Below, one piece after another: positions 1 through 64,000 of a stretch of DNA of 64,000 nucleotides; the first letter of the stretch is position 1; each line of letters starts with the position of its first letter. Origin of the DNA: an uncultured Bacilli bacterium. GTDB lineage: Bacteria > Bacillota_I > Bacilli_A > RFN20 > CAG-826. Below the pieces are notes generated by a model. It had not been told where the DNA came from. It did not search any database and worked only from the letters and a program-made list of their open reading frames with translations. The translations under genes were made by a program, and so were the position numbers. The stretch spans positions 19,356 to 83,355 of the forward strand of contig CALVNF010000003.1 in the NCBI GenBank assembly GCA_944349595.1, read 5' to 3'.

Positions 1-739
1 ATTCTCCAGTTTCGGCTTTTTTTTCACAAGTAATTGGATAATATTTATTATCTACTTTAATATAACCACTATAAAGCCATGTTTCTTCATCATCATCTTC
101 TGCAAAATGTGCATCTTCATTAATATATAATGAATAAATAACTACATCATTATTTAAAACATCGCTTCTAACATTAAATGTTTTATTATTGTATGTAAAA
201 TTATCTTCATAAGCTTTTAAATCAAAATTATTATTACTTGAAAATAAAGAATGTACACTTTCAGCAGCTAGATCATAAGCATCTACAACTTTTGTAAAAT
301 AATTTTGATCTATTTTATTATTATTTTCTTTATTAAAACTAGGTTTTTTTGAAAGAATAATTGGATTTAAAGCTTGGATTGTAGAAGATTCATTTCCACT
401 CATTAAAGAAACAATTTCAAAACTTAATAAATTAGCATCATTTTGATTTAAAATTGGAATTAAGTTTCCAGTATTAACACTAATGGTAGAATTATTATTT
501 CCATCATTATCTTTATCATTAAATACAAATGGAAGGGTACAAGCACAAACTAAAGCACCACTACCTAATAAAGAAGATAAAGAAATTAATAATGATTTAT
601 TTTTATTATTGCTCTTTTTAATCTTTTTAGGTTTTTTGATTTCTTGAGCTTTAAATTTTGCTAAAAGATCATCACTATTTAATTTAATTTCATAATTAGA
701 TAATTCATCATGTATTTTTTGTTCGTATTTATCTAACAT
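1..739 (-). CDS. Putative anti-sigma factor / single-pass membrane protein (partial; ATG at 739-737, 3' end runs off window start)
   Basis: Open frame on minus strand from ATG 739 to position 1 with no stop. Translation begins MLDKYEQKIHDELSNYEIKLNSDDLL..., then one hydrophobic segment SLLISLSSLLGSGALVCACTLPFVF, then an N/D/S-rich extracytoplasmic part. Start overlaps the upstream sigma-factor stop by 7 nt (ATGTTAG) with a GGAGG RBS. Not in the ORF track because no stop lies in the window. Confidence 0.5.
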   Translation of the reverse strand, partial: MLDKYEQKIHDELSNYEIKLNSDDLLAKFKAQEIKKPKKIKKSNNKNKSLLISLSSLLGSGALVCACTLPFVFNDKDNDGNNNSTISVNTGNLIPILNQNDANLLSFEIVSLMSGNESSTIQALNPIILSKKPSFNKENNNKIDQNYFTKVVDAYDLAAESVHSLFSSNNNFDLKAYEDNFTYNNKTFNVRSDVLNNDVVIYSLYINEDAHFAEDDDEETWLYSGYIKVDNKYYPITCEKKAETGE

Positions 740-1272
740 AATTCTTCCTCCTTTATTTCTGCTTTTATTTTTTTAAGTGAATTTGAATAAATATAAGTTA
801 CGCTACCAAGTGGAATTTTTAAGTATTTTGATATTTCTTCAAAACCCCATTGTTCCATTACATGTAAGATAAATATATTAAATTCTCTTTCATTTAAAAT
901 TTTTTCAATTCTTGAGGCAAGATCACTTTGGTTAACATGAGATACAATATTATCACCGCTTTTTGAAATATGTATTGTTTCATCGATTTGAATATCTTTC
1001 TTTTTATTTGATTTTAAATAATCAAGAGATATATTTTTTGAAATAACCATCAAAAATCCTAATATATTTTCATTAGGTTTAATCTTATGAATATTATTTA
1101 AAAATCTAATAAACGTATCTTGTAGTAAATCTTCGGCTATTTCTTTATTTTTAACAAATGAATATATGTTAAAAAACAATGGTTTTTTAACATTTTCAAA
1201 TAAAATATGAAAGGCAGATTCATTACCATTTCGATATGATATAACTAAATCTTGAAGCTGTTTGTTTTCCAT
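733..1272 (-). CDS. RNA polymerase sigma factor, sigma-70 family (ECF-like, 179 aa)
   Basis: Region-2-like segment (EIAEDLLQDTFIRF) and region-4 HTH (EISKYLKIPLGSVTYIYSNSLKKIK). Size is typical of ECF sigmas. Followed by an overlapping membrane-protein gene (candidate anti-sigma). Confidence 0.7.
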   Translation of the reverse strand: MENKQLQDLVISYRNGNESAFHILFENVKKPLFFNIYSFVKNKEIAEDLLQDTFIRFLNNIHKIKPNENILGFLMVISKNISLDYLKSNKKKDIQIDETIHISKSGDNIVSHVNQSDLASRIEKILNEREFNIFILHVMEQWGFEEISKYLKIPLGSVTYIYSNSLKKIKAEIKEEELC

Positions 1273-1406
1273 AAAGATCTTTACATTAATAAATACGAAA
1301 CAATTTTAAAAATTATTTGAATATTTTTAAAAATAATTCAAAAATTTTCAAAAATTAATAAATTTTTATATATTTAATTTTAAATAACTAAAAATTTTAG
1401 TTATTT

Positions 1407-2876
1407 TTAGTTATTACGACCAGATTGATTAATTAAATCTCTTAAATAATCTAATCTATTTTCAAAATCATTAAAATCAACTAATTTGAATTCCCAGTTT
1501 GGAGAGCCAATTGTACTTGGTGTATTCATTCTAGCAGAATTGTCTAATGACATAATATCTTGCATTGGTAAAATACAATAATTAGCTTTATTATCTAAAG
1601 CAAGTCTACAAAATGAATAGGCGAAATCAGGATATGAATGATTAAGTCTTTCAAGTTTTGCTCTTACAGCGTTTCTTTCATCATCACTAATACGAGCAAT
1701 CCAACCATTAATAGTTTCATTATCATGAGTTCCAGTATAAATAATTTGATTTTCTTTATCTTTTAAACCATATTCATATTTATATGGCTCAAAAGTAAAT
1801 TGTAATATATTCATACCTGGGAAATTATAGTGATCTCTAAGTACTAATACTGAGTCAACTAAATCACCTAAATCTTCAGCTACAATTTTTACATCTTTAT
1901 ATTTTGCAAATAATGTATCAAAGAATTCATAACCAGGACATTTTTCCCATGTTCCAACTTCAGCTGTAGGACAACTTGCTGGAACTTTCCAATATGTATC
2001 AAATGCTCTAAAATGATCAATTCTAATAATATCAAATAAATTTGCATTAAACATTAATCGATCAATCCAGAATTTAAATCCCGTCTTTTTAATATAATCC
2101 CAGTCATAAATTGGGTTACCCCATCTTTGACCGGTTTTAGAAAAGATATCTGGTGGAACTCCTGCAATAAAAGCAGGATTGTGTTTTTCATCTAATAAGA
2201 AACATTTTTGATTTTCCCATACATCAATTGAGTCAACTCCAACATAAAATGGAATGTCACCCATTATTTCAATACCTTTTGAATTAGCATATTTTTTAAT
2301 ATTTTCAAATTGCTTAAAGGCAATAAATTGATACCAAATTTCTCGATTAATTTTATCTTTATATCGACCTAATTTAAACTTTTTATCATTAATCCATTCT
2401 TGTTGTTCTTTTGGCCATTCTGTCCACATTCTTAAATCGTTTAATTTTTTTAGTGTAACAAAGACAGCATAATTATCAACCCATGGATTTTGTTTATGCC
2501 ATTTTTCTAATTCTTTAAAATTTTCTTTCTTTTTAAAGTTTGAATAAGCAAGTTCGAGCTTCTTTTCTTTATATGCTCTAACTTCTTCATAAAATACTTT
2601 ATTAGCTGATTCATTTAATTTTTCGGTTTTTGTTAATAGTTTTTCTTCTTTTAATATATCAAGAGAAATATAAATTGGATCAATTGCCTTACTTGATAAT
2701 GGTTGATATGGAGAATTACCAAATCCTAATGGATTAAGTGGTAAAATTTGCCATATTTTAAAATTAGCTTTATTTAAATCATCTATAAATCTATAAGCGT
2801 AACCTCCAAAATCTCCAATTCCATAATCACTTGGAAGGGAAGAAATTGCTAACAAAACACCAGCACATCTTTTCAT
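1407..2876 (-). CDS. malQ: 4-alpha-glucanotransferase (amylomaltase, GH77)
   Basis: 489 aa. N-terminus RCAGVLLAISSLPSDYGIGDFG is typical of MalQ, with GH77-like conserved blocks throughout. ATG preceded by GGAGG. Confidence 0.9.
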   Translation of the reverse strand: MKRCAGVLLAISSLPSDYGIGDFGGYAYRFIDDLNKANFKIWQILPLNPLGFGNSPYQPLSSKAIDPIYISLDILKEEKLLTKTEKLNESANKVFYEEVRAYKEKKLELAYSNFKKKENFKELEKWHKQNPWVDNYAVFVTLKKLNDLRMWTEWPKEQQEWINDKKFKLGRYKDKINREIWYQFIAFKQFENIKKYANSKGIEIMGDIPFYVGVDSIDVWENQKCFLLDEKHNPAFIAGVPPDIFSKTGQRWGNPIYDWDYIKKTGFKFWIDRLMFNANLFDIIRIDHFRAFDTYWKVPASCPTAEVGTWEKCPGYEFFDTLFAKYKDVKIVAEDLGDLVDSVLVLRDHYNFPGMNILQFTFEPYKYEYGLKDKENQIIYTGTHDNETINGWIARISDDERNAVRAKLERLNHSYPDFAYSFCRLALDNKANYCILPMQDIMSLDNSARMNTPSTIGSPNWEFKLVDFNDFENRLDYLRDLINQSGRNN

Positions 2877-2902
2877 TAAAAATACCTCCTATTTTTTAAA
2901 AA

Positions 2903-4564
2903 TTAAATAGATTTTGTTAATATTATAGTTGAAAATGGCATAATATTTAAATATTCAAAATCATAAGAAGATTGTTCGTTAATAACTTGAACTTCATCTG
3001 TTAGTGTATATTTATCATATTCTTCTAAATAAGTACTAAGTTTTATATTAAGTCCTTTTTCATAAATATTTGTTAATACAATAATATCATTCCATTCATA
3101 TGAAAATTCTAAACCAAATAAAACTGATGATATTTTAACATAAGATACATTACCATATAAAAATAGATCAGAATATTTATTTCTTAAGTTAATAATCTTT
3201 TTATAATGATATGTAAGACTATTAACATCGTCTTTTAAGTCGTTTGCACCTAATTTAACTTGTAAATTTGAATCATAATTTGCTCCTGGTGGATCAATAG
3301 TTTCATTTTCTTTTTCATCCCCGCCCCAAATCATGTGAAGTCTTCTATTAGCATCAGTATTATTTGTTCCTCTAATTCCACATAATGCGATTTCTTCACC
3401 ATAATAAATAAAAGGATTCCCGGGAGTTAGTAAATACAAACTAGCTAATACTTTTAAATATTGATCTTTATAAGGTCTTCCTGAAAAATATCTTCCAGTT
3501 CGATCCATATCATGATTTGCTATAAAAAATGCTGTATTTGATTCAGGATTATTTGTTCTTACAACTTTTGTAAATTCAACTAAACCTTCATTAACGTTTG
3601 ACAAATTTTTAGTATTAATACTATATGCAAAACTTGGATTATTTCCTTGTGAATATTGGAAAGCAAAGAAAGAATTTCCACTTTTTGAGTATTCTTTAAT
3701 AGTGCCTTCTCCACTCCAAGCTTCGCCTACAATATAACAATCAGAGCGAATTTCTTTTGCACATTGTCTAATATAAGATAGCATTTCAATGTTTTTATCA
3801 GCGCTTTGATAATAATATGTAGTAGCATCTAATCTAAAACCTTTAATACCTTTATTCATCCAAAAATGAATAATGTCTTTAATATCATCTCTAACATCTT
3901 CATTATCAAGATTTAAATCTGGCATTGATGAGTCAAATTGAGATTCATAATATAATCCTTTATGACTTGATTCAGTATATCCAGTTTTACGCTCATTTGA
4001 CCAATTATAATAATCATAATATTGAGAATAAGTATCATTATTAATTTGAGCTTGTAATGAATCAATAAACCACTGATTACTAGTTGATGTATGATTTAAT
4101 ACAAGATCAATAATTATGTCAATTCCTAATTTATCTGCTTCACTAACAAGTGATTCAAAATCAGCAATAGTTCCAAAATCTTTATCAATATTATAATAAT
4201 CAATAACATCATATTTATGATATGAATTACTAGGCATTATAGGAGTTAACCAAATACCATTAATACCTAATTCTTTTAAATAAGGTAATTTTTCTTTAAC
4301 ACCATTTAAATCACCAATTCCATCATTGTTTGAATCATAAAAACTATAAACAAAAATTTCATAAAAAGTCCCAGATTCGTTTTCATAAACAGTTTCTATT
4401 TTTTGATTTGATGGATTAAAATCATACTTTACTTCGCTAGTATTGGATAAGGAATTATTATTAAATGACGTCGTATTAGACGATAAAGAGGTTGTGTCCT
4501 CACCACAACCTCCTAATAATCCAATAATAGCGAGAAATGTAATAAATAAACTTACTTTTCTCAT
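2903..4564 (-). CDS. Secreted GH13 alpha-amylase-family lipoprotein (alpha-amylase / oligo-1,6-glucosidase-like)
   Basis: Track ORF starts at GTG 4603. The more plausible start is ATG 4564 (MRKVSLFITFLAIIGLLGGCGED, lipobox LGGC), which removes the 32-nt overlap with the upstream permease. GH13 blocks present: DLVLNH, GFRLDATTYY, EAWSG, ANHDMDR. Confidence 0.8.
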   Translation of the reverse strand: MRKVSLFITFLAIIGLLGGCGEDTTSLSSNTTSFNNNSLSNTSEVKYDFNPSNQKIETVYENESGTFYEIFVYSFYDSNNDGIGDLNGVKEKLPYLKELGINGIWLTPIMPSNSYHKYDVIDYYNIDKDFGTIADFESLVSEADKLGIDIIIDLVLNHTSTSNQWFIDSLQAQINNDTYSQYYDYYNWSNERKTGYTESSHKGLYYESQFDSSMPDLNLDNEDVRDDIKDIIHFWMNKGIKGFRLDATTYYYQSADKNIEMLSYIRQCAKEIRSDCYIVGEAWSGEGTIKEYSKSGNSFFAFQYSQGNNPSFAYSINTKNLSNVNEGLVEFTKVVRTNNPESNTAFFIANHDMDRTGRYFSGRPYKDQYLKVLASLYLLTPGNPFIYYGEEIALCGIRGTNNTDANRRLHMIWGGDEKENETIDPPGANYDSNLQVKLGANDLKDDVNSLTYHYKKIINLRNKYSDLFLYGNVSYVKISSVLFGLEFSYEWNDIIVLTNIYEKGLNIKLSTYLEEYDKYTLTDEVQVINEQSSYDFEYLNIMPFSTIILTKSI

Positions 4565-4571
4565 ACTTTTA

Positions 4572-5480
4572 TTAACCTTTAACAGCTCCTCCAGTAACAC
4601 CACTTACATAATATTTTTGCAAGAACATAAATAATGCGGTAATTGGTATTGCTATTACAATTGCAGCAGCACAGAATTGTTGCCAATATGTATTTCTGTT
4701 TTGAACACCGGCAATCATTTGATTTAAAACAGTTGCAACAGTACCATTATATGGATGTAAAACATACATATAGCTTGCTGTCATAAAGTCACCCCAAGGG
4801 GCCATAAATGCAAGTAAAGCTGTATAAACAATAATTGGTTTTGAAAGTGGAACAATAATTCTAAAGAATATTTGAACTTGATTTGCTCCATCAATCATGG
4901 CTGCTTCATCAATTGATTTGGAAATTGTATCAAAGAAACCTTTTGATACATAATATCCCATTCCAGCACCGCCGGAATAAATAATAATAAGAGCAATTAA
5001 ATTTTCTTGTAAACCAACTAATTTTGCTAATTGATAAAATACAATTAAGGAAATAAATCCTGGGAACATACCAAGAATTAAGATAATTCTCATCATTAAT
5101 GTTCTTGATTTAAATCTACATCTTGAAAATGCATAAGATGTAAATAATGTTAATAATGTTGAAATAATACAAGAGAATATTGCAACAATTAATGTATTTA
5201 AGAAAGTCATTCCAAAGTTTACTGGATTTGGATTTAAAGGATCTCCATAAACTCTCCAAACACCAACTGTTGAATCAAGTACTCTATTATTAAATAAGTT
5301 GACGTAATTATCAAAAGTCCATTTATCTGGCCAAAACTTTTTTAATCCAGTTAATGCTGCGCCATCATAGTCACCAAAGGATTGCAAGAATAACCAAATA
5401 ATTGGAAGAAGCCAAATAATACACAAAACTGCTAATAAAATATAAATCAATGTATCAGCAATAATTCTTCTAGTTCTCAT
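4572..5480 (-). CDS. Maltodextrin ABC transporter permease, MalG type
   Basis: 302 aa, six predicted TM segments, EAA loop (IDEAAMIDGANQVQIFFRIIVPLSKP). Its ATG overlaps the stop of the upstream permease (ATGA at 5477-5480). Confidence 0.85.
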   Translation of the reverse strand: MRTRRIIADTLIYILLAVLCIIWLLPIIWLFLQSFGDYDGAALTGLKKFWPDKWTFDNYVNLFNNRVLDSTVGVWRVYGDPLNPNPVNFGMTFLNTLIVAIFSCIISTLLTLFTSYAFSRCRFKSRTLMMRIILILGMFPGFISLIVFYQLAKLVGLQENLIALIIIYSGGAGMGYYVSKGFFDTISKSIDEAAMIDGANQVQIFFRIIVPLSKPIIVYTALLAFMAPWGDFMTASYMYVLHPYNGTVATVLNQMIAGVQNRNTYWQQFCAAAIVIAIPITALFMFLQKYYVSGVTGGAVKG

Positions 5481-8400
5481 TGAAATTCATCCTCCCTTTG
5501 AACAGCTCCTAATCTTGAATACATAATTAGTGAGAAGAATGCACAGATTAAGAATATAAATAAACCTAATGCGGAAGATATGTTATATCTACTTCTATCA
5601 CCAGTAGTTAGTGAATACAACCAGTTAATTAACAAGTCTGTTTCTTTAGCATCAAATAAGAATGGACTCTTTGTAATTTCTCCTGTTAAGAAGAATATAA
5701 CGTTGAAGTTATTAATATTTCCAACAAATGTTGTAATTAAGCTTGGTCCGGTAATAAAGAACATGTAAGGAAGTGTGATCTTGAAGAATTGAGTAACTGG
5801 ACTTGCTCCATCAATTCTACTTGATTCATATAAATCACTTGGAATGTTCATTAAAATACCACTACACATTAACATAGTATATGGGACACCAACCCAACAG
5901 TTAATAATAATAATCATAACTTTAGCTAAGTTTGGATCAGCTAAGAATTTAATTGGTGTTTCTAATAAGGCATTAATTGGACCATCAGTTGAGAATATAT
6001 TTGCAACAACCATTAAGGAAATAAACTGAGGAATAGCAATTGTTATAACAAAAATTGTTCTCCATAATTTCTTTAACTTGATTGATTTCTTATTAATTAA
6101 TAAGGATAAAATAATACCTAAGAAATAATTTGTAAATGTTGCAAAAAATGCCCAAATCAAAGTCCAAAGCAATAATGTACCAATTGTAGTTGGAATTCTA
6201 TCAGCACCATAAGTTGTTTGCCAAATTTCTTTTCCAGTAAACATTGCTAGGAAGTTATCAAACCCAATCCATTTAAATAATTGAGGATACATTGTTGTGT
6301 TATCATAATTTGTAAACCCAATTAGTAATGAACAAATTAATGGGAATATTACAACAATTACAGCTCCTAAAACTGGAAGGAATAAAATGATTCCTGAGAA
6401 TTTATCGGTAAGTAAAGAATTGACAGTCTTTTTAAATGGTTTACATTGACCACAATATTCTTCTTCTTGATATCGTGATTTAAAATCATCAACTCTCTTA
6501 TTTAATTTACTAAGGACATAAGCATCTACTAATTCTTCAAGTAATGCATAAGGAATAGTTTGACGATCTGCAATTTGGCCAAGATCAAATTTTTTAACAC
6601 CCATTTTTTTAGCGACTGTCTTTTTGATCTCTTCTAAAGGTATTCCTTCATTTTTCTTAGAGAGAGTATAATTTACGATATTTCTAGCTCTATCAATTAC
6701 ATTTTTATAAGATATTGCAACTGCTTTTGCAACTTCTCTAGAACATGTAAAGTTAGCAATAATATTACTTGTTGCATAATTTACATTTAATGGTTTAGTA
6801 AAATCAAAAACTTCTACTTTTTTATTAACTTTTAATGTTCTAGCGTATGCACTTTTTGCTTGTTGTAATTCTTCGTTCAACATACTCTTGATTAATTTAT
6901 CACTTTGTAAAGAGTTATATTGACCATCTAATTTATTAATTTTGATTTGATAATCATCTTTTAATGTATAAATATCACGATCTAATTTAAGTTTTAAATT
7001 ATAATAATCAGAATTTATTGTTTCTGGATTATTTTTTAATTCATTTAAATCATTTTCATATCGTGCTTTAAGTTCTATAATTTTGTTCTTTTCTTCAACT
7101 CTTAACTTTTTAATTTCGGTTAGAATATCATTTTTCTTTCCAAGGATTCTAGAATATTTATCCTTAATTTGTTGAACTTTTAAATTATAGTCATTTAATT
7201 TTTCTTCATCTGATTTAAAATCATTAACTTCGTTAAAGTTAGTATTTTTCTTATCTAAATTAAAGAAACAGTTTACTACTTCAACTTTTTCATTTGCAAT
7301 ATTTTCATATGCTTTATTAAAATCTAAATAAGTTCTATAAATATTATATTTGTCATATTCAAAGTGATAATTCTTTTCTTCTAATGAGAAGTCTCTCTTG
7401 AAATCATCTTTGACTTTTTTATTACTTGATAATGATTTTTTAATTTCTTCAAGATAACATACAACAAATTGATCTTTAACATTTAAAGATTCATGATCAT
7501 TATTAATCAATTTTACTAAATCTTTATTACCTTCATAAATATTCTTTTTGACAAATGAAGCAGCATCTTTTGAATATTTTGTAAGAATATTTTCATTCCA
7601 TTGATTAAAATCAAAAGCATTACGAACTATAAATTTTGGCTCTTTTACATTAAATAAGTCAAAACAATCTCTAATATTTTTTACATTTAATGTATTGATT
7701 AAGTCAGCGTTTTCTTCATCTTTTTCAAATTGATTAATAACTTTTGCTAATTCAAATTCATAAGATTCTTTGACACTATCTTTTAGTAAAGAATGTCTTT
7801 CACTGACAAATGAATTAACAACATTAAATAATTTATTAAATAATTTTAATTCAGCAAATTTATTGTTTTCAGTAATATTGTAATATCCATTAATTTTAGC
7901 AATAATTTCTGTTTTATTTAATTTTCTAAAATCAAAGAAATTTAAAATATTAAGAGCATCTTTTTCTTTATTAAATTTCTTATATTTAGAAATATGTTTA
8001 ACAGAACCTTCTTTTAAGAATCTATCAAAATCTTGAACAAAATTATCTTTTATCAACTTACTTTCATAATCTTCTGTTTCAAAAACGTTATTGAAATTTT
8101 TGATGTAAGCTAAATAAAGATTAAGAGTTTTACTAGCTTCTGATAAATCAATTCTATATTTACTACTAATCTTATATATAACTTCTTTTTTAGAGATATT
8201 ATTTAGCAATCTTTTATCTAGTTCAAAAAATCCAAGAATCTCTTTAGCATCATTTAAATTAAAATAACTTGGAATATTTGAATAAGAATTTAAAAACTTC
8301 TCAAAATTGCTATCAAAAGTATCAATAAATAATTTAGTCTTTTCTTTTAAAAGATAATTTGTTTTGTAAAATTTATAAAATTTTACATATAAATCATATA

Positions 8401-10015
8401 ATAATTCACTTATATTTGAATCAAAGTCTAATAATCCTTTTAATTTTAAGAAAGTGGATTTTTTATCAAAAAATAATTTTACTTTATAACTAAAATTATC
8501 AAAAGTTAATCCATCTAAAATTGTATCACTGGATAAATCAGTTAAAATATTTCCTTTGTATTCATTTATTTTTTCTAATAAATCATTTTTAAGTAAAATA
8601 ACATTATTTTCTTTAAGGTTATTAATTGCAAAAAACTTGTCTTTTAATACATCTCTAAAGTTAAAATCTGCTTCAATGTTATTTTCTTTTAACAATTTTT
8701 TAAAAGCTTTAACTACAGGATTTAATTCTATTTTAACTAAATTAAATTTTTCATATAAATCATTGTATGAAAGTTTATCAAGATCAAAATAATATTTAAA
8801 AGTAAAATTATAAGCCATTAAAACTTCATTATTAATACCTAAAAGATCAACTTTTTCTTTTAAATATTTAAAAACTTCTTCTTTATATAAATCATTAACA
8901 GTTAATTTTTCGCCTAACTCAAATTTTTTACTATTAACTTCTTTGGTTAAATTTTTGAAATCATATTCTTGTTCAGGTGTTAAAGAAGAAATTATATTTT
9001 TAATTGAATTAGAATCAACGACTTTCAATTTAAATCTAATTTTGATATGTCTAATTAAAGTTTCAAACATATCATCATTAATTAAATTTTTATTTTCAAC
9101 TTCATAATTCTTGAAAAATTCACGGTAAATTAAAGGAATTTCATAAAATAAATTATTAAAATTCTTATAAGAAATTAATGAGGAAGCTTGTTTTGTCAAA
9201 TTAAGATTTTCTCTAAAATATTTATCATTATTTATACAGAATAATCTTCTAACTTTTCCATTTTTTGAAACTCTAACTTGATTTGCTAAATAATCAATTT
9301 TATCTTCATTAAATAATTCACTTACTTCTTTATAACCTTTAGAATATAAATTTCCATATCTAACAATAGTATTATTGTGAGCAGTATTAATATTTCTATA
9401 CCAAATATAAACAAATACTAATGTAAATAATATTGCAATAATACCTAAAATTAAACACAAAATACTATTGTCGCCAGGAGCAATAGTTTCAACACCAGTT
9501 ATTGGATTTGTTACCAAGTGAGGACCTTGAATACCAGGTCCACTCATTCTAACTAAATCGCTAGCACCGGTCAAAATCATATAAACAATATATAAAACTT
9601 CAAAGCCAATATATAAAATACCGTTTAAATATTGTCTATGTGCTAAAGAAGATGTACCCATAACAACATATGAAATTTTTCCATATACATCATCTTCTTT
9701 AAAATATCTGTAAATTTTAATAGTAAAAAATTTGTAAATTCCTACAAAAATACCAACAAAAATTTTTACTATGCCGATTACTATATTTAATAATGCTCTA
9801 CAAACATCTAAAATAATTGACCATAAGAATTTACTAATTTTTATAATAGAATTTAAAAGACCATTAAAGAAAATTTGATACCAACTCATTGGTTCAAACT
9901 CTTCAGAAATAGACATTTGTTTTAAAGCGTTTTGATCAATATGCGAAGATTCATTATAAGCATTTTTATTAGTCGAATTGTTTACTAAAATATTCCTATT
10001 TTTTTTATTTTCCAT
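5477..10015 (-). CDS. MalF-type ABC permease with a ~950-aa internal low-complexity (K/N/E/D/L-rich) insertion (1512 aa)
   Basis: N-terminal ~220 aa: TM bundle homologous to the N-terminal extension of the 481-aa MalF paralog at 23841-25286. C-terminal ~330 aa: canonical MalF core with EAA motif (ESSRIDGASPVTQFFKITLPYM). The segment between (roughly nt 6480-9345) is an uninterrupted low-complexity, coiled-coil-like region. Confidence 0.75.
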   Translation of the reverse strand: MENKKNRNILVNNSTNKNAYNESSHIDQNALKQMSISEEFEPMSWYQIFFNGLLNSIIKISKFLWSIILDVCRALLNIVIGIVKIFVGIFVGIYKFFTIKIYRYFKEDDVYGKISYVVMGTSSLAHRQYLNGILYIGFEVLYIVYMILTGASDLVRMSGPGIQGPHLVTNPITGVETIAPGDNSILCLILGIIAILFTLVFVYIWYRNINTAHNNTIVRYGNLYSKGYKEVSELFNEDKIDYLANQVRVSKNGKVRRLFCINNDKYFRENLNLTKQASSLISYKNFNNLFYEIPLIYREFFKNYEVENKNLINDDMFETLIRHIKIRFKLKVVDSNSIKNIISSLTPEQEYDFKNLTKEVNSKKFELGEKLTVNDLYKEEVFKYLKEKVDLLGINNEVLMAYNFTFKYYFDLDKLSYNDLYEKFNLVKIELNPVVKAFKKLLKENNIEADFNFRDVLKDKFFAINNLKENNVILLKNDLLEKINEYKGNILTDLSSDTILDGLTFDNFSYKVKLFFDKKSTFLKLKGLLDFDSNISELLYDLYVKFYKFYKTNYLLKEKTKLFIDTFDSNFEKFLNSYSNIPSYFNLNDAKEILGFFELDKRLLNNISKKEVIYKISSKYRIDLSEASKTLNLYLAYIKNFNNVFETEDYESKLIKDNFVQDFDRFLKEGSVKHISKYKKFNKEKDALNILNFFDFRKLNKTEIIAKINGYYNITENNKFAELKLFNKLFNVVNSFVSERHSLLKDSVKESYEFELAKVINQFEKDEENADLINTLNVKNIRDCFDLFNVKEPKFIVRNAFDFNQWNENILTKYSKDAASFVKKNIYEGNKDLVKLINNDHESLNVKDQFVVCYLEEIKKSLSSNKKVKDDFKRDFSLEEKNYHFEYDKYNIYRTYLDFNKAYENIANEKVEVVNCFFNLDKKNTNFNEVNDFKSDEEKLNDYNLKVQQIKDKYSRILGKKNDILTEIKKLRVEEKNKIIELKARYENDLNELKNNPETINSDYYNLKLKLDRDIYTLKDDYQIKINKLDGQYNSLQSDKLIKSMLNEELQQAKSAYARTLKVNKKVEVFDFTKPLNVNYATSNIIANFTCSREVAKAVAISYKNVIDRARNIVNYTLSKKNEGIPLEEIKKTVAKKMGVKKFDLGQIADRQTIPYALLEELVDAYVLSKLNKRVDDFKSRYQEEEYCGQCKPFKKTVNSLLTDKFSGIILFLPVLGAVIVVIFPLICSLLIGFTNYDNTTMYPQLFKWIGFDNFLAMFTGKEIWQTTYGADRIPTTIGTLLLWTLIWAFFATFTNYFLGIILSLLINKKSIKLKKLWRTIFVITIAIPQFISLMVVANIFSTDGPINALLETPIKFLADPNLAKVMIIIINCWVGVPYTMLMCSGILMNIPSDLYESSRIDGASPVTQFFKITLPYMFFITGPSLITTFVGNINNFNVIFFLTGEITKSPFLFDAKETDLLINWLYSLTTGDRSRYNISSALGLFIFLICAFFSLIMYSRLGAVQREDEFQ

Positions 10016-10083
10016 AAAACTACCTACCTAATAAAAAAAAGAGAAGAGCACTTATAGTGCTCTTCTTGAAAATAATACTATAT

Positions 10084-11484
10084 TTATTCAACAACAGCAC
10101 CAAGTGCACCAAGTAAATTGTTAATAGCTGCATCACCTGCTTCACTATCAACAGTTCCTGCTACACCAAATGTTGTTCCGAATGTTGTAATTTGATCCCA
10201 ACCAGTTTGAGCACTTAAAGCTTTAGCTTGTGAGTGAGCAAATTTTGATTGAGCAGCTAATGCTTGAGCAACTTCTGAAGATTGAACTTCTGGAAGAGTG
10301 CTAACATAGTTATTAGTAGGAATATATTGTCTTAAATTGAAGTGTAAAAGTTGAGATTTTGCACTTGTTAAATAATAAGATAATAAGTGAGCTGTATTTG
10401 GTCTTTCTGTATTTGATTTTACGATATAAACTTTATATCCATCAAAACCTTCTAATTGACCAGTTTTACCATCATAAGTTACAGTTGGAAGTGGTGCAAT
10501 ACCTACAGTTTCATTTGCTTCTTTTTCAGTAAATCCAGCATTAACCATTGCTGTTTTAATACCTTCATAGTTATTCCATGAAATACCACCAATAACAGTT
10601 TCATTAGCAAATCCATCTTGTAAGTTTGTTTGAATGGCAGAACCGTTACAAGATTCTAATGTTCCTTGCCAATCTGTAAAGTATTTATTAACTGTTTCAC
10701 CAACTTTAGTGATTCCTTCTTTTGTAAAATCAGAATCTTGTGCAAATGTGACAGTTGTAATACCAGTTACTGGATCAGTTTTCGATTCTGGCTCAATCCA
10801 CATATCACCGCCGGAAAGCCATAACCAACAACAAATATACCAACCTTCTTGCATTGGATAATAGAAATCTAAATTATTTTTTTTAGCAATTTCTAAAATT
10901 TTATCTAATGAACGAGCATCTTCATCAGAAACAAGTTTTTTGTTGTAAAGTAAAACTTGGGCGTTGCCACTAACTGCTGAATAACCATACATTTTGTCAG
11001 AAATCGTTGCAGCATCACTTGCAGTATCTAAAATTTCAGTTTTTAATTTACTTCTAAGTGATTCTGGAACTGGTGATAAGAAGTTACTTGAAATAGCATT
11101 CATAACTTGGTCATCTGCTGATAATGCAACATCTGGAGCTTCATCTAAATCAGCTTGTAATGCTTTATAAGCATCAGCTTCACCAACTTGGTTATTAATA
11201 GTAAATGTAACATCTTTTAATTCAGGAATATCTTTCTTAAATTCAGCAATTGCTTGATTTAAGAATGGTTCATCTTCAGTTGAACATCCAACTACTAATT
11301 CACCACTTTCTTTTGCTGCTTCTGAAACAAATGCGTTAATGACGTCATCTCTTTCAAATTCTACAACAGATGGTTCAAATCCACTTGTGGTACTTGTTTC
11401 ATCTGTTTCTCCACATGATGCGAGTCCTACACCGACGATTAGGACTAATGCACTTAAAACACTAAGTTTTCTTTTGTTTAACAT
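10084..11484 (-). CDS. Maltodextrin-binding lipoprotein (ABC substrate-binding protein, MalE-like)
   Basis: Track start is TTG at 11511. Better start is ATG 11484 (MLNKRKLSVLSALVLIVGVGLASCGET, lipobox LASC) preceded by GGGAGGAG. Family-1 substrate-binding protein located between the GH13 gene and malF. Confidence 0.8.
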   Translation of the reverse strand: MLNKRKLSVLSALVLIVGVGLASCGETDETSTTSGFEPSVVEFERDDVINAFVSEAAKESGELVVGCSTEDEPFLNQAIAEFKKDIPELKDVTFTINNQVGEADAYKALQADLDEAPDVALSADDQVMNAISSNFLSPVPESLRSKLKTEILDTASDAATISDKMYGYSAVSGNAQVLLYNKKLVSDEDARSLDKILEIAKKNNLDFYYPMQEGWYICCWLWLSGGDMWIEPESKTDPVTGITTVTFAQDSDFTKEGITKVGETVNKYFTDWQGTLESCNGSAIQTNLQDGFANETVIGGISWNNYEGIKTAMVNAGFTEKEANETVGIAPLPTVTYDGKTGQLEGFDGYKVYIVKSNTERPNTAHLLSYYLTSAKSQLLHFNLRQYIPTNNYVSTLPEVQSSEVAQALAAQSKFAHSQAKALSAQTGWDQITTFGTTFGVAGTVDSEAGDAAINNLLGALGAVVE

Positions 11485-11674
11485 TATTATAATTCTCCTC
11501 CCTAAAATCAATCTATATAAGATTGACTTACATAATGTTATTAATATTTTAGTGCATGATTATTAACTTGTAAACAAAAAAATGAAAGCGTTTTCAATTT
11601 TTTTAAAAATATTGCACATTACAAATTTAATATGTCTAAAAATTATAAATAAAACGTCAGTTTATAACAATTTA

Positions 11675-13378
11675 TTACTCTTTAATTATTATAAAACCTT
11701 CTTTAATAAATTTATTTTCTTGGAAATTAAATGATATTATTGGTTTTTTATTTAATTTGTCTAAACATACTTTTTCATTATTTGGATTAACTATTAGTTT
11801 ATATGCTTCTTCTTTATTATATCTAGTTAAAACAAATAAATTATTACTAAATTCGTATTTAACTTCACCAGATTTTAATACTTCATTATTTTTTCTAAAA
11901 TTGATTAATTTCTTAGTTAATTTTAATCTTTTAATATCCCAAGAATTTTCATCCCAGTTAAACATTTTTCGACATAATGGATCATAACCTCCATTTAATC
12001 CAACTTCACTTCCATAATATAAAAATGGCATTCCAATATTCATTATTAATATAGATAAAGCAATTAAATTCATATTAGGATTATTAGCTAATGTTTCAAA
12101 TCTATGTGTATCATGATTTTCAATTTGATTCATCATCATTATATTTGAATTTAATGTATAAGTTAAAAATCCATCTGTTAGTCTACTTGCAAATTCTTTA
12201 GCATCTATATCTTTATAAGCTAAAAAATGAACTAATGGTTCATAAAACTTATAATTCATAACACTATCTAGCATATCTCCTTGCGTATATCTATTGGCAA
12301 TTCTCCAGTTTTCTCCAATTATAATACAATTAGGATTTAATTTTTTAACTTCACTTCTTATTGCTCGATGTAATTTAAAACTTAATTCTTCACTAACATC
12401 TAATCTCCAACCATCTATATTAAATTTTTTAATATAATGAGTGACAACACTTGTTATATATTTAATTACATCATCATTTGAAGTATTTAATCTAGGCATA
12501 TTTTTTACATTTGCAAAGCACAAATAATTAATATTAACTGAATCAACCTTATCTCCATTAATCATGAACCAATTAAAATATTTTGATTTTTTACCATTTT
12601 TAATAACATCTTTAAATATTTTTGATTCACTAGATATATGATTAAATACCCCATCTAAAATAATTTTGATATTATTTTTGTGTAACTCATCGACTAATAA
12701 TTTAAAAGTCTTTTCATCTCCAAAATGAGGATCAATTTTAAAATAATCTAAAGTATCATATTTATGATTTGAATTTGATAAAAAAATCGGAGTTAAATAT
12801 AAACAATTAATTCCTAAATCTTTAAAATAGTCAATTTTATTTAATATGCCAATTAAATCTCCGCCTCCAAAACTATTAGATTTTGGATCTTGATTTGGTT
12901 TTAAATTGATATAACTTAAATCTTTTTTATAATTTCCAATATTAAATCTATCAGGGAATATTTGATAGCCAATTGTGTCTTTACACCATTTAATTTCTTT
13001 TAAATAATCACCTTCAAAATTTGCTTGATATTCAAATCTTGATAAATGAGATTTTGAATAATCATATTCTTTTTCAAAACCATTTTCTGAAAAATAATAT
13101 GATGTAAATCCATCACTTAAATAAAAAATATAACCAACTCGATTATCATTAACATCTTTATTAAATACATAATAATCAAATAAATTATCACTATATTTTT
13201 TAATCATTACTTCTTCATTTCTTTTTTCTTTTAAATGATGATCGTATTTAAAAGAATAAATAATTTTAACTTCTTTTAAATCATCTTTTTTAGCTCTTAA
13301 AATAACTGTTAAATTATATAAACTTGAAAAATATGCCATATTAGACATTGGTATATGTAAAATTGAATTTAAATCCAT
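11675..13378 (-). CDS. Cytoplasmic GH13 enzyme (neopullulanase / cyclomaltodextrinase / maltogenic amylase-like)
   Basis: 567 aa, no signal peptide. N-terminal domain plus GH13 blocks (GVFNH, GWRLDVSEEL, GENW, ENHDTHR). Paralog of the ORF at 20662-22356. Confidence 0.8.
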   Translation of the reverse strand: MDLNSILHIPMSNMAYFSSLYNLTVILRAKKDDLKEVKIIYSFKYDHHLKEKRNEEVMIKKYSDNLFDYYVFNKDVNDNRVGYIFYLSDGFTSYYFSENGFEKEYDYSKSHLSRFEYQANFEGDYLKEIKWCKDTIGYQIFPDRFNIGNYKKDLSYINLKPNQDPKSNSFGGGDLIGILNKIDYFKDLGINCLYLTPIFLSNSNHKYDTLDYFKIDPHFGDEKTFKLLVDELHKNNIKIILDGVFNHISSESKIFKDVIKNGKKSKYFNWFMINGDKVDSVNINYLCFANVKNMPRLNTSNDDVIKYITSVVTHYIKKFNIDGWRLDVSEELSFKLHRAIRSEVKKLNPNCIIIGENWRIANRYTQGDMLDSVMNYKFYEPLVHFLAYKDIDAKEFASRLTDGFLTYTLNSNIMMMNQIENHDTHRFETLANNPNMNLIALSILIMNIGMPFLYYGSEVGLNGGYDPLCRKMFNWDENSWDIKRLKLTKKLINFRKNNEVLKSGEVKYEFSNNLFVLTRYNKEEAYKLIVNPNNEKVCLDKLNKKPIISFNFQENKFIKEGFIIIKE

Positions 13379-13400
13379 AAATAAAACTCCTTAATAAAAT

Positions 13401-13428
13401 AAGTGAAGCGCAATATTACACTTCACTT
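13401..13428. other. Intergenic 8-bp-stem inverted repeat (AAGTGAAG-N12-CTTCACTT) between the pullulanase and GH13 genes
   Basis: Seen directly. No strong U-run follows on the minus strand. Possible attenuator or processing site, or a protein-binding site. Confidence 0.3.
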
Positions 13429-13474
13429 ATTCTACTATATATTTAATTAATAATTAAATTATTTATTTTTATTA

Positions 13475-16150
13475 TTATTTTGAAACAACAACAATTTGAC
13501 AAGATGATAATTTACTATTAGCAGATAATGTTAATGCATCTAAATTGTCAGCTAATACACTTGAATAACCTGATAAATCAATTGTCTTTTCACTAGCACT
13601 TCTTGACATAATAATGACTCTATATTCTTTATTATTATATTTTAAATTATAATCAATATAAGAATTATCACTATCATTAAAGCTAAGAGAAGCTTTAATA
13701 TCATCAGCATTATCTAATTGGAACATTTCATCATTAACTTTTAAAGAAATAAATTCTTTATATTGTTCCATAACACTTGGATAATCAATTAATCTTGAAT
13801 AATCAAGTTCATTAGTTTTATATGAAGATTCATAAGAATTACTATCTAAACTTCCATCATCTTTTACTTTGCTTCTTAAGAATTCTTCACCAGCTAACAT
13901 AAAGCTGACACCTTGAGATGTAAAGATAATACCATTACTTAATGTTGATAAATTTGATAATAACTCAATATTATCATCATTTGCCATTGCAACACTTAAT
14001 TGTAATTTATCAAATAATGTATTGTTATCATGAGCTGAAACATAGTTTACAGTCTTATTTGGATCACTTGTAAAGGATGCGGTTTTTCCTTGAATTGCAT
14101 CTTTAATACTACTTGGTAAACTACTTGTTAAACTTGTTGCCCAACCAGTTGTTAAAGAATCAAATACACTGCCTTTAATTCCATCTCTAACTTTATCATT
14201 AAATGCACCATAGCCATTAAATTTGCCTAAATTAGCTTGAAGTGCAGCATCAGTTGAAGCTAAGCCACTTGTTCCTGCATTCCATGGTTCTCCATAAACA
14301 ACAATATCAGGATTAATTGTTTTTAAATTAGCAACTAATTCATCCATTGTTTCAATATCATGAAGTCCCATTAAGTCAAATCTAAATCCACCTAATTTAT
14401 ATTCACTAGCCCAAAATTCTGTGGAATCTATCATAAATTTTCTAAACATTGGCATATCACTTGCTGTTTCATTACCACAACCAGAGCCATTTAAGACTTG
14501 ACCACTTGTACTATATCTAAAATAATATCCTGGAACTAAATAATTAAAGCTTGATGTTTCTAATGAATTAACATGGTTATAAACAACGTCCATAATAATA
14601 TTAATTCCAGCTTCATTATATTTCATAACTAAGTTTTTAAATTCTTTAATTCTAACGTATCCATCAAATGGATCAGAAGAATATGAACCTTCAATAACAT
14701 TATAATTTAAAGGATTATAACCCCAGTTAAATGATTTATTAACTTCGTCATTTGCTTGGTCAAATAAAGGAATAATTTGAACAGCATTGACACCTAATTC
14801 TTTAATATGGTCAAATCCTGTTTTAACAGTTACTTCATTTTCAGTGTATGTTGTTCCTTCTTCAGCCATACCATTAAATAATAAACGATTAGCTTCACTT
14901 CCAGTCCAAGATTCACTTGCAGTAACATCTGCAACATGAGTTTCATAAACTACTAATTCTGTATGTTTATATGGTTTAACGGTTACTTCATCCCAACCTT
15001 CTGGATTAGTTTTACTAAAGTCAACAATCATTCCTCTTAAGCCATTGACACCAGCTGATTTTGCATATGGATCAACTAATTCTTGGTTTGTATATTTAGA
15101 ATTTGTAACAACATATGTATAATATTGTCCTTCTAAATCACCTTCAACTTTAACTTCGTAGACACCTTTTTCTGTGAGTGTCATATCATATTCTTTTATA
15201 TAAGTATCACTACCTTTTGTAGCATCAACAGAGGTTGGAGTTCCATTTTCATATAATCTAAGTTTCATAGATTTACTACCAGGTGCCCAAACTTTAAATG
15301 TTGTTGATTCTTTTGAATAAATTGCACCTAATTCTCCATCATATGTGTAATTTTGATCAAATGAATCAGTTTTAAATAATGCATTTTTATCAACATCTGC
15401 AGTTAAAATAGTTCTACTTTCAAATGTAACTTCTACTTTATAATCTTTTATGAAATCTGGCTTTGCATCAAGATTAATTCTAATAGCATTTCTTGGTTCA
15501 GTTGTTAATTCAGCTATTTTTACATCATTTTCATATAATTTTACATCTGTAAAATTAGTATTTGTATTAAGAACAACTAAATCTTCTCTCATGAATCTAG
15601 CGCCTAAGATTGTATCTTGATATAAAGCATTAGTTGAATCATAAACGCCTTCCCAAGTAGAAATAATATAGACATGTTTTACTTCATTTTCATCAGCAGT
15701 AAAATCAGAAAATGCAAAGAATTGATCAGAGCCAACATCTTTATCTTCCCAAGTGTCTCCACCTTTTCTAACAATAAAGCCAACTCTATCTTCAAAACCA
15801 GTAATTTGACTTAATGGATAAGAAGCAATTGCACCAAATTCATCTTGGCCATTAAATGCAAAAGCAACACCATCTCCTAAGCCTTGATTTGAATCATCAA
15901 CAGCCCATAACCAAATATCCCAATCACTATAATCATTATCATCTCTATGATAATGGATTTGGAATGATGGTTCATCATAAACTGGTGGTTCTATAATTTC
16001 AATTGGTTTTGTATTAGTTGTGGTTGTTGTAGTTGTAGTTGTTGTAGTTGTAGTTGTATTACTACTTGTTTCATCTCCAGTAGGACCACAGCCGGTTAAT
16101 AAACCAACACCAAGAAACATACTACAAAATACTAAAATCGATTTTTTCAT
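13475..16150 (-). CDS. Type I pullulanase lipoprotein (GH13_14-like) with poly-Thr linker
   Basis: 891 aa. Signal peptide plus lipobox (LLTGCGPTG) and a T15 linker. Pullulanase signature YNWGYNP-like (NWGYNPLNYN). GH13 blocks: VYNHV, GFRFDLMG, YGEPW, VSAHDN. Confidence 0.85.
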   Translation of the reverse strand: MKKSILVFCSMFLGVGLLTGCGPTGDETSSNTTTTTTTTTTTTTTNTKPIEIIEPPVYDEPSFQIHYHRDDNDYSDWDIWLWAVDDSNQGLGDGVAFAFNGQDEFGAIASYPLSQITGFEDRVGFIVRKGGDTWEDKDVGSDQFFAFSDFTADENEVKHVYIISTWEGVYDSTNALYQDTILGARFMREDLVVLNTNTNFTDVKLYENDVKIAELTTEPRNAIRINLDAKPDFIKDYKVEVTFESRTILTADVDKNALFKTDSFDQNYTYDGELGAIYSKESTTFKVWAPGSKSMKLRLYENGTPTSVDATKGSDTYIKEYDMTLTEKGVYEVKVEGDLEGQYYTYVVTNSKYTNQELVDPYAKSAGVNGLRGMIVDFSKTNPEGWDEVTVKPYKHTELVVYETHVADVTASESWTGSEANRLLFNGMAEEGTTYTENEVTVKTGFDHIKELGVNAVQIIPLFDQANDEVNKSFNWGYNPLNYNVIEGSYSSDPFDGYVRIKEFKNLVMKYNEAGINIIMDVVYNHVNSLETSSFNYLVPGYYFRYSTSGQVLNGSGCGNETASDMPMFRKFMIDSTEFWASEYKLGGFRFDLMGLHDIETMDELVANLKTINPDIVVYGEPWNAGTSGLASTDAALQANLGKFNGYGAFNDKVRDGIKGSVFDSLTTGWATSLTSSLPSSIKDAIQGKTASFTSDPNKTVNYVSAHDNNTLFDKLQLSVAMANDDNIELLSNLSTLSNGIIFTSQGVSFMLAGEEFLRSKVKDDGSLDSNSYESSYKTNELDYSRLIDYPSVMEQYKEFISLKVNDEMFQLDNADDIKASLSFNDSDNSYIDYNLKYNNKEYRVIIMSRSASEKTIDLSGYSSVLADNLDALTLSANSKLSSCQIVVVSK
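16015..16057. repeat. (GTT GTA/GTG)n trinucleotide repeat encoding the poly-Thr linker of the pullulanase lipoprotein
   Basis: Seen directly. In-frame simple-sequence repeat. Its reverse complement produces the spurious poly-Val ORF at 16020-16205. Confidence 0.8.
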
Positions 16151-16197
16151 ATTTTCTCCTTTTTATTGTGTGATTATTTTTGTATTTATTATTATTT

Positions 16198-17310
16198 TTA
16201 TTTAATTCTTTCTTCTGTTTCAGGATCAAAGAATAAAATTTTCTTAGTATCAAATCTCATTACAACGTGTTGATGTAATGCAATTTGTTTTTCAGCAGAG
16301 AATTTAGCAACTAAATCATCGCCACCAAAATCAGCATGAATATAATATTCATGGCCTAATAATTCAGCGACTTTAACTTCTACATCAAAGCTACCATTTT
16401 CAACTTTATCACTTTGATGGACATCTTCTGGTCTAATTCCAATTATCACATCACTTGGAATATCTCTACCTTTAATTAATTCTTCTGGTAAAACTAATTT
16501 ATGACCATCAGAGAATGTAATTGTTCCCTTATCATATTTAACTCTAAAGAAATTCATACTTGGGGAGCCAATAAATCCTGCGACAAATAAATTATTTGGT
16601 TTATTATAAATTTCAATTGGAGTTCCAATTTGTTGAACTTTACCTTTGGACATAACAACAATTCTTGATGCCATTGTCATAGCTTCAGTTTGGTCATGAG
16701 TAACATAAATTGTTGTTGCACCTAAAGAATCATGAAGTTTAATAATTTCAGATCTCATTTGAACTCTTAATTTAGCATCTAAGTTACTTAAAGGTTCATC
16801 CATTAAGAAGACTTTTGCATTTCTAACAATTGCTCTTCCTAATGCGACTCTTTGTCTTTGACCACCTGATAAGGCTCTTGGTTTTCTATCTAAATATTCT
16901 TCAATTTGTAAAATTCTTGCAGCTTCGTTAACTCTACGGTCAATTTCAGTTTTTGGCATATGTCTAATTTTTAAACCAAATGCCATATTATCATATACTG
17001 ACATATGTGGATATAATGCATAACTTTGGAAAACCATTGCAATATCACGGTCTTTTGGAGATTTATCATTACATAATTCTCCATCAATGTATAATTCACC
17101 ATTTGTAATTTCTTCAAGACCAGCAATCATTCTTAAGGTTGTTGATTTACCACAACCAGATGGTCCAACTAAGACAATGAATTCGTGTTTTTTAATATCT
17201 AAATTAAAATCAAAGACTGCTTGTACGTTATTGTCATAAACTTTATCAATATGTTTAAGACTAACGTAAGGTCTTTCTGTTGCTTCTTGTGTAAGTTTTT
17301 CTTTAGCCAT
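16198..17310 (-). CDS. Sugar ABC transporter ATP-binding protein (MalK/MsmK type)
   Basis: 370 aa. Walker [10 protein letters not shown], signature LSGGQRQR, Walker [12 protein letters not shown]-terminal TOBE-like regulatory domain. Confidence 0.9.
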   Translation of the reverse strand: MAKEKLTQEATERPYVSLKHIDKVYDNNVQAVFDFNLDIKKHEFIVLVGPSGCGKSTTLRMIAGLEEITNGELYIDGELCNDKSPKDRDIAMVFQSYALYPHMSVYDNMAFGLKIRHMPKTEIDRRVNEAARILQIEEYLDRKPRALSGGQRQRVALGRAIVRNAKVFLMDEPLSNLDAKLRVQMRSEIIKLHDSLGATTIYVTHDQTEAMTMASRIVVMSKGKVQQIGTPIEIYNKPNNLFVAGFIGSPSMNFFRVKYDKGTITFSDGHKLVLPEELIKGRDIPSDVIIGIRPEDVHQSDKVENGSFDVEVKVAELLGHEYYIHADFGGDDLVAKFSAEKQIALHQHVVMRFDTKKILFFDPETEERIK

Positions 17311-17367
17311 AAAAAATAACTCCTTTAAATAGTTAATAATATTAAATCATATTTAATTGTATATTAT

Positions 17368-17384
17368 TTGTGCATCATGCACAA
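17368..17384. promoter_or_regulatory. Perfect 17-bp palindrome TTGTGCAT-C-ATGCACAA between the regulator gene and malK (candidate operator)
   Basis: Seen directly. About 60 nt upstream of the malK ATG. The loop is too small for a terminator hairpin, so a dimeric-regulator binding site is more likely. Confidence 0.4.
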
Positions 17385-17390
17385 TTATAT

Positions 17391-17978
17391 TTAATTATTT
17401 GAGTTAAATTTTAAATATAAATCAAAAATTAAAGCATTTTTATAATTTTTAATATCTAATTTAGTTATATCTTTAAACTTATTTAATCGATAATCAAACG
17501 TATTTCTATGTACATATAAATATTTTGAAGCTAAAACACTATTCATATTTGCCTTTAAATAATATTTAGCAGTATTTAATAAATCTTTATCACATTGATT
17601 AAATAATTTAATTAATTCATCAGATAATATGTATATCTTATTTATATATGAATCAAAAATAACTTCATCTAAAGAATATAGACCACTTTTTCTTTTATCT
17701 ATTAAATAATTTAATGCTAAATAAGAAATATTATTTAAATCAAAAGTCTCTAAAAAAATAAGATTAATATTTAAATCATTTAATAAAACATTTTGAATAA
17801 TATCCAATCTAAAATAAAAATTTTCATCAGCCATTATAATTCCTGAATTGTTATTTTCGTATTCAATATCTAAATAATAAGAATACAAATTTCTAATTAT
17901 TTCATCAAATTCAGTCTTATTTAATTTTTGATAAGAATGAAATAAATAATACTTAATCATATAAAATATTTTAAACAA
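17391..17978 (-). CDS. Putative transcriptional regulator with C-terminal PucR/CdaR-type HTH
   Basis: 195 aa. C-terminal VLASKYLYVHRNTFDYRLNKFKDITKLD resembles the PucR-family HTH. Sits at the head of the minus-strand mal locus. Confidence 0.45.
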   Translation of the reverse strand: MFKIFYMIKYYLFHSYQKLNKTEFDEIIRNLYSYYLDIEYENNNSGIIMADENFYFRLDIIQNVLLNDLNINLIFLETFDLNNISYLALNYLIDKRKSGLYSLDEVIFDSYINKIYILSDELIKLFNQCDKDLLNTAKYYLKANMNSVLASKYLYVHRNTFDYRLNKFKDITKLDIKNYKNALIFDLYLKFNSNN

Positions 17979-18100
17979 TAAAAAATATTTTTAAAAATTT
18001 TTTAGTTAAATTTTTCTTAAAAATTCAATAATTTAGTTAAAATATTTTAATTTTGCAAACTTTTTTAAAAAGGCCTAAGTTAAAAAAATATTTGTTTTAT

Positions 18101-18168
18101 TTAAGCGTTTAAATTAATGTTGTTTGGCCGTAATTTTAGGCGTATTATATTAATATAAACGTTTAAAC
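18101..18168 (+). promoter_or_regulatory. Promoter/operator region of the 516-aa lipoprotein gene: TTAAGCGTTTAAATT (18101-18115) and palindrome TAAACGTTTAAAC (18156-18168), with a TATTAT -10-like box at 18143-18148
   Basis: Seen directly. The perfect palindrome lies 12 nt upstream of the AGGAGG RBS. AACGTT-centred palindromes are typical of LacI-family operators. Confidence 0.35.
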
Positions 18169-18179
18169 AGGAGGATTTT

Positions 18180-19730
18180 ATGAAAAAGTTTAAAGGTTAT
18201 GGCTTTACATTGTGTGTAACCGCTTTCTTACTCGTTGGTTTAGTAGGTTGCGATGACACACAAACATCAACTACTACTACCCAAGAAGAATCTACAACTT
18301 ATAAAGTAGAATTTATGGATGGTAATACAGTACTTCATACAGAACAAGTCGAAGAAGGAGATAAAGTTGCAGAATATACTCCAAATGTCGATGGAAAAGA
18401 ATTTTTAGGTTGGTATATTGAACCTACTTTTGTTCACGAATTTGATTTTAATGTTGCAATTACAAAAGATACTCAAATTTTTGGAAGTTTTGTAACATAT
18501 CAAGAAGATACAAGAACATGGCAAATTTTAGGTGCTGGTAAATCTAATTTATTAAGAAAATCAAATTGGGGTGCTGGAAATACTGAAGAACATTTATTAA
18601 CAAAACAAGATGTTGCAAATAAAAATGTATTTAAAATTACAACAGATTTATATGTTAATGATGAATTCCAATTTGCAATTGATAAATCATGGCACAACCA
18701 AAGAGGTAATGGTTATTTAATTACTACTACCGATGCTGATGGAGAAGAATGTTTCTCAAAACCAAGCTCAATTTATGATACTGGTGCTAAAAAATCAAAT
18801 ATTAAAGTACTAAAAGATGGAAATTACACATTAACTTTAACAACATATCCAGCTCAAGATTATTATGACGAAGAAGCTCAAGGATATGATGAAGCTAATA
18901 AAGAAGCATTTAATTTCTCTGATGTTGATACAATTACATTTGTAAGAAATGGTGATCCAATTGAAACACTTCCAGAAAGTGAAACAAACTATTACATTAA
19001 AGGTAATAAAATTACTCACTGGGTTGATGATTATAACGCAGAAAAAATGTTCACAGTAAGTGAAGATGATCCAACAATTCACACATTATCAATTTATATT
19101 GAAGCTGGTGATGAATATATGTTTACATCAAGAGTCACTTCTTCTGATCCAAGTGAACAACCAACAGCTGGTAATGTTTATATTAGATATTCAAATATTA
19201 AAGATGAAGAAAGCTTAAAATTAGTTACAGGTACCGCTGGACAAAATATTGTTAGTTCTAAATCTGGTAAGCATACATTTACATATGATGAAGAAACTCA
19301 AGAATTAACAGTAAGTGTTGATGAATCTGCAAAAATTACACCAGTTGATGTTTACTTAAAAGGTTCAATGAACGGCATGAATTGGAATAATCAAGAATTT
19401 ACTGATGATTGGAAATTAACTCCAGTTGATGAAACTTACACCTACACAATTACAAAAGAATTAGCAGTTGGTGATGAATTTGGTTTCTCAACATGGGTTG
19501 TTGGAACAACTTCTGAAACAATGAATGATGAAGGAAATAGACTTGATTTCTTAAACTTTGCAAGATTACAAGGTGCTTATGCTACAAAAGAAAATGAAGC
19601 AGTTGATAGAACAGAATTAACTGAAGCACAAGAAGGAAAAGTTTCTTCTAACATTAAATGTGTAAAAGCTGGAACATATACATTTGTATATGACCAATAT
19701 TCAAATTCAATTTCTTATACAATTGCTTAA
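18180..19730 (+). CDS. Surface lipoprotein with N-terminal Listeria-Bacteroides (Flg_new-like) repeat; function unknown (possibly glycan binding)
   Basis: 516 aa. Lipobox VGLVGCDD followed by a T/S-rich linker. The Flg_new-like block YKVEFMDGNTVL...GWYIEPTF...IFGSF is present. Confidence 0.55.
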   Translation: MKKFKGYGFTLCVTAFLLVGLVGCDDTQTSTTTTQEESTTYKVEFMDGNTVLHTEQVEEGDKVAEYTPNVDGKEFLGWYIEPTFVHEFDFNVAITKDTQIFGSFVTYQEDTRTWQILGAGKSNLLRKSNWGAGNTEEHLLTKQDVANKNVFKITTDLYVNDEFQFAIDKSWHNQRGNGYLITTTDADGEECFSKPSSIYDTGAKKSNIKVLKDGNYTLTLTTYPAQDYYDEEAQGYDEANKEAFNFSDVDTITFVRNGDPIETLPESETNYYIKGNKITHWVDDYNAEKMFTVSEDDPTIHTLSIYIEAGDEYMFTSRVTSSDPSEQPTAGNVYIRYSNIKDEESLKLVTGTAGQNIVSSKSGKHTFTYDEETQELTVSVDESAKITPVDVYLKGSMNGMNWNNQEFTDDWKLTPVDETYTYTITKELAVGDEFGFSTWVVGTTSETMNDEGNRLDFLNFARLQGAYATKENEAVDRTELTEAQEGKVSSNIKCVKAGTYTFVYDQYSNSISYTIA

Positions 19731-19737
19731 TATATAA

Positions 19738-19785
19738 AAACAAAGGAGTTAAATTATCCCCTTTCTAATTTAAACTCCTTTGTTT
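19738..19785. terminator. Bidirectional intrinsic terminator between the convergent lipoprotein gene and the LacI-like gene
   Basis: 13-bp stem AAACAAAGGAGTT / AACTCCTTTGTTT with T/A runs on both sides. Confidence 0.6.
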
Positions 19786-19793
19786 AAAAATAA

Positions 19794-20606
19794 TTAAATG
19801 TAATATATATGTTTATCAGCATCAGTATGTTGTAATGATAAATTTAAACATAATAAAACTGTTTCAATAAACTGATTTGTAAATATATCAAATAATTTAG
19901 AATTTGGTAGATTTCCTTTAAAAACATTATGTAAAAATCTACCTAAAATTATTACATTTTTATCACTTAAAAACTTAATAAGTTCCGTTAATTTTGTAGT
20001 TTCCTCTATAAAAATAACATTAAAATTCTCCTCTAAAAAACTATTAATGTTTGTGTTATTGAATTTAGGGGAAACTACATAATAGGCGGAAGAATTAAAA
20101 CAAGATATAGCAAAATGTTTGAGTTGTAGAAAATCTCTTTCTATTTCAAAGAAAATATTTAAGTCTTGTTTAGTTTGAGTTAATACACCAATTACCGGAA
20201 TTATATTATTCTTTGAAATTTCATCAAAAAATTCTCTACTACTATCCAAAATTAAAATAGCATCACTATTGTGTAATTCTGATTTTAAATCAGAAGAAAC
20301 AATTGATAATTGGTAATTATTTTTAATAAATATCTTAGTTAATTGATCAATAAAATACCTGTAATCAATTGCTGTAAAAGTAGAAAAATTTTCTATATAT
20401 AAACTGACAATTTTATAGGATTTACCTAATGCTAAATTTCTTGCATTATTTGAAATTTTATAATTAAAGAAACTTGCAACTTGTATAACTTTAAGTCGAG
20501 TTTCGTCTGAAATATTCTTACCTTCTTTATTATTTAAAACGTAAGATACGGTAGCGATTGAAACTCCAGAAATTCTTGCAATATCTTTAATTGTAATTTG
20601 TTTCAT
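19794..20606 (-). CDS. LacI-family transcriptional regulator (short, 270 aa)
   Basis: N-terminal LacI-type HTH (IKDIARISGVSIATVSYVLNN) and the start of a sugar-binding domain. About 60 aa shorter than typical LacI-family proteins. Confidence 0.65.
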   Translation of the reverse strand: MKQITIKDIARISGVSIATVSYVLNNKEGKNISDETRLKVIQVASFFNYKISNNARNLALGKSYKIVSLYIENFSTFTAIDYRYFIDQLTKIFIKNNYQLSIVSSDLKSELHNSDAILILDSSREFFDEISKNNIIPVIGVLTQTKQDLNIFFEIERDFLQLKHFAISCFNSSAYYVVSPKFNNTNINSFLEENFNVIFIEETTKLTELIKFLSDKNVIILGRFLHNVFKGNLPNSKLFDIFTNQFIETVLLCLNLSLQHTDADKHIYYI

Positions 20607-20661
20607 AGTTAATAATTCTATCTTAATAATTTAAAAAAATCAAAATTTAGGTTAAAAATTT

Positions 20662-22356
20662 ATGAATAAACAAGCAATTTACCACTCAAATAATTTAAAT
20701 TATTCTTATTTCTTAAATAATAAATTTCATCTAATATTAAGAGTTTCAAAAGATGATACTTTTGATGAACTCAATATTATTTATGGACCAAAATATTATT
20801 TTCAACAAAAAGAATACCGCAAAATAGATAAACTTTATTATTTAAGATCAGATGATTTATTTAGCTATTATAAATGTGTTGTTGATATAAAAGAATACAG
20901 AATTGCATACATTTTTCAATTAAAAATAAATAATAAAGTATATTATTATTCTCAAATTGGAATATTTGAAGATAAATATAATTACGATTTATCATATTTT
21001 GATTTCTTCCAATTTTCAAATGCATTAAACGACAAAATTAAAATATATAAAGAATTTAATAAACTAAGTATTTATCAAATATTTGTTGACAGATTTATGG
21101 TTGGAAATACTAAGCATAAAGAATACGTTAACCTAAAAATAGATGAACTTCCAAATAGTAAGTCTTTTTTTGGTGGAGATTTAAAAGGAATTTATAATTC
21201 TTTAGAATATATAAAATCTTTAGGATTTAACGCAATTTATTTAACTCCAATTTTTAAATCGATTTCTAATCATAAATACGATATTTATGATTATTTTAAT
21301 GTTGATAAACAATTTGGAAGTAAGAAAGATTTAAAATTACTTGTAGATAAAGCTCACAAATTAGGAATCAAAATAATTTTAGATATGGTTTTTAATCATT
21401 GTTCAAATAAGAACAAAATATTCTTAGATGTTAAAAAACACAACAAAACCTCAAAATTTTCTAAATTATTCTTCTTAAAAAATATAAAAGAAAATAAATT
21501 TGATTATGAAACTTATTTTCTTTTAGATTATATGCCAAGACTTAATACAAATAATATTGAAACTCAAAAATATTTTGAAAAAGTTACAAAGTATTATGCA
21601 ACTAAGTTTAATATCGATGTTTTTAGATTAGATGTTTGCGAAGAATTATCTAAATCATTTTTAATTGATTTAAATAAATCTCTTAAACAAATTAATCCAA
21701 ACATTATTCTTTTTGGTGAAAATTGGCATTTAGATAATACTGATTTAAATCCAAATATTATTGATTCACAAACTAACTACTTTTTATTAAGAATTTTAAT
21801 GGATTTTTACAAAAATAATGTAAATCTTAACGAAACTATTAATAATTTTAATAAGATATTAAATACATATAATCCAATTTATTTAAATAGATTAATAAAT
21901 ATTTTAGATTGTCATGATACAGATAGATTTTATACAGTAGTTAATAAAAACTATGATAAATATTTAAGTGCTTACACTATTAACTTCTTCTTTCCAGGAG
22001 TTCCTTTATTTTATTATGGCGATGAAATTCCTCTTGAAGGAGGTTTTGATCCAGATAATCGAAGACCATTTAATATGGAATTAGTTAATAAAAATTCAAA
22101 AATATATAAACTTATTGTCTTTTTAAATACTCTTAGAAGAAATCATTTAATTGATTTAGATACAAAAATCTATGAGTATAACAATCTTTTATGTATAGAG
22201 AGATTTAATGATAAAAAATCATACAAACTATACATAAATAATTCAAATGAAGATATTTCATTTGAATGCAACAAATTAGTTCTTTATAGCAATCTATTTG
22301 ATAAAAATAAGATTGAAAAAGATGGATTTTTAATTTTAGAGGAGGATTTATCATGA
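20662..22356 (+). CDS. Cytoplasmic GH13 enzyme (neopullulanase/cyclomaltodextrinase-like), paralog of 11675-13378
   Basis: 564 aa. GH13 blocks (MVFNH, VFRLDVCEEL, GENW, DCHDTDR) and the same N-terminal domain architecture as the paralog. Confidence 0.8.
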   Translation: MNKQAIYHSNNLNYSYFLNNKFHLILRVSKDDTFDELNIIYGPKYYFQQKEYRKIDKLYYLRSDDLFSYYKCVVDIKEYRIAYIFQLKINNKVYYYSQIGIFEDKYNYDLSYFDFFQFSNALNDKIKIYKEFNKLSIYQIFVDRFMVGNTKHKEYVNLKIDELPNSKSFFGGDLKGIYNSLEYIKSLGFNAIYLTPIFKSISNHKYDIYDYFNVDKQFGSKKDLKLLVDKAHKLGIKIILDMVFNHCSNKNKIFLDVKKHNKTSKFSKLFFLKNIKENKFDYETYFLLDYMPRLNTNNIETQKYFEKVTKYYATKFNIDVFRLDVCEELSKSFLIDLNKSLKQINPNIILFGENWHLDNTDLNPNIIDSQTNYFLLRILMDFYKNNVNLNETINNFNKILNTYNPIYLNRLINILDCHDTDRFYTVVNKNYDKYLSAYTINFFFPGVPLFYYGDEIPLEGGFDPDNRRPFNMELVNKNSKIYKLIVFLNTLRRNHLIDLDTKIYEYNNLLCIERFNDKKSYKLYINNSNEDISFECNKLVLYSNLFDKNKIEKDGFLILEEDLS

Positions 22357-23828
22357 AAAAATCTATTTTTTGGCTATTACCTATCTTACTTTTATCATCT
22401 TGTGGTCCAAGTGGACAAGATGGTACAAGTGTAGGTGGAGATGTTAGCGAACTCATTTTTTCTAAATTCGACGGTAATTTAGAAAAAGAAAGAGGTGCTG
22501 TATTGCACATCTTAGAAAATGACTTGGCTAAAGAATCAGGTTATCTTAAAGAATTACTCGATGGCTTTAATGAAAAATATGCTGAATATGGAATTACAGC
22601 TGTTGATGCAAATCTTGATGAATACACTGACTTAGTCAATTCTGGACCTTATGGAACAGGACCTGATGTCTTATATCAAGCAAATGACTCATTAATGAAA
22701 TATGTTCCTGGTAAACATATTTTACCAATTCCAGTTGATAGACTTGAATGTTATGATCAAGTTTCTCAAATTGGTTGGGATACATTTACAAGTGATGCAA
22801 ATTATAATTCTACATTCACTTATGGAGTTCCAGTAAATATTCAAACACCACTTCTTTATTATAGAAAAGACTTACTACCAAGTGATTGGCAAGCAAATTG
22901 GGATGATAATAAAAATAATATTCCTGATATGGTTGAAACAAGGAATAGTATGTATCAATATTCAAAACAATTAAAAGAGTCTTCTGGCGGAACTAAATTT
23001 GGCTTTATGAGAGCAATGCAAGATTCATACTTTGTTTCGGGATATTTATTTACATATGGTGCATATATCTTTGGAAACAATAATAAAGATACAAAAGATA
23101 TCGGTATGCATAAAGGTAATGCAAAATATGGAGCAAAATTTATTAGAGATTTCTCTGCTGTAATGGATAATAGATGTACTGATTTAACTATCAATGCAAC
23201 TGGTTATTCTTTACTTGCAAATGGAGAAATGTTTGCAACAACAAATACTCCAGATACAACAAGAAGTTATATTACAACTTTTAGAGATGTATTAATAAAT
23301 CCAACAGGTCAATACAAAATGACAGCTGAAGAAGCAAATAAATATATTGATGAAAATCTTGTAATTACAACTCTTCCAAAAATGCCTAAAAATGGTGATG
23401 TTACAGATCCAAATGAAACTGAATTTATTGATACCACAATGATGGGTGGAATTCATGGTTATTCTATTTCTGCTTATACAAAATATCCAAATGCATGTTT
23501 AGCATTTTTAGATTACGCTACAAGTTATGAACTTCTAAAAAAGAGAACTGAGACTTTACAATTATCTCCTGCAAGAGAAGATTTAGCTGAAGTTACAACT
23601 CCAATTAATAAAGAAATTTATAACATGTTAGAAAATGGAACCATCTATATGATGCCTTCAATTGAAGAATTAGCATTATTCTGGCCATCTGCTCAAACTT
23701 TATTTGCTGATTTAGCAACTGATGGATTAAGAAAAGATAATTTCCGTTATGATACATTAGATAAGATACAAGCTGCCTTAGAAAAATTATCGAAAGATGT
23801 TTATGATGCAATTTGGACATTGCAATAA
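22353..23828 (+). CDS. Sugar ABC transporter substrate-binding lipoprotein
   Basis: 491 aa. Lipobox LLSSCGPSG. ATGA overlap with the upstream gene. Located immediately 5' of malF/malG/malK. Confidence 0.75.
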   Translation: MKKSIFWLLPILLLSSCGPSGQDGTSVGGDVSELIFSKFDGNLEKERGAVLHILENDLAKESGYLKELLDGFNEKYAEYGITAVDANLDEYTDLVNSGPYGTGPDVLYQANDSLMKYVPGKHILPIPVDRLECYDQVSQIGWDTFTSDANYNSTFTYGVPVNIQTPLLYYRKDLLPSDWQANWDDNKNNIPDMVETRNSMYQYSKQLKESSGGTKFGFMRAMQDSYFVSGYLFTYGAYIFGNNNKDTKDIGMHKGNAKYGAKFIRDFSAVMDNRCTDLTINATGYSLLANGEMFATTNTPDTTRSYITTFRDVLINPTGQYKMTAEEANKYIDENLVITTLPKMPKNGDVTDPNETEFIDTTMMGGIHGYSISAYTKYPNACLAFLDYATSYELLKKRTETLQLSPAREDLAEVTTPINKEIYNMLENGTIYMMPSIEELALFWPSAQTLFADLATDGLRKDNFRYDTLDKIQAALEKLSKDVYDAIWTLQ

Positions 23829-23840
23829 TAAATAAAAATT

Positions 23841-25286
23841 ATGGTTCAAAGAATTACTAATTACTTTACCGCTTTAGGTAAAGTAATAAAAAATTGGTTT
23901 ATTAAACTTGGTAAGAATACAAAAAGTTTCTTTGTAAACTTACCAAGAAATACCAAAAACTTCTTTATTGGCTTGTATCAAATTATTAAACATTATTTAA
24001 TTACATCACAATATCCAGTTTATTTAAGTGCTATTGTTATGGGTTTAGGCCAAGTATTTAATAAACAATATATTAAAGCAGCTTTATATTTCTTAGTTGA
24101 AGTTGGCTTTATATTATTTATGGTCTTCTTAGGTGGTAATTATTTATCTGGATTAATTACTCTTGGTGTTAATCAAGCTGATCCTATATTAGGAATTCAA
24201 GGTGATAACTCAATTGCTTTAATGCTTATGGGATTAGTTAGTGTTGTTATTATAATTGTCTTTATTTATTTATATATTTCAAATATTAGAGACTGTTATA
24301 GAACAAGAAACGTAATTTTAAATGGTAAAAAACCAAATACATTTGTTCAAGGGTTAAAAGATTTATTAGATAAGAACTTTTATAAAACAGTTCTTGCTAT
24401 TCCATTAATTGGAGTTGCTGTATTCTCAGTTGTTCCAATTATCTTCATGATTTTAATTGCTTTTACAAATTATTCAAGTTCATTAGAACCTCCAACTGAT
24501 TTAATTGATTGGGCAGGATTTGAAAGCTTTCAAACAATATTTGGAGCTGGAAATATTTCAGATACATTCTTTAAAATCCTAGGTTGGAATATTTTATGGG
24601 CTATATTAACAACTGTTATTAACTATTTTATTGGTCTTGGTTTAGCACTTTTATTAAATAGTAAGAAATTAAAAGGGAAAGTATTTTTTAGAGCATTCCC
24701 AATTCTTGCTTATGCAATTCCAGGATTTATTACCATGTTAGCATTTAAGTTTATGTTCTCAAATGGTGGCCCAATTAATTACTATCTTAAATTATTTGGA
24801 GCGGACACAATTGATTTCTTAGGAATTGACTCTACTTGGACAGCTAGATTTATTGGCTTATTTGTTAACGCTTGGGTTAGTACTCCTTCAATTATGCTTC
24901 TTGCAACAGGTATTTTATCAAACTTAAATACCGACTTATATGAAGCAGCTTCAATTGATGGAGCAAGTAAATTTAGACAATTCTATAAGATTACATTACC
25001 ATTTGTTGTTTTCTCAACAACTCCAGTTATTATTAGTCAGTTTATATCTAACTTCAATAACTTTGGTGTTTTCTACTTCTTAAGAGGTTCAATTTATTCA
25101 TCTGGTTATTTTGTTGCATCTGATACAGATTTATTAATTAACTGGTTATATAGATTATCAATTGATCAACAAAACTATAACATTGGTGGTGCTATTTCTA
25201 TTTTAGTATTCATTATTACATCAATTATTTCATTATTAGTTTATGTTAGATCGCCTGCTTATAGAAAGGAGGATACTTATCGATGA
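23841..25286 (+). CDS. Maltodextrin ABC permease, MalF type (with N-terminal extra TM bundle)
   Basis: 481 aa. EAA motif EAASIDGASKFRQFYKITLPF. The N-terminal ~160 aa are homologous to the N-terminus of the giant permease at 5477-10015. Confidence 0.85.
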   Translation: MVQRITNYFTALGKVIKNWFIKLGKNTKSFFVNLPRNTKNFFIGLYQIIKHYLITSQYPVYLSAIVMGLGQVFNKQYIKAALYFLVEVGFILFMVFLGGNYLSGLITLGVNQADPILGIQGDNSIALMLMGLVSVVIIIVFIYLYISNIRDCYRTRNVILNGKKPNTFVQGLKDLLDKNFYKTVLAIPLIGVAVFSVVPIIFMILIAFTNYSSSLEPPTDLIDWAGFESFQTIFGAGNISDTFFKILGWNILWAILTTVINYFIGLGLALLLNSKKLKGKVFFRAFPILAYAIPGFITMLAFKFMFSNGGPINYYLKLFGADTIDFLGIDSTWTARFIGLFVNAWVSTPSIMLLATGILSNLNTDLYEAASIDGASKFRQFYKITLPFVVFSTTPVIISQFISNFNNFGVFYFLRGSIYSSGYFVASDTDLLINWLYRLSIDQQNYNIGGAISILVFIITSIISLLVYVRSPAYRKEDTYR

Positions 25287-26149
25287 TAAAAAATAAATCT
25301 AGTAAACCAAAAAGATATTTAACTACAATTTTGGTTTATATAATTACAGTTATTGTTTGTTTTATCTTCTTCTTTCCATGTTTATGGATTATATTAGCAG
25401 CCTTTTCTGGTACTGGATCTATTTATAACTTTAATGGGTTCTTTCCTCCAAACTTCTCTTTAAAAACATTTGAACAATTATTTACCGGTGTTACAGATGT
25501 TTCTGGAGATACAGTCATGTATCCTTATATGACTTGGTTCTTAAATACATTAATAATTGCATGTGCAACCGCAGTTATTGGTACACTTTTATTAATCAGT
25601 ACTGCTTATGTTATTTCAAGATTTGAATTTAAAGCCAGAAGAAAATTAATGAAAGGCGCTTTAGTTCTTGGAATGTTCCCAGCCTTTATGGGAATGACAG
25701 CGGTCTTTATTATGTGTACTCAATTCCAATTATTAAATAATTTATGGGGACCAATTTTAATGTATAGTACAACTGCTCCAGTTGGATATTTAGTTCAAAA
25801 AGGTTTCTTTGATTCCATTCCAACTTCAATTTATGAAGCAGCAAGAATTGATGGAGTTAGTAATTTTAAAGCATTCTATAAAATTACACTGCCACTTTCA
25901 AAACCAATTTTAGTCTATACAGTTTTAACTCAATTTACATGGCCTTGGAGTGATTTCATTCTTCCAAAATTATTATTACAAGATAAAAGTAATTACACAG
26001 TTGCAGTTGGATTAATGACTCTTCCTGATACAGAATTTTCAAGATTCTGTGCTGGTAGTGTATTTATTGCAGTACCAATTGTCTTGTTATATTTCTTTGT
26101 TTCAAAATATATGGTTAATGGATTAACTGCTGGTGCAGTAAAAGGTTAA
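25283..26149 (+). CDS. Maltodextrin ABC permease, MalG type
   Basis: 288 aa. EAA motif YEAARIDGVSNFKAFYKITLPLSKP. ATGA overlap with malF. Confidence 0.85.
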   Translation: MIKNKSSKPKRYLTTILVYIITVIVCFIFFFPCLWIILAAFSGTGSIYNFNGFFPPNFSLKTFEQLFTGVTDVSGDTVMYPYMTWFLNTLIIACATAVIGTLLLISTAYVISRFEFKARRKLMKGALVLGMFPAFMGMTAVFIMCTQFQLLNNLWGPILMYSTTAPVGYLVQKGFFDSIPTSIYEAARIDGVSNFKAFYKITLPLSKPILVYTVLTQFTWPWSDFILPKLLLQDKSNYTVAVGLMTLPDTEFSRFCAGSVFIAVPIVLLYFFVSKYMVNGLTAGAVKG

Positions 26150-26164
26150 TAAGGAGTTTAAAAA

Positions 26165-27355
26165 ATGGCAAAAGTTACACTTAAAAATATATACAAAGTT
26201 TATAAAGGTGGCGTCAAAGCGGTTAATGACTTTAATTTAGATATACCAGATAAAGAATTTGTCGTCTTTGTTGGACCATCTGGTTGTGGTAAATCAACAA
26301 CCTTAAGAATGATTGCTGGTCTTGAAGAAATTACCAGTGGATCATTATATATCGATGATGTTTTGGCAAACGATTTAGAACCAAAAGATAGAGATATTTC
26401 CATGGTTTTCCAAAACTATGCTTTATATCCAAATATGACTGTTTATGAAAACATGGCATTTGGTTTACAATCTCAAAAATTGCCAAAAGAAGAAATTAAA
26501 AAGAAAGTTGATCAAGCAGCTGAAATTCTTGGTATTAAAGATTATTATAATAGACAACCAAGAGAATTATCTGGTGGTCAAAGACAAAGAGTCGCTTTAG
26601 GAAGAGCAATTGTTAGAGAACCAAAAGTCTTCTTACTTGATGAACCATTAAGTAATCTTGATGCTAAATTAAGAGTTCAAATGAGATCTGAAATTACTAA
26701 ATTACATCAAAGATTACAAACAACATTTATTTATGTTACTCATGACCAAACAGAAGCTATGACAATGGGTACAAAAATTGTTGTTATGAAGGATGGTTTT
26801 ATTAAACAAGTTGACACTCCAACAAATTTATATATGCATCCTGCAAATATATTTGTTGCAACATTCTTAGGCTCACCTCAAATGAATTTATTTAATGCAA
26901 AAATTGTCAAAGATGGTAAGAAATATAAAATTTTATTAGAAGATGGAACAGAAAATGTTGTTCCACTTACAACTAATAAATTACTTGAAATTACTGATGA
27001 TAATTTTGTCGACAAAGATTTAATTTTAGGTATTAGACCTCGAGATATTCACATTGTTCCAAATACTGAAGATGGATTCAAAATTAAAGTTGAAATTGTT
27101 GAAAAATTAGGTGATGAAAACTTAATTTATACTCATTTATTTGGTAAAAAAGAATATACAATATTTGTCGTTGATGCAAAACAAGAAGTTAAAGTTGATG
27201 ATGAATTAACAATTAAGTTTGATGAACATAACATCTACTTATTTGATAAAGAAAACGAAGAATCATTATTTAAAATTCCAGAATATAACTACTTTACAAT
27301 CGATGATATTAATAAATATTTAGATATCGAAGAATTAAGCAAGAAGATATATTAA
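26165..27355 (+). CDS. Sugar ABC transporter ATP-binding protein (MalK/MsmK type)
   Basis: 396 aa. Walker A, LSGGQRQR, Walker B, TOBE-like C-terminus. Confidence 0.9.
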   Translation: MAKVTLKNIYKVYKGGVKAVNDFNLDIPDKEFVVFVGPSGCGKSTTLRMIAGLEEITSGSLYIDDVLANDLEPKDRDISMVFQNYALYPNMTVYENMAFGLQSQKLPKEEIKKKVDQAAEILGIKDYYNRQPRELSGGQRQRVALGRAIVREPKVFLLDEPLSNLDAKLRVQMRSEITKLHQRLQTTFIYVTHDQTEAMTMGTKIVVMKDGFIKQVDTPTNLYMHPANIFVATFLGSPQMNLFNAKIVKDGKKYKILLEDGTENVVPLTTNKLLEITDDNFVDKDLILGIRPRDIHIVPNTEDGFKIKVEIVEKLGDENLIYTHLFGKKEYTIFVVDAKQEVKVDDELTIKFDEHNIYLFDKENEESLFKIPEYNYFTIDDINKYLDIEELSKKIY

Positions 27356-27911
27356 AGAATTAAATACAAATAATGAAGATTTAAGCGTTGGTTTTTCACC
27401 AGATAAAGTTTCTCTTGAAAAAATTGATAATGCTCAAAAAATTAGAGTTAAATTAATTCATAATTCTAAATATACTAATTATTATGTTAATTATGCTCTT
27501 ACAGAAAATGATGAAAAAATTGTATTTAAAACAACGAATGATTTAAAAGATTCATTAAATAAAGACATTGATCTCTATGTTAAAAATGAGAACTTAGAAT
27601 TATTTATCGCTTCAAGTAAGAGTAGAATTACATGTGTTAGAGAATTAGATTCTAATTATCAACTCGCAAAATATTATTTTGTTAGAAGTAATTTATATTT
27701 CAGTGATTTAAATTTAGATTCAAAGAAAAAATATCTTAGAGGAAAAATTGTTGATATTGATTACCTAAATAAAGATTATTTATTTGCAAGAGTTAAATTA
27801 TTTAAAGAAGATAAAACTTATGATATCATTTGTCCAAATGATGATAAGATTTATATCACCCAACCAGTTGTATTAGAAGCTAAAAAAGAAGAAAAACATA
27901 AAAGCTTATAA
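27339..27911 (+). other. ATG-less 190-codon open reading frame in the +1 frame immediately after malK, ending at the operon terminator (possible non-canonical-start gene or frameshift-fused tail)
   Basis: Frame is open from the stop at 27336-27338 to TAA at 27909-27911. It contains no ATG, GTG or TTG codon. Translation begins ARRYIKELNTNNEDLSVGFSPDKVSLEKIDNAQKIRVKLIHNSKYTNYYVNYALTENDEK... Composition looks coding-like. Absent from the ORF track only because it lacks a start codon. Confidence 0.3.
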
Positions 27912-27920
27912 TTATAACTA

Positions 27921-27953
27921 AAAAAAGAGGGCGTAAAATCCCTCTTTTTTTTA
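27921..27953. terminator. Bidirectional intrinsic terminator (AAAGAGGG-cgtaaaat-CCCTCTTT plus T8)
   Basis: Seen directly. Lies between the plus-strand mal operon and the convergent lipoprotein gene. Confidence 0.8.
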
Positions 27954-28069
27954 AAAATATTTTTTTCCGATAATTAATTACTACTACATCACAATTAAAA
28001 TTTATATAATTTATAACTAAACAAAATTTAATCTATCAAAATTTTAAATTATTTATTTTCGTTATCATT

Positions 28070-28510
28070 TTATCCAAAAATACCAAAATGAACAGTTAAA
28101 TCACTAACTAGTTTACAAGGTTTTAAGTAATTATTTGAAAAACCAGTTTCTTCATCAAAAGATGTTGTAAAAAATGTAAAGCTCCAATACCCATCACCAA
28201 CTAAATTAGGTACATCATAATTTAGAGTAAAGGCACCAAAATTATCAATATCTTCAGACGTGAGGTAATATCCTTTTTCAAATTTAAAAACAGTTCTAGC
28301 CAACTCATCATTTACAAAATAATAACCATTACACTCATTAGTTTCTTCATCATACGAATGCCTTAAATAAGTATGTTGAATAAAGGTTAAAGTAATTTCT
28401 TCAATTGAACTTGAATTCTTAATTGGTTCTGTGTTTGTATCTGTTGAAGAACAAGCAAATAACAAAAACAATAATGGAAATATCATAAATAAAGATAACG
28501 TTTTTTTCAT
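28070..28510 (-). CDS. Hypothetical lipoprotein (146 aa)
   Basis: Signal peptide plus lipobox (LLFLLFACSS). No recognisable domain. Confidence 0.5.
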   Translation of the reverse strand: MKKTLSLFMIFPLLFLLFACSSTDTNTEPIKNSSSIEEITLTFIQHTYLRHSYDEETNECNGYYFVNDELARTVFKFEKGYYLTSEDIDNFGAFTLNYDVPNLVGDGYWSFTFFTTSFDEETGFSNNYLKPCKLVSDLTVHFGIFG

Positions 28511-28677
28511 TATTAATTCCTCTTTTTTTATAATATCATAAGTTTAGAAAAAACTGAATAATATCTTTCAAATCAAAACTCTACATTTACTTTTTTATTT
28601 ATCAAAATTAAGCAACTTTCTATAACAAATTTTCTTCATAAAATGTCTAAATACATTCAAACAAATATTCAAGAATA

Positions 28678-28710
28678 TAAAAAATCTCTACGATTCGTAG
28701 AGATTTTTAT
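28678..28710. terminator. Intrinsic terminator ending the ribosomal protein / rpoA / rplQ operon
   Basis: 9-bp stem ATCTCTACG / CGTAGAGAT with a 3-nt loop, flanked by an A6 run and a T5 run, so it can terminate in both directions. Confidence 0.75.
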
Positions 28711-28735
28711 TATTAATCGTTAAAATTCAGTTAAC

Positions 28736-29134
28736 TTATTTGCTCCATGTAACAAGTCTAACTTCAGCACCATCACCTTTTCTTGGAGCTAATTTTAAGA
28801 CTCTTACATAACCACCATTGACACCATCAAATCTTTTTACAAGATCATTAAATAATTTATCAACAGCACTTGTTTTTTCATCAACCATTTTGTTTCTTAA
28901 TAAACTAATAGCTTGTCTTTTTGAATGTAAATCACCTTTTTTAGCAAGGCTAATAAGATGACTTGCTTTTTTAACTAAATCTTTTGTAACTGAAGTTGTA
29001 ACTTTAACGTGTTCAAATACAACTAAATCAGTTAATACATTTCTTAATAAGTTTTTGTGTTTACTAGAAGTAAAACCAGTTTTAAATCTAACACCAGCTT
29101 TACCATGTACATTTTTTCTACCGATAGCAGCCAT
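28736..29134 (-). CDS. rplQ: 50S ribosomal protein L17
   Basis: 132 aa. Conserved L17 sequence. Last gene of the alpha operon. Confidence 0.9.
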   Translation of the reverse strand: MAAIGRKNVHGKAGVRFKTGFTSSKHKNLLRNVLTDLVVFEHVKVTTSVTKDLVKKASHLISLAKKGDLHSKRQAISLLRNKMVDEKTSAVDKLFNDLVKRFDGVNGGYVRVLKLAPRKGDGAEVRLVTWSK

Positions 29135-29153
29135 TATATTATCCTCCTAATAA

Positions 29154-30134
29154 TTAGTTGTCTTTTTTCAAAGATAAACCTAATTCTGCTAATTTATCTT
29201 GAATTTCTTTAAATGATTTTTTACCAAGATTTCTAAATTTCATGTATTCGTCTTCACTTAATTGTGTTAATTCTTGAACAGTTTGGAAACCTTGTCTTTT
29301 TAAACAATTGAATGCTCTGACACTTAAATCGAGTTCTTCAATTGACATATTATTGAATTTATCTGCTGGTTTTGCTTCTTCTTCTTTAAATGCATCGAGT
29401 TGTTGATCAACAACATTTTGTAAATCTAAGAATCTTTCAAAGTGAGCGATAAGAATTTCACTTGCAAGTTCTAAAGCTTCAACAGCAGTAATTGAACCAT
29501 CAGTTGTGACTTCTAATTTTAAGGAATCATATCTTGAATCTTGGTCAACTCTTGTTGGTTCTACTTCATAATTTACTTTTACAATTGGACTGTAATTGCT
29601 ATCTGTTGCAATAATTCCAATTTGTTTAGAATTTGTTGCTTCTAATTTCTTTTTATTTTCTTCATTTGTTAAATAGCCTCTACCATTTCTTGCATAGATG
29701 ACCATTTTTAAATGTCCACCTTCTGCTAAATGAGCTATTTCTAAATCTGGATTAATAATAGTTACATCATGTGGAACTTGTAAATCTTTTGCATATACTG
29801 TGCATGGACCAAAGACTTCGAGCTCTAATCTTTTTGTATCTTCATTATTTCCATCAATTTTTAAAATCAATCTTTTTAAATTTAATATAATTCTTGTAAC
29901 ATCTTCTTCAACACCATCAAGAGCACTAAATTCATGTAATGCACCTTCAATGTTAATTGCATATACACTAGCACCTGGAATTGAGCCTAATAATACTCTT
30001 CTTAAAGCATTTCCAAGAGTGATTCCAAAACCTCTTTCTAAAGGTTGTAATACAAATTCACCATAAACTTTATTATCAGATTGATTTAAAACTGTGAAGT
30101 TTGGCTTTTCAAATGGTTGTACAATTTTATTCAT
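29154..30134 (-). CDS. rpoA: DNA-directed RNA polymerase subunit alpha
   Basis: 326 aa, with N-terminal dimerisation domain and alpha-CTD. Position between rpsK and rplQ is canonical. Confidence 0.95.
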   Translation of the reverse strand: MNKIVQPFEKPNFTVLNQSDNKVYGEFVLQPLERGFGITLGNALRRVLLGSIPGASVYAINIEGALHEFSALDGVEEDVTRIILNLKRLILKIDGNNEDTKRLELEVFGPCTVYAKDLQVPHDVTIINPDLEIAHLAEGGHLKMVIYARNGRGYLTNEENKKKLEATNSKQIGIIATDSNYSPIVKVNYEVEPTRVDQDSRYDSLKLEVTTDGSITAVEALELASEILIAHFERFLDLQNVVDQQLDAFKEEEAKPADKFNNMSIEELDLSVRAFNCLKRQGFQTVQELTQLSEDEYMKFRNLGKKSFKEIQDKLAELGLSLKKDN

Positions 30135-30172
30135 TCATTAATCCTCCATAAATAACATTAAATAATTTTATA

Positions 30173-30562
30173 TTATCCACGTGGTCTTTTTGGTGGTCTA
30201 CAACCATTGTGTGGAATTGGTGTAGTATCAGTAATTGATAAAACTTTTAAACCAGCAACTTCAAGAGATCTAATTGCTGTATCTCTACCACTACCAGTAC
30301 CTTTTACAAAAACATCAACTGTTTTTAAACCTTGATCAACAGCAGCTTTTGCAGCTTGTTCAGCGGCATTTTGAGCAGCAAATGGTGTACCTTTTCTAGC
30401 ACCTTTATATCCAATTGCACCAGCACTTGACCAAGCAATAGCATTACCTTTTTCATCAGTAATTGTAACTATTGTATTATTAAAGGTTGCATGAATATGA
30501 GCTAAACCTTTAGTATAAGTTCTTTTAATTTTTTTCTTTTTGCTTACAGTTTTATTAGCCAT
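30173..30562 (-). CDS. rpsK: 30S ribosomal protein S11
   Basis: 129 aa. Conserved S11 core ([15 protein letters not shown]...). Confidence 0.95.
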
Positions 30563-30580
30563 AATTATTCTCCTTTAAGA

Positions 30581-30961
30581 TTACTTAGCATCTGTTGCTT
30601 TCTTCTTATTAGCAATAGTTTTTCTTGGTCCTTTTCTTGTACGAGCATTAGTTTTTGTTCTTTGACCTCTTACAGGAAGACCTCTTCTATGTCTAATACC
30701 TCTATAACAGCCAATTTCTGTTAATCTTTTAATATTAAGAGCAACTTCTCTTCTTAAGTCACCTTCTAATTTATATTTAGAAAGTTCAACTCTAATTTTA
30801 GCGAGTTGTTCTTCAGTTAAATTTTTTACTCTGATTGTTGGATCAATTCCAATATCATTTAAGATTTTTTTACTTGTTGAAATTCCAATACCATAAATAT
30901 AAGTTAATGAATAAGCTACTTGTTTATCATTTGGAATGTCAACACCAACGATTCTTGCCAT
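30581..30961 (-). CDS. rpsM: 30S ribosomal protein S13
   Basis: 126 aa. Begins [10 protein letters not shown]... Confidence 0.95.
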
Positions 30962-30980
30962 ACTTTAATATCTCCTTTAA

Positions 30981-31094
30981 TTAACCTTGTCTTTGTTTAT
31001 GTTTTGGATTAGAACAAATTACCATGACTTTTCCATGTCTTTTAATAACCCTACATTTATCACAGATAGGTTTTACAGATGGTCTTACTTTCAT
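30981..31094 (-). CDS. rpmJ: 50S ribosomal protein L36
   Basis: 37-aa ORF below the track size cutoff: [37 protein letters not shown]. Zinc-ribbon C-x2-C...C-x4-H pattern. Lies between infA and rpsM. Confidence 0.85.
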
Positions 31095-31120
31095 AATTAA
31101 TTCTCCTTAACATTTAATAA

Positions 31121-31339
31121 TTATTTATATCTATATGTTATTCGGCCCTGTTTTAAATCGTATGGACTGATTTCAACACTAACTCTATCCCCTGGGAAAA
31201 TGCGAATATTATTTAGACGGATTTTTCCAGAAACAGTGGCCATAATTGTTAGTCCGTTTTCAAGTTCAACTTTGAACTTAACATTTGGTAAACTTTCTTT
31301 TACCACAGCCATACATGTAATACAATCATCCTTCGCCAT
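31121..31339 (-). CDS. infA: Translation initiation factor IF-1
   Basis: 72 aa, S1-like fold sequence. Overlaps map by 14 nt. Confidence 0.95.
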
Positions 31340-32099
31340 TTAATTCCTCCTTAGAGATTGTTAATAATTCATAACCAGTTTTTGTAACTACAAGTGAATT
31401 TTCATAATGGGCAGCAAGACTATGATCAACAGTCTTTACACCCCAGTCATCACTTAGTACATATACATCTTTTTTTCCTTGAATAACCATTGGTTCAATT
31501 GCCAAAGTCATTCCCTCTTTTAAAATAATTCCAGTTCCTTTTTTTCCATAATTTGGAATATAAGGATCTTCATGAAGTACTTGACCAACCCCATGTCCAG
31601 TATAATCTCTTACAACTGAATAACCATTTGATTCAATTACTTCTTGAATACGTGCTTGAATATCTCCAAGATGTACGCCAGGTTTTATTAACTTAACGCC
31701 TTCAAAGAATGATTCTTTTGTAACTTCTATAAGTCTTTTTGCTTCAGGAGTTACTTCCCCAACTTCAAATGTTCTACAAGCATCTCCAACATAGCCATTT
31801 TTAGTAACTCCAACATCAATTTTAACAATATCTCCATCTTTAAGTATTGTTTTTTCATTTGGAATACCATGAATTACCATGTCATTGACGCTAATACAAC
31901 ATGCTTCAGGGAATCCACCATACCCTTTAAAGGTAGGATAACCACCTCTTGATCTAATATATTTTTCAATAATTTTAGATAACTTCAATGTAGATATCCC
32001 ACTTTTAATATATGGTTTTATAATTAAGAAGACTTCACCAACGACTTCGCCAGCTTGTCTCATTAATTCAATTTCACGAGGAGTTTTAATAATAATCAT
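31326..32099 (-). CDS. map: Methionine aminopeptidase type I
   Basis: 257 aa with conserved metal ligands. Confidence 0.9.
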
Positions 32100-32105
32100 C
32101 TATTT

Positions 32106-32756
32106 TTATTCCTCGATTGCTTTTTTAATACTAGAAAATACTTCATTTAATTCTTTACTTCCATCAACTTTTACTAATAAATTTTTATTTTTATAGTAAT
32201 CAATTAATGGAGCAGTTTGTTTATAATAATTTTCTAGTCTTGTCTTAAATGCAGTTAAATTATCATCATTTCTAATATATAATTCTCCACCACAGTTATC
32301 ACATACGCCTTCAACTTTACTTGGCATATTTTTAATATGATATGTGGAACCACATTTTTTACAAACTCTACGACCTGTAATTCTATCAATTAAGATTTGA
32401 TCATCTACATCTACATCAATTACAAGTTGTAAATCTTGATTAATATCTTTACTTAATTTATCAAGTGCTTCAGCTTGGACTAAAGTTCTAGGAAATCCAT
32501 CTAATAAATAACCGTTTTTACAATCGCTTTTAGATAATCTTTCTTTAACTAAACCAATTGTAACTTCATCTGGTACTAAATCACCACGAGATATGTAAGT
32601 GTTAGCTAATTTTCCAAGTTCACTGCCTTCTTTAATTGCTTCTCTAAACATATCACCGGTTGAAATATGTGGAATATGATAATAATCTTTAATTAATTTG
32701 GCTTGGCTACCTTTTCCAGCGCCAGGTGCTCCTAATAATAAAATTCTTGTCTTCAT
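32106..32756 (-). CDS. adk: Adenylate kinase (zinc-lid type)
   Basis: 216 aa. P-loop GAPGAGKGSQ. Lid with CKKCGSTYH...CDNCGG. Confidence 0.95.
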   Translation of the reverse strand: MKTRILLLGAPGAGKGSQAKLIKDYYHIPHISTGDMFREAIKEGSELGKLANTYISRGDLVPDEVTIGLVKERLSKSDCKNGYLLDGFPRTLVQAEALDKLSKDINQDLQLVIDVDVDDQILIDRITGRRVCKKCGSTYHIKNMPSKVEGVCDNCGGELYIRNDDNLTAFKTRLENYYKQTAPLIDYYKNKNLLVKVDGSKELNEVFSSIKKAIEE

Positions 32757-32773
32757 ATAACTCCTAGAAAATA

Positions 32774-34108
32774 TTAATCATATAATTTACCAGCTAATAA
32801 ACCATTAACTTGGTTATTAAGTTCGGTTGCAACACCGACTGCAATAATTAATCCAGTTCCACCAAATGCTAAACTTGTGTCATTTCCAAATATTCCACTT
32901 AAAGTTAGAGCAACTGGAAGAGCTGCAATAAATGCAAGAGCAAATGCACCGATACATGTTATTCTATTTAATACTTTTCTTATATATCTTTCAGTTTCAT
33001 TTCCTGGCTTAATTCCTGGAATATAACTACCATTTTTTTGGAAGTTTTCCGCAAGTTGTGCAGGATTGATTTGAAGTTGTGCATAAAAGAATGCAAATAC
33101 AATAATTAAGATTACATAGAATATTAATCCCCATGGCATTCCCCATCTACTTCCATCTATACCAGGCATTTGATACATATGAGAAATTGAGAATATATTT
33201 AACCAATATGCATTTGCAGCATCACTTGAGATGAAGCTTGCAATAACACTTGGTGCCATAAGAATACTTGAAGCAAAGATTACTGGAATAACACCACCAG
33301 AATTTAATTTAATTGGTAAATAACTAGCATTTGACATTTTAGCGACATTACCACTTCTTCCAGCACTTTGAACTGGAATTTTTCTTCTAGCGGATTCTAT
33401 AAATACAATAAATCCAATAATTAATAATAAACAAATAATATAAATCGCAAATTGGAAGACACCTTGAATCATTGCGCTTGCACCACTTCCTTGATTTAAT
33501 GTAATCCATTTTGTGAATGCACTTCCAATTTGATTTGGAAGTTGAGTTACAACACCTGCAAAGATGATCATAGAAATACCATTTCCGATACCTTTACTTG
33601 TTATTTGGTCACCTAACCACATAACGAGCATTGAACCAGCAACCATCAATATAACAAGATAGACATAACCCCAAGCGGATGTATCACCTAATGTTATGTA
33701 GCCGTTTTCCATCATCTTGATAATACCATATGCTTGGACACTACCTAACATAAGAGTTAAGTATCTTGTAGTCATTTCAATTTTTCTTCTTCCAATATCT
33801 CCTTGTTTTCTAAGTTCACTTAGAGCTGGAAGAACATCCATTGACAATAATTGAACAATAATTTGCGATGTAATATATGGGGAAACCCCTAAAGCAAATA
33901 TTGAGAATTGTTGCAATCCACCGCCACCTAATAAGTTAAGAAGAGATAATGCACTTGTAGAGGTCATTGCATTAGTAATATCTTCACTTAATGTGACACC
34001 TGGTAAAGTGACATTTGCACCGATTTCAAAGACTAATAGAATCATAATTGTAAATACGATTCTATTAATTACATCTTTGTTTTTAAAGATTGCCGCAATC
34101 TTTTTCAT
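32774..34108 (-). CDS. secY: Preprotein translocase subunit SecY
   Basis: 444 aa, 10 TM segments, in canonical position after rplO. Confidence 0.95.
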   Translation of the reverse strand: MKKIAAIFKNKDVINRIVFTIMILLVFEIGANVTLPGVTLSEDITNAMTSTSALSLLNLLGGGGLQQFSIFALGVSPYITSQIIVQLLSMDVLPALSELRKQGDIGRRKIEMTTRYLTLMLGSVQAYGIIKMMENGYITLGDTSAWGYVYLVILMVAGSMLVMWLGDQITSKGIGNGISMIIFAGVVTQLPNQIGSAFTKWITLNQGSGASAMIQGVFQFAIYIICLLLIIGFIVFIESARRKIPVQSAGRSGNVAKMSNASYLPIKLNSGGVIPVIFASSILMAPSVIASFISSDAANAYWLNIFSISHMYQMPGIDGSRWGMPWGLIFYVILIIVFAFFYAQLQINPAQLAENFQKNGSYIPGIKPGNETERYIRKVLNRITCIGAFALAFIAALPVALTLSGIFGNDTSLAFGGTGLIIAVGVATELNNQVNGLLAGKLYD

Positions 34109-34111
34109 GGT

Positions 34112-34555
34112 TTAAATTACCTCAGCATTTCCACCAGCTTTTTGAATCTTTTCTAAAGCTGCTTTGGAAAATTTATTTGCTTTTATTGTTAATTTTTTAC
34201 TTAATTCACCTTTAGCTAAAATTTTTAAACCATTAAATTCTTTTTTAACTAATCCTTTTTCAATTAAAAGAGTTAAATCAACGGTTGTTCCATCTTTGAA
34301 TTCATTAAGTTTTTCAAGATTAACACATGCATATGTATTATCTTTTAAAGCCTTGAATCCTCTTTTTGGAAGTCTTCTCCATAATGGGTTTTGACCACCT
34401 TCAAATCCAAGAGCAACACCGCCTCCAGCTCTAGAGTTTTGACCTTTATTACCGCTTCCGCCGTTTTTGCCTAAACCTGAGCCGATGCCTCTACATCTTC
34501 TAATATTTTTCTTTCTTGAGCCTTGGCTATATTTTAATTCACTTAAATTTGTCAT
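34112..34555 (-). CDS. rplO: 50S ribosomal protein L15
   Basis: 147 aa with glycine-rich N-terminus. Confidence 0.9.
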   Translation of the reverse strand: MTNLSELKYSQGSRKKNIRRCRGIGSGLGKNGGSGNKGQNSRAGGGVALGFEGGQNPLWRRLPKRGFKALKDNTYACVNLEKLNEFKDGTTVDLTLLIEKGLVKKEFNGLKILAKGELSKKLTIKANKFSKAALEKIQKAGGNAEVI

Positions 34556-34573
34556 AACTAATCTCCTTTAAGT

Positions 34574-35200
34574 TTATTTTCTAAGCTCATTTACTTTAGT
34601 ATAACTTTTTAATGATCTTAAAGCATTATCAGTTGCTCTAACAACATTAATTGGAGTTCTACTTCCATAAACTTTAGAATAGACATTTTTAACACCAGCT
34701 AATTCTAATACTCTTCTAACAGCACCACCGGCAATAATTCCAGTACCTTCTAAAGCAGGTTTTAAATATACTTTAGTTGCACCAAATTTACCAATAATTT
34801 CATGTGGAAGAGTTTGAGAACCAACAAGTGAAACTGTGAATAAATTCTTTTTAGCTTTTTCGACAGCTTTTTTAATTGCATCTGGAACTTCAGCAGCTTT
34901 TCCAATTGCAAATCCGAATTTACCTTTTCTATCGCCAACTACAACAAGAGCTGAGAATTTAAAGGTTTTACCACCTTTAACAACTTTGGCAACTCTGTTA
35001 ATGTGAACGACTATTTCATCATAATCTTTAGCTTTGCTTTCTCTTTTAACTCTACGATCACGTTCAGGATTTCTTCTTGGACGTCTAGAAGAATTTTCAG
35101 CTTTTTGTTCAGGTGCTTTTTCACCTTGTTCATTTTTTGGAGCTTCAGGTTTTACTTCTTGAACTTTTTCTTCAACTACTTTTTCTTTATTTTCTTCCAT
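34574..35200 (-). CDS. rpsE: 30S ribosomal protein S5 with ~50-aa charged N-terminal extension
   Basis: 208 aa. S5 core starts near [15 protein letters not shown]. It is preceded by a K/E/P/R-rich extension. No rpmD (L30) lies between rpsE and rplO. Confidence 0.9.
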
Positions 35201-35210
35201 AATTCACTCC

Positions 35211-35567
35211 TTAAAATTTTAAGCCATTTTCACGAGCTGCTTCAGCTAAAGCTTTGACTCTACCATGATATATATAACCACCTCTATCAAAAACTACATT
35301 TTCAATACCTTTTGATAAAGCTAATTTTGCAACTTCAGCACCAACTTTTTTACTAGCTTCGATGTTACCACCGTTTTCTAATTTAAGAGATACTGAAGAA
35401 ACACTAACTAATGTAACTTGTTTAACATCATCGATAATTTGAGCTTCAATGTTTTTATTACTTCTAAAGACACATAATCTTGGGCAAGAAGTAGTTCCAG
35501 AAACTTTAGCTCTTACTCTTAAATGTTTTCTTTCTCTGACTTGTTGTCTTGATACTTTTTTAATCAT
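35211..35567 (-). CDS. rplR: 50S ribosomal protein L18
   Basis: 118 aa. Confidence 0.9.
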
Positions 35568-35589
35568 AATAACTAATCCTTTCTTTTAA

Positions 35590-36138
35590 CTATTTCTTAG
35601 CACCGGCACGTTTTCCTTCTTTTCGGATAATGTGTTCGCCTTTATACATAACACCTTTACCACCATATGGCTCAGGTTTTCTTGTTGCTCTAATTAATGC
35701 AGCCATTTGTCCAACATCTTCTTTTGAAATACCACTTACAGTAATTTCAGTAGCACTTGGACAAGTTACTGTAACACCTTTGATAACTGGTAAGACAATT
35801 TCATGAGAATAACCAACATTTAATACAATATCGCTACCTCTCATTGCTGCTCTATAACCAATACCAACAATTACAAGATTTTTTGTATAACCTTGGCTAA
35901 CTCCAACAATTGCATTATGAAGTAAAGCTCTTGTTGTACCGTGGTTTTCTTTTAATTGCATTGTATCATTTTCTCTTTTTACAGCTAATGTTTTTTCATC
36001 AACATTTTCAACTGTAATACCACTTGGAATGTTAACTTTTAATTCGCCTTTTGGGCCTTTAACATCTGCAACACTACCATTTAATGTTACACTTACTCCA
36101 CTAGGAAGTTCAATATGTTTTCTACCTATTCTTGACAT
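35590..36138 (-). CDS. rplF: 50S ribosomal protein L6
   Basis: 182 aa. Confidence 0.9.
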   Translation of the reverse strand: MSRIGRKHIELPSGVSVTLNGSVADVKGPKGELKVNIPSGITVENVDEKTLAVKRENDTMQLKENHGTTRALLHNAIVGVSQGYTKNLVIVGIGYRAAMRGSDIVLNVGYSHEIVLPVIKGVTVTCPSATEITVSGISKEDVGQMAALIRATRKPEPYGGKGVMYKGEHIIRKEGKRAGAKK

Positions 36139-36149
36139 ACTTTACCTCC

Positions 36150-36542
36150 TTACCATATATAAGCCATGACTTCACCACCAAGATTTAAACTTCTTGCTTT
36201 TTTATCAGTCATGATTCCTTTACTTGTAGAAATAATTGCGATACCTAAACCATTTAAGACTTTTGGAAGTTTATCACATGGAAGATTAACTCTTAAGCCT
36301 GGTTTAGAAATTCTTTTTAAGCCTTGGATGACTCTTTGTTTGTTTTCACCATATTTTAAGGAAATTGTCATTTCTTTTTTGACATCACCTTCAACATTGT
36401 AACCTTTAATAAAGCCTTCTTCGACAAGAATTTTTGCAATTTCAACTTTGGTTTTACTTGAAGGCATTTTAACTGCTTCATGATGGAGTTGATTTGCATT
36501 TCTAATTCTTGTGAGCATATCAGCTATTGGATCATAAATCAT
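36150..36542 (-). CDS. rpsH: 30S ribosomal protein S8
   Basis: 130 aa. Confidence 0.9.
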
Positions 36543-36559
36543 TCTTAACTACCTCCTTT

Positions 36560-36745
36560 TTACCAACTTGATTTTTTCATTCCAGGAATTTCGCCTTTAT
36601 AAGCTAATTCTCTAAGACAAATACGACATAATTTAAATTTTGAATAAACAGAGTGTGGTCTTCCACATCTTTGGCATCTTGTATATTCTCTAACTTTAAA
36701 TTTTTGAGGTCTATTACATCTATTAATTTTACTTAATTTTGCCAT
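36560..36745 (-). CDS. rpsN: 30S ribosomal protein S14, zinc-binding type Z
   Basis: 61 aa with CQRCGRPH...CRIC zinc motif. Confidence 0.9.
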
Positions 36746-36757
36746 ATCTTTCTCTCC

Positions 36758-37378
36758 TTATCTTTGGAAAGGCATACCAAGTAAACTAAGTAACTCATGT
36801 GCCTCTTCATCGCTATTAGCAGTAGTGACAATTACAATGTCCATACCTCTAATTTTTGATACTTTATCATAATCGATTTCAGGGAAAATTAATTGTTCTT
36901 TAACACCAAGGGTATAATTTCCTCTTCCATCAAATGAATTTTTACTAACACCTCTAAAATCTCTAACACGAGGAAGTGCAATTGAAACTAATTTTTCAAA
37001 GAAGGAATACATATAATCGCCTCTTAATGTAACTTTAGCACCAATTGGGACTCCTTGTCTTAATTTGAAGTTAGCAATTGATTTTTTAGCTTTTGTGACA
37101 ACTGGTTTTTGACCTGTAATTGTCATAAGTTCACTAACAGCTTCATCTAATGCTTTAGCATTTGCTGGAACTGCTGCTTCTCCAACACCAACATTAATAA
37201 CAATTTTTTCTAATTTTGGTGCTTGCATAACACTCTTATAATTAAATTTTTTAATTAATTGAGGTTTTACTTCTTTTTCATATTTACTTCTTAATTCAGA
37301 AGTAAATGCAACTTTTTCAGTTTTACTAGATTTTGAAGAAGATTCTTTTTTGACTTCTTTTTTAACTTCTTTAGCCAT
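36758..37378 (-). CDS. rplE: 50S ribosomal protein L5 with ~25-aa Lys/Ser-rich N-terminal extension
   Basis: 206 aa. L5 core begins around [20 protein letters not shown]. Confidence 0.9.
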
Positions 37379-37395
37379 ATCTACTTTTCTCCTCC

Positions 37396-37719
37396 TTAAT
37401 CTAATTTATTACCAGAAGCTTTTGAAACTCTAACTTTAACTTTGCTTCCGTCTTTCTTTGTTTCGGTTTTATAGCCAACCTTGGTTGGTTTTTTTGTTTT
37501 TGGATCTATTACCATGACATTTGATGCATCAATTGGTACATAGATTTCAAGAATATCGCCTTGTGGGACGTTTTGTGTTGGTTTTTTGTGTTTTTTGTGA
37601 ACATTAACGCCTTCAACAACGACTTTATTCAATTTTGGGAAAACTTTTTGAACAATTCCTTCTTTTCCCTTATCGCTACCTGAGATAACTCTTACTTTAT
37701 CGCCTTTTTTAATTTTCAT
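37396..37719 (-). CDS. rplX: 50S ribosomal protein L24
   Basis: 107 aa, KOW motif at N-terminus. Confidence 0.9.
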
Positions 37720-37732
37720 AGCTTATTACCTC

Positions 37733-38107
37733 TTATAATACTTCTGGAGCAAGACTTAATATTTTCATATAGCCTTCTCCTTTTTCTCTTAATTCACGGG
37801 CAACAGGTCCAAAGACTCTAGTGCCAAGTGGAGCGCCATCATCATTAACTAAGACACAAGCATTGTCATCAAATCTAATTGTAGAACCATCACTTCTTAA
37901 AATTGGATATGAAGTTCTAACAATTACGCATTTAACGACTTGACCTTTTTTAACTTTGCCGTTTGGAATTGCATCTTTAACAGCACATAAAACAACATCA
38001 CCAATACTACTTGTTTTACGATAACTTCCACCATATAATCGGAAAACTCTAACGCTTCTTGCACCAGAATTATCGGCGACAACTAAATTTGTTTCAGTTT
38101 GAATCAT
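37733..38107 (-). CDS. rplN: 50S ribosomal protein L14
   Basis: 124 aa. Confidence 0.95.
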
Positions 38108-38108
38108 T

Positions 38109-38486
38109 TTAGTTTTCCTCCTTTTTTTCTTCTTTTACTTCTTCTTGTTTAGGAGCAGAAATTTCTTCTTCTACTTCTTTTTCAAGTTCTTGTTCAATTC
38201 TTTCTTCTTCTTGTTTAATATCTGATTGATGAAGTTTATCAATTGATACTAAGACAAATCTTTTTAAAGCACTGAGTTTTCTTGTCTCCATAATTGTGAC
38301 AACATCGCCAACATTTGCTTTATTTAATTCATCATGAGCATAATATTTTTTAGAATATTTAACTCTTTTTCCATATTTAGCGTGTTTTTTATAAGTTTCG
38401 ACTAATACGGTGATAGTTTTGTCATTTTTATTTGAAATGACAGTACCTTGAATAGTTCTTCTAATATTTCTTTCCATCTTAGTCAT
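38109..38486 (-). CDS. rpsQ: 30S ribosomal protein S17 with ~40-aa acidic C-terminal extension
   Basis: 125 aa. S17 OB-fold core followed by an E/K-rich tail ([16 protein letters not shown]...KEEKKEEN). Confidence 0.9.
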
Positions 38487-38491
38487 CCTCC

Positions 38492-38689
38492 TTACTTAAC
38501 ACCATTTTCTCGTTCTTTTTTAACAGTTAATACACGAGCAATATCTTTTCTAACTTGTCTTACTTGTTCGCCGTGTTCTAATTGACCAACAGCTTTCTTT
38601 CTTCTCAAGTGGAATAATTCTTCTTTAAGTAAGTAAACTTTTTGATTTAATTCTTCATCGCTTAATTGTCTAATTTCATCTATTTTCAT
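38492..38689 (-). CDS. rpmC: 50S ribosomal protein L29
   Basis: 65 aa. Confidence 0.9.
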
Positions 38690-38692
38690 AAA

Positions 38693-39121
38693 TTACTTAC
38701 TCTCCTTTGCTGTGTCGGCTTTTGATACGACACGACATTTAATTGGAAGTTTATAAGCAGCTAATCTAAGTGCTTCTCTTGCATCAGATTCACTTACGCC
38801 ACCCATTTCAAACATAATTCTTCCTTTTTTAACAACTGCAACGTAGTATTCTGGACTACCTTTACCAGAACCCATACGAACTTCAGCTGGTTTTTTAGTT
38901 TTAGCAAGATGAGGGAATATTCTAATGTAAACTTTACCAGATCTTTTTGTATATCTTGTTAAGACAATACGAGCAGATTCGATTTGTTTAGCACTAATCC
39001 ATGCACCTTCTAAAGCTTCTAAACCAAATTCACCAAAAGCAACAGTATTACCTTTAGTAGCTACACCTTCATATCTAATAATGTGAGGTCTTCTATATTT
39101 AAGTCTTTTTGGTTGCAACAT
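38693..39121 (-). CDS. rplP: 50S ribosomal protein L16
   Basis: 142 aa. Confidence 0.95.
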
Positions 39122-39126
39122 AGATA

Positions 39127-39849
39127 TTATTCTCCTTCCTCACTAGTTTCTCTTTTAGGTTTAATATCTTTTTCTCCTCTACAAATCCAAACTTTAATAC
39201 CTAATCTTCCATAAGTAGTTCTTGCTTCGGCATTTGCATAATCGATATCACTTCTTAAAGTGTGTAAAGATAAGATACCTTCTTTATAGCCTTCACTTCT
39301 TGCAATATCAGCTCCAGCTAATCTTCCAGAAACTTCTGTTTTAATACCAAGAGCGCCAGCTCTTTTAACTTGTTGAATTGCTTTCTTTTGAGCGATTCTA
39401 AAGCTAACTCTATTTTCTAATTGGTTAGCAATTCTTTGAGCAACAATGTGAGCGTCTAAATCTGGGTTTTTAACTTCAACAATTTCAACTCTTGGAGTAC
39501 CAGATTTAACAACTTTACTTAAACCTTTTTTAAGAGCATTTAAGTTAACATTGTCTTTTCCAATGACAATACCAACTACGGCAACAAAGATTTTAATTGT
39601 AACTAATTGGCCTTTATCATTTTTGACTCTATCAATTTCGATATGTGATAAATAAGGATCAGTATCTTTTGATTTAACTTCTTTATTTTTAGTATCACGA
39701 TATCCATTTAATACTTTTGTAATATATTTTCTAATTGCAATATCTTCTAAAAGATAAGTTGAGAAATTTTTATTATTAGCGTACCAATGTGTATTCCAGT
39801 CTCTATTGATACCAATTCTCATACCAACTGGATTAACTTTTTGTCCCAT
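39127..39849 (-). CDS. rpsC: 30S ribosomal protein S3
   Basis: 240 aa with KH domain. Confidence 0.95.
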
Positions 39850-39866
39850 TAAAACTCATCTCCTCC

Positions 39867-40520
39867 TTATCTTTCTTTAACAACACAAGTGATATGACAC
39901 ATTCTTTTAATTAAACCACTAGCACTACCTTTTGCTCTTGGTAAATATCTTTTCATTCTCATACCATCTGTGGCATAAATTTCTTTAATGTATAACTTCT
40001 CATCATCTAAGTTGAAGTTATTTACTGCATTTGCTGTAGCACTATTTATAACTTTTAATACAGGCATAGCAGCAGCTTTATTTAAATTCTTTAAGATTGC
40101 AACTGCATCTTTAACATCTTTTCCTCTAACTAAATCAAGAACTAATCTTGCTTTTCTTGGAGTGCATCTGATATTTTTTGCAACTGCTCTAGCTTCACTT
40201 ACAGGATTTGGAAGTTCTTGAGGTTGTTTAGCTTTTTCTTTTTCAGCTTTCTTTTGAGCTTTTTGATTAGCTTTTTCAACTTTCTTAGCTTCTTTATCTG
40301 CTTTTTTGCTAGCTTTCTTATCAACAACTTTTTCTTCTACTGGTTTTTCTTCAGCAGGTTTTTCAACTTTTTCTTCTGCTTTTTTAGTTACTTTTTTTGC
40401 TGTTGTAGCTTTTTTTGCTGTTGTAGCTTTTTCTGCGGTAGTAGTTGTTTTTCTAGTTCTAGTTGTTTTCTTTTCTTCACTTTTTACTTCTTGAGTAGGT
40501 GTTTTAACTTCTTCAGCCAT
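39867..40520 (-). CDS. rplV: 50S ribosomal protein L22 with ~105-aa Lys/Ala/Thr/Glu-rich (histone H1-like) N-terminal extension
   Basis: 217 aa. L22 core is the last ~110 aa. The ATG overlaps the rpsS stop (TAATG), which supports the long form. The extension contains tandem KATTAK units. Confidence 0.85.
   Translation of the reverse strand: MAEEVKTPTQEVKSEEKKTTRTRKTTTTAEKATTAKKATTAKKVTKKAEEKVEKPAEEKPVEEKVVDKKASKKADKEAKKVEKANQKAQKKAEKEKAKQPQELPNPVSEARAVAKNIRCTPRKARLVLDLVRGKDVKDAVAILKNLNKAAAMPVLKVINSATANAVNNFNLDDEKLYIKEIYATDGMRMKRYLPRAKGSASGLIKRMCHITCVVKER
40392..40428. repeat. Tandem ~18-nt repeat (TTTTTTGCTGTTGTAGCT x2) inside the rplV extension (encodes KATTAKKATTAKK)
   Basis: Seen directly. 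Confidence 0.7.
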
Positions 40521-40813
40521 TATTTCTTACCTCCTGCAGCTTTATCTTCCGCATTATTTCCAGAGTGACCTTTGAAGGTTCTTGTTGGAGAAAACTCTCC
40601 AAGTTTATGACCTACCATGTCTTCTGTAATATAAACTGTGATAAATTCTCGACCATTATAAACAGCAAAGGTGTGTTCAACAAATGATGGGAATATTGTG
40701 GATCTTCTTGACCAAGTTTTAATAACTTCTTTTTTATTTGCTTTATTTAAAGCATCAACTTTTTTAAGCAAATATGCGTCGCAGAATGGACCTTTTTTTA
40801 AACTTCTTGCCAT
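40520..40813 (-). CDS. rpsS: 30S ribosomal protein S19
   Basis: 97 aa. Confidence 0.95.
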
Positions 40814-40831
40814 TATTAACTTCCTCCTTTA

Positions 40832-41668
40832 CTATTTACCTTTAACTCTACTAATAATTAATTTAGTTGAAGATTTTTTAACTCTTCTAGTCTTGACACC
40901 AAGTGCTCTCTTACCCCATGGAGTTCTTGGAGCATCTCTTCCGACAGGACATTTACCTTCACCACCACCGTGTGGGTGATCAGTTGGGTTCATAGCACTA
41001 CCTCTAACAGTAGGTCTAATGCCTAACCATCTTGTCTTACCAGCTTTACCTAAATTAATTAACGAATAATCGATATTTCCAACAATACCAATTGTTGCAC
41101 GACATTTTCCAAGAATTTTTCTTGTTTCACCACTTTGTAATCTTACAATAACATATTTTCCTTCTTTACCAAGTATTTGAGCGCTGCTTCCGGCTGCTCT
41201 ACAAAGTTGGCCACCTTTATTTGGTGTAAGTTCAACGTTGTGAACTCTAGTACCTTCTGGAATATTTTCTAATAACATTGTGTTACCAGTTAAAATATCA
41301 GCTGCATCTGAAGAGATAACTTTATCACCAACTTTAATTCCAAGTGGAGAGAGAATATATCTTTTTTCTCCATCAATGTAATTAATTAAAGAAATGTAAG
41401 CATTTCTATTTGGATCGTATTCGATGGATGCAACTTTACCAACGATATCAAATTTATTTCTTTTAAAATCAATAATACGATACTTTCTTTTATGCCCTCC
41501 ACCGATGTGTCTTGTTGTAATAACACCTTGTTGATTACGACCACCAGTTTTTGTTAACTTTCTTAAAAGTGATTTTTCAGGAGCATTATTTTGTGTTAAT
41601 TCTTCAAAAGTCGTATTAGTCATAGCTCTACGAGATGGACTTGTAGGCTTATATGTTCTAATTCCCAT
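40832..41668 (-). CDS. rplB: 50S ribosomal protein L2
   Basis: 278 aa. Confidence 0.95.
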
Positions 41669-41706
41669 TTTCTATTTCTCCTATATTTATCTTATATATA
41701 TGGCGA

Positions 41707-42057
41707 TTATTCTTTAAATAAATCAATAGCTTCGCCAGTTGCAATTGTAACAATTGCTTTTTTATATCCAGAGATAACACCTTTATATCTGCTACCTCTT
41801 GTTGTTTGCTTTTCAATAACATTTGAAATAGCAACTTTTTCTACCTTTACTTTGAAGATTTTTTCAACAGCATTTTTAATTTGAATCTTGTTAGCATTCT
41901 TTGAAACTTCAAATGTAGCTTTATTTTGAGATTGCATTAAATTCATGCTTTTTTCTGTAATAACAGGTCGAATAATTACTTCTAAGTCATTAATTGTTGG
42001 AGCTTTGAAGTTTAATTCATTTTTAACTTCTTCGACTTTCTTTTTACCTCTAGCCAT
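41707..42057 (-). CDS. rplW: 50S ribosomal protein L23 (with ~20-aa basic N-terminal extension)
   Basis: 116 aa. Confidence 0.85.
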   Translation of the reverse strand: MARGKKKVEEVKNELNFKAPTINDLEVIIRPVITEKSMNLMQSQNKATFEVSKNANKIQIKNAVEKIFKVKVEKVAISNVIEKQTTRGSRYKGVISGYKKAIVTIATGEAIDLFKE

Positions 42058-42677
42058 TATTTAAGTGCCTCCTCAACTTTTTTAATATCTTCTTTACTAA
42101 TAACTAATTGATTAGCATTTAGTAAATCATAGACTGAAATGTTATTTACACCTCTTAAATTAACATTAGCTAAATTTGAAGCAGCTTTACTAACATTTTC
42201 ATCATCGCTGACAAGTAAAACTTTCTTTTCAGCTTTTAAGTTTTTAAGAATTTGATTTAATTCTTTTGTTTTACCTTCAACTTTTAATTCATCAACAACA
42301 ATTAATCCATCTTTTACTTTAAGAGTTAAAGCGGATTTAAGTGCTAATGCATGAGCTTTTTTATTTTGTGATAATTTGTAAGATTGATTTCCATCTGGTC
42401 CAAGGGCATTTCCTCCACCAACCCAGATTGGAGATCTTGAGGAACCAGCTCTTGCTCTTCCAGTACCTTTTTGTCTCCATGGTTTTTTACCACCACCTGA
42501 AACTTCAGCTCTTGTTTTTGTTTTTGCCGTAGCTTGTCTCATATTTGCTTGATAAACTTGAACGGCATCAAACATAACTTGATTATTTACTTCTACTTGG
42601 AATACACTTGCATCTAAAGCTAATTTATCAAGTGATTCACCACTTGTAGAATAAACATTAACATTAACTTTTTTCAT
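42057..42677 (-). CDS. rplD: 50S ribosomal protein L4
   Basis: 206 aa. Confidence 0.9.
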   Translation of the reverse strand: MKKVNVNVYSTSGESLDKLALDASVFQVEVNNQVMFDAVQVYQANMRQATAKTKTRAEVSGGGKKPWRQKGTGRARAGSSRSPIWVGGGNALGPDGNQSYKLSQNKKAHALALKSALTLKVKDGLIVVDELKVEGKTKELNQILKNLKAEKKVLLVSDDENVSKAASNLANVNLRGVNNISVYDLLNANQLVISKEDIKKVEEALK

Positions 42678-42700
42678 GTTTTATTCTCCTTTCAAATTTA

Positions 42701-43399
42701 TTAAGCTTCTTGCTTAACTTCTTCAGCTTTATTGTTAACTAATTCTTTAACAACTTCTTTTGTACCTTTTTGAGTTTTGATAGCTGATCTAATTTTTACA
42801 AATGATTTTTTAGCACCTGGAAGTCCACCTCTAATTAAGATGTAATTCTTTTCTGCGTTAACATCAACTACTAATAAGTTTTGAAGTGTTGCTGATTTAT
42901 TTCCATGGTGACCAGACATTCTTTTTCCTGGTAAGACTCTGTTGTTACATCTACCATTGTTAGCAAATGAACCAACTTGTCTATGATAACCAGATCCATG
43001 TCCTTTTGGACCAATTGTGAATCCATATCTTTGGATTGCACCGAGGTATCCTCTACCTTTGCTTGTACCAATTACATCAACAACATCACCAGCTTTGAAT
43101 AAGTCAACTTTAACTTCACTACCAACTGTGAATGAATTTAATTCATCGCCTTTAATTTCAAATAAGTGTTGTTTTGGTGAAACATTAGCTTTCTTGAAAA
43201 TACCTTTTTCACATTTATTAAGTCTTGATTCTTTTGCATCTTCTAAACCAACTTGAAGTGCAGAATAACCATCAACATCATTTGTTTTTACTTGAGTAAC
43301 GACGTTAGGTAAAACTTCAACTACTGTAACTGCGTATGATGTTCCATCTTTTGCAAAGACTTGAGTCATACCCATTTTACGACCAATAATTTCCTTCAT
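42701..43399 (-). CDS. rplC: 50S ribosomal protein L3
   Basis: 232 aa. Confidence 0.95.
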   Translation of the reverse strand: MKEIIGRKMGMTQVFAKDGTSYAVTVVEVLPNVVTQVKTNDVDGYSALQVGLEDAKESRLNKCEKGIFKKANVSPKQHLFEIKGDELNSFTVGSEVKVDLFKAGDVVDVIGTSKGRGYLGAIQRYGFTIGPKGHGSGYHRQVGSFANNGRCNNRVLPGKRMSGHHGNKSATLQNLLVVDVNAEKNYILIRGGLPGAKKSFVKIRSAIKTQKGTKEVVKELVNNKAEEVKQEA

Positions 43400-43413
43400 G
43401 CTTTACCTCCTTC

Positions 43414-43728
43414 TTATAATTTAATATCGATATCAACACCACTTGGTAAATCTAATCTTCTTAATAAGTCGATAGTTTGTTTTGTTGGATGAATAATATC
43501 GATTAGTCTTTTATGAGTTCTAATTTCAAATTGTTCACGTGAATCTTTGTATTTGTGAACGGCTCTTAAGATAGTATAGACTTGTCTTTCAGTTGGTAAT
43601 GGGACAGGTCCAATAATATCAGCGCCTGATTTCTTCGCAACATCTATAATTTTTTGAACGCTTGCTTCAAGAATTCTAAAATCATAAGCTTGTAATCTAA
43701 TGCGAATTTTGTTTTCTTGTTTAGCCAT
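43414..43728 (-). CDS. rpsJ: 30S ribosomal protein S10
   Basis: 104 aa. First gene of the S10 operon. Confidence 0.95.
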
Positions 43729-43864
43729 GAATTTTCCTCCTGTTTTTCTTTAATAGGCTCTTAGTAAATAGCGCTCAACACGAGTTCCCTGACCACCTAT
43801 CATGACAACGCCTATCGGTGTATCAGCAATCTCGCATATCAATACCCTATTCACATGCTTTAAT

Positions 43865-43893
43865 ATAATAGTATATATATAAATATATAGCAA
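43865..43893 (-). promoter_or_regulatory. Sigma-70-like promoter of the S10 operon (-35 TTGCTA, 17-nt spacer, -10 TATTAT) with ~130-nt leader
   Basis: On the minus strand the -35 lies at 43893-43888 and the -10 at 43870-43865. The leader (43729-43860) has noticeably higher GC than its surroundings, which suggests a structured autoregulatory leader. Confidence 0.55.
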
Positions 43894-44011
43894 GAAAAAA
43901 ATGAGCTTTTTTCAAGTTTTTTTTACATTATTACTAAACTTTATAAATTTTTAAACAAAAATATCTAATAAAATAAAGATTTGAAGTGTTTTTTGATTTT
44001 TAAAAACTTTA

Positions 44012-44076
44012 CAAAACCCCAATATTTTATAATTAAATTTTAAAAAAATCCGGCAAAACCTCAATATTTTTATAAT
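44012..44076. repeat. Two imperfect 22-23-nt direct repeats (CAAAACCCCAATATTTTATAAT / CAAAACCTCAATATTTTTATAAT) upstream of the S10 promoter
   Basis: Seen directly at 44012-44033 and 44054-44076. Confidence 0.6.
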
Positions 44077-44130
44077 AGCAAAATAAATTGTCTTTATTTA
44101 ATTTAAAGTAAGTATATTAAAATTATATAA

Positions 44131-44165
44131 ATTGCATTAGCATATCATTTTATTTTTGCAATTTT
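44131..44165. repeat. 35-bp direct repeat, copy B (ATTGCATTAGCATATCATTTTATTTTTGCAATTTT); overlaps the stop codon of the HTH gene
   Basis: 32/35 identical to copy A at 45814-45848. Together they flank the two-gene kinase/HTH module. Confidence 0.75.
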
Positions 44166-44923
44166 TTCTTTTCTCGATAAAATTTATCTATTGAAATATT
44201 TAATAAATTAGCAGCTTCTTTTGATGATATTTCTTTATTTTTAACTCTACTTAATATTTCTAAAAATTTTAATTTATCAATTTTTAGTGGCTTTCTTCCT
44301 TTATATTTATTATTGTTTTTTGCAATCGTTATACCATCAAGTTGTTTTATTTTATTTGCTTCTAGAGATCTAGAATATATATTAATTAAAATATTATAGA
44401 TAAGTTTTCGATTCTCATCATTTATTTCTTCATTATTAATTAAGATATTGTTTCCTTTTGTAATATTATTTAGTATTTTTTTAATATAGCTTGTTGTATT
44501 ATCTTTAGTTACTAAATTATTAATAAGAACTTCTTGTTTTTCTTCATAAGGTATTAAATATAAATAATCTCCAGAATAATATTTATTTGTTTTTATTAAA
44601 TATAATAAAGGATCCATAAATGACATATTAACTTCAGCTAATAATTCATGATAATCTTCTCTATTTTTATTTGGAACCCTTTCTGAAATAAATGTTGGAA
44701 GAACATTATCCCTTATGTATTCTTTTTTATGTAAATCTAAATTTAAACCTGGTATTCCTTGAAAAAAACTTGCAGAAGTTAAACTAATTACCGAATAATT
44801 TGGTTCAAAAACATATTTAAAAGATTCATCATCATTTAAAAAATATGAAATCGTACAAAGTCGATATTCAAAATTGTATTGATCTTTAACGCATATTATT
44901 GCTTTTGAATTATAAGTTTTCAT
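44150..44923 (-). CDS. HipS-like N-terminal domain fused to a C-terminal resolvase-type HTH (candidate antitoxin / regulator of the upstream kinase)
   Basis: 257 aa. C-terminus KGRKPLKIDKLKFLEILSRVKNKEISSKEAANLLNISIDKFYR matches the HTH_7 / resolvase HTH pattern. The N-terminal ~70 aa (..SFKYVFEPNY..SVISLTS..VLP) resemble HipA N-subdomain-1 / HipS; this is from memory and is a hypothesis. Overlaps the kinase gene by 14 nt. Confidence 0.5.
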   Translation of the reverse strand: MKTYNSKAIICVKDQYNFEYRLCTISYFLNDDESFKYVFEPNYSVISLTSASFFQGIPGLNLDLHKKEYIRDNVLPTFISERVPNKNREDYHELLAEVNMSFMDPLLYLIKTNKYYSGDYLYLIPYEEKQEVLINNLVTKDNTTSYIKKILNNITKGNNILINNEEINDENRKLIYNILINIYSRSLEANKIKQLDGITIAKNNNKYKGRKPLKIDKLKFLEILSRVKNKEISSKEAANLLNISIDKFYREKKKLQK

Positions 44924-45785
44924 CTTCTTTTGCCCGTAATTTAATATATGAATATTTTAATATTTTTTCATATCTTTCTTTTAGTATTAATTTATAAAAA
45001 GATTTATGAATTTCGCTAATTAATGGAATTTCATCAATTAATTTATTTATTTTATCTAAATTAATTCTAGGATATATTCTTAGCAAAGCTTCATTAACTT
45101 CTTTAAATTTTAATGAAGAAATAACCTCAAAATATGAACTTTTTTTCCCATTTAGTTTAATTTGTGAGGTTGGAAAATTATAAACTCTTTTGTTTATCTC
45201 TTCTTGATTATTCATTATAAATAGCATTTCATTTTCATCAATTAAATTTGGAAATAGACAAGAGCCATTATCAAATATTGGAGATATTTTATATTTATTA
45301 TTCTTTTTTAAAAAGCCCCAGTTTCCACCATGTCTATCAAAATTACCTAAAAATGCATCAATAATATATACATCAAAAAAAGTAGATATTGTTTCACTTA
45401 CATTTGTTATTTTCTTATTTATTGTTAATAATTTGATAATATCTTTATATGAATATTGATATTTTTCTTTATCTTCATCAATTGTTGATTCTCCAACATC
45501 ATTAAAAGGAACAAAACAATATCCATCACTTGTAAAATCTTTACACGCGACCACTTCTTTATTATCGTATAAGCCTAAGTATGTTTCTTGGCAATTAATT
45601 TTTAATAATTGATAAATATGAGAACCTAAATATTCTGATATATGATTATAACGATAACCAAATGGAGTATTTTTTTGAAATTTAAGCATATAAAAATTAC
45701 CATCTATGATTATTCCTAATTTTCTTTCAGAACCTCCATAGGATTTATTACTTAATTTATAATTATTAAAATTAATTAAAATCAT
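44910..45785 (-). CDS. HipA-family Ser/Thr kinase lacking the N-terminal subdomain (HipT-like), 291 aa
   Basis: Gly-rich loop SYGGSERKLGIIIDGNFYMLKF (compare HipA SLAGAQEK...KF). Catalytic motif IIDAFLGNFDRHGGNWGF (compare HipA VFNVLIGNTDDHLKNFS). Mg-binding ISPIFDNGSCLFP (compare LAPAYDLVS). Confidence 0.6.
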   Translation of the reverse strand: MILINFNNYKLSNKSYGGSERKLGIIIDGNFYMLKFQKNTPFGYRYNHISEYLGSHIYQLLKINCQETYLGLYDNKEVVACKDFTSDGYCFVPFNDVGESTIDEDKEKYQYSYKDIIKLLTINKKITNVSETISTFFDVYIIDAFLGNFDRHGGNWGFLKKNNKYKISPIFDNGSCLFPNLIDENEMLFIMNNQEEINKRVYNFPTSQIKLNGKKSSYFEVISSLKFKEVNEALLRIYPRINLDKINKLIDEIPLISEIHKSFYKLILKERYEKILKYSYIKLRAKEDENL

Positions 45786-45791
45786 GAACTT

Positions 45792-45820
45792 ATTATAATA
45801 AATAAAACTATTTATTGCAA
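45792..45820 (-). promoter_or_regulatory. Near-consensus sigma-70 promoter (TTGCAA, 17-nt spacer, TATAAT) placing the predicted start at or next to the kinase ATG (leaderless or very short leader)
   Basis: The -35 lies inside repeat copy A (45820-45815). The -10 is at 45797-45792, 6 nt upstream of ATG 45785. Confidence 0.5.
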
Positions 45821-45848
45821 TAGCATATCATTTTAATTTTGCAAATTT
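45814..45848. repeat. 35-bp direct repeat, copy A (ATTGCAATAGCATATCATTTTAATTTTGCAAATTT)
   Basis: Sits 29 nt upstream of the kinase gene start and contains the palindrome ATTGCAAT. Confidence 0.75.
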
Positions 45849-45955
45849 AAAGTAAATTAATTAATAAACATTTTATTAATTTATCGTTTAATATTTAAAA
45901 TTTAATAACGATTTAATCATTATAAATAAAACAATATCAATATTAAAAAAATAAT

Positions 45956-46678
45956 TTAATTATTGAAATATTCTTCATCGGATACTTTTTCTAACCATTC
46001 ATTAGATGTATCTTCACCAGGTATTTCAATTGATATATGTGAAAACCAACTATCTTTACTAGCTCCATGCCAATGTTTTACATTGGCTGGAATATAGACA
46101 ACATCTCCAGGCATTAATTTTCTTATATCTTTGCCCTCTTCTTGGTATCTTCCTTCCCCATCAGTACAAAGAAGAATTTGTCCGCCACCTTTTCTTGCTT
46201 TATGGATATGCCAATTATTTCTACATCCTGGTTCAAATGTAACGTTTGCAATAAATATTCCTTCTTTATTTAAAACATTTAAATAAGATTTACCAACAAA
46301 ATATTTAGCGTATTCATTATTTGGATTTCCAAGCCCAAATAATGGATTGTTAGAAGTTTTTTCATCTTGATAAACTTCCCTAACAAGTGGAAATACTGCC
46401 CAAGCATTTGGCCAACCAATATAAAAGGCAATATGAGTTATAATTTCTACCATTTCTATTTTACTAACACCATTATTTTTAGCGTTATTCAAATGATATT
46501 TCAAAGAATTGTCAGTAATTCCTTTACTAATTAACGCAACTACTGTTTTTATGCATCGTTCTTTTAAACTTAATTTATCAACTCTTGACCAAACTTCACC
46601 AAATAAAACATCATCATTTAATTCTGCAAATTTTGGAGCAAGATCACCAAGTTGTTTTCTTCCAGCTGTTTGTTTCAT
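45956..46678 (-). CDS. Carboxymuconolactone decarboxylase (AhpD-like) domain fused to a cupin domain
   Basis: 240 aa. N-terminal CMD-like segment (ERCIKTVVALISKGITDNSLKYHLNNAKNNGVSKIEMVEIITHIAFYIGWP). C-terminal cupin-like segment (WHIH...GDVVYIPANVKHWHG). Confidence 0.6.
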   Translation of the reverse strand: MKQTAGRKQLGDLAPKFAELNDDVLFGEVWSRVDKLSLKERCIKTVVALISKGITDNSLKYHLNNAKNNGVSKIEMVEIITHIAFYIGWPNAWAVFPLVREVYQDEKTSNNPLFGLGNPNNEYAKYFVGKSYLNVLNKEGIFIANVTFEPGCRNNWHIHKARKGGGQILLCTDGEGRYQEEGKDIRKLMPGDVVYIPANVKHWHGASKDSWFSHISIEIPGEDTSNEWLEKVSDEEYFNN

Positions 46679-46688
46679 AAATTCTTCC

Positions 46689-47156
46689 TTATTTATTAAT
46701 TATATTTTTAATTAATTCTTTATTTATTTCATTATTTAATAATAAACCATCTTTAATATTTAAATTTTTATATAAGTTTTTAAGATGATTAACACTACCT
46801 TTAATATTACTTCCTCCGCTTGTTGCAAATGGAATAATAGTTGTTTTACATGATTTAAAATTATCTAAATACGTATCAACAACTCTAGGCTCTACATACC
46901 ACCAAATTGGATATCCAATAAAAACAAAATCATAATCATCTAAATTATGTAATGGTTTTATAATTTCTGGTCTAGCGTTTTCATTTTCCATTTCTAAAGA
47001 TGATCTAGAATTCTTATTATTCCAATTTAAATCATCTTTTGTATATTCACTAACAGGTTTTATTTCTTCTAAATCGCCATTTAATAATTTAGCTAATTTA
47101 GTTGCAGCATTTTTTGTTACACCACTTGCAGAAAAATAACTTACTAATATTTTCAT
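46689..47156 (-). CDS. Flavodoxin-like protein
   Basis: Track ORF starts at TTG 47252. Plausible start is ATG 47156 (MKILVSYFSASGVTKNAATKLA...) preceded by GGAGGT. The flavodoxin-like fold signature SYFSASGVT plus an FMN loop YPIWW is present. Confidence 0.65.
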   Translation of the reverse strand: MKILVSYFSASGVTKNAATKLAKLLNGDLEEIKPVSEYTKDDLNWNNKNSRSSLEMENENARPEIIKPLHNLDDYDFVFIGYPIWWYVEPRVVDTYLDNFKSCKTTIIPFATSGGSNIKGSVNHLKNLYKNLNIKDGLLLNNEINKELIKNIINK

Positions 47157-47340
47157 AATTAAACCTCCGTTAAATTTGTAAAAATTAATCAAAATTTTTA
47201 ATTTAATTAAATCTAACAATTTTATTTTATTCATTAAATGACACTGTGTCAATAATTATATTTAATTTACTTTTACTCATAATTAAAAAATTATTCCTTA
47301 ATAATATAATATTATTGGTTGAACTTTAGATATTAATAAA

Positions 47341-47496
47341 TTACTTTTTAAATACTAATATTGCTTTAGCGGTATTAGTAATTGAAAAAGATACAAATTC
47401 ATATCCTTCAGTTAACATTTCATTAGACTTTTCTTCGATTCTTTTTGCCATTAATTCAGTTTTTGGTGAGTAATCAATTGTTACACATTTATACAT
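47341..47496 (-). CDS. DUF4177-like small protein (51 aa)
   Basis: Unlisted small ORF MYKCVTIDYSPKTELMAKRIEEKSNEMLTEGYEFVSFSITNTAKAILVFKK, with an AAAGGA RBS 13 nt upstream. The pattern (EGYEFVS...ILVFKK) resembles DUF4177. Confidence 0.4.
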   Translation of the reverse strand: MYKCVTIDYSPKTELMAKRIEEKSNEMLTEGYEFVSFSITNTAKAILVFKK

Positions 47497-47928
47497 AAAT
47501 ATAAATTGTTCCTTTCTTTTTTTAATATTATCATTATTTCATTAATCTTAGTTAGAATTTATTAGAAAATATTGACATTATTTTAAAAAAACATTTTTTT
47601 AATCACTTTTTTTATAATATTTTATTCATATACATATTAATATCCAAGAAAAATTAAGTTATACTTTATTTTTCTCGCTTAAGAGATGATTTTTAAATAT
47701 ATAAATTTATTTAAAATTTAAATTGATAATAAAATTTGTATCTGTCATACTTGGAATTATAAATAATTATTTTAAAGTTGTCAGAGCGTTTTGCTTTTGC
47801 TATTTTGTTTAAGTTTTTGTCTGCACTCCCTTTTGTACAAAATTAATCCATGATTGACAGTGTTTGCTACTTAAATGAGACAAATCCATAAAAAAATTGG
47901 GGGTGCTTACAACTAAAGTGATACTCCG

Positions 47929-48801
47929 CTATTCAACTTCTTCATAATAGTAAGAAGTATCAATTCCTTTTATGAATAATTCCCTATTATCGATTTCATC
48001 AGTTAAAGCGTCTTTTAATAACTCTTTAATCTTTACATCAGAATTAGGGCTCGACATCATTGCGTCGAAATAATCTTTTTTGTCAATCTTAGACCAATCG
48101 ATGCATTCTTTAAGTTCTTTAATAAAGATTAAATCGAGCCAAATCCTGGTTGCACGTCCATTTCCTTCCATGAATGGATGAGCAATATTCATCTCTACAT
48201 ACTTTTCCACTATTTCATCAAATGTGGATTGAGGCATTTTATCAATTTGTAATAAGGTTTGGGGTAAGAAATCACCATTAGCAAATATAAATCCACCTTT
48301 AGAGATTGTTTTTGTTCTTATTTTTCCGGCAAAATCATATAATCCTTCAAATATATATGCATGAATCTTTTGAAGAGAAATAGTTTTTCCAACTTCGTCT
48401 TCGCTAATCAAATTTGTTTTATAAAGCTGATGTGCTTTTCTTTTGCTTTGTTCATCAATTGGATCAAGCATACCTGTTATCCAATCTAATACTTGCTTTT
48501 TGTATTTAGATGGAATGATGGTTAAAAGTAATCTAACACCACTCTCATTTATGACATCAGAAACATATTTTTTTCCATCATCTGCATATAATTTCAGTTG
48601 TCCACAAAAAGGAGACAGCTCAGGATTTCTCACCTTAACATTATTCCAATATCTTCTTGGTGAATTCGGTTCAATGAGAATATGAATAAAATCAACCGCA
48701 GAATACCACCACATCGATTGTTCGTTATCCCAAACCGCTCTAACTTCTTTCTTATTAAAATATCTAATTGAGTGTTTTATCATATTAATATGATAACACA
48801 T
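47929..48801 (-). CDS. Fic/Doc-family protein (canonical HPFMEGNGRATR motif) with N-terminal Bro-N/KilA-N-like domain
   Basis: 290 aa. Fic motif HxFx(D/E)GNGRxxR at aa 208-219. The N-terminal ~100 aa (IRYFNKKEVRAVWDNEQSMWWYSAVDFIHILIE) resemble phage anti-repressor-type domains. The C-terminus ...TSYYYEEVE carries an SxxxE-like motif. Confidence 0.75.
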   Translation of the reverse strand: MCYHINMIKHSIRYFNKKEVRAVWDNEQSMWWYSAVDFIHILIEPNSPRRYWNNVKVRNPELSPFCGQLKLYADDGKKYVSDVINESGVRLLLTIIPSKYKKQVLDWITGMLDPIDEQSKRKAHQLYKTNLISEDEVGKTISLQKIHAYIFEGLYDFAGKIRTKTISKGGFIFANGDFLPQTLLQIDKMPQSTFDEIVEKYVEMNIAHPFMEGNGRATRIWLDLIFIKELKECIDWSKIDKKDYFDAMMSSPNSDVKIKELLKDALTDEIDNRELFIKGIDTSYYYEEVE

Positions 48802-48872
48802 TAATATTCAGTTGTCCACAAATTGAAGACAACTCATCTAATTTTGTATTAAAACTTTTTTATATAATAAAA

Positions 48873-48897
48873 GCCGAAATCTTGGTTCAATTTCGGC
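48873..48897 (-). terminator. Intrinsic terminator of tRNA-Leu (GCCGAAAT-N9-ATTTCGGC followed by a U-run on the minus strand)
   Basis: Seen directly, 12 nt downstream of the tRNA 3' end. Confidence 0.6.
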
Positions 48898-48909
48898 ATA
48901 CTATACGAA

Positions 48910-48993
48910 TGGTGCCGGCAACAAGACTCGAACTTGCACGGAAGAACCACTAGATTCTAAGTCTAGCGCGTATACCAATTTCGCCATGCCGGC
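48910..48993 (-). tRNA. tRNA-Leu (anticodon UAG), class II with long variable arm and encoded CCA
   Basis: Minus-strand sequence GCCGGCATGGCGAAATTGGTATACGCGCTAGACTTAGAATCTAGTGGTTCTTCCGTGCAAGTTCGAGTCTTGTTGCCGGCACCA. It has a 7-bp acceptor stem, a 5-bp anticodon stem with loop CTTAGAA, and T-loop TTCGAGT. Confidence 0.85.
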
Positions 48994-49002
48994 AGTAAAA
49001 TA

Positions 49003-49031
49003 ATTATACAAAAATTTACCATTTTTATATA
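49003..49031 (-). promoter_or_regulatory. Putative tRNA-Leu promoter (-10 TATAAT 9 nt upstream of the mature 5' end; weak -35)
   Basis: On the minus strand TATAAT lies at 49008-49003. Confidence 0.35.
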
Positions 49032-49046
49032 ATTATTTTTTATATT

Positions 49047-49607
49047 TTATTTAATTAATTTAGTACCATCTTTAAAAGCATTACCAACTACATCTTTAAC
49101 TAATAAATATTTAGCATTTGCAATATCAAATGATATAGCTTGTAATTTATTTGGATCAATTTTACCATTACTTAAAATTGATTCATCTACATTAGTGTTA
49201 ATTATTTTCCCAAATAATGCACAAGTATTTTCATCATAAGAAATTAATTCACATTCTAATGTTAATGGATATTCTAAAATAATTGGAGCATCTACATATT
49301 TAGATTTTTCTATATGAAAATTAACTTGTTCTACTTTATTTTTAACTTTATTACCACTAACAATACCAAAATAATCAGATTCTGCTAGAGTTTTTAGTGT
49401 ACCAATACTAACTGTAAATGCTTTTCTTTTTAAGATATTTTTAATAGTTTTGTGTTCTTTTGAAAGACACATAAATATCTTATCATCATCGGCAACTCCT
49501 CCCCAGGCAGCATTCATTGCATTAGCGGTATTATCTTCATTAAAAGTAGCAATAATTAATACAGGTTGAGGATATATGTAAGGTTTATTTTTAAAATCTT
49601 TTCTCAT
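49047..49607 (-). CDS. Flavin reductase-like (FMN-binding split-barrel) protein
   Basis: 186 aa. PVLIIATFNEDNTANAMNAAWGGVA is typical of the flavin reductase-like domain. Confidence 0.65.
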   Translation of the reverse strand: MRKDFKNKPYIYPQPVLIIATFNEDNTANAMNAAWGGVADDDKIFMCLSKEHKTIKNILKRKAFTVSIGTLKTLAESDYFGIVSGNKVKNKVEQVNFHIEKSKYVDAPIILEYPLTLECELISYDENTCALFGKIINTNVDESILSNGKIDPNKLQAISFDIANAKYLLVKDVVGNAFKDGTKLIK

Positions 49608-49610
49608 AAA

Positions 49611-49853
49611 TTATTTAACTTCTTTATTATTATTATTATTTTTATCTTTTTTAGAATAAGAATCTTTTAAAAAGAAAGAAACAATACTTCCAATTGCTCC
49701 AATAATTAATAATGCAATTCCAGTATCTCTAATTCCTGATGCGTATCCAGTAGAATTCATTATTGCATTACTTAAAATAGCTGATGAAAGAAGTAATGCA
49801 CCACATCCAATAAGAACTAAACTAAAAATAAATAACATTTTTTTAATTGACAT
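49611..49853 (-). CDS. Small membrane protein (80 aa, two TM segments)
   Basis: Hydrophobic segments LFIFSLVLIGCGALLLSSAIL and IALLIIGAIGSIVSFFL. Adjacent to the flavin reductase gene. Confidence 0.45.
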   Translation of the reverse strand: MSIKKMLFIFSLVLIGCGALLLSSAILSNAIMNSTGYASGIRDTGIALLIIGAIGSIVSFFLKDSYSKKDKNNNNNKEVK

Positions 49854-49960
49854 AATATTACCTCCAATAAATATTATAGCACTTAATAATTAGGTAAATA
49901 TAAATTAAATAATTTAAACAGCAATATAAAAATCGCACAAAAACTTAACTATTTTACTTT

Positions 49961-50950
49961 TTAATTTAAAGTAAAATAATTGCCAACTTTTAATTTAATT
50001 GTTATATCTTCTTTAAAAACTTGTAATGAACTAAAACTATTATCTACATCTTCTTGAAGAAAATAATTTTCATATTCTTCTTCGCCATCTGTTAATAAAC
50101 TAAACCAGATTCTATCGCTTACTTTTTCTCCTTCAACAAAGATATTTAAATTATAAGTATGAGTGCTTGCAAATTTAAAATCATTTATTTCAATACTTTG
50201 AGGAATATTATTTAAATCAATTTCTACTTGTTTATTATAATCCGCATTATATCCATATACTTCTTCTAAATTAGCTGTATCACTTATATTAAAAGTAACT
50301 GATGTTGGATTTTTTGATAATTCATTTATTTTTTCTTCTAGTCCATCTAAATTAACACTTATATTTGCAGTTATTGGAAGATAATCCATTGTTCCATATT
50401 CTTCTACATAAACTTCTAAACAAATTGTTGTAAGTTTAAAAATAGATGAATTTCCACTATCTGGTTGAACTTGTAATTTAATTTTACTAGATCCTGGTTT
50501 TAATAATTTTCTATTAAAAACAATATTAATTCCATCAATTTCATTACTACCACTTGATCCAACAATGTCAGAATTTAATACTAATTCTAACCTAATTGCA
50601 TCAACTGGAATTACATTTGTATCTTGAATAATAACTTTTGTAACTCTTTCATTTAATGAAGAGCAATAATCCCAAGTACTATCTGTTTTTAATTTAATAG
50701 TATATTTTGGAGGATTTTCATCACCTTCTTTTGCACATGCAAAATTATAAAAATAATTTTCCGCACTTAATCCATTATCTTCTGTAATTATTGTAAAATC
50801 TTCACTACTTACACTTGTTGTAGTAGTTGTAGTTGTTTCAGTTTTTGTATTAGTTGTTGTAGTAGAGTTAGAGTCTTCTCCGTTACAAGATGTAACTCCT
50901 AATGCCATAACTAATGTTGTAAGAAATGTTAACAATATTTTCTTCTTCAT
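49961..50950 (-). CDS. Hypothetical lipoprotein with poly-Thr linker (329 aa)
   Basis: Lipobox LGVTSCNG followed by a TTTTNTKTETTTTTTT linker. Confidence 0.5.
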   Translation of the reverse strand: MKKKILLTFLTTLVMALGVTSCNGEDSNSTTTTNTKTETTTTTTTSVSSEDFTIITEDNGLSAENYFYNFACAKEGDENPPKYTIKLKTDSTWDYCSSLNERVTKVIIQDTNVIPVDAIRLELVLNSDIVGSSGSNEIDGINIVFNRKLLKPGSSKIKLQVQPDSGNSSIFKLTTICLEVYVEEYGTMDYLPITANISVNLDGLEEKINELSKNPTSVTFNISDTANLEEVYGYNADYNKQVEIDLNNIPQSIEINDFKFASTHTYNLNIFVEGEKVSDRIWFSLLTDGEEEYENYFLQEDVDNSFSSLQVFKEDITIKLKVGNYFTLN

Positions 50951-51027
50951 AAAATCACCTCTTTTTTATTATACATTAACAAAAAATAAGTCATTATATT
51001 TTTTATTAAAAATAAAATAAGTAAACT

Positions 51028-52026
51028 TTATTTTAAGTTGTCTAATGCAAAATAAGCTGCTCCAATAATTCCAGCATCATTTTTTAAAGTCGCAGTTTTT
51101 ATAATTGGAATTGGCGTACTTTTAAAGCCATAATTATAATCTTTACAATAATCATTAATTAATTTAACTAAATAATCACCTTGTTCTGATACTCCTCCGC
51201 CAATTAAGATAATATCTGGTCTAAAAATATTACAATAATTTAAAATTCCTTCACTTAAATATCGTATGTATTTTGTTACAACTTCTTTTGCTCCAAGATC
51301 ATTAGGGTGTTTTTTAAGCGCTTCAAAAGAAACACTTCCATTTACATTATTAATATCATTATTTATTTCATCCCACATTTTAGAATCTTTATATTTATTA
51401 AGGCCTTCTTTTGTGTAATTAACAAGAGCCTTTGCACTCGCATAAGCTTCAAAGCATCCCCTTCTTCCACAAGTACATAATTTACCATTTATATCTATAG
51501 ACATATGTCCTAATTCTGCACCCATAAATTGACTTCCGGCATATAATTTATGATTAATTATAATACCTCCACCTACTCCAGTTCCAAGAGTTAAAAAGAC
51601 TACATTTGCATAGTTTTTTGCAATGCCTTTTCTAGCTTCTCCTAAAGTGGCCGCGTTTGCATCATTAAGCATAAAGATTGGTAAATTATTATATTTTTTT
51701 ATTAATTCTTTTTTAAAATTTAAGTTTTCAAGTTTTAAATTATTTGAATATTTCATAATTCCATTATCGGTATCAATTGCTCCTGGAACACTAAAAGACA
51801 TAGCAATAATTTTTTGATTATTTAGTTTCGTTTTTTTACTTAATTTAGATATTAAATTAAATATAGTTAATAAGAATTTTTCATTACTTCCATAATCAGC
51901 AGCTTTAATTTTATATCTATAAATTATTTCACCATTTTTATTTACTAAAGCACCTTTATAAGAAGTGCCACCAATATCTATTGCTAAAATTAATTCATTT
52001 CTTTTATTGTTATTGTTAAAATCCAT
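51028..52026 (-). CDS. ROK-family sugar kinase (glucokinase / mannokinase-like)
   Basis: 332 aa. ATP motif LAIDIGGTSYKGALV. ROK signature region and zinc Cys cluster CTCGRRGCFE. Confidence 0.8.
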   Translation of the reverse strand: MDFNNNNKRNELILAIDIGGTSYKGALVNKNGEIIYRYKIKAADYGSNEKFLLTIFNLISKLSKKTKLNNQKIIAMSFSVPGAIDTDNGIMKYSNNLKLENLNFKKELIKKYNNLPIFMLNDANAATLGEARKGIAKNYANVVFLTLGTGVGGGIIINHKLYAGSQFMGAELGHMSIDINGKLCTCGRRGCFEAYASAKALVNYTKEGLNKYKDSKMWDEINNDINNVNGSVSFEALKKHPNDLGAKEVVTKYIRYLSEGILNYCNIFRPDIILIGGGVSEQGDYLVKLINDYCKDYNYGFKSTPIPIIKTATLKNDAGIIGAAYFALDNLK

Positions 52027-52074
52027 TGCAAAACCTCATTATTTTTTAAAAAAATAAACATTAATAAGTTTATT

Positions 52075-53490
52075 TTATTTAATAACATTTGTAGTTTCAG
52101 GATCAAAGAAATGAACTTTATCTAGTTTTAATCTTACGTTAAATTCTTGATGTTCTTTACCATTTACTTCATTTTCAGTCTTTAAGGTTAAGTTTTGATT
52201 ATTAATACTAGAATAAATAATAGTTTCATTACCAAGTAACTCACTTAAATCGCTTTCTACTTTAATAACATCACCTTCATTTAAATTTTTACCCTTAAAT
52301 AAAACTAAATCTTCAGGTCTAATTCCTAAAATTACATATTTATTGACATAATCTTTAAGTCTATTTCTTAATTCTTCATTTAATTTTATTTTTATTTCAC
52401 TGTCTTTTAAAACTTCTTTTTTTGGATCATTTATGTCTTCTTCTACTACATAAATCATAAAGTCTTTGCCATCAAAATAACCTTTTAAAAAGTTCATACT
52501 TGGAGCTCCAATAAATCCTGCAACAAAAATATTAACTGGATTAAAATATAATTCTTTTGGGGTACCAATTTGTTGGATATAACCATCTTTCATAACAACC
52601 ATTCTATCAGCCATAGTCATAGCTTCTGTTTGATCATGAGTAACATAAACTGTTGTTGCTCCAACCTTCTTATGAATTTTTGTAATTTCAGAACGCATTT
52701 GAACTCTTAATTTTGCATCTAAATTACTTAAAGGTTCATCCATTAAAAATACTTTTGGATTTCTAACAATTGCTCGTCCTAGAGCAACTCTTTGTCTTTG
52801 ACCACCAGATAAATTAGCTGGTTTTCTTTTTAAATATGGAGTCAAACCTAAAATACTTGATGCATAATTAACTTTTTCATCTATTTGTTCTTTTGGCATT
52901 TTAACCATCTTATATTTATAAGTTGATGGGTTTTCTTCTAATCTTTTAATTTCTTCTTGGTTTTTCTTTATATCTTTTTCACGGTTTTTAATTATGTTAT
53001 TCAATTCATCTTCAGTTAATTTAATATTAAAACCATTTTTTAAAGCAAATATTTTTAATTTTGAATTATTAATTTCTTTTTTATATTTTTTAATATCATA
53101 TTTTAAGTCATTAATTTTATATTTATCAACGATTAAAATATGATTATTATTTTCATCTAATATTTCAACTGGAAATTTACGCATCTTTAAACCAAAGGCT
53201 AAGTTATCATAAACACTCATATGTGGATATAAAGCATAATTTTGAAATACCATCGCCATATTTCGATCAACTGGAGCAATATCATTAATTAAAACATCAT
53301 CTAAATATAATTCTCCACTTGTTATACTTTCAAGTCCGGCTAACATTCTTAGTGTTGTTGATTTTCCACATCCACTTGGTCCAACTAAAACAATAAATTC
53401 TTTGTCTTTAACTTCTAAATTAAAATCAAAAACTGCTTGAACATTATTCTCATATATTTTGTTTATGTTTTTAAATACAATATTTGCCAT
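52075..53490 (-). CDS. Sugar ABC transporter ATP-binding protein (MsmK/MalK type) with ~100-aa insertion in the helical subdomain
   Basis: 471 aa. Walker A and signature LSGGQRQR present. A charged insertion (aa ~105-205, nt ~52875-53180) lies between the Q-loop region FGLKMRK and the signature motif. Confidence 0.8.
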
Positions 53491-53507
53491 AAATTCCCCT
53501 CCAAATA

Positions 53508-54491
53508 TTACTTATTTTTTATTTCATTATTAAAATTAACACTACTTATAATTACTTTCCCAAAACCATTTAATTTAACTTTACTTGCTAAACTTGTAGA
53601 AATAAATGATTCACCATATGATATTTCATATTTGTCATTAACAACTAATTTTTCCTTACATAAGTTTGTGTAGATTAAGAATTTATTATTAGTATTAATA
53701 ATTTCTTCGTTCTTTATATCTTTTTTATATAAGATAAAATATTTGTTTTCTAATATTTTATCCTTATTATAGTTATTTATATTAATAACTTTATTGTTAT
53801 ATTTTCCAATATTAACAACATCTAATGCTTTATTTATATGGAGTTCTCTCTTATTACCATTTTTATCAAGTCGATTATAGTCATAAAATCTATAAGTTAT
53901 ATCACAAGATTGTTGAATTTCTAATAATAATAAATCTTTTCCAATGCCATGTATTGTTCCAGGATTTACAATATATAAATCACCGATATTAATTTTAATT
54001 TCATTAATTAATTTATCATATTGATTATTTTTAACTAAATTAATTAGATCATTTTTATCTTTGGCATTATTTCCTAAAATTAATCTACTATTTTCACTTT
54101 TATTTAAAATTAACCAGCATTCAGATTTTCCACTAGGATAGTGTTCAATCTCTTGAGCATATTTATCATCTGGATGAACTTGAATACTTAATTTATCTTT
54201 TGTTGATATTAATTTTACAAGTAATGGAAAATTAATATCTTTAATATTATTAAATAAATCCTTATTATTTTTATAAACATCAGCTAATGATTTATTTTTA
54301 AAAGGACCATTTTTTATAATGCTAGAAAATGTATCATAACCACTACAACTCCACATTTCACCAATACTATCATTATTTGTTAAATGAAGTGTATTATGAA
54401 AATAATCACTTCCCCAAAGCGTTTCTTTAAGTGGTGATGTAAGAGTTAATATTTCTAATTCAGTTTTATTTATTTTATGATTATTTTCCAT
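53508..54491 (-). CDS. manA: Mannose-6-phosphate isomerase, type I
   Basis: 327 aa. Zinc-binding motif LSIQVHPDD and cupin fold. Size typical of Firmicutes type I PMI. Confidence 0.75.
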
Positions 54492-54538
54492 AACTTAATT
54501 TTATTAATTAACAAAAATAATAAAGAATTGCTGAGATT

Positions 54539-56212
54539 TTAAATAAGAACTATATCTTTATGTTCTACATTATCTCTAATTAATCTAATAAATTCATCGG
54601 CAGTTACAATTTCAACGTGTTCATCTAATTTATTAACTAAATCAACTACATCTTTATATTCCATGCTCCAAGGATGTAAATTAATTGCAGTATAAGCTTC
54701 AATATTACTAACATCGGTTGAATAATTATTAATTCTATTTGCGACAACACTTGTATCTGCATCCCATAAAGATTCTCTAAAAGCTACAAATGGTTTATCA
54801 TTTGCCCAATATATACTGCCTCTTCCTCCAGCATATTTATCACCATAACAATAAATTCCTCCATTTAATTCTGGAACTTTTGCATATTGTTCAATAACAT
54901 CTTTATCTGGACCACCATCAAGGATTTGAACAACACTTAAATCTGTTTTTCTTAAATAGGTTGATAATCCATTGACAAAACTTTCTAATGCTTCTTGTGG
55001 ATAAACTCTTGGATTCATATAACCTTGTCCTGAGACACTACAGACATAAAAATCATTTTCATCTCTATTATCATAAACATAATTCATTATATTTCTTCCT
55101 AAATCAGATAAACTTGGATTTATACTCCAACCCATCTTAAAATCTCCACGTTCTGCTGCTAAATATTTTTCAGACATTGGAAATGTATTATACCAAGTTT
55201 GAATATTATCACCATCAGACATCATAATTGTCACATAATGTTTGCCATCTTGTGCTACTATACTTTCATCGTCTTTAATTGGATTATTAAATCTTAATTC
55301 TCCAAAACTAGATTTTGCAGCAAATACTGACATATTTCTAGCCCAGTCGCTTGCAATCATAAATTGTCCCATTGTCGAGCATACATTTATATCAGTTGGC
55401 TCATCTACAGGAACCCAACCAAAAATAGGTGAATCTTTTTTAGCCCATGTATGAACTTTACTTCTAAATTCTAAATCATCTACTCCATTATCAGGCCAAA
55501 AGAAGAAGAATTTTCCAGCAATTCCATAATCTGTTAAAAATTCTTGTGTGGTTTCTGGATTTTGTTGAATTAATGCTGTATTATTAAATTCATTTTTATA
55601 AGTCTCAAAACAATCTTCTTCACTCATTCCTCGAGCATCAATTCCAAGTTCAAAACCAAAAGATTTTACTAAAGATTCTAAAGAAACATCAACTGGAATA
55701 TAATTTTTAATTCCAGCAATGCTTCTAGCTACATTTAGTTGTTTATTATTTGCATCATATAAAACATATTTATTAGTAAAATTATTTTTAAAATCTTTTA
55801 ACATTTCTTCAAGACTAGTATCACTAAAAGTAAATCCATAATTTTCTTTTAAATCATTAAGCCATGTATCATTACTTTCAAATTGATAATAATATTTTCC
55901 ATTTTCTCTTGAGAAAAATCCTTGAATTGCAGTCGCAATTACAAGTTCATTTTTATTTAAAGCTTTAGATTCTCCAACTTGAAAATTTCTAAAAACTTTT
56001 AATTCTTTTTTATCATTAATTTTTGTTTCTAAGTAATAAGAAAAGTCATCATCATAACCAACATCTCCATTACTTGTTGTTGTAGTTTGAGTATTAGTGG
56101 TTGTCTTAGTTGTATTATTACTTGATTGACTTAAATCATTATTATTACAAGATACAATTAGAGTTGACATTAAACTTAATGATAACATTAATAATTTATT
56201 TACTTTTTTCAT
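54539..56212 (-). CDS. Large surface lipoprotein of an unrecognised family (557 aa); paralog of 56285-59197; candidate novel glycan-active enzyme
   Basis: Lipobox LIVSCNNN plus a T-rich linker. Blocks shared with the 970-aa paralog: DGKHYV..SDGDN..W, W(S)I(N/T)PSL, VSGQGY, G(G)IY..G.KY.G, W(A/I)(N/D)(D/G)KPFV, INLHPWS. Confidence 0.5.
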   Translation of the reverse strand: MKKVNKLLMLSLSLMSTLIVSCNNNDLSQSSNNTTKTTTNTQTTTTSNGDVGYDDDFSYYLETKINDKKELKVFRNFQVGESKALNKNELVIATAIQGFFSRENGKYYYQFESNDTWLNDLKENYGFTFSDTSLEEMLKDFKNNFTNKYVLYDANNKQLNVARSIAGIKNYIPVDVSLESLVKSFGFELGIDARGMSEEDCFETYKNEFNNTALIQQNPETTQEFLTDYGIAGKFFFFWPDNGVDDLEFRSKVHTWAKKDSPIFGWVPVDEPTDINVCSTMGQFMIASDWARNMSVFAAKSSFGELRFNNPIKDDESIVAQDGKHYVTIMMSDGDNIQTWYNTFPMSEKYLAAERGDFKMGWSINPSLSDLGRNIMNYVYDNRDENDFYVCSVSGQGYMNPRVYPQEALESFVNGLSTYLRKTDLSVVQILDGGPDKDVIEQYAKVPELNGGIYCYGDKYAGGRGSIYWANDKPFVAFRESLWDADTSVVANRINNYSTDVSNIEAYTAINLHPWSMEYKDVVDLVNKLDEHVEIVTADEFIRLIRDNVEHKDIVLI

Positions 56213-56284
56213 AATTCACCTAACTTTCTAATTTATTATTTTAGGGCTAGAACAATTTCTAGCCCTAAAATATTTGAGATTTTT

Positions 56285-59197
56285 TTATGCAGAAACAGTT
56301 TCAAAATAATCTAAATTACAGGCTTCACCAACACCATTGTTATTGCCACCATCTCTTGCTTCAAAGAAAACAGTAACTTTTGTATTTGCCCAATCAACAT
56401 TTGGATCTAAAGTCTTTAAATTAACACTATTTGTTGTATTATTTAATTCATTTCTTGCAACATTCCAATCAAATAATACATAATATTTTCCATTTGCATA
56501 TAGTGAGATTTTTAACATTGCACCAGTTGGATTATCACTTTGGACTTTATAATTTAAAGTAATGTCATTTGAATTTGGCAAAGTGTAATATTTTGCCATC
56601 CACATATTTGTATTACCATTTCTTTTTTCATCACCACCGCCATCAGAGCAGTCGATTTGAATAGTTCCTGTTTGTTCAAAACTTTCTCTATCAGTTGTAC
56701 CCCACCAATAGTATTGACTTGTTTGATATTGTTCTCCAAGTAACCAGTCTTCTGTTGATTCATCAAAAGTATTATCATAAATATCAACATTACTTAAATC
56801 AATTGCTGGATCAACACTTCTTTCTGTAACAGTTACTTGGTCTAATCTAATTCCAATATCGCTATTTGAAAGAACTTCAATAGAAATAATGCATTCTTTA
56901 TTTTTATAATCTTCAAAATATTGAGAAATTGGGAAACCAAAACATTGCCAACCATTACCAGTTACATGTTGCGTTCCAGTTCCTCTAACACCATTTAATG
57001 TCGCATTTTCAATTACGACTTTTTCTTCATCACCGATTTTAACACTTACTTTAATATATGCTTTTTGGTTTTCATCCTGACTATCACCTCTTGCATTAAA
57101 TGAAATCCAATAATCATCAATATTTGGCAATGTAAATGCTTCTTTTACAGCTTTACTATCTTTTGCAATTGAAATATTACCTTTATATATTGCACCAACA
57201 TTACTACTTGCTGCATCGCTTGAATTATAACTAACTCCGCTTCCAGACCAATCTTCTTCCCATAATAAGAAATCGTTGAATAATGGATCTACTGGAATCA
57301 AAGATGGATTTTGTCTTAAATAATCTTCACTAATTGAGATACCATTTTTTTCAGGTATATCAAATGTTTGAGTATTTTCTGCATGATCAATATTATCAGT
57401 CATCATTTGCATAATTCTATCAACACTACAAACTTCTATATTGTCATTTAACATTCCAACAATTGTTCTAATATCTTCATAGCTATGACTCCATGGATGA
57501 ACGTTTATAATTGAATAACCATCAATGCTATGGATATCACTTTCGTATGTATTTAATCTTGCAGCAATATAAGCAGGGGTTGTTTCCCATAAAGAATCTC
57601 TTGGACCGACAAATGGTTTTCCATCAATCCACATAACCCCTCCTTGGACACTTCCAAAATATTTACTACCATCATAAACAATGCCACCAATTACATTATC
57701 TGCACTGGCATATCCTTTTAAAACTTGAGGTAAATTTCCTTGCGAATTTCCACCAATTACTGTTACGGTTCTAAGACCGGATTTACCCATATAAACATCT
57801 AATTTTGAACAAAAATCTGCAAAATAAGATCCATTATCTTGAGCTGCAAAGTTTCCTGCATTGATATAACCTTGACCAGAAACTGGGGCACAGAAATAAT
57901 CATATTGGTTACTAATTGTATTATAAACACTATCAATTACATCAGGCATTAAGTCAACTAATGATGGAGTAATTGACCAAGTAACTGGGAATGTATCATC
58001 TTCTCGACCACTTGCATTCATATAATTTGTTGCAAATGGAGCGGTATTTTGCCAATAAGTTGCATTATCTCCATCACTTACAACAAATGCAACATAATGT
58101 TTTCCTTCTTCTGCTGGTTTATCAACATCGCTATTTGGTTGAGTAAATGTCTTATCTGCAAATATATCAGCAGCATGGAATGTTAAGTTACAAGTATAAT
58201 CAGTTGGAACTAAAAATTGTCCATATTGAGAGAAAAATGCTACATCAATATCTTCGCTAAAAGCATAACCAAATATTGGACTATTATCATCTAAAAATGA
58301 ATGAAGTGTCTTTTTAAATGAATTAGAAACTGCAGTTGTATCATCATAATAAATATGGAAAAATTTATTACAAATACCATAATCTTTCAAATATTTATTA
58401 GTATAACCAGTTCCATCATTATAATTTTGATGAATTAACCCTTTTGGACTTAATTCACCTAAAACAATATTAAATAACCAACGATATGATAATGCGACAT
58501 TATCAAGATTAAATTTTTCAACCAATCCTAAATCTTTATAAAATTCAACATCATCAATACTAACTGGAATAAAACCGGTAATACCAGCTAGTGTTGCTGC
58601 AGTATTTACACTAAAATTACCTGGTCTATATAAGATATAGCCAGGAGTTGAATATCCTTCACCACTTGTTTCAGTATATGCGGTTACACCAACTGTATTA
58701 TTATAACTTTCAAGAGGAATTGAACTTCCCCATGTATTTTCTTTAACCATATCTGACCAAGAAGCAATATAATCTTGAACAGCTTTTGTAAGAGTTATTG
58801 AAGTATATTCAAAATCATATTTTTTACTAGTTTCTTCAAGATAATATAAATCTGTATTAGTACCATTTGTTACATAAGTTGAATCAACATAATAAGTTAC
58901 TTCTTTTCTTGCAAATAAACCTTGTATAGCTTGAGCTGTATATAATCTATCATTACTTGATAATTCTTGATCGATTAATTGTATTCCTTTTGATGTATCA
59001 AAATGTGTATTTTGATAATATGAAAATGTATCTGGTGTAGGTGGTACATCAGGAATTGTTGTAGTATTAGTAGTAGTTGTGTTATTAGTTGTAGTTTGAT
59101 TACTTGATGAAGTATCACTTCTATCACAAGCAGTAATTGTTAAACTTAATAACAACAAACCAGTTAAACTGAGTAATTTTTTCTTGCTTTTTTTCAT
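56285..59197 (-). CDS. Large surface lipoprotein (970 aa); N-terminal ~600 aa paralogous to 54539-56212 plus a ~350-aa C-terminal extension (possible carbohydrate-binding modules)
   Basis: Lipobox LTITACDR plus a T/N-rich linker. Same conserved blocks as the 557-aa paralog (EGKHYVAFVVSDGDN, WSITPSL, VSGQGY, WIDGKPFV, INVHPWS). Confidence 0.5.
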   Translation of the reverse strand: MKKSKKKLLSLTGLLLLSLTITACDRSDTSSSNQTTTNNTTTTNTTTIPDVPPTPDTFSYYQNTHFDTSKGIQLIDQELSSNDRLYTAQAIQGLFARKEVTYYVDSTYVTNGTNTDLYYLEETSKKYDFEYTSITLTKAVQDYIASWSDMVKENTWGSSIPLESYNNTVGVTAYTETSGEGYSTPGYILYRPGNFSVNTAATLAGITGFIPVSIDDVEFYKDLGLVEKFNLDNVALSYRWLFNIVLGELSPKGLIHQNYNDGTGYTNKYLKDYGICNKFFHIYYDDTTAVSNSFKKTLHSFLDDNSPIFGYAFSEDIDVAFFSQYGQFLVPTDYTCNLTFHAADIFADKTFTQPNSDVDKPAEEGKHYVAFVVSDGDNATYWQNTAPFATNYMNASGREDDTFPVTWSITPSLVDLMPDVIDSVYNTISNQYDYFCAPVSGQGYINAGNFAAQDNGSYFADFCSKLDVYMGKSGLRTVTVIGGNSQGNLPQVLKGYASADNVIGGIVYDGSKYFGSVQGGVMWIDGKPFVGPRDSLWETTPAYIAARLNTYESDIHSIDGYSIINVHPWSHSYEDIRTIVGMLNDNIEVCSVDRIMQMMTDNIDHAENTQTFDIPEKNGISISEDYLRQNPSLIPVDPLFNDFLLWEEDWSGSGVSYNSSDAASSNVGAIYKGNISIAKDSKAVKEAFTLPNIDDYWISFNARGDSQDENQKAYIKVSVKIGDEEKVVIENATLNGVRGTGTQHVTGNGWQCFGFPISQYFEDYKNKECIISIEVLSNSDIGIRLDQVTVTERSVDPAIDLSNVDIYDNTFDESTEDWLLGEQYQTSQYYWWGTTDRESFEQTGTIQIDCSDGGGDEKRNGNTNMWMAKYYTLPNSNDITLNYKVQSDNPTGAMLKISLYANGKYYVLFDWNVARNELNNTTNSVNLKTLDPNVDWANTKVTVFFEARDGGNNNGVGEACNLDYFETVSA

Positions 59198-59210
59198 AAT
59201 CTTCTCCCTT

Positions 59211-60137
59211 TTATTTCATTCCAGCAATATTATTTTGACTTAAGAAGTATTTTTGGAATACTCCGTAAACTGTAATAATTGGTATAGTAATTAATATCAT
59301 GCCAGCGCTTCTAACAAAACCATCTGCATAATTTCCAAGTCCTGGATAAAACTTATACATAATAAGTTGTAAAGTTTGAACTGGACTTCCACTTGATTGC
59401 ATAATTAGAGGCCATAAATATTCATTCCAAGTACTTACGACTGTTAAAATAACATATGTAATAATGACAGGTTTACTCATTGGAACAATTATTTTAAATA
59501 TCTTTTTAAGTTCATTGCATCCATCCATTTCAGCACTTTCTAATACTGAATTTGGAATTGTTTGCATGTATTGTTTTAATAAGAAAATACCAAATACATT
59601 AACAATTCCTGGTAAAATTAAACCAAAAACGTTTTGATTAATTCCCATTTTTAAAGCAATAATATAATTTGGAATCATCAATACTTCACCTGGTACCATC
59701 ATTGTTGCAAGTAATAATCCTGAAACAATTTTCTTTCCTTTAAATTCAAGTTTAGTCAAAGTATATGCAACAATTATTGCAATAAATAATGAGATAGCTG
59801 TAAAACATACAGTATGACAAATTGTATAACCTAACGCCATCCAAAATCCACTTACATTCATTGCTGTCCAATAATTAGCAAGTGTAAAATTTTCTGGCCA
59901 TAAGTATAAAATATCAGCATTTGGTATTGTTTCTGGCGCTTGAAATGAGTCAATAAGTTTTAAATAGAATGGAAATACTTGGCAAAATGCAATAAATGTT
60001 AAAAATACATAAGCAAAAATTTTAAAGCCAATACTTCCTGCTCTTTTTGATTTTCTTTTATCGACTCTAAGAGCAATATTATTAGAGGTTTCAAAATCAA
60101 TTCTTCTAACAACTTTTTGTTTATTATTATTATTCAA
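59211..60137 (-). CDS. CUT1-family sugar ABC permease (MalG/UgpE type)
   Basis: 308 aa. EAA motif ESAEMDGCNELKKIFKIIVPMSKP. Confidence 0.8.
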   Translation of the reverse strand: MNNNNKQKVVRRIDFETSNNIALRVDKRKSKRAGSIGFKIFAYVFLTFIAFCQVFPFYLKLIDSFQAPETIPNADILYLWPENFTLANYWTAMNVSGFWMALGYTICHTVCFTAISLFIAIIVAYTLTKLEFKGKKIVSGLLLATMMVPGEVLMIPNYIIALKMGINQNVFGLILPGIVNVFGIFLLKQYMQTIPNSVLESAEMDGCNELKKIFKIIVPMSKPVIITYVILTVVSTWNEYLWPLIMQSSGSPVQTLQLIMYKFYPGLGNYADGFVRSAGMILITIPIITVYGVFQKYFLSQNNIAGMK

Positions 60138-61059
60138 TTGATTTTACCTCCTTTCCAGAAATAATTCTTTGGATAATTGTAAATATTAAAATAATTAAAA
60201 ATAATATTGTTGCATACGCACACGCTCGACCAATTTGTCCATCTTGAAATGCGGTATTATAAATATAAAGCATCTCACTTGTTGTACCATAGCCGCCTTG
60301 AGTAACAAGTTGCATTGGTCCTAAAATCTTAAATCCATCAATAATCGATAAAATAACATTTAAAATAACAGCATTTTTCATTAATGGTAGAGTTATTTTA
60401 AAAAATACTTTACTTTGAGATTTACTTTCCATAATTGCTGCTTCTTTATAAGTATTTGGAATACTAATTAAAGAAGAATAATAAATTAACATTTTTGTAG
60501 AAAATCCTAATAAAAATGGCATAATCATTAATGAAATTAATGCATATGACTCACTTGTTAACCATTGTATTGGCTCTCCTCCAAATGCCATTACTATCTG
60601 ATTAGCTAGTGATGAATTTTGTGATCCGAATACCATTTTAGTAACATCACTTCCTACAACACCACTAACTAATGATGGCCAAAATAATAATCCTAAGAAT
60701 AATTTTTGTCCTTTTTTAATTGAATATATTAAAAAAGCACATAATAAAGCCATCAAATTATTTCCAACGGTCATTACAAGTGTCCAAACAATTGTAACAC
60801 CCATTGCCGACCAATAATCTTGATCAAATCTTGGATTAGCTATATCAAACATTCTTATATAATTATTAAGTGTAAATTCAATCTCACCACCATTAGCAAG
60901 TTTTGCTAATGTTACGTTTGTAAAAGACATAACTAAAGCTGCAATAAATGCGATTACAAACCATATTGTCCACCAAGACATTGGAAAAGCTAAAAGCCCA
61001 GTGGCTTTTAGCGCTTGTCTATGCTTTCCAATTCTTCGTTTTTTAACTGAGATTTCCAT
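60130..61059 (-). CDS. CUT1-family sugar ABC permease (MalF/UgpA type)
   Basis: 309 aa. EAA motif KEAAIMESKSQSKVFFKITLPLMKN. Overlaps the downstream permease by 8 nt. Confidence 0.8.
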   Translation of the reverse strand: MEISVKKRRIGKHRQALKATGLLAFPMSWWTIWFVIAFIAALVMSFTNVTLAKLANGGEIEFTLNNYIRMFDIANPRFDQDYWSAMGVTIVWTLVMTVGNNLMALLCAFLIYSIKKGQKLFLGLLFWPSLVSGVVGSDVTKMVFGSQNSSLANQIVMAFGGEPIQWLTSESYALISLMIMPFLLGFSTKMLIYYSSLISIPNTYKEAAIMESKSQSKVFFKITLPLMKNAVILNVILSIIDGFKILGPMQLVTQGGYGTTSEMLYIYNTAFQDGQIGRACAYATILFLIILIFTIIQRIISGKEVKSIE

Positions 61060-61087
61060 AAAATAATTAAATAATTATTATTTAGTT

Positions 61088-62410
61088 TTATTCAAAATCG
61101 TATAAAACTTCTTCTAACGCAGCTTGAATACTATATAAATAATTTGGTTCTCTTTCACCATTTACTAAACCAGTTACAAATTGAGCTAATTCTTTTTCAA
61201 TTGTTGGCCATGCAGCACTTCCTGGTCTTGGAACAGAGTGATTAAGTTGTTCTTTATAAATTTCCCAATCAGCTGTATCATAAAATTCATCTTCTAATGC
61301 TTCTTTTGTAGTAGGCATTAAATACTGTGATGAATTGTGACCAACTTGTGTTTCATAATCGGTTGTAACAAATTTAATAAAGTCGGCTGCTAATGCTTGA
61401 TTTTGAGATTTTCTTGTTAAAACAAGAGAATATAAACCAAGCCCACTACTAATATCTCCGCCTTCTTCATTTGGCATAATTGGAGCATATTTTATATTCA
61501 TATCGGTATCATTATTCATTCTTGAATAATCAAGCATTTTCCAAGAACCCATTTCAATAAATGCAACTTTTCCAGTTTCAAATTTAGATTCACTAAATAC
61601 CGTTGGTGTATATCGACCTTTCCCAAGTTGTTGAATTTTTGTTGCAGCATTCATATTTTCTTGGCTTGATAATGTCATTTGAGTGAAATCTTCATTCATA
61701 ATTGTTCCACCTTCTCTAGATGACATTCCAAGATAATACATTGCTCCAAAGCTTTCAGCACCTGTTCCAGCTGGAACTGTTGTTAAAAATAATTCTTCAT
61801 TTCCAGTTAGATTATTCTCCTTATTATAAGCTTTAATTTTGTCACCTAACTCGATATAAGATTCCCAATCAATTGGTAAATCTTCTTCTGTAGTATCTTT
61901 ATTTAAAACTTTATCTAATAAAGCTTTATTATAAACTCTAGTAATCGAATTTGCAGACATTGGAAGAGCATATAAATCACCTTGATATAAATTTGGTTTC
62001 CATAAAGAATCAATAAATAAATCTTTTGTATTTTGTAGACCAAAATTATTTAAATTTGCAATACTTCCATCATATGCAAGTCTTTGAACATAAACGTGAT
62101 CAATATAAGCAACATCAGGAAACTCATTTCCTAGTAATGCCATATTATATGCAAAATAAAAATCAGCTGTTGATTGAAATCTTATATCAATTGATACTTT
62201 AGGATGTAATTCTTCATATCTATCAACTGCATCATTAATGACACTTTCAACAGCAGTACTACCTCCTGGCCACCAAACAATTAGATTTCCACTTAAATTT
62301 GTATCATCATAACTTCCATCAAAAGAAGTAGTAGTATTATTACAAGATGTTAAACAAAAACCGCTAATTAATAAGGATGAAAGTATAGCCTTCTTAAATA
62401 TATTTTTCAT
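61088..62410 (-). CDS. Sugar ABC transporter substrate-binding lipoprotein
   Basis: 440 aa. Lipobox CLTSCNN. Family-1 substrate-binding protein placed upstream of the two permeases. Confidence 0.75.
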   Translation of the reverse strand: MKNIFKKAILSSLLISGFCLTSCNNTTTSFDGSYDDTNLSGNLIVWWPGGSTAVESVINDAVDRYEELHPKVSIDIRFQSTADFYFAYNMALLGNEFPDVAYIDHVYVQRLAYDGSIANLNNFGLQNTKDLFIDSLWKPNLYQGDLYALPMSANSITRVYNKALLDKVLNKDTTEEDLPIDWESYIELGDKIKAYNKENNLTGNEELFLTTVPAGTGAESFGAMYYLGMSSREGGTIMNEDFTQMTLSSQENMNAATKIQQLGKGRYTPTVFSESKFETGKVAFIEMGSWKMLDYSRMNNDTDMNIKYAPIMPNEEGGDISSGLGLYSLVLTRKSQNQALAADFIKFVTTDYETQVGHNSSQYLMPTTKEALEDEFYDTADWEIYKEQLNHSVPRPGSAAWPTIEKELAQFVTGLVNGEREPNYLYSIQAALEEVLYDFE

Positions 62411-62480
62411 AATTTACCCCCTAATTATCATTTAAAGACCACAATTGTGGCCTTTAAATGAAATTTTATATTTTTAGATA

Positions 62481-64000
62481 TTATTTAAATTGAATATCTG
62501 TGATAACACAGTGAGTTGCATTATTTGCAAGTTGAATTCTGAGTTCTACTCTTTTTCCAATAAAACTTGCAATATTATATGTAAAGTGTTGTATTTCATC
62601 TGTGTCGACGTGAACTATATCATTTTCAACACCATTTGCTTTAATAACGGTTTCATTTTCGCCATCAACGACAACAAATTTGATATCTGGATAAGTTTCA
62701 CCATCTCTATGGAATACTCTAAATCCCACTGTTACTTCATCATTATATGCACCAATCATAAATGATTGAGATAAATATGAACCGGTATTTTTAATATCAA
62801 CACCTTCACCAACACCTGCATCTTGATTTCCTGTAACTTTCCAATTATCAGCTAAAATGTCAGTTTTATTCATCCATGAAGTATTTAGACTATCATTGCC
62901 TTCAAAATGAATTTCAGTGATAACACCGTGTCCACCAACTCTAATTCCAATTTCAACTTTAACAGTTTGACCAATATATTCACTTAAGTCATATCTTGGA
63001 TGAACAACTTCATCTTTATTTACTAATAAATAATCATCATTGCTTCCAATAGCTCTAATAATTTTTGTTTCGCCATCAGCATTTGTGACTTTAACAGCAA
63101 ATTCTGGGAATGGTTCTTGTTGACTTGGTTCAGTTCTTACAAATGTTCTAGCACCATAAGTTAAGATGAATGAACCGGTTTTTATAGGTCTATTTTCTAA
63201 ACCAATTGAAGTCCAGCCTTCACTTCCTTCAACTCTTAAGTCGGCACCTTCACCAACTCCGTCATCATGTAAGTCGTTGTTGTAAACCCATTTTTCTCCA
63301 CTAACGCCTTCTAAAATTTGTTGTTTATTATTCCAATCTTTTGTTTGAGAACCAGCGTCAACTGTTAATGTATAAGAAATTTTAAAGTTAGGATTTGCAA
63401 CTGATTCGGCCCAAATTACATATTGACCATCACTAGCGTCTTTACTAATTGTGACATTGCCATTATTATCAACAGTTACTCCTTTATTTGCAGAAGCTTC
63501 ATCTAAATAATAATTAATAGCACCGTTTGTAACGTTTTCTGGAGTTACTTGAGCACCTAAATTAAATGTATCGCCTGGTTTATATGTTCCAGATGTTTTA
63601 CTCATTGTAATACCAGTTGGATCAACTTGACCTTCAAAATTAAGAACTTTGATACTTAATTCAGCGTTAGCATCTTTTGTTGGAACTCTATGTTCAACAA
63701 TCATTGCACCTGTTGTTCCTAATAATTCACTTGCTAATTCTAATTTAATAGTGCTTTCTTGATTAGGACCAGTAAATCCTTTCCAGCCACTATTTTCATT
63801 TCCAGTTAATATATGAGCTGTACCATCTTCTGTAACATAGACTACTCTATATTCACCTTGAATAGCACTTCCGGTGCTTCCAATTTTTATATTAAATGTT
63901 TTTGCATTTTGAGGAACATTAACTTTAGCCCATATCATTCCAGAAGCTTTTGTAGTGTCGCCGCCATTTTCTGAATTTACTCTATTTTCAATATCTATAC
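62481..64000 (-). CDS. Secreted Big_2 (bacterial Ig-like) domain protein with internal duplicated ~150-aa domain (partial; 5' end beyond window end)
   Basis: The frame stays open upstream of the track ATG (63938) all the way to position 64000. Big_2-like segment TMSKTSGTYKPGDTFNLGAQVTPENVTNGAINYYL. Two homologous modules contain D(D/A)GVGEG(A/V)D. Confidence 0.55.
   Translation of the reverse strand, partial: IDIENRVNSENGGDTTKASGMIWAKVNVPQNAKTFNIKIGSTGSAIQGEYRVVYVTEDGTAHILTGNENSGWKGFTGPNQESTIKLELASELLGTTGAMIVEHRVPTKDANAELSIKVLNFEGQVDPTGITMSKTSGTYKPGDTFNLGAQVTPENVTNGAINYYLDEASANKGVTVDNNGNVTISKDASDGQYVIWAESVANPNFKISYTLTVDAGSQTKDWNNKQQILEGVSGEKWVYNNDLHDDGVGEGADLRVEGSEGWTSIGLENRPIKTGSFILTYGARTFVRTEPSQQEPFPEFAVKVTNADGETKIIRAIGSNDDYLLVNKDEVVHPRYDLSEYIGQTVKVEIGIRVGGHGVITEIHFEGNDSLNTSWMNKTDILADNWKVTGNQDAGVGEGVDIKNTGSYLSQSFMIGAYNDEVTVGFRVFHRDGETYPDIKFVVVDGENETVIKANGVENDIVHVDTDEIQHFTYNIASFIGKRVELRIQLANNATHCVITDIQFK

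Follow-up and report, generated by a model that had tools for sequence, protein, structure and literature searches.

A 978-residue cytoplasmic insert in a MalF-like maltodextrin permease from an uncultured Bacilli bacterium

The permease gene and its locus

The DNA analysed here, hereafter the window, is a stretch of 64,000 nucleotides from an uncultured Bacilli bacterium (contig CALVNF010000003.1). An ORF listing and Pfam revealed on its minus strand (5477..10015) a complete gene for a 1512-residue ABC importer permease of the MalF/GanP type that carries an insert. As stated in a first-pass annotation of the same DNA, the 1512 codons run without an internal stop or a frameshift. The same gene was found in four independent assemblies. 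BPD_transp_1 is the sole Pfam domain matched (residues 1299-1498, 59.6 bits versus a gathering cutoff of 26.4). The NCBIfam MalF model NF008232 scores 145.9 bits, over the core only and below its equivalog cutoff of 392, and the protein is MalF-like (CUT1/GanP-type) and not a MalF equivalog.

The operon partners are a substrate-binding lipoprotein (SBP, 10084..11511), a MalG-like permease (4572..5480) and a MalK-type ATPase (16198..17310), and the order MalK, SBP, MalF-type permease, MalG, amylase and pullulanase/GH77 is kept in relatives. The TGA stop of the permease gene and the ATG start of its MalG-like neighbour overlap as ATGA, and an AGGGAGG ribosome-binding site lies inside the permease 3' end, an arrangement that points to translational coupling of the two genes. 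Upstream, the 68 bp that separate the giant permease gene from that of the binding protein contain a terminator-like hairpin with a T-run (10042..10066, minus strand), in which a terminator scan found an 11-pair stem followed by CTTTTTTTTA; this hairpin is probably an attenuator setting more SBP than permease. A second maltodextrin operon in the window encodes a 481-residue paralog without the insert (23841..25286, plus strand; BLASTP, Pfam), used here as comparator, the core of which matches the MalF chains 3fh6_F and 2r6g_F with an E-value of 1e-40.

With regard to architecture, the giant permease starts with a cytoplasmic tail and a long amphipathic/hydrophobic helix (residues 1-105; 9701..10015, minus strand), kept in all relatives and modelled by AF2 as a single 61-residue helix (H27-87) in P0009, a 959-residue relative. 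Two accessory TM helices with an extracellular loop between them follow (residues ~113-209; 9389..9679, minus strand), with hydropathy peaks at residues 130-151 and 184-202 and BLASTP similarity to paralog residues 42-153; they are equivalent to TM1-TM2 of E. coli MalF. The MalF core (residues 1192-1512; 5477..6442, minus strand) comprises six TM helices by hydropathy and a cytoplasmic loop in which the EAA motif (EAA..G....I.LP) is retained as 'YESSRIDGASPVTQFFKITLPY' (residues 1396-1417; 5765..5830, minus strand), invariant in homologs. The loop between core TM1 and TM2 has about 45 residues (1233-1276), and there is no large periplasmic P2 loop.

The first-pass annotation held that giant inserts in ABC permeases are known in some Mollicutes, for which no supporting paper was found in the literature. 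The host uses TGA as a stop codon, and its relatives are labelled Bacilli or Erysipelotrichaceae MAGs, not classical Mollicutes. Membership of the FtsX/MacB-type giant permeases of Mollicutes, which are recognised by an FtsX domain and, between TM1 and TM2, a large domain outside the cytoplasm, was rejected, given that BPD_transp_1 is matched and FtsX is not, and that the insert is cytoplasmic.

Boundaries, topology and composition of the insert

BLASTP aligns permease residues 90-213 with paralog residues 42-153 (30% identity, E 2e-9) and residues 1192-1512 with residues 164-481 (39% identity, E 2e-66). Since the two blocks end and start there, 978 residues (214-1191; 6443..9376, minus strand) stand in place of about 10 paralog residues, between the accessory helices and core TM1. 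The initial placement of an insertion of roughly 950 residues between these two parts, at 6480-9345, was therefore right as to site and essentially right as to extent, though slightly narrow. At the base composition of the insert, a stop-free run of 978 codons has a chance of about 5e-49, and the other five frames across it contain 47 to 220 stops.

No TM segment was found within the 978 residues, the maximal 19-residue Kyte-Doolittle mean being 0.81. Core TM1 aligns with TM3 of E. coli MalF, so that the counterpart of the insertion site in that protein is its cytoplasmic TM2-TM3 loop; together with the retained EAA loop, this fixes the insert on the cytoplasmic side, where it had first been placed.

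Six residues (K 14%, N 11.7%, L 11.1%, E 8.3%, F 7.3% and D 7.3%) account for 60% of the insert, in line with the bias described at first reading, and its GC content (20.7%) is the lowest in the gene, compared with 29% for the core. The description as a low-complexity region had to be abandoned: the entropy is 3.83 bits versus 4.03 for the remainder of the protein, only 1.4% of the insert falls under a SEG-like mask versus 16% of the TM parts, TRF detected no simple DNA tandem repeats beyond 9-12 bp x2, and a self-BLAST gave no matches. Searches of Pfam, NCBIfam, PDB and the literature returned no match to the insert. Of note, another ABC component encoded within the window likewise bears a K/N-rich insert.

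Among the four assemblies with the full-length gene, insert identities are 97%, 82% and 67%, and not a single indel occurs over the 978 residues down to the lowest of these values. The dN/dS ratio over the insert is 0.18-0.32 and lies far under 1 in every sub-region: the insert is under purifying selection, in agreement with the initial proposal that selection maintains it. The recurrence of the gene in independent assemblies with an indel-free insert rules out an assembly or frameshift artefact.

Modular organisation

The insert begins with a membrane-proximal base, module A (residues 214-303; 9107..9376, minus strand), near-invariant in the four close homologs. It is the most conserved part (dN/dS 0.05-0.16), and hhalign relates it to the start of the shortest inserts of relatives, of about 220 residues (probability 76%, E 2e-5). 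Next comes a clade-specific expansion of predicted short helices (residues 304-870; 7406..9106, minus strand). This is the fastest-evolving part (dN/dS 0.22-0.41); AF2 predicts helices with mostly low pLDDT, residues ~304-484 are missing from relatives of 1344-1354 residues, and the profile match to the homologous protein P0004 begins at insert position 272. The expansion includes an internal tandem duplication, with copies at residues 517-578 (8282..8467, minus strand) and 608-670 (8006..8194, minus strand), for which hhalign of family sub-alignments gave a probability of 92% and an E-value of 7e-7.

A conserved block, 'EEKNYHFEYDKYNIYRTYLDFN...NCFFNLDKKN' (residues 871-935; 7211..7405, minus strand), precedes the hairpin; it is invariant in close homologs, recognisable in P0004 and P0005, and within the profile match to P0005. 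The hairpin itself (residues 936-1062; 6830..7210, minus strand) is long and antiparallel, with helices at 936-994, 1001-1035 and 1039-1062 (59, 35 and 24 residues), and contains the motif 'INKLDGQYNSLQSDKLI..EELQQAKSAY'. By hhalign versus the 120-sequence family, its homolog in the ~450-residue inserts is their arm 2 (probability 97%, E 3e-11), and P0009 has a homologous 60/51 hairpin that is modelled with confidence. The C-terminal base module (residues 1063-1191; 6443..6829, minus strand) is again highly conserved (dN/dS 0.17-0.23), reaches an AF2 pLDDT of 70-80 at residues ~1103-1163, and aligns with the short-insert family across the insert/core junction from residue 1170. It ends in YCGQC (residues 1187-1191; 6443..6457, minus strand), directly before an amphipathic helix and core TM1, the CGQC lying about 17 residues ahead of the latter. 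YCGQC is kept in the 980-residue clade and in three of the four ~820-residue clusters, whereas the CxxC is missing from the 450-residue class, and in P0008 the sequence reads CGQA.

The AF2 model of the window insert, a check proposed at the outset, is poor overall (mean pLDDT 49) with a confident stretch at 936-1062 (70-87). A long hairpin of the coiled-coil type, the appearance noted at first pass, is thus predicted for this stretch alone, about 13% of the insert, the other ~850 residues being predicted as shorter helices with low confidence. Taken as a whole, the insert is soluble and, by prediction, mostly alpha-helical: conserved base modules flank an ancestral antiparallel hairpin of ~59+59 residues, up to about 9 nm if straight, to which ~560 lineage-specific helical residues have been added, in part by tandem duplication.

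An expandable insert family

Profile and family searches uncovered a family that the first-pass annotation had missed, with inserts of about 220, 450, 820 and 980 residues at the same site in more than 120 protein clusters. Its members are defined by an insert at the loop between TM-C and core TM1, by the N-terminal base motif 'N.YR..N.Y' and by the hairpin motif 'LD/LP..DK.I....KEEL/I...K.AY.R'. The hosts, a gut-type Bacilli lineage, are MAGs labelled uncultured Bacilli or "Erysipelotrichaceae", and the inserts always occur within maltodextrin/starch loci, which encode extracellular amylase and pullulanase. In an exhaustive profile search, the window insert matched only MalF-type proteins of 1002-1514 residues. 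A family search at the one site yielded over 100 clusters with inserts of 400-474 residues, 13 with 205-233 residues and six without, and overall the length varies more than four-fold.

The window insert fits this family by its profile matches to P0004 and P0005 and by hhalign probabilities of 97% with the 120-sequence family and 76% with the short class. In a neighbour-joining tree of insert-deleted sequences, the insert-bearing proteins form one clade, in which the window protein groups with those carrying ~220-residue inserts. The AF2 model of P0009 (pLDDT 83, pTM 0.69) displays, on the conserved base modules, two helical hairpins whose arms measure 51-73 residues (up to ~9-11 nm if straight); in the family to which P0009 belongs, conservation extends to the base and arm 2 but not to the tips or the length of arm 1. 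Composition follows genome bias, the window insert being FYMINK-rich and that of a relative of 35% GC K/E/A-rich. Of all versions known of this expandable insert, which has a single origin, that of the window protein is the longest.

Functional interpretation

To our knowledge, the permeases of type I ABC importers are compact and regulation is attached to the ATPase. The insert is a genuine, selected cytoplasmic domain of an otherwise complete maltodextrin permease. The interpretation we favour, with fair though by no means full confidence, is that it serves next to the MalK ATPase as an accessory appendage for docking, regulation or organisation. Its base would pack on the cytoplasmic face of the transporter adjoining MalK, with the helical arm and the extra modules projecting into the cytoplasm, and the appendage could, for example, clamp or position the ATPase, or mediate association with partners or neighbouring transporters. 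It would lie outside the sugar pathway itself, since the insert-less paralog and insert-less relatives retain the same core. The lack of conservation of the hairpin tips, on the other hand, argues against a specific tip-binding partner, and the rapid evolution of the central 560 residues, which follow the AT bias of the genome, fits weak functional constraint. The role of scaffold, tether or regulatory platform suggested at first pass is a plausible candidate.

A bolder proposal, which we regard as rather unlikely, is a new transporter-embedded cytoplasmic apparatus in which a base on the permease and expandable coiled-coil arms would link the importer to ATPase regulatory domains, neighbouring transporters or another cytoplasmic structure. 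If true, starch uptake would gain a layer of higher-order organisation or control unknown for any type I importer.

Somewhat less probable is a tolerated 'junk' expansion, in which a permissive peripheral loop gained AT-bias-driven sequence under selection only for solubility and frame. The low GC and genome-following composition of the insert, its length variation among relatives, the high dN/dS of its centre, the absence of a known domain and the second ABC component with a K/N-rich insert would all suit it, but the scarcity of SEG-masked sequence and simple repeats, the absence of indels at 67% identity, the dN/dS well below 1 in every sub-region, the motifs and constant-length hairpin conserved in over 100 clusters, and the confidently predicted helical architecture of a relative do not. 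Equally doubtful is a self-association scaffold, whereby coiled-coil arms would pair between neighbouring transporters, possibly helped by the CxxC before TM1, and form arrays beneath surface amylase and pullulanase lipoproteins. Long antiparallel hairpins with unconstrained tips and a variable arm 1 are expected if the heptad pattern alone matters, and the conserved YCGQC and the extracellular enzymes of the loci agree with this; however, the 450-residue class and P0008 (CGQA) do without the CxxC, and conservation is strongest in the base and arm 2 and not at the tips or in arm 1.

An extracellular or surface-exposed domain, for instance an appendage by which a wall-less cell would bind starch or a host, is very improbable. 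The locus handles an extracellular polymer, and proteins of small low-GC bacteria commonly have large domains at the surface; nevertheless, core TM1 is homologous to MalF TM3, which crosses the membrane outwards, the EAA loop has to be on the MalK side, the insert offers no hydrophobic segment for extra membrane crossings, and the K/R-rich stretches flanking it at either end agree with the positive-inside rule. Least credible of all is an assembly chimera, fused gene pair or decaying pseudogene, which the unusual length and the MAG-type source of the relatives might suggest, but which is refuted by the same architecture, length and conserved synteny in four independent assemblies or samples, and opposed by purifying selection, the coupling to the downstream MalG gene and graded homologs in more than 120 clusters.

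Returning to the favoured reading of an accessory cytoplasmic domain, a conserved domain of 200-980 residues in the permease itself points to unrecognised regulation, anchoring or organisation of a nutrient importer, and defines a new domain family without a Pfam, NCBIfam or PDB relative. Natural comparisons are provided by the length series of 17, 220, 450, 820 and 980 residues at one site and by the paralog of the same genome that lacks the insert.

Comparison with known systems

The Rad50/SMC ATPases offer an analogy only, as ABC-system proteins interrupted by a long antiparallel coiled-coil hairpin extending off the catalytic machinery. In these, the coiled coil interrupts the ATPase domain and carries a CxxC zinc hook at its apex; assignment to such a class was rejected, as the insert lies in the TMD subunit, has CGQC at its base and shares no sequence similarity with them. 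The regulatory domains of ABC importers (MalK TOBE/OB, MetN C2, OpuA CBS) extend the ATPase at its C-terminus and have known folds. They modulate a type I importer, as the insert may, and resemble it as cytoplasmic accessory domains, whereas the insert interrupts the permease and belongs to no fold family that could be recognised.

E. coli MalF (MalFGK2; PDB 2R6G, 3FH6, 4JBW) shares with the window permease the type I TMD core, the EAA loop, two extra N-terminal TM helices and, as products of the same operon, a MalG-like partner, a MalK-type ATPase and a binding protein. However, its large extra domain is the periplasmic P2, between TM3 and TM4, whereas in the window protein that loop is the one of ~45 residues and the 978 residues occupy the TM2-TM3 loop. 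The closest sequence subfamily is that of the Firmicutes GanP/MdxF-type permeases, with the same N-terminal helices and core, and JGI annotates relatives as 'arabinogalactan oligomer/maltooligosaccharide transport system permease'. Members of 512-514 residues have a 17-residue loop at the insertion site, so that characterised-type members lack the insert and the window protein exceeds them by 978 residues there. The nearest counterparts are the 916-970-residue 'ABC transporter permease subunit' proteins of Bacilli/Erysipelotrichaceae MAGs (e.g., P0009), which carry an insert at the identical site in loci of the same type and share with it homologous motifs in the hairpin and base; their inserts of ~410-470 residues form two hairpins, whereas the window protein, without a detectable arm 1, carries ~560 other residues instead.

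The giant permease and its locus

The 1512-residue MalF-type permease is encoded at 5477..10015 (-). BLASTP aligns it with the insert-less 481-aa paralog of the window (23841..25286, +) in two collinear blocks, residues 90-213 matching paralog residues 42-153 (30% identity, E 2e-9) and residues 1192-1512 matching 164-481 (39%, E 2e-66). Between these blocks lies an insert of 978 aa (residues 214-1191; 6443..9376, -), at a place where about ten paralog residues stand. The first-pass annotation, which had set the insertion at 6480..9345 and at about 950 aa, came close to these limits.

The gene belongs to a ten-gene minus-strand maltodextrin/starch locus, in which a PucR-type regulator, a MalK-type ATPase (16198..17310, -), a pullulanase, a GH13 enzyme and a binding lipoprotein (SBP; 10084..11511, -) are followed by the giant permease, a MalG-like permease, an amylase lipoprotein and a GH77 4-alpha-glucanotransferase. 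The 68-bp gap between the SBP and giant permease genes holds a terminator-like hairpin with a strong 11-pair stem and a T-run (10042..10066, -), likely an attenuator setting the SBP:permease ratio; a hairpin placed between binding-protein and permease genes commonly serves to keep the yield of binding protein above that of permease. The TGA stop of the permease gene overlaps the ATG of the MalG-like gene, whose ribosome-binding site (AGGGAGG) lies inside the 3' end of the permease gene, which argues for translational coupling; the use of TGA as a stop also indicates code 11 and not the Mycoplasma code. The succession of SBP, insert-bearing permease, MalG-like gene and amylase recurs at the loci of four related permeases (clusters P0005, P0029, P0009 and P0097), with an upstream MalK-type ATPase and a downstream pullulanase in three of them and GH77 in the fourth. 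The permease of the second maltodextrin operon of the window (20662..27355) is insert-less, and the insert is therefore unnecessary for the basic transport chemistry.

With regard to other importer components, the window encodes a third MalK/MsmX-type ABC ATPase of 471 aa (52075..53490, -), the other two having 370 and 396 aa. Its helical subdomain is interrupted by a K/N/E/I-rich insertion of about 80-95 aa, between 'GLKMRKF' and 'NYASSILGL...LSGGQ', which gives the genome another cytoplasmic helical insert, beside that of the giant permease, in a component of a sugar ABC importer. At a locus of the short-insert class (L011), a 423-aa MalK-type ATPase (7187..8458, +) has faint Pfam matches only and may also bear an insertion. 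P0011, a related MalF-type permease of 673 aa, has a K/E-rich, coiled-coil-looking N-terminal extension of about 250 aa, which precedes the 'PGLGQ' TM bundle rather than sitting in the loop and may be a convergent cytoplasmic appendage.

Elsewhere in the window, two GxGYxYP-family putative glycoside hydrolases (557 and 970 aa) adjoin an SBP and two-permease ABC operon (54539..62410, -), with a phosphomannose isomerase, the 471-aa ATPase and a ROK kinase downstream. A ribosomal protein/SecY/Adk/Map/RpoA cluster (29154..43400, -) identifies the window as chromosomal. The S5 ORF, 208 aa as listed with its Pfam domain from residue 61, may have an N-terminal extension or merely an over-extended start. 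Beside the ribosomal-protein cluster, the stretch 44150..48993 (-), with a HipA_C kinase-like gene (44910..45785), a Fic/Bro-N gene (47929..48801) and a tRNA (48913..48993), could be a small mobile or toxin island.

Composition and selection

Six residues (K, N, L, E, F and D) make up 60% of the insert, in agreement with its initial description, but the label 'low-complexity' must be withdrawn. A SEG-like filter masks 1.4% of the residues in the insert vs 16% of those in the transmembrane parts, the entropy of the insert is 3.83 bits vs 4.03 in the rest of the protein, and the DNA tandem repeats detected by Tandem Repeats Finder are trivial (9-12-bp units, twice). BLAST of the insert against itself gives nothing off the diagonal at E<=5; a tandem duplication, residues 517-578 vs 608-670 (hhalign probability 92%, E 7e-7), was detected by profile-profile comparison alone. 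The insert has a GC content of 20.7%, the core one of 29.4% and the window one of 27.5%. Since the homologous insert of a relative with a 35.5% GC genome is K/E/A-rich, not K/N/F/Y-rich, the odd composition is largely explained by genomic AT bias on a less constrained domain.

Such a bias is also what a merely tolerated, AT-driven expansion would display, and the rate of substitution bears on this reading. In a 5.8-billion-protein collection, three close homologs of the insert were found (97%, 82% and 67% identity; proteins of 1512, 1512 and 1514 aa), and their alignment contains zero indels within the insert. Nei-Gojobori dN/dS, calculated region by region, is 0.18 for the whole insert against the 82% homolog and 0.32 against the 67% homolog, vs 0.04 and 0.12 for the core. 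Over the three pairings of the window with the 82% and 67% homologs and of these two with each other, it is 0.05-0.16 for residues 214-303, 0.22-0.41 for 304-870, 0.09-0.27 for 871-1030 and 0.17-0.23 for 1031-1191. Purifying selection acts on the whole length of the insert, and the constraint is strongest at the two membrane-proximal ends and weakest in the middle. The claim that the insertion is maintained under selection is borne out by these ratios and the lack of indels, and we regard tolerated expansion as rather unlikely.

A family of inserts of discrete lengths

An exhaustive HMMER search with the insert profile over 1.84 billion representative proteins matched MalF-type proteins only, namely, the window clade, P0004 (1353 aa, E 2e-128) and P0005 (1002 aa, E 3e-10, covering insert positions 638-854). 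With a full-alignment profile (A3), K/N-rich words swamped the candidates and 10 hits were obtained; an insert-deleted profile, comprising the N-terminal helices and the core, was used instead and retrieved thousands of permeases, of which the best 120 are mostly 916-970 aa long. Length does vary across MalF homologs, a point raised in the first-pass annotation: measured between the same two anchor points in every relative, the inserts fall into discrete classes of 17 aa (6 clusters), 205-233 aa (13) and 400-474 aa (101) within the best 120, and of 812-820 aa (4 clusters) and 982 aa (4 clusters, window clade included). The few members named by NCBI are labelled 'MAG: ABC transporter permease subunit' or 'sugar ABC transporter permease', from [Erysipelotrichaceae bacterium] or [Bacilli bacterium], and the JGI name is 'arabinogalactan oligomer/maltooligosaccharide transport system permease'; the cluster members carry MAG labels only, with no cultured organism among them.

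By hhalign, the conserved hairpin of the 450-aa class has its homolog in residues 936-1061 (97%, E 3e-11), and the start of the 220-aa inserts in residues 206-304 (76%, E 2e-5). The protein aligns with the short-insert class from residue 1170 onward, at the junction, and residues 330-860 and 860-1200 gave no significant hhalign match to that class. A neighbour-joining tree was made from insert-deleted sequences with the window's own paralog as root; without support values, it is indicative only. All insert-bearing proteins form one clade in it, within which the 220-aa class groups with the window and 820-aa clades, and the insert-less 512-514-aa proteins stand outside.

Of note, a YCGQC (CxxC) motif at residues 1187-1191 (6443..6457, -), about 17 residues ahead of core TM1, is invariant in the 1512-aa clade and found in P0004 and P0006. 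Its counterpart in P0008 is CGQA, and the motif is absent from the 450-aa class. Redox activity, metal binding or dimerisation are candidate roles.

Predicted architecture and proposed role

The AlphaFold2 model of the window insert, built on four sequences only, is poor (mean pLDDT 49, pTM 0.28), with a chain that is almost all-helical. Modelling, suggested earlier as a check, was thus informative for two stretches alone: residues ~936-1062, with helices of 59, 35 and 24 residues (pLDDT 70-87), and ~1103-1163 (pLDDT reaching 70-80). The 'coiled-coil-like' character initially ascribed to the whole would apply to about 13% of the insert, the long predicted hairpin at ~936-1062, and is unproven for the rest; heptad scoring was crude and uninformative, and was dropped.

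A better model (mean pLDDT 83, pTM 0.69) was obtained with 120 family sequences for the 959-aa relative P0009. It starts with a 61-residue N-terminal helix and two accessory TM helices and ends with the MalF core; in between, 'base' modules of short helices (187-249, 384-435 and 551-637) alternate with two long antiparallel hairpins, arm 1 (H250-322/H327-383) and arm 2 (H436-495/H500-550), with a predicted reach of ~9-11 nm by helix length. When compared with the PDB by Foldseek, the core alone matches, to MalF, SugA, AlgM1 and others. The 101 clusters of the 450-aa class share conserved base modules and a conserved arm 2, all of fixed length; arm 1 is variable (52-82 and 38-57 residues), and conservation is absent at the tips of both arms. 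The window protein retains module A (the membrane-proximal start, 214-303), the pre-hairpin block, arm 2 and the C-terminal base, and has ~560 additional residues (304-870) that include the duplication; of these, residues ~304-484 are absent from the 1344-1354-aa relatives.

The insert is a cytoplasmic, selected, helical domain of single origin, with conserved ends and a retained ancestral hairpin, attached at the transporter periphery on the MalK-binding face. A functional accessory appendage in the cytoplasm, outside the translocation path, is the reading we consider reasonably probable, each specific sub-mechanism being much less so. The base modules would sit against MalF and MalK on their cytoplasmic face, and the arm and extra modules would project ~9 nm or more into the cytoplasm, where they might act as an accessory docking, regulatory or organising element; in MalFGK2 structures, the distance from the membrane spanned by MalK with its regulatory domain is roughly 7-8 nm. 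The most conserved parts are the base and the ascending half of arm 2; the tips are free and arm 1 varies, a pattern that suits a clamp, a spacer or self-association better than a specific tip-binding receptor. A scaffold clustering transporters, which self-association could serve, appears improbable, to about the same degree as tolerated expansion.

Topology and integrity of the reading frame

An extracellular domain is a far weaker proposal. The insert contains no hydrophobic segment, its maximum 19-residue Kyte-Doolittle mean being 0.81 vs 1.6-3.1 in TM helices. In the alignment with E. coli MalF, core TM1 of the paralog (LIGVAVFSVVPIIFMILIAFTNYSSS) falls on the segment MAGMGLFVLFPLVCTIAIAFTNYSST, which we take to be MalF TM3 as in the 2R6G structure, and the remaining core aligns to E. 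coli MalF at E 1e-40. In MalFGK2 structures (PDB 2R6G), TM3 crosses the membrane from the cytoplasmic to the periplasmic side, and the TM2-TM3 loop that leads into it is cytoplasmic. The giant permease retains the paralog's TM1 sequence pattern, the six core hydrophobic segments and the EAA coupling loop (YESSRIDGASPVTQFFKITLPY), which must face the ATPase. Since TM1 is the equivalent of MalF TM3, the EAA loop faces the ATPase and the insert lacks a hydrophobic segment, homology supports the view that all 978 residues would have to be cytoplasmic, as the first-pass annotation had placed them, and an extracellular location is very improbable.

The stop-free frame noted at the outset is confirmed over 1512 residues: at the base composition of the insert (A 44%, T 36%), one stop is expected per ~9 codons and 978 open codons would arise by chance at ~5e-49, the other five frames containing 47-220 stops. 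Promoter-like matches inside the gene are at chance level (61 vs 54.6±7.6) and give no sign of an internal transcript. With close homologs in independent assemblies (L001 on MAG contig CASDYC010000002.1; L002, L003 and L004 in ENA and Logan samples) and identical gene order at all these loci, an artefact is scarcely credible, even less so than an extracellular domain.

Comparison with known systems

The only Pfam domain in the giant permease is BPD_transp_1 (residues 1299-1498), and this domain, the EAA loop and the operon identify it as a type I importer permease of the MalF/GanP type. With 146 bits vs the 392-bit NCBIfam cutoff, it does not qualify as a MalF equivalog, and the periplasmic P2 loop of MalF is missing. 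Sequence searches of Pfam, NCBIfam and the PDB with the insert and its relatives returned nothing significant; matches to FF, Synaptobrevin, adenylate cyclase and ColH were weak and at chance level. Family proteins are already present in public databases under generic names, and full-text search of the literature found no description of the insert, which is an undescribed domain family with the window gene as its longest member. Giant permeases known from Mollicutes include those of the FtsX type, which carry extracellular domains; the giant permease described here is unlike them.

Follow-up and report, generated by a model that had tools for sequence, protein, structure and literature searches.

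A kinase-first module, probably an autoregulated toxin-antitoxin pair of the hipMP kind, flanked by paired putative operators in an uncultured Bacilli bacterium

Genes and features of the locus

The window analyzed here, a 64-kb stretch of DNA from an uncultured Bacilli bacterium, contains a two-gene module on the minus strand. Its features are as follows (coordinates of the window):

44910..45785, minus strand: kinase ORF, 291 aa, short HipA-family Ser/Thr kinase of the CtkA type, presumably clade XI, putative toxin
44150..44923, minus strand: partner ORF, 257 aa, putative antitoxin and autorepressor, HipP-like
44519..44923, minus strand: HipS-like N-domain of the partner, residues 1 to ~135
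44153..44494, minus strand: serine-recombinase remnant of the partner, residues 144-257, with small-recombinase homology
44910..44923, minus strand: overlap of kinase stop and partner start, 14 nt, ATGAAAACTTATAA
45814..45845, minus strand: putative operator O1, TTTGCAAAATTAAAATGATATGCTATTGCAAT, 32 bp with inverted TTGCAA ends, the right half-site being the -35
44131..44162, minus strand: putative operator O2, ATTGCAAAAATAAAATGATATGCTAATGCAAT, overlapping the last partner codons K-L-Q-K and the stop codon
45792..45820, minus strand: promoter-like TTGCAA-17-TATAAT, 10 of 12 consensus positions

[quoted passage not shown] Both statements are confirmed by our analysis. Residues 15-192 matched HipA_C (PF07804), as the note had predicted, with E=1.6e-13 and 51.3 bits compared to a gathering cut-off of 30.5, and the Pfam scan revealed no Couple_hipA domain at the kinase N-terminus. 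N-subdomain 1 (~100 aa) is missing and the Gly-rich loop begins at residue 16. The motifs YGGSERK, GNFDRHGGNWGF and FDNGS were all present, and the residues G18, K22, K35, D150, R151, H152, N155, D172 and N173 were invariant across 44 kinase homologues. Upstream of the kinase gene lies a gene for a CMD/cupin protein; neither hipB nor a ~100-aa hipS was found there.

The designation HipT-like, also taken from that note, is appropriate for the missing N-subdomain 1 but is an analogy only as far as affinity is concerned. Searching all PDB chains with phmmer identified CtkA of H. pylori (3akj), an active kinase, as the closest solved relative (E=6.9e-57, 39% identity over the full length), and no HipT or HipA chain was matched at E<=10. 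The catalytic residues of the kinase align with the CtkA motifs. The single NCBIfam match was YjjJ, which was weak (E=0.044). Additionally, the PADLOC model PDC-M03A matched the kinase over its full length (E=1.4e-31).

The partner gene overlaps the kinase gene by 14 nt at 44910-44923, as had been noticed before. Overlaps of 4, 8, 14 or 20 nt were found in most of the homologous kinase-partner pairs, and the overlap seen here suggests that translation of both genes may be coupled.

The partner protein is a chimera consisting of a HipS-like N-domain and the C-terminal half of a serine recombinase which is truncated at its N-terminus. The remnant comprises the end of the catalytic domain, the E-helix (residues 172-203), a GRKP arm (209-212) and the HTH (217-256). 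The resolvase-type HTH that the note had placed at the C-terminus was recovered by the partner-family profile, which matched the Sin/Tn552 Bin3 resolvase 2r0q in a comparison with the PDB (E=1.9e-5), partner residues 144-253 corresponding to Sin 83-197. The DNA invertase PHROG_125 matched the partner as well (E=2.5e-5). Pfam Resolvase (PF00239) was not matched by the partner of the window in the Pfam scan; it was matched by two more distant relatives (P0190 and P0191), which have preserved a larger part of this domain, at model positions 22/50-145, and in the partner relatives no match began before model position 22 or 50. Since homology to Sin starts only at Sin residue 83, the region of the catalytic Ser is missing from the partner.

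The proposed HipS-like nature of the partner N-terminus was upheld at the structural level, where similarity to HipS was found (HipS-like fold), but not by sequence profiles. An alignment of 34 N-domain sequences gave no signal against the HipA N-subdomains of PMC8262856 Table S1 (hhalign probability 0.2), Pfam scans detected Couple_hipA neither in the partner nor in 48 family members, and Foldseek of the partner model against the PDB returned no significant match. HIRAN was likewise absent from the partner and these 48 members according to Pfam. The PADLOC model PDC-M03B matched the partner in part (residues 49-172, E=1.1e-6). In total, 312 full-length partner homologues (clusters at 90% identity) were obtained, with no precomputed Pfam domain among the 120 of 312 listed, and 109 representatives were found at E<=1e-30 in a 50%-identity library.

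Repeats, promoter and half-site sequences

The module is bracketed by two direct repeats (44131-44165 and 45814-45848) which are identical at 32 of 35 positions, in agreement with the earlier observation. The repeats extend to 40 nt at 88% identity and are spaced by 1683 bp. A degenerate 31-nt pattern of the repeat occurred twice in the window and was absent from 100 shuffles. Each repeat represents a 32-bp palindromic site; O1 scored 30.9 bits and O2 25.7 bits with a position weight matrix (PWM), and identical sequences were found in the same-species locus L096. The copy upstream of the kinase carries the -35 of the near-consensus promoter-like element and the other copy covers the partner stop codon (44150-44152), which is what the note had claimed for both.

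The kinase ATG (45785) is located 6 nt past the -10 and no Shine-Dalgarno sequence is present, and the kinase mRNA may therefore be leaderless. A -35 inside the operator recurs in related loci, some of them with the 6-nt gap and some with a leader and GGAG. Promoter-like matches are not enriched in the AT-rich stretch (31 found, 25.8 expected), so that the promoter call rests mainly on its conservation in these loci.

Operator sites were sought by PWM scan in 86 distinct loci. A site in the same orientation was present upstream of the first gene in 58 of them, mostly 58-74 nt before the ATG, and a site at the partner 3' end in 35, starting most often 12 nt ahead of the last base of the stop codon. 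In 31 loci the module was flanked as a whole by both sites, in direct orientation, whereas 27 carried the upstream site only. All 93 upstream and 3'-end sites were in gene orientation. Only six other matches occurred in 879 kb, three of which were promoters of decayed kinases, and 608 kb of shuffled DNA contained no match at >=14 bits. O2 co-varied with O1 locus by locus, with a central sequence common to both copies. In five loci (L007, L029, L035, L036 and L038) the stop codon was lost and the site was retained as translated sequence. Taken together, these data argue against chance matches and support the repeats as putative operators.

O2 was not detected in 51 of the 86 loci and is thus not essential to the family. 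Furthermore, as O2 is partly coding (K-L-Q-K-stop), protein constraint explains some of its conservation. In a distant subfamily (L070, L078, L082 and L085) two sites were arranged in tandem upstream rather than being divided between the upstream region and the 3' end, which indicates that paired operators answer a recurrent need.

The half-site sequence tracks the recognition helix of the partner HTH across loci. S-ID-K was associated with TTGCA in 42 cases, plus four with ATGCA. For KS/RS/TS the half-site was TTGAC (23/25), for EA/RA/RM it was TTGAT (8/8) and for KD it was TTGCG (2/2). The mutual information between helix and half-site was 1.585 bits compared to a maximum of 0.651 in 2000 shuffles, which ignore phylogeny.

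Gene linkage and relation to known systems

The comparison sample comprised ~160 related loci. Of 77 partner-anchored loci, 62 had the partner directly behind the kinase, as had each of the 65 kinase-anchored loci that could be assessed; none of these 65 had an intact kinase without an intact partner. Intact partners next to a broken, internally deleted or absent kinase were found in 15 of the 77 loci, and in these the operator had often been retained. Strain L092 of the same species had an intact partner next to a kinase split into pieces of 119 aa and 101 aa. This asymmetry, with the kinase never alone and a partner that can persist alone, is in agreement with a toxin-antitoxin pair.

Ribosomal-protein operons were found just downstream of the module in three independent cases, namely S10 in the window, rpsF in L001 and rplM in L039. 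A general link to such operons was rejected, as these were only three independent cases among ~70 diverse neighbourhoods.

The earlier note had regarded the kinase-first order with a fused partner as an undescribed architecture. This does not hold, since PDC-M03A/B match the kinase and, in part, the partner, and kinase-first hipMP, hipIN and hipJS modules were described by Gerdes, Baerentsen and Brodersen (mBio 2021, PMC8262856). A two-gene module of a putative kinase toxin and a putative DNA-binding antitoxin is already catalogued, as hipMP and as the PADLOC candidate defence system PDC-M03. According to PMC8262856, HipM kinases of 279-321 aa, which form a subclade of main clade XI, are followed by a downstream putative HipP antitoxin similar to the gamma-delta resolvase, for which the authors postulated autoregulation, and their census contained only five modules. 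The module of the window resembles this description in its 291-aa kinase without N-subdomain 1, the N-terminal position of the Gly-rich loop, the kinase gene in first place and the resolvase-like partner downstream. On the basis of this family description we assign it, presumably, to hipMP. As a difference, the text consulted mentions neither a HipS-like N-domain of HipP nor operators.

The hipBST modules of E. coli O127 and Legionella pneumophila share a kinase without N-subdomain 1. In contrast to them, the gene order is reversed here and two genes are present instead of three. A single protein unites the HipS part with DNA binding, for which it has a domain of resolvase origin rather than one of the Xre/HipB type, and phmmer detected no similarity of the kinase to HipT. 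hipIN and PDC-M03 are likewise kinase-first, and their downstream protein also combines a HipS-like domain with a DNA-binding domain. The C-terminus is formed by HIRAN there and by a resolvase-type E-helix, arm and HTH here. We know of no hipMP-type module that has been studied experimentally.

Among the small serine recombinases (Sin, gamma-delta/Tn3 resolvase, Hin), Sin is the one to which the partner C-half is homologous, over the last part of the catalytic domain and everything up to and including the HTH, whereas a HipS-like domain takes the place of the catalytic Ser domain. The DNA site is similar to res and hix sites as well, being an inverted repeat of ~30 bp in which an A-tract adjoins an outer major-groove element; it is 32 bp long, hix and res subsites being 26-34 bp. 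A variant half-site, GTATCAAAAAT, is similar to the Hin hix half-site TTATCAAAAACC. The position on the promoter suggests that the site is used as an operator.

Proposed mechanism and alternative explanations

We consider the module to be an autoregulated type II toxin-antitoxin system of the HipA superfamily and of the hipMP kind, with a probability of about 0.7. The domain identities, the gene linkage, the conservation of the sites and the co-variation of helix and half-site were all obtained by computation; the toxicity, its neutralisation, the binding to DNA and the role of O2 we infer. By analogy with HipA and HipT, the kinase would be the toxin and phosphorylate an essential component of the cell. 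The partner would be the antitoxin, its HipS-like N-domain docking where HipA carries N-subdomain 1 and thereby blocking the kinase. Its C-half, a recombinase shorn of the catalytic part, would dimerise and bind the palindromic operator of 32 bp, where the outer TTGCAA would be contacted by the HTH and the neighbouring A-tract by the GRKP arm. As O1 overlaps the -35, partner binding at this site would repress the operon. O2, which lies 1683 bp from O1 in the same orientation, might add to repression through cooperativity or looping, or might prevent read-through into the S10 operon. We know of no Hip system for which an operator overlapping the stop codon of the antitoxin gene has been described.

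A more far-reaching version, which we regard as unlikely, treats the partner as a domesticated serine recombinase that synapses O1 and O2 as res-like sites. Dimers bound to both sites (direct repeat, 1.7 kb) would pair via the retained E-helix region and close an operon-wide repression loop, on which the HipS-like domains would hold the kinase. The state of the loop, which could depend on supercoiling, replication or competition by phage DNA, would in that case govern the release of the kinase. We know of no HipA-type or other toxin-antitoxin system that uses such control.

Several other explanations were weighed against this toxin-antitoxin reading. We entertain tentatively the possibility that the module serves mainly in defence against phages through abortive infection, in which a cue from the phage would remove or titrate the partner and the freed kinase would shut down translation. 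It is compatible with the toxin-antitoxin mechanism and is a rival only with respect to biological purpose. The candidate PDC-M03, matched by the kinase and in part by the partner, was predicted from embedding in known defence systems, a gene with a strong match to PDC-S04 (Fic/Bro-N, E=3e-121) is located 2.1 kb from the module, the distribution of the module is patchy with varied genomic contexts, and defence roles were proposed for the related hipIN, hipL and hipRF/hipRG by Gerdes et al. (PMC8262856). However, all sampled strains of the species had the module at a single chromosomal position, beside the S10 operon, and neither partner relatives nor the operator pattern were found in IMG/VR viral contigs. 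An empty insertion site was sought in strains with an identical S10 or CMD/cupin protein, and the module was present on every sufficiently long contig recovered. Far less credible is a secreted, host-directed effector with the partner as chaperone or regulator, for which we see hardly any room. It draws on the whole-length identity to CtkA (JHP0940, PDB 3AKJ), a member of the same kinase family with the same catalytic motifs that reportedly enters host cells by translocation and is pro-inflammatory, and which is described as a secreted, host-directed effector and not as a toxin. Unlike the kinase of the window, CtkA is encoded on the conjugative element tfs3, an ICE with type IV secretion, and a HipP-like partner sought beside H. 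pylori ctkA was not found. The kinase gene studied here has metabolic genes to one side and the S10 operon to the other, with no secretion system encoded nearby, and the asymmetry of kinase and partner loss fits toxicity to the producing cell.

The repeats themselves could be read in two further ways. The note had offered an operator or the footprint of a mobile cassette; the operator is favoured by placement, conservation and co-variation, and the cassette is disfavoured. We judge it very improbable that the repeats are res- or att-like recombination sites and the two genes an excisable cassette served by an active serine recombinase in trans. The direct orientation of the flanking sites in 31 loci, the common central sequence of the two copies within each locus, the descent of the partner from a serine recombinase and the GC content of the module (0.20 compared to 0.25-0.31 in the flanks) would fit such a cassette. 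Against it stand the loss of the catalytic Ser region, the operator-like placement of O1 exactly on the -35 and of O2 exactly on the stop codon, the loci with an upstream site only and the subfamily with tandem upstream sites, the lack of solo sites outside modules in the 879 kb, and diverse neighbours with no common target site. Orphan partners, moreover, keep both sites (L001), so that the kinase was not lost by site-to-site recombination. It appears distinctly doubtful that the downstream copy is another promoter under partner control or what is left of a tandem module, a reading that would place the S10 operon under antitoxin control here. A repeat of 54 nt in L003 takes in a -10-like hexamer at 17-nt spacing, and the second copy there could be a duplicated promoter; the three ribosomal-protein neighbourhoods and the absence of an intrinsic terminator 3' of the partner gene point in the same direction. 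Past O2, however, the window offers only ATGCAA-15-TATACT, a poor promoter, the genes that follow the module in ~70 other loci show no relation and are frequently encoded on the other strand, and loci that lost the stop codon keep the site within coding sequence.

With the toxin-antitoxin reading, the HipS-like domain would explain neutralisation, and hipMP would then work on the principle of hipBST and hipIN. The partner family is abundant in gut Bacilli and Clostridia. It provides a recombinase-derived DNA-binding module with a readable helix-to-half-site code, which makes specificity-swap experiments possible. Judged from sequence, the "virulence kinase" CtkA of H. pylori belongs to a kinase family that behaves here like a putative toxin.

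Identity of the kinase and its partner

The module lies between a CMD/cupin gene on one side and the S10 ribosomal-protein operon on the other, in an uncultured low-GC gut bacterium. Its GC content is 0.20, compared with 0.25-0.31 in the flanks. The features described in the earlier note were present in the sequence and a chance match was ruled out. The module comprises:

44910-45785, minus strand, kinase ORF, 291 aa; it begins at the earliest start codon available downstream of a stop
44150-44923, minus strand, partner ORF (putative antitoxin), 257 aa; 14-nt overlap with the kinase ORF
45814-45845, minus strand, O1, predicted operator at the promoter
44131-44162, minus strand, O2, predicted operator at the partner 3' end

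Relatives and one 99%-identical locus were found in MAGs labelled Bacilli, 'Mollicutes' or Candidatus Enteromonas.

The 291-aa ORF had been read as a HipA-core kinase without the N-subdomain. The Pfam scan proposed for it returned HipA_C (E=1.6e-13) and no N-terminal HipA domain, in agreement with this reading. The further designation 'HipT-like' holds for the missing N-subdomain 1, to which the likeness is confined. No HipT or HipA chain was reached by the kinase sequence search of solved structures at E<=10, and the sole solved relative by sequence was the H. pylori kinase CtkA (PDB 3akj; E=6.9e-57, 39% identity, full length). Judged by sequence, the kinase is best named a short CtkA-like member of the HipA superfamily. 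The Gly-rich loop, K35, D150-R151-H152-x-x-N155 and D172-N173 were all invariant in 44 homologues; the kinase is therefore probably enzymatically active.

For the partner, 312 homologues were found, about 255-260 aa long; none of the 120 listed has a precomputed Pfam domain. A confident AF2 model built on 48 homologues (pLDDT 91.9) predicts a beta-rich N-domain (about residues 1-135) and a small middle element. In the C-half these are followed by a long helix (172-203), then a GRKP stretch and finally a three-helix bundle. The resolvase-type HTH proposed for the C-terminus was recovered, since the family profile matched Sin/Tn552 resolvase (PDB 2r0q) with E=1.9e-5. Here, partner residues 144-253 aligned to Sin 83-197, which covers the end of the catalytic domain, the E-helix, the arm and the HTH. 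The proposed HipS-like N-terminus gave a divided result: PADLOC PDC-M03B models matched residues 49-172 (E=1.1e-6), whereas a Foldseek search of PDB with the partner model gave no significant match and a profile-profile comparison with HipA N-subdomains was negative. The PDC-M03 reported for a Psychrobacillus genome consists of a HipA protein and a HIRAN-domain protein. In the more distant relatives P0190 and P0191, the same N-domain precedes a stretch above the Pfam Resolvase threshold whose match begins at model position 22 or 50. Taken together, the N-domain evidence, the Sin match and these relatives identify the partner as a HipS-like domain joined to a serine recombinase minus its catalytic serine region.

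P0213 and P0215 of the representative library, both about 1,475 aa, combine the HipS-like N-domain (family-profile positions 7-125; in P0213 residues 12-131; E about 1e-36) with a long protein. The domain thus serves outside kinase modules too. A Pfam scan of P0213 placed an nSTAND3/NACHT-type NTPase domain in the long part.

Flanking repeats and the recognition helix

The two direct repeats noted around the module (32/35 identity) were matched and extended to 40 nt, with 35/40 identical positions and a spacing of 1683 bp. A 31-nt degenerate repeat pattern occurred twice in the window versus 0 times in 100 shuffles. In related loci the flanking repeat stood at the same two positions with another sequence (TTGCAAAAATAAAACTATACCCTATTGCAA in L003, GTATCAAAAATAAAATGATAATCTATTGATAC in L048, TTCGCAA...TTGCGAA in L030), and both copies changed together within a locus. 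Every copy spanned 32 bp and had inverted ends.

The 24-nt core of the site was turned into a PWM, with which 86 distinct loci (879 kb) were scanned; on 608 kb of shuffled DNA it scored 0 hits at >=14 bits. An upstream site was found in 58 loci, mostly 58-74 nt ahead of the first ATG, and a 3'-end site in 35, its start most commonly 12 nt ahead of the stop-codon end; 31 loci had both. Only 6 other hits occurred in the 879 kb, three of them at promoters of decayed kinases. All upstream and 3'-end sites were orientated along the gene direction. The placement proposed earlier, one copy carrying the -35 and the other overlapping the partner stop codon, thus recurs: the -35 is the right half-site (TTGCAA or TTGACA), and the 3' site supplies, in its left half, the final partner codons (AAA TTG CAA AAA TAA, K-L-Q-K-stop; in spirochaete loci GTA TCA TAA, V-S-stop). 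Where the stop codon was lost, the 3' site was retained as coding sequence (LQKEND.LLQ in L007 and L029, close variants in L035, L036 and L038). A distant subfamily had two tandem upstream sites in place of the pair.

In 89 partners, the half-site was compared with the recognition-helix residues that follow the conserved Ser, and the two varied together.

Recognition helix residues and half-sites
ID: TTGCA, 42 (plus 4 ATGCA)
KS, RS, TS: TTGAC, 23/25
EA, RA, RM: TTGAT, 8/8
KD: TTGCG, 2/2

The mutual information was 1.585 bits versus at most 0.651 in 2000 shuffles, a statistic that ignores phylogeny. Hin and resolvase DNA-binding domains read hix/res half-sites via an outer element beside an A-tract and a GRKP arm; the module is alike in its outer element by an A-tract and the GRKP arm of the partner. 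The recurrent placement, the co-change within loci and the helix/half-site match support the suggestion that the repeats are operators of the HTH protein.

The promoter-like TTGCAA-17-TATAAT ends 6 nt ahead of the kinase ATG, before which no Shine-Dalgarno sequence was found. The 6-nt gap is common to several relatives (L007, L013, L014); L009, L012 and L029 have a leader with GGAG instead. From these sequences, a leaderless kinase transcript is plausible. No intrinsic terminator was found after the partner gene.

A weaker repeat (AATTTAAAGTAAGTATATTAA at 44100-44120 and AATTTAAAGTAAATTAATTAA at 45844-45864, 86% identity) lies outside each operator copy, in the plus-strand order X-O2 ... O1-X (X, weaker repeat). 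In such AT-rich DNA, this match may be fortuitous.

Decay and neighbourhood of the gene pair

Anchoring on the partner gave 77 distinct loci with sufficient upstream sequence, drawn from 80 genome loci and additional look-ups. An intact kinase was located directly upstream of the partner in 62; in the remaining 15 the partner was intact but the kinase was absent, or was damaged by frameshift, truncation or internal deletion. Final kinase codons or an in-frame stub joining the N- and C-terminal ends survived in several of these 15, and operators in several. The kinase-anchored sample comprised 80 metagenome loci, of which 76 were distinct. In 65 of these an intact kinase had >=800 nt of sequence downstream, and every one of these kinases was followed by an intact partner. 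A broken partner was present only in L165 and L169, where the kinase was broken too. In L092, from a strain of the window's own species, the kinase was in two pieces and the partner intact. This asymmetry between kinase loss and partner loss is the pattern that a toxin and its antitoxin produce.

Tidy scars were common at inactivated kinases. L034 kept an in-frame stub of roughly the first 10 and last 10 codons, L021 and L025 only roughly the last 25, and in P0200 a kinase N-lobe fragment was fused in frame to the partner.

The module or an orphan partner was located directly upstream of a same-strand ribosomal-protein operon in three independent lineages (rpsF-ssb-rpsR in L001, rplM-rpsI in L039, the S10 operon in the window). 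Since about 70 other neighbourhoods were unrelated, this adjacency may be chance. The partner-rpsJ spacer (window 43729-44149; L086-L096) varied among strains with identical S10 protein (404-405, 421, about 770 and 812-813 nt), with an additional 92-aa ORF in L089. Upstream of rpsJ, two 32-nt direct repeats, TTTTTAAAAACTTTACAAAACCCCAATATTTT and TTTAAAAAAATCCGGCAAAACCTCAATATTTT (43997-44028 and 44039-44070, 42 nt apart, 75% identity), may be part of the S10 operon promoter or leader. A 446-aa AAA_14/DUF4143 ATPase (L001, 341-1681) preceded the orphan partner of L001. Judged by eye, L018, L067 and L070 encode large P-loop proteins after the module, and L014 and L080 encode P-loop proteins of 128 and 348 aa there.

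A Bro-N/Fic protein of 290 aa (47929-48801, minus strand; PADLOC candidate PDC-S04, E=3e-121) was present 2.1 kb upstream of the module. In Helicobacter, Fic genes adjoin CtkA-like kinases (L180, 6346-7215; L181, 3609-3989, directly upstream of the kinase), and according to a paper on ctkA, ctkA and fic take the same position in the tfs3 ICE. No HipP-like partner was found at H. pylori ctkA. Downstream of ctkA in L180 (H. pylori CP051496.1, 4982-6077) there is 1.1 kb without a called gene, with adjacent 64-aa and 161-aa ORFs resembling a split gene; the latter had no Pfam match.

Known systems and proposed mechanism

The architecture had been regarded as undescribed. This did not hold, since Gerdes et al. 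(mBio 2021, PMC8262856) describe hipMP, hipIN and hipJS modules with the kinase gene first, and PDC-M03 is among the candidate systems of PADLOC, to which 145 candidates were added. For hipMP, a resolvase-like antitoxin with postulated autoregulation and 5 examples are given there. The architecture is therefore not new; the module is real and of a kind known but uncharacterised. As far as could be found in the literature searched, the HipS-like fold of a HipP-type partner, the two-operator layout with a stop-codon site, the helix/half-site recognition code and the kinase/partner decay asymmetry are apparently new.

Domain identities, linkage and site statistics were computed, and we infer the other steps of the mechanism. 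The kinase would be a toxin arresting growth, which the HipS-like domain of the partner would neutralise. A partner dimer on O1 would repress the operon, and O2 may contribute cooperativity or looping, or stop read-through.
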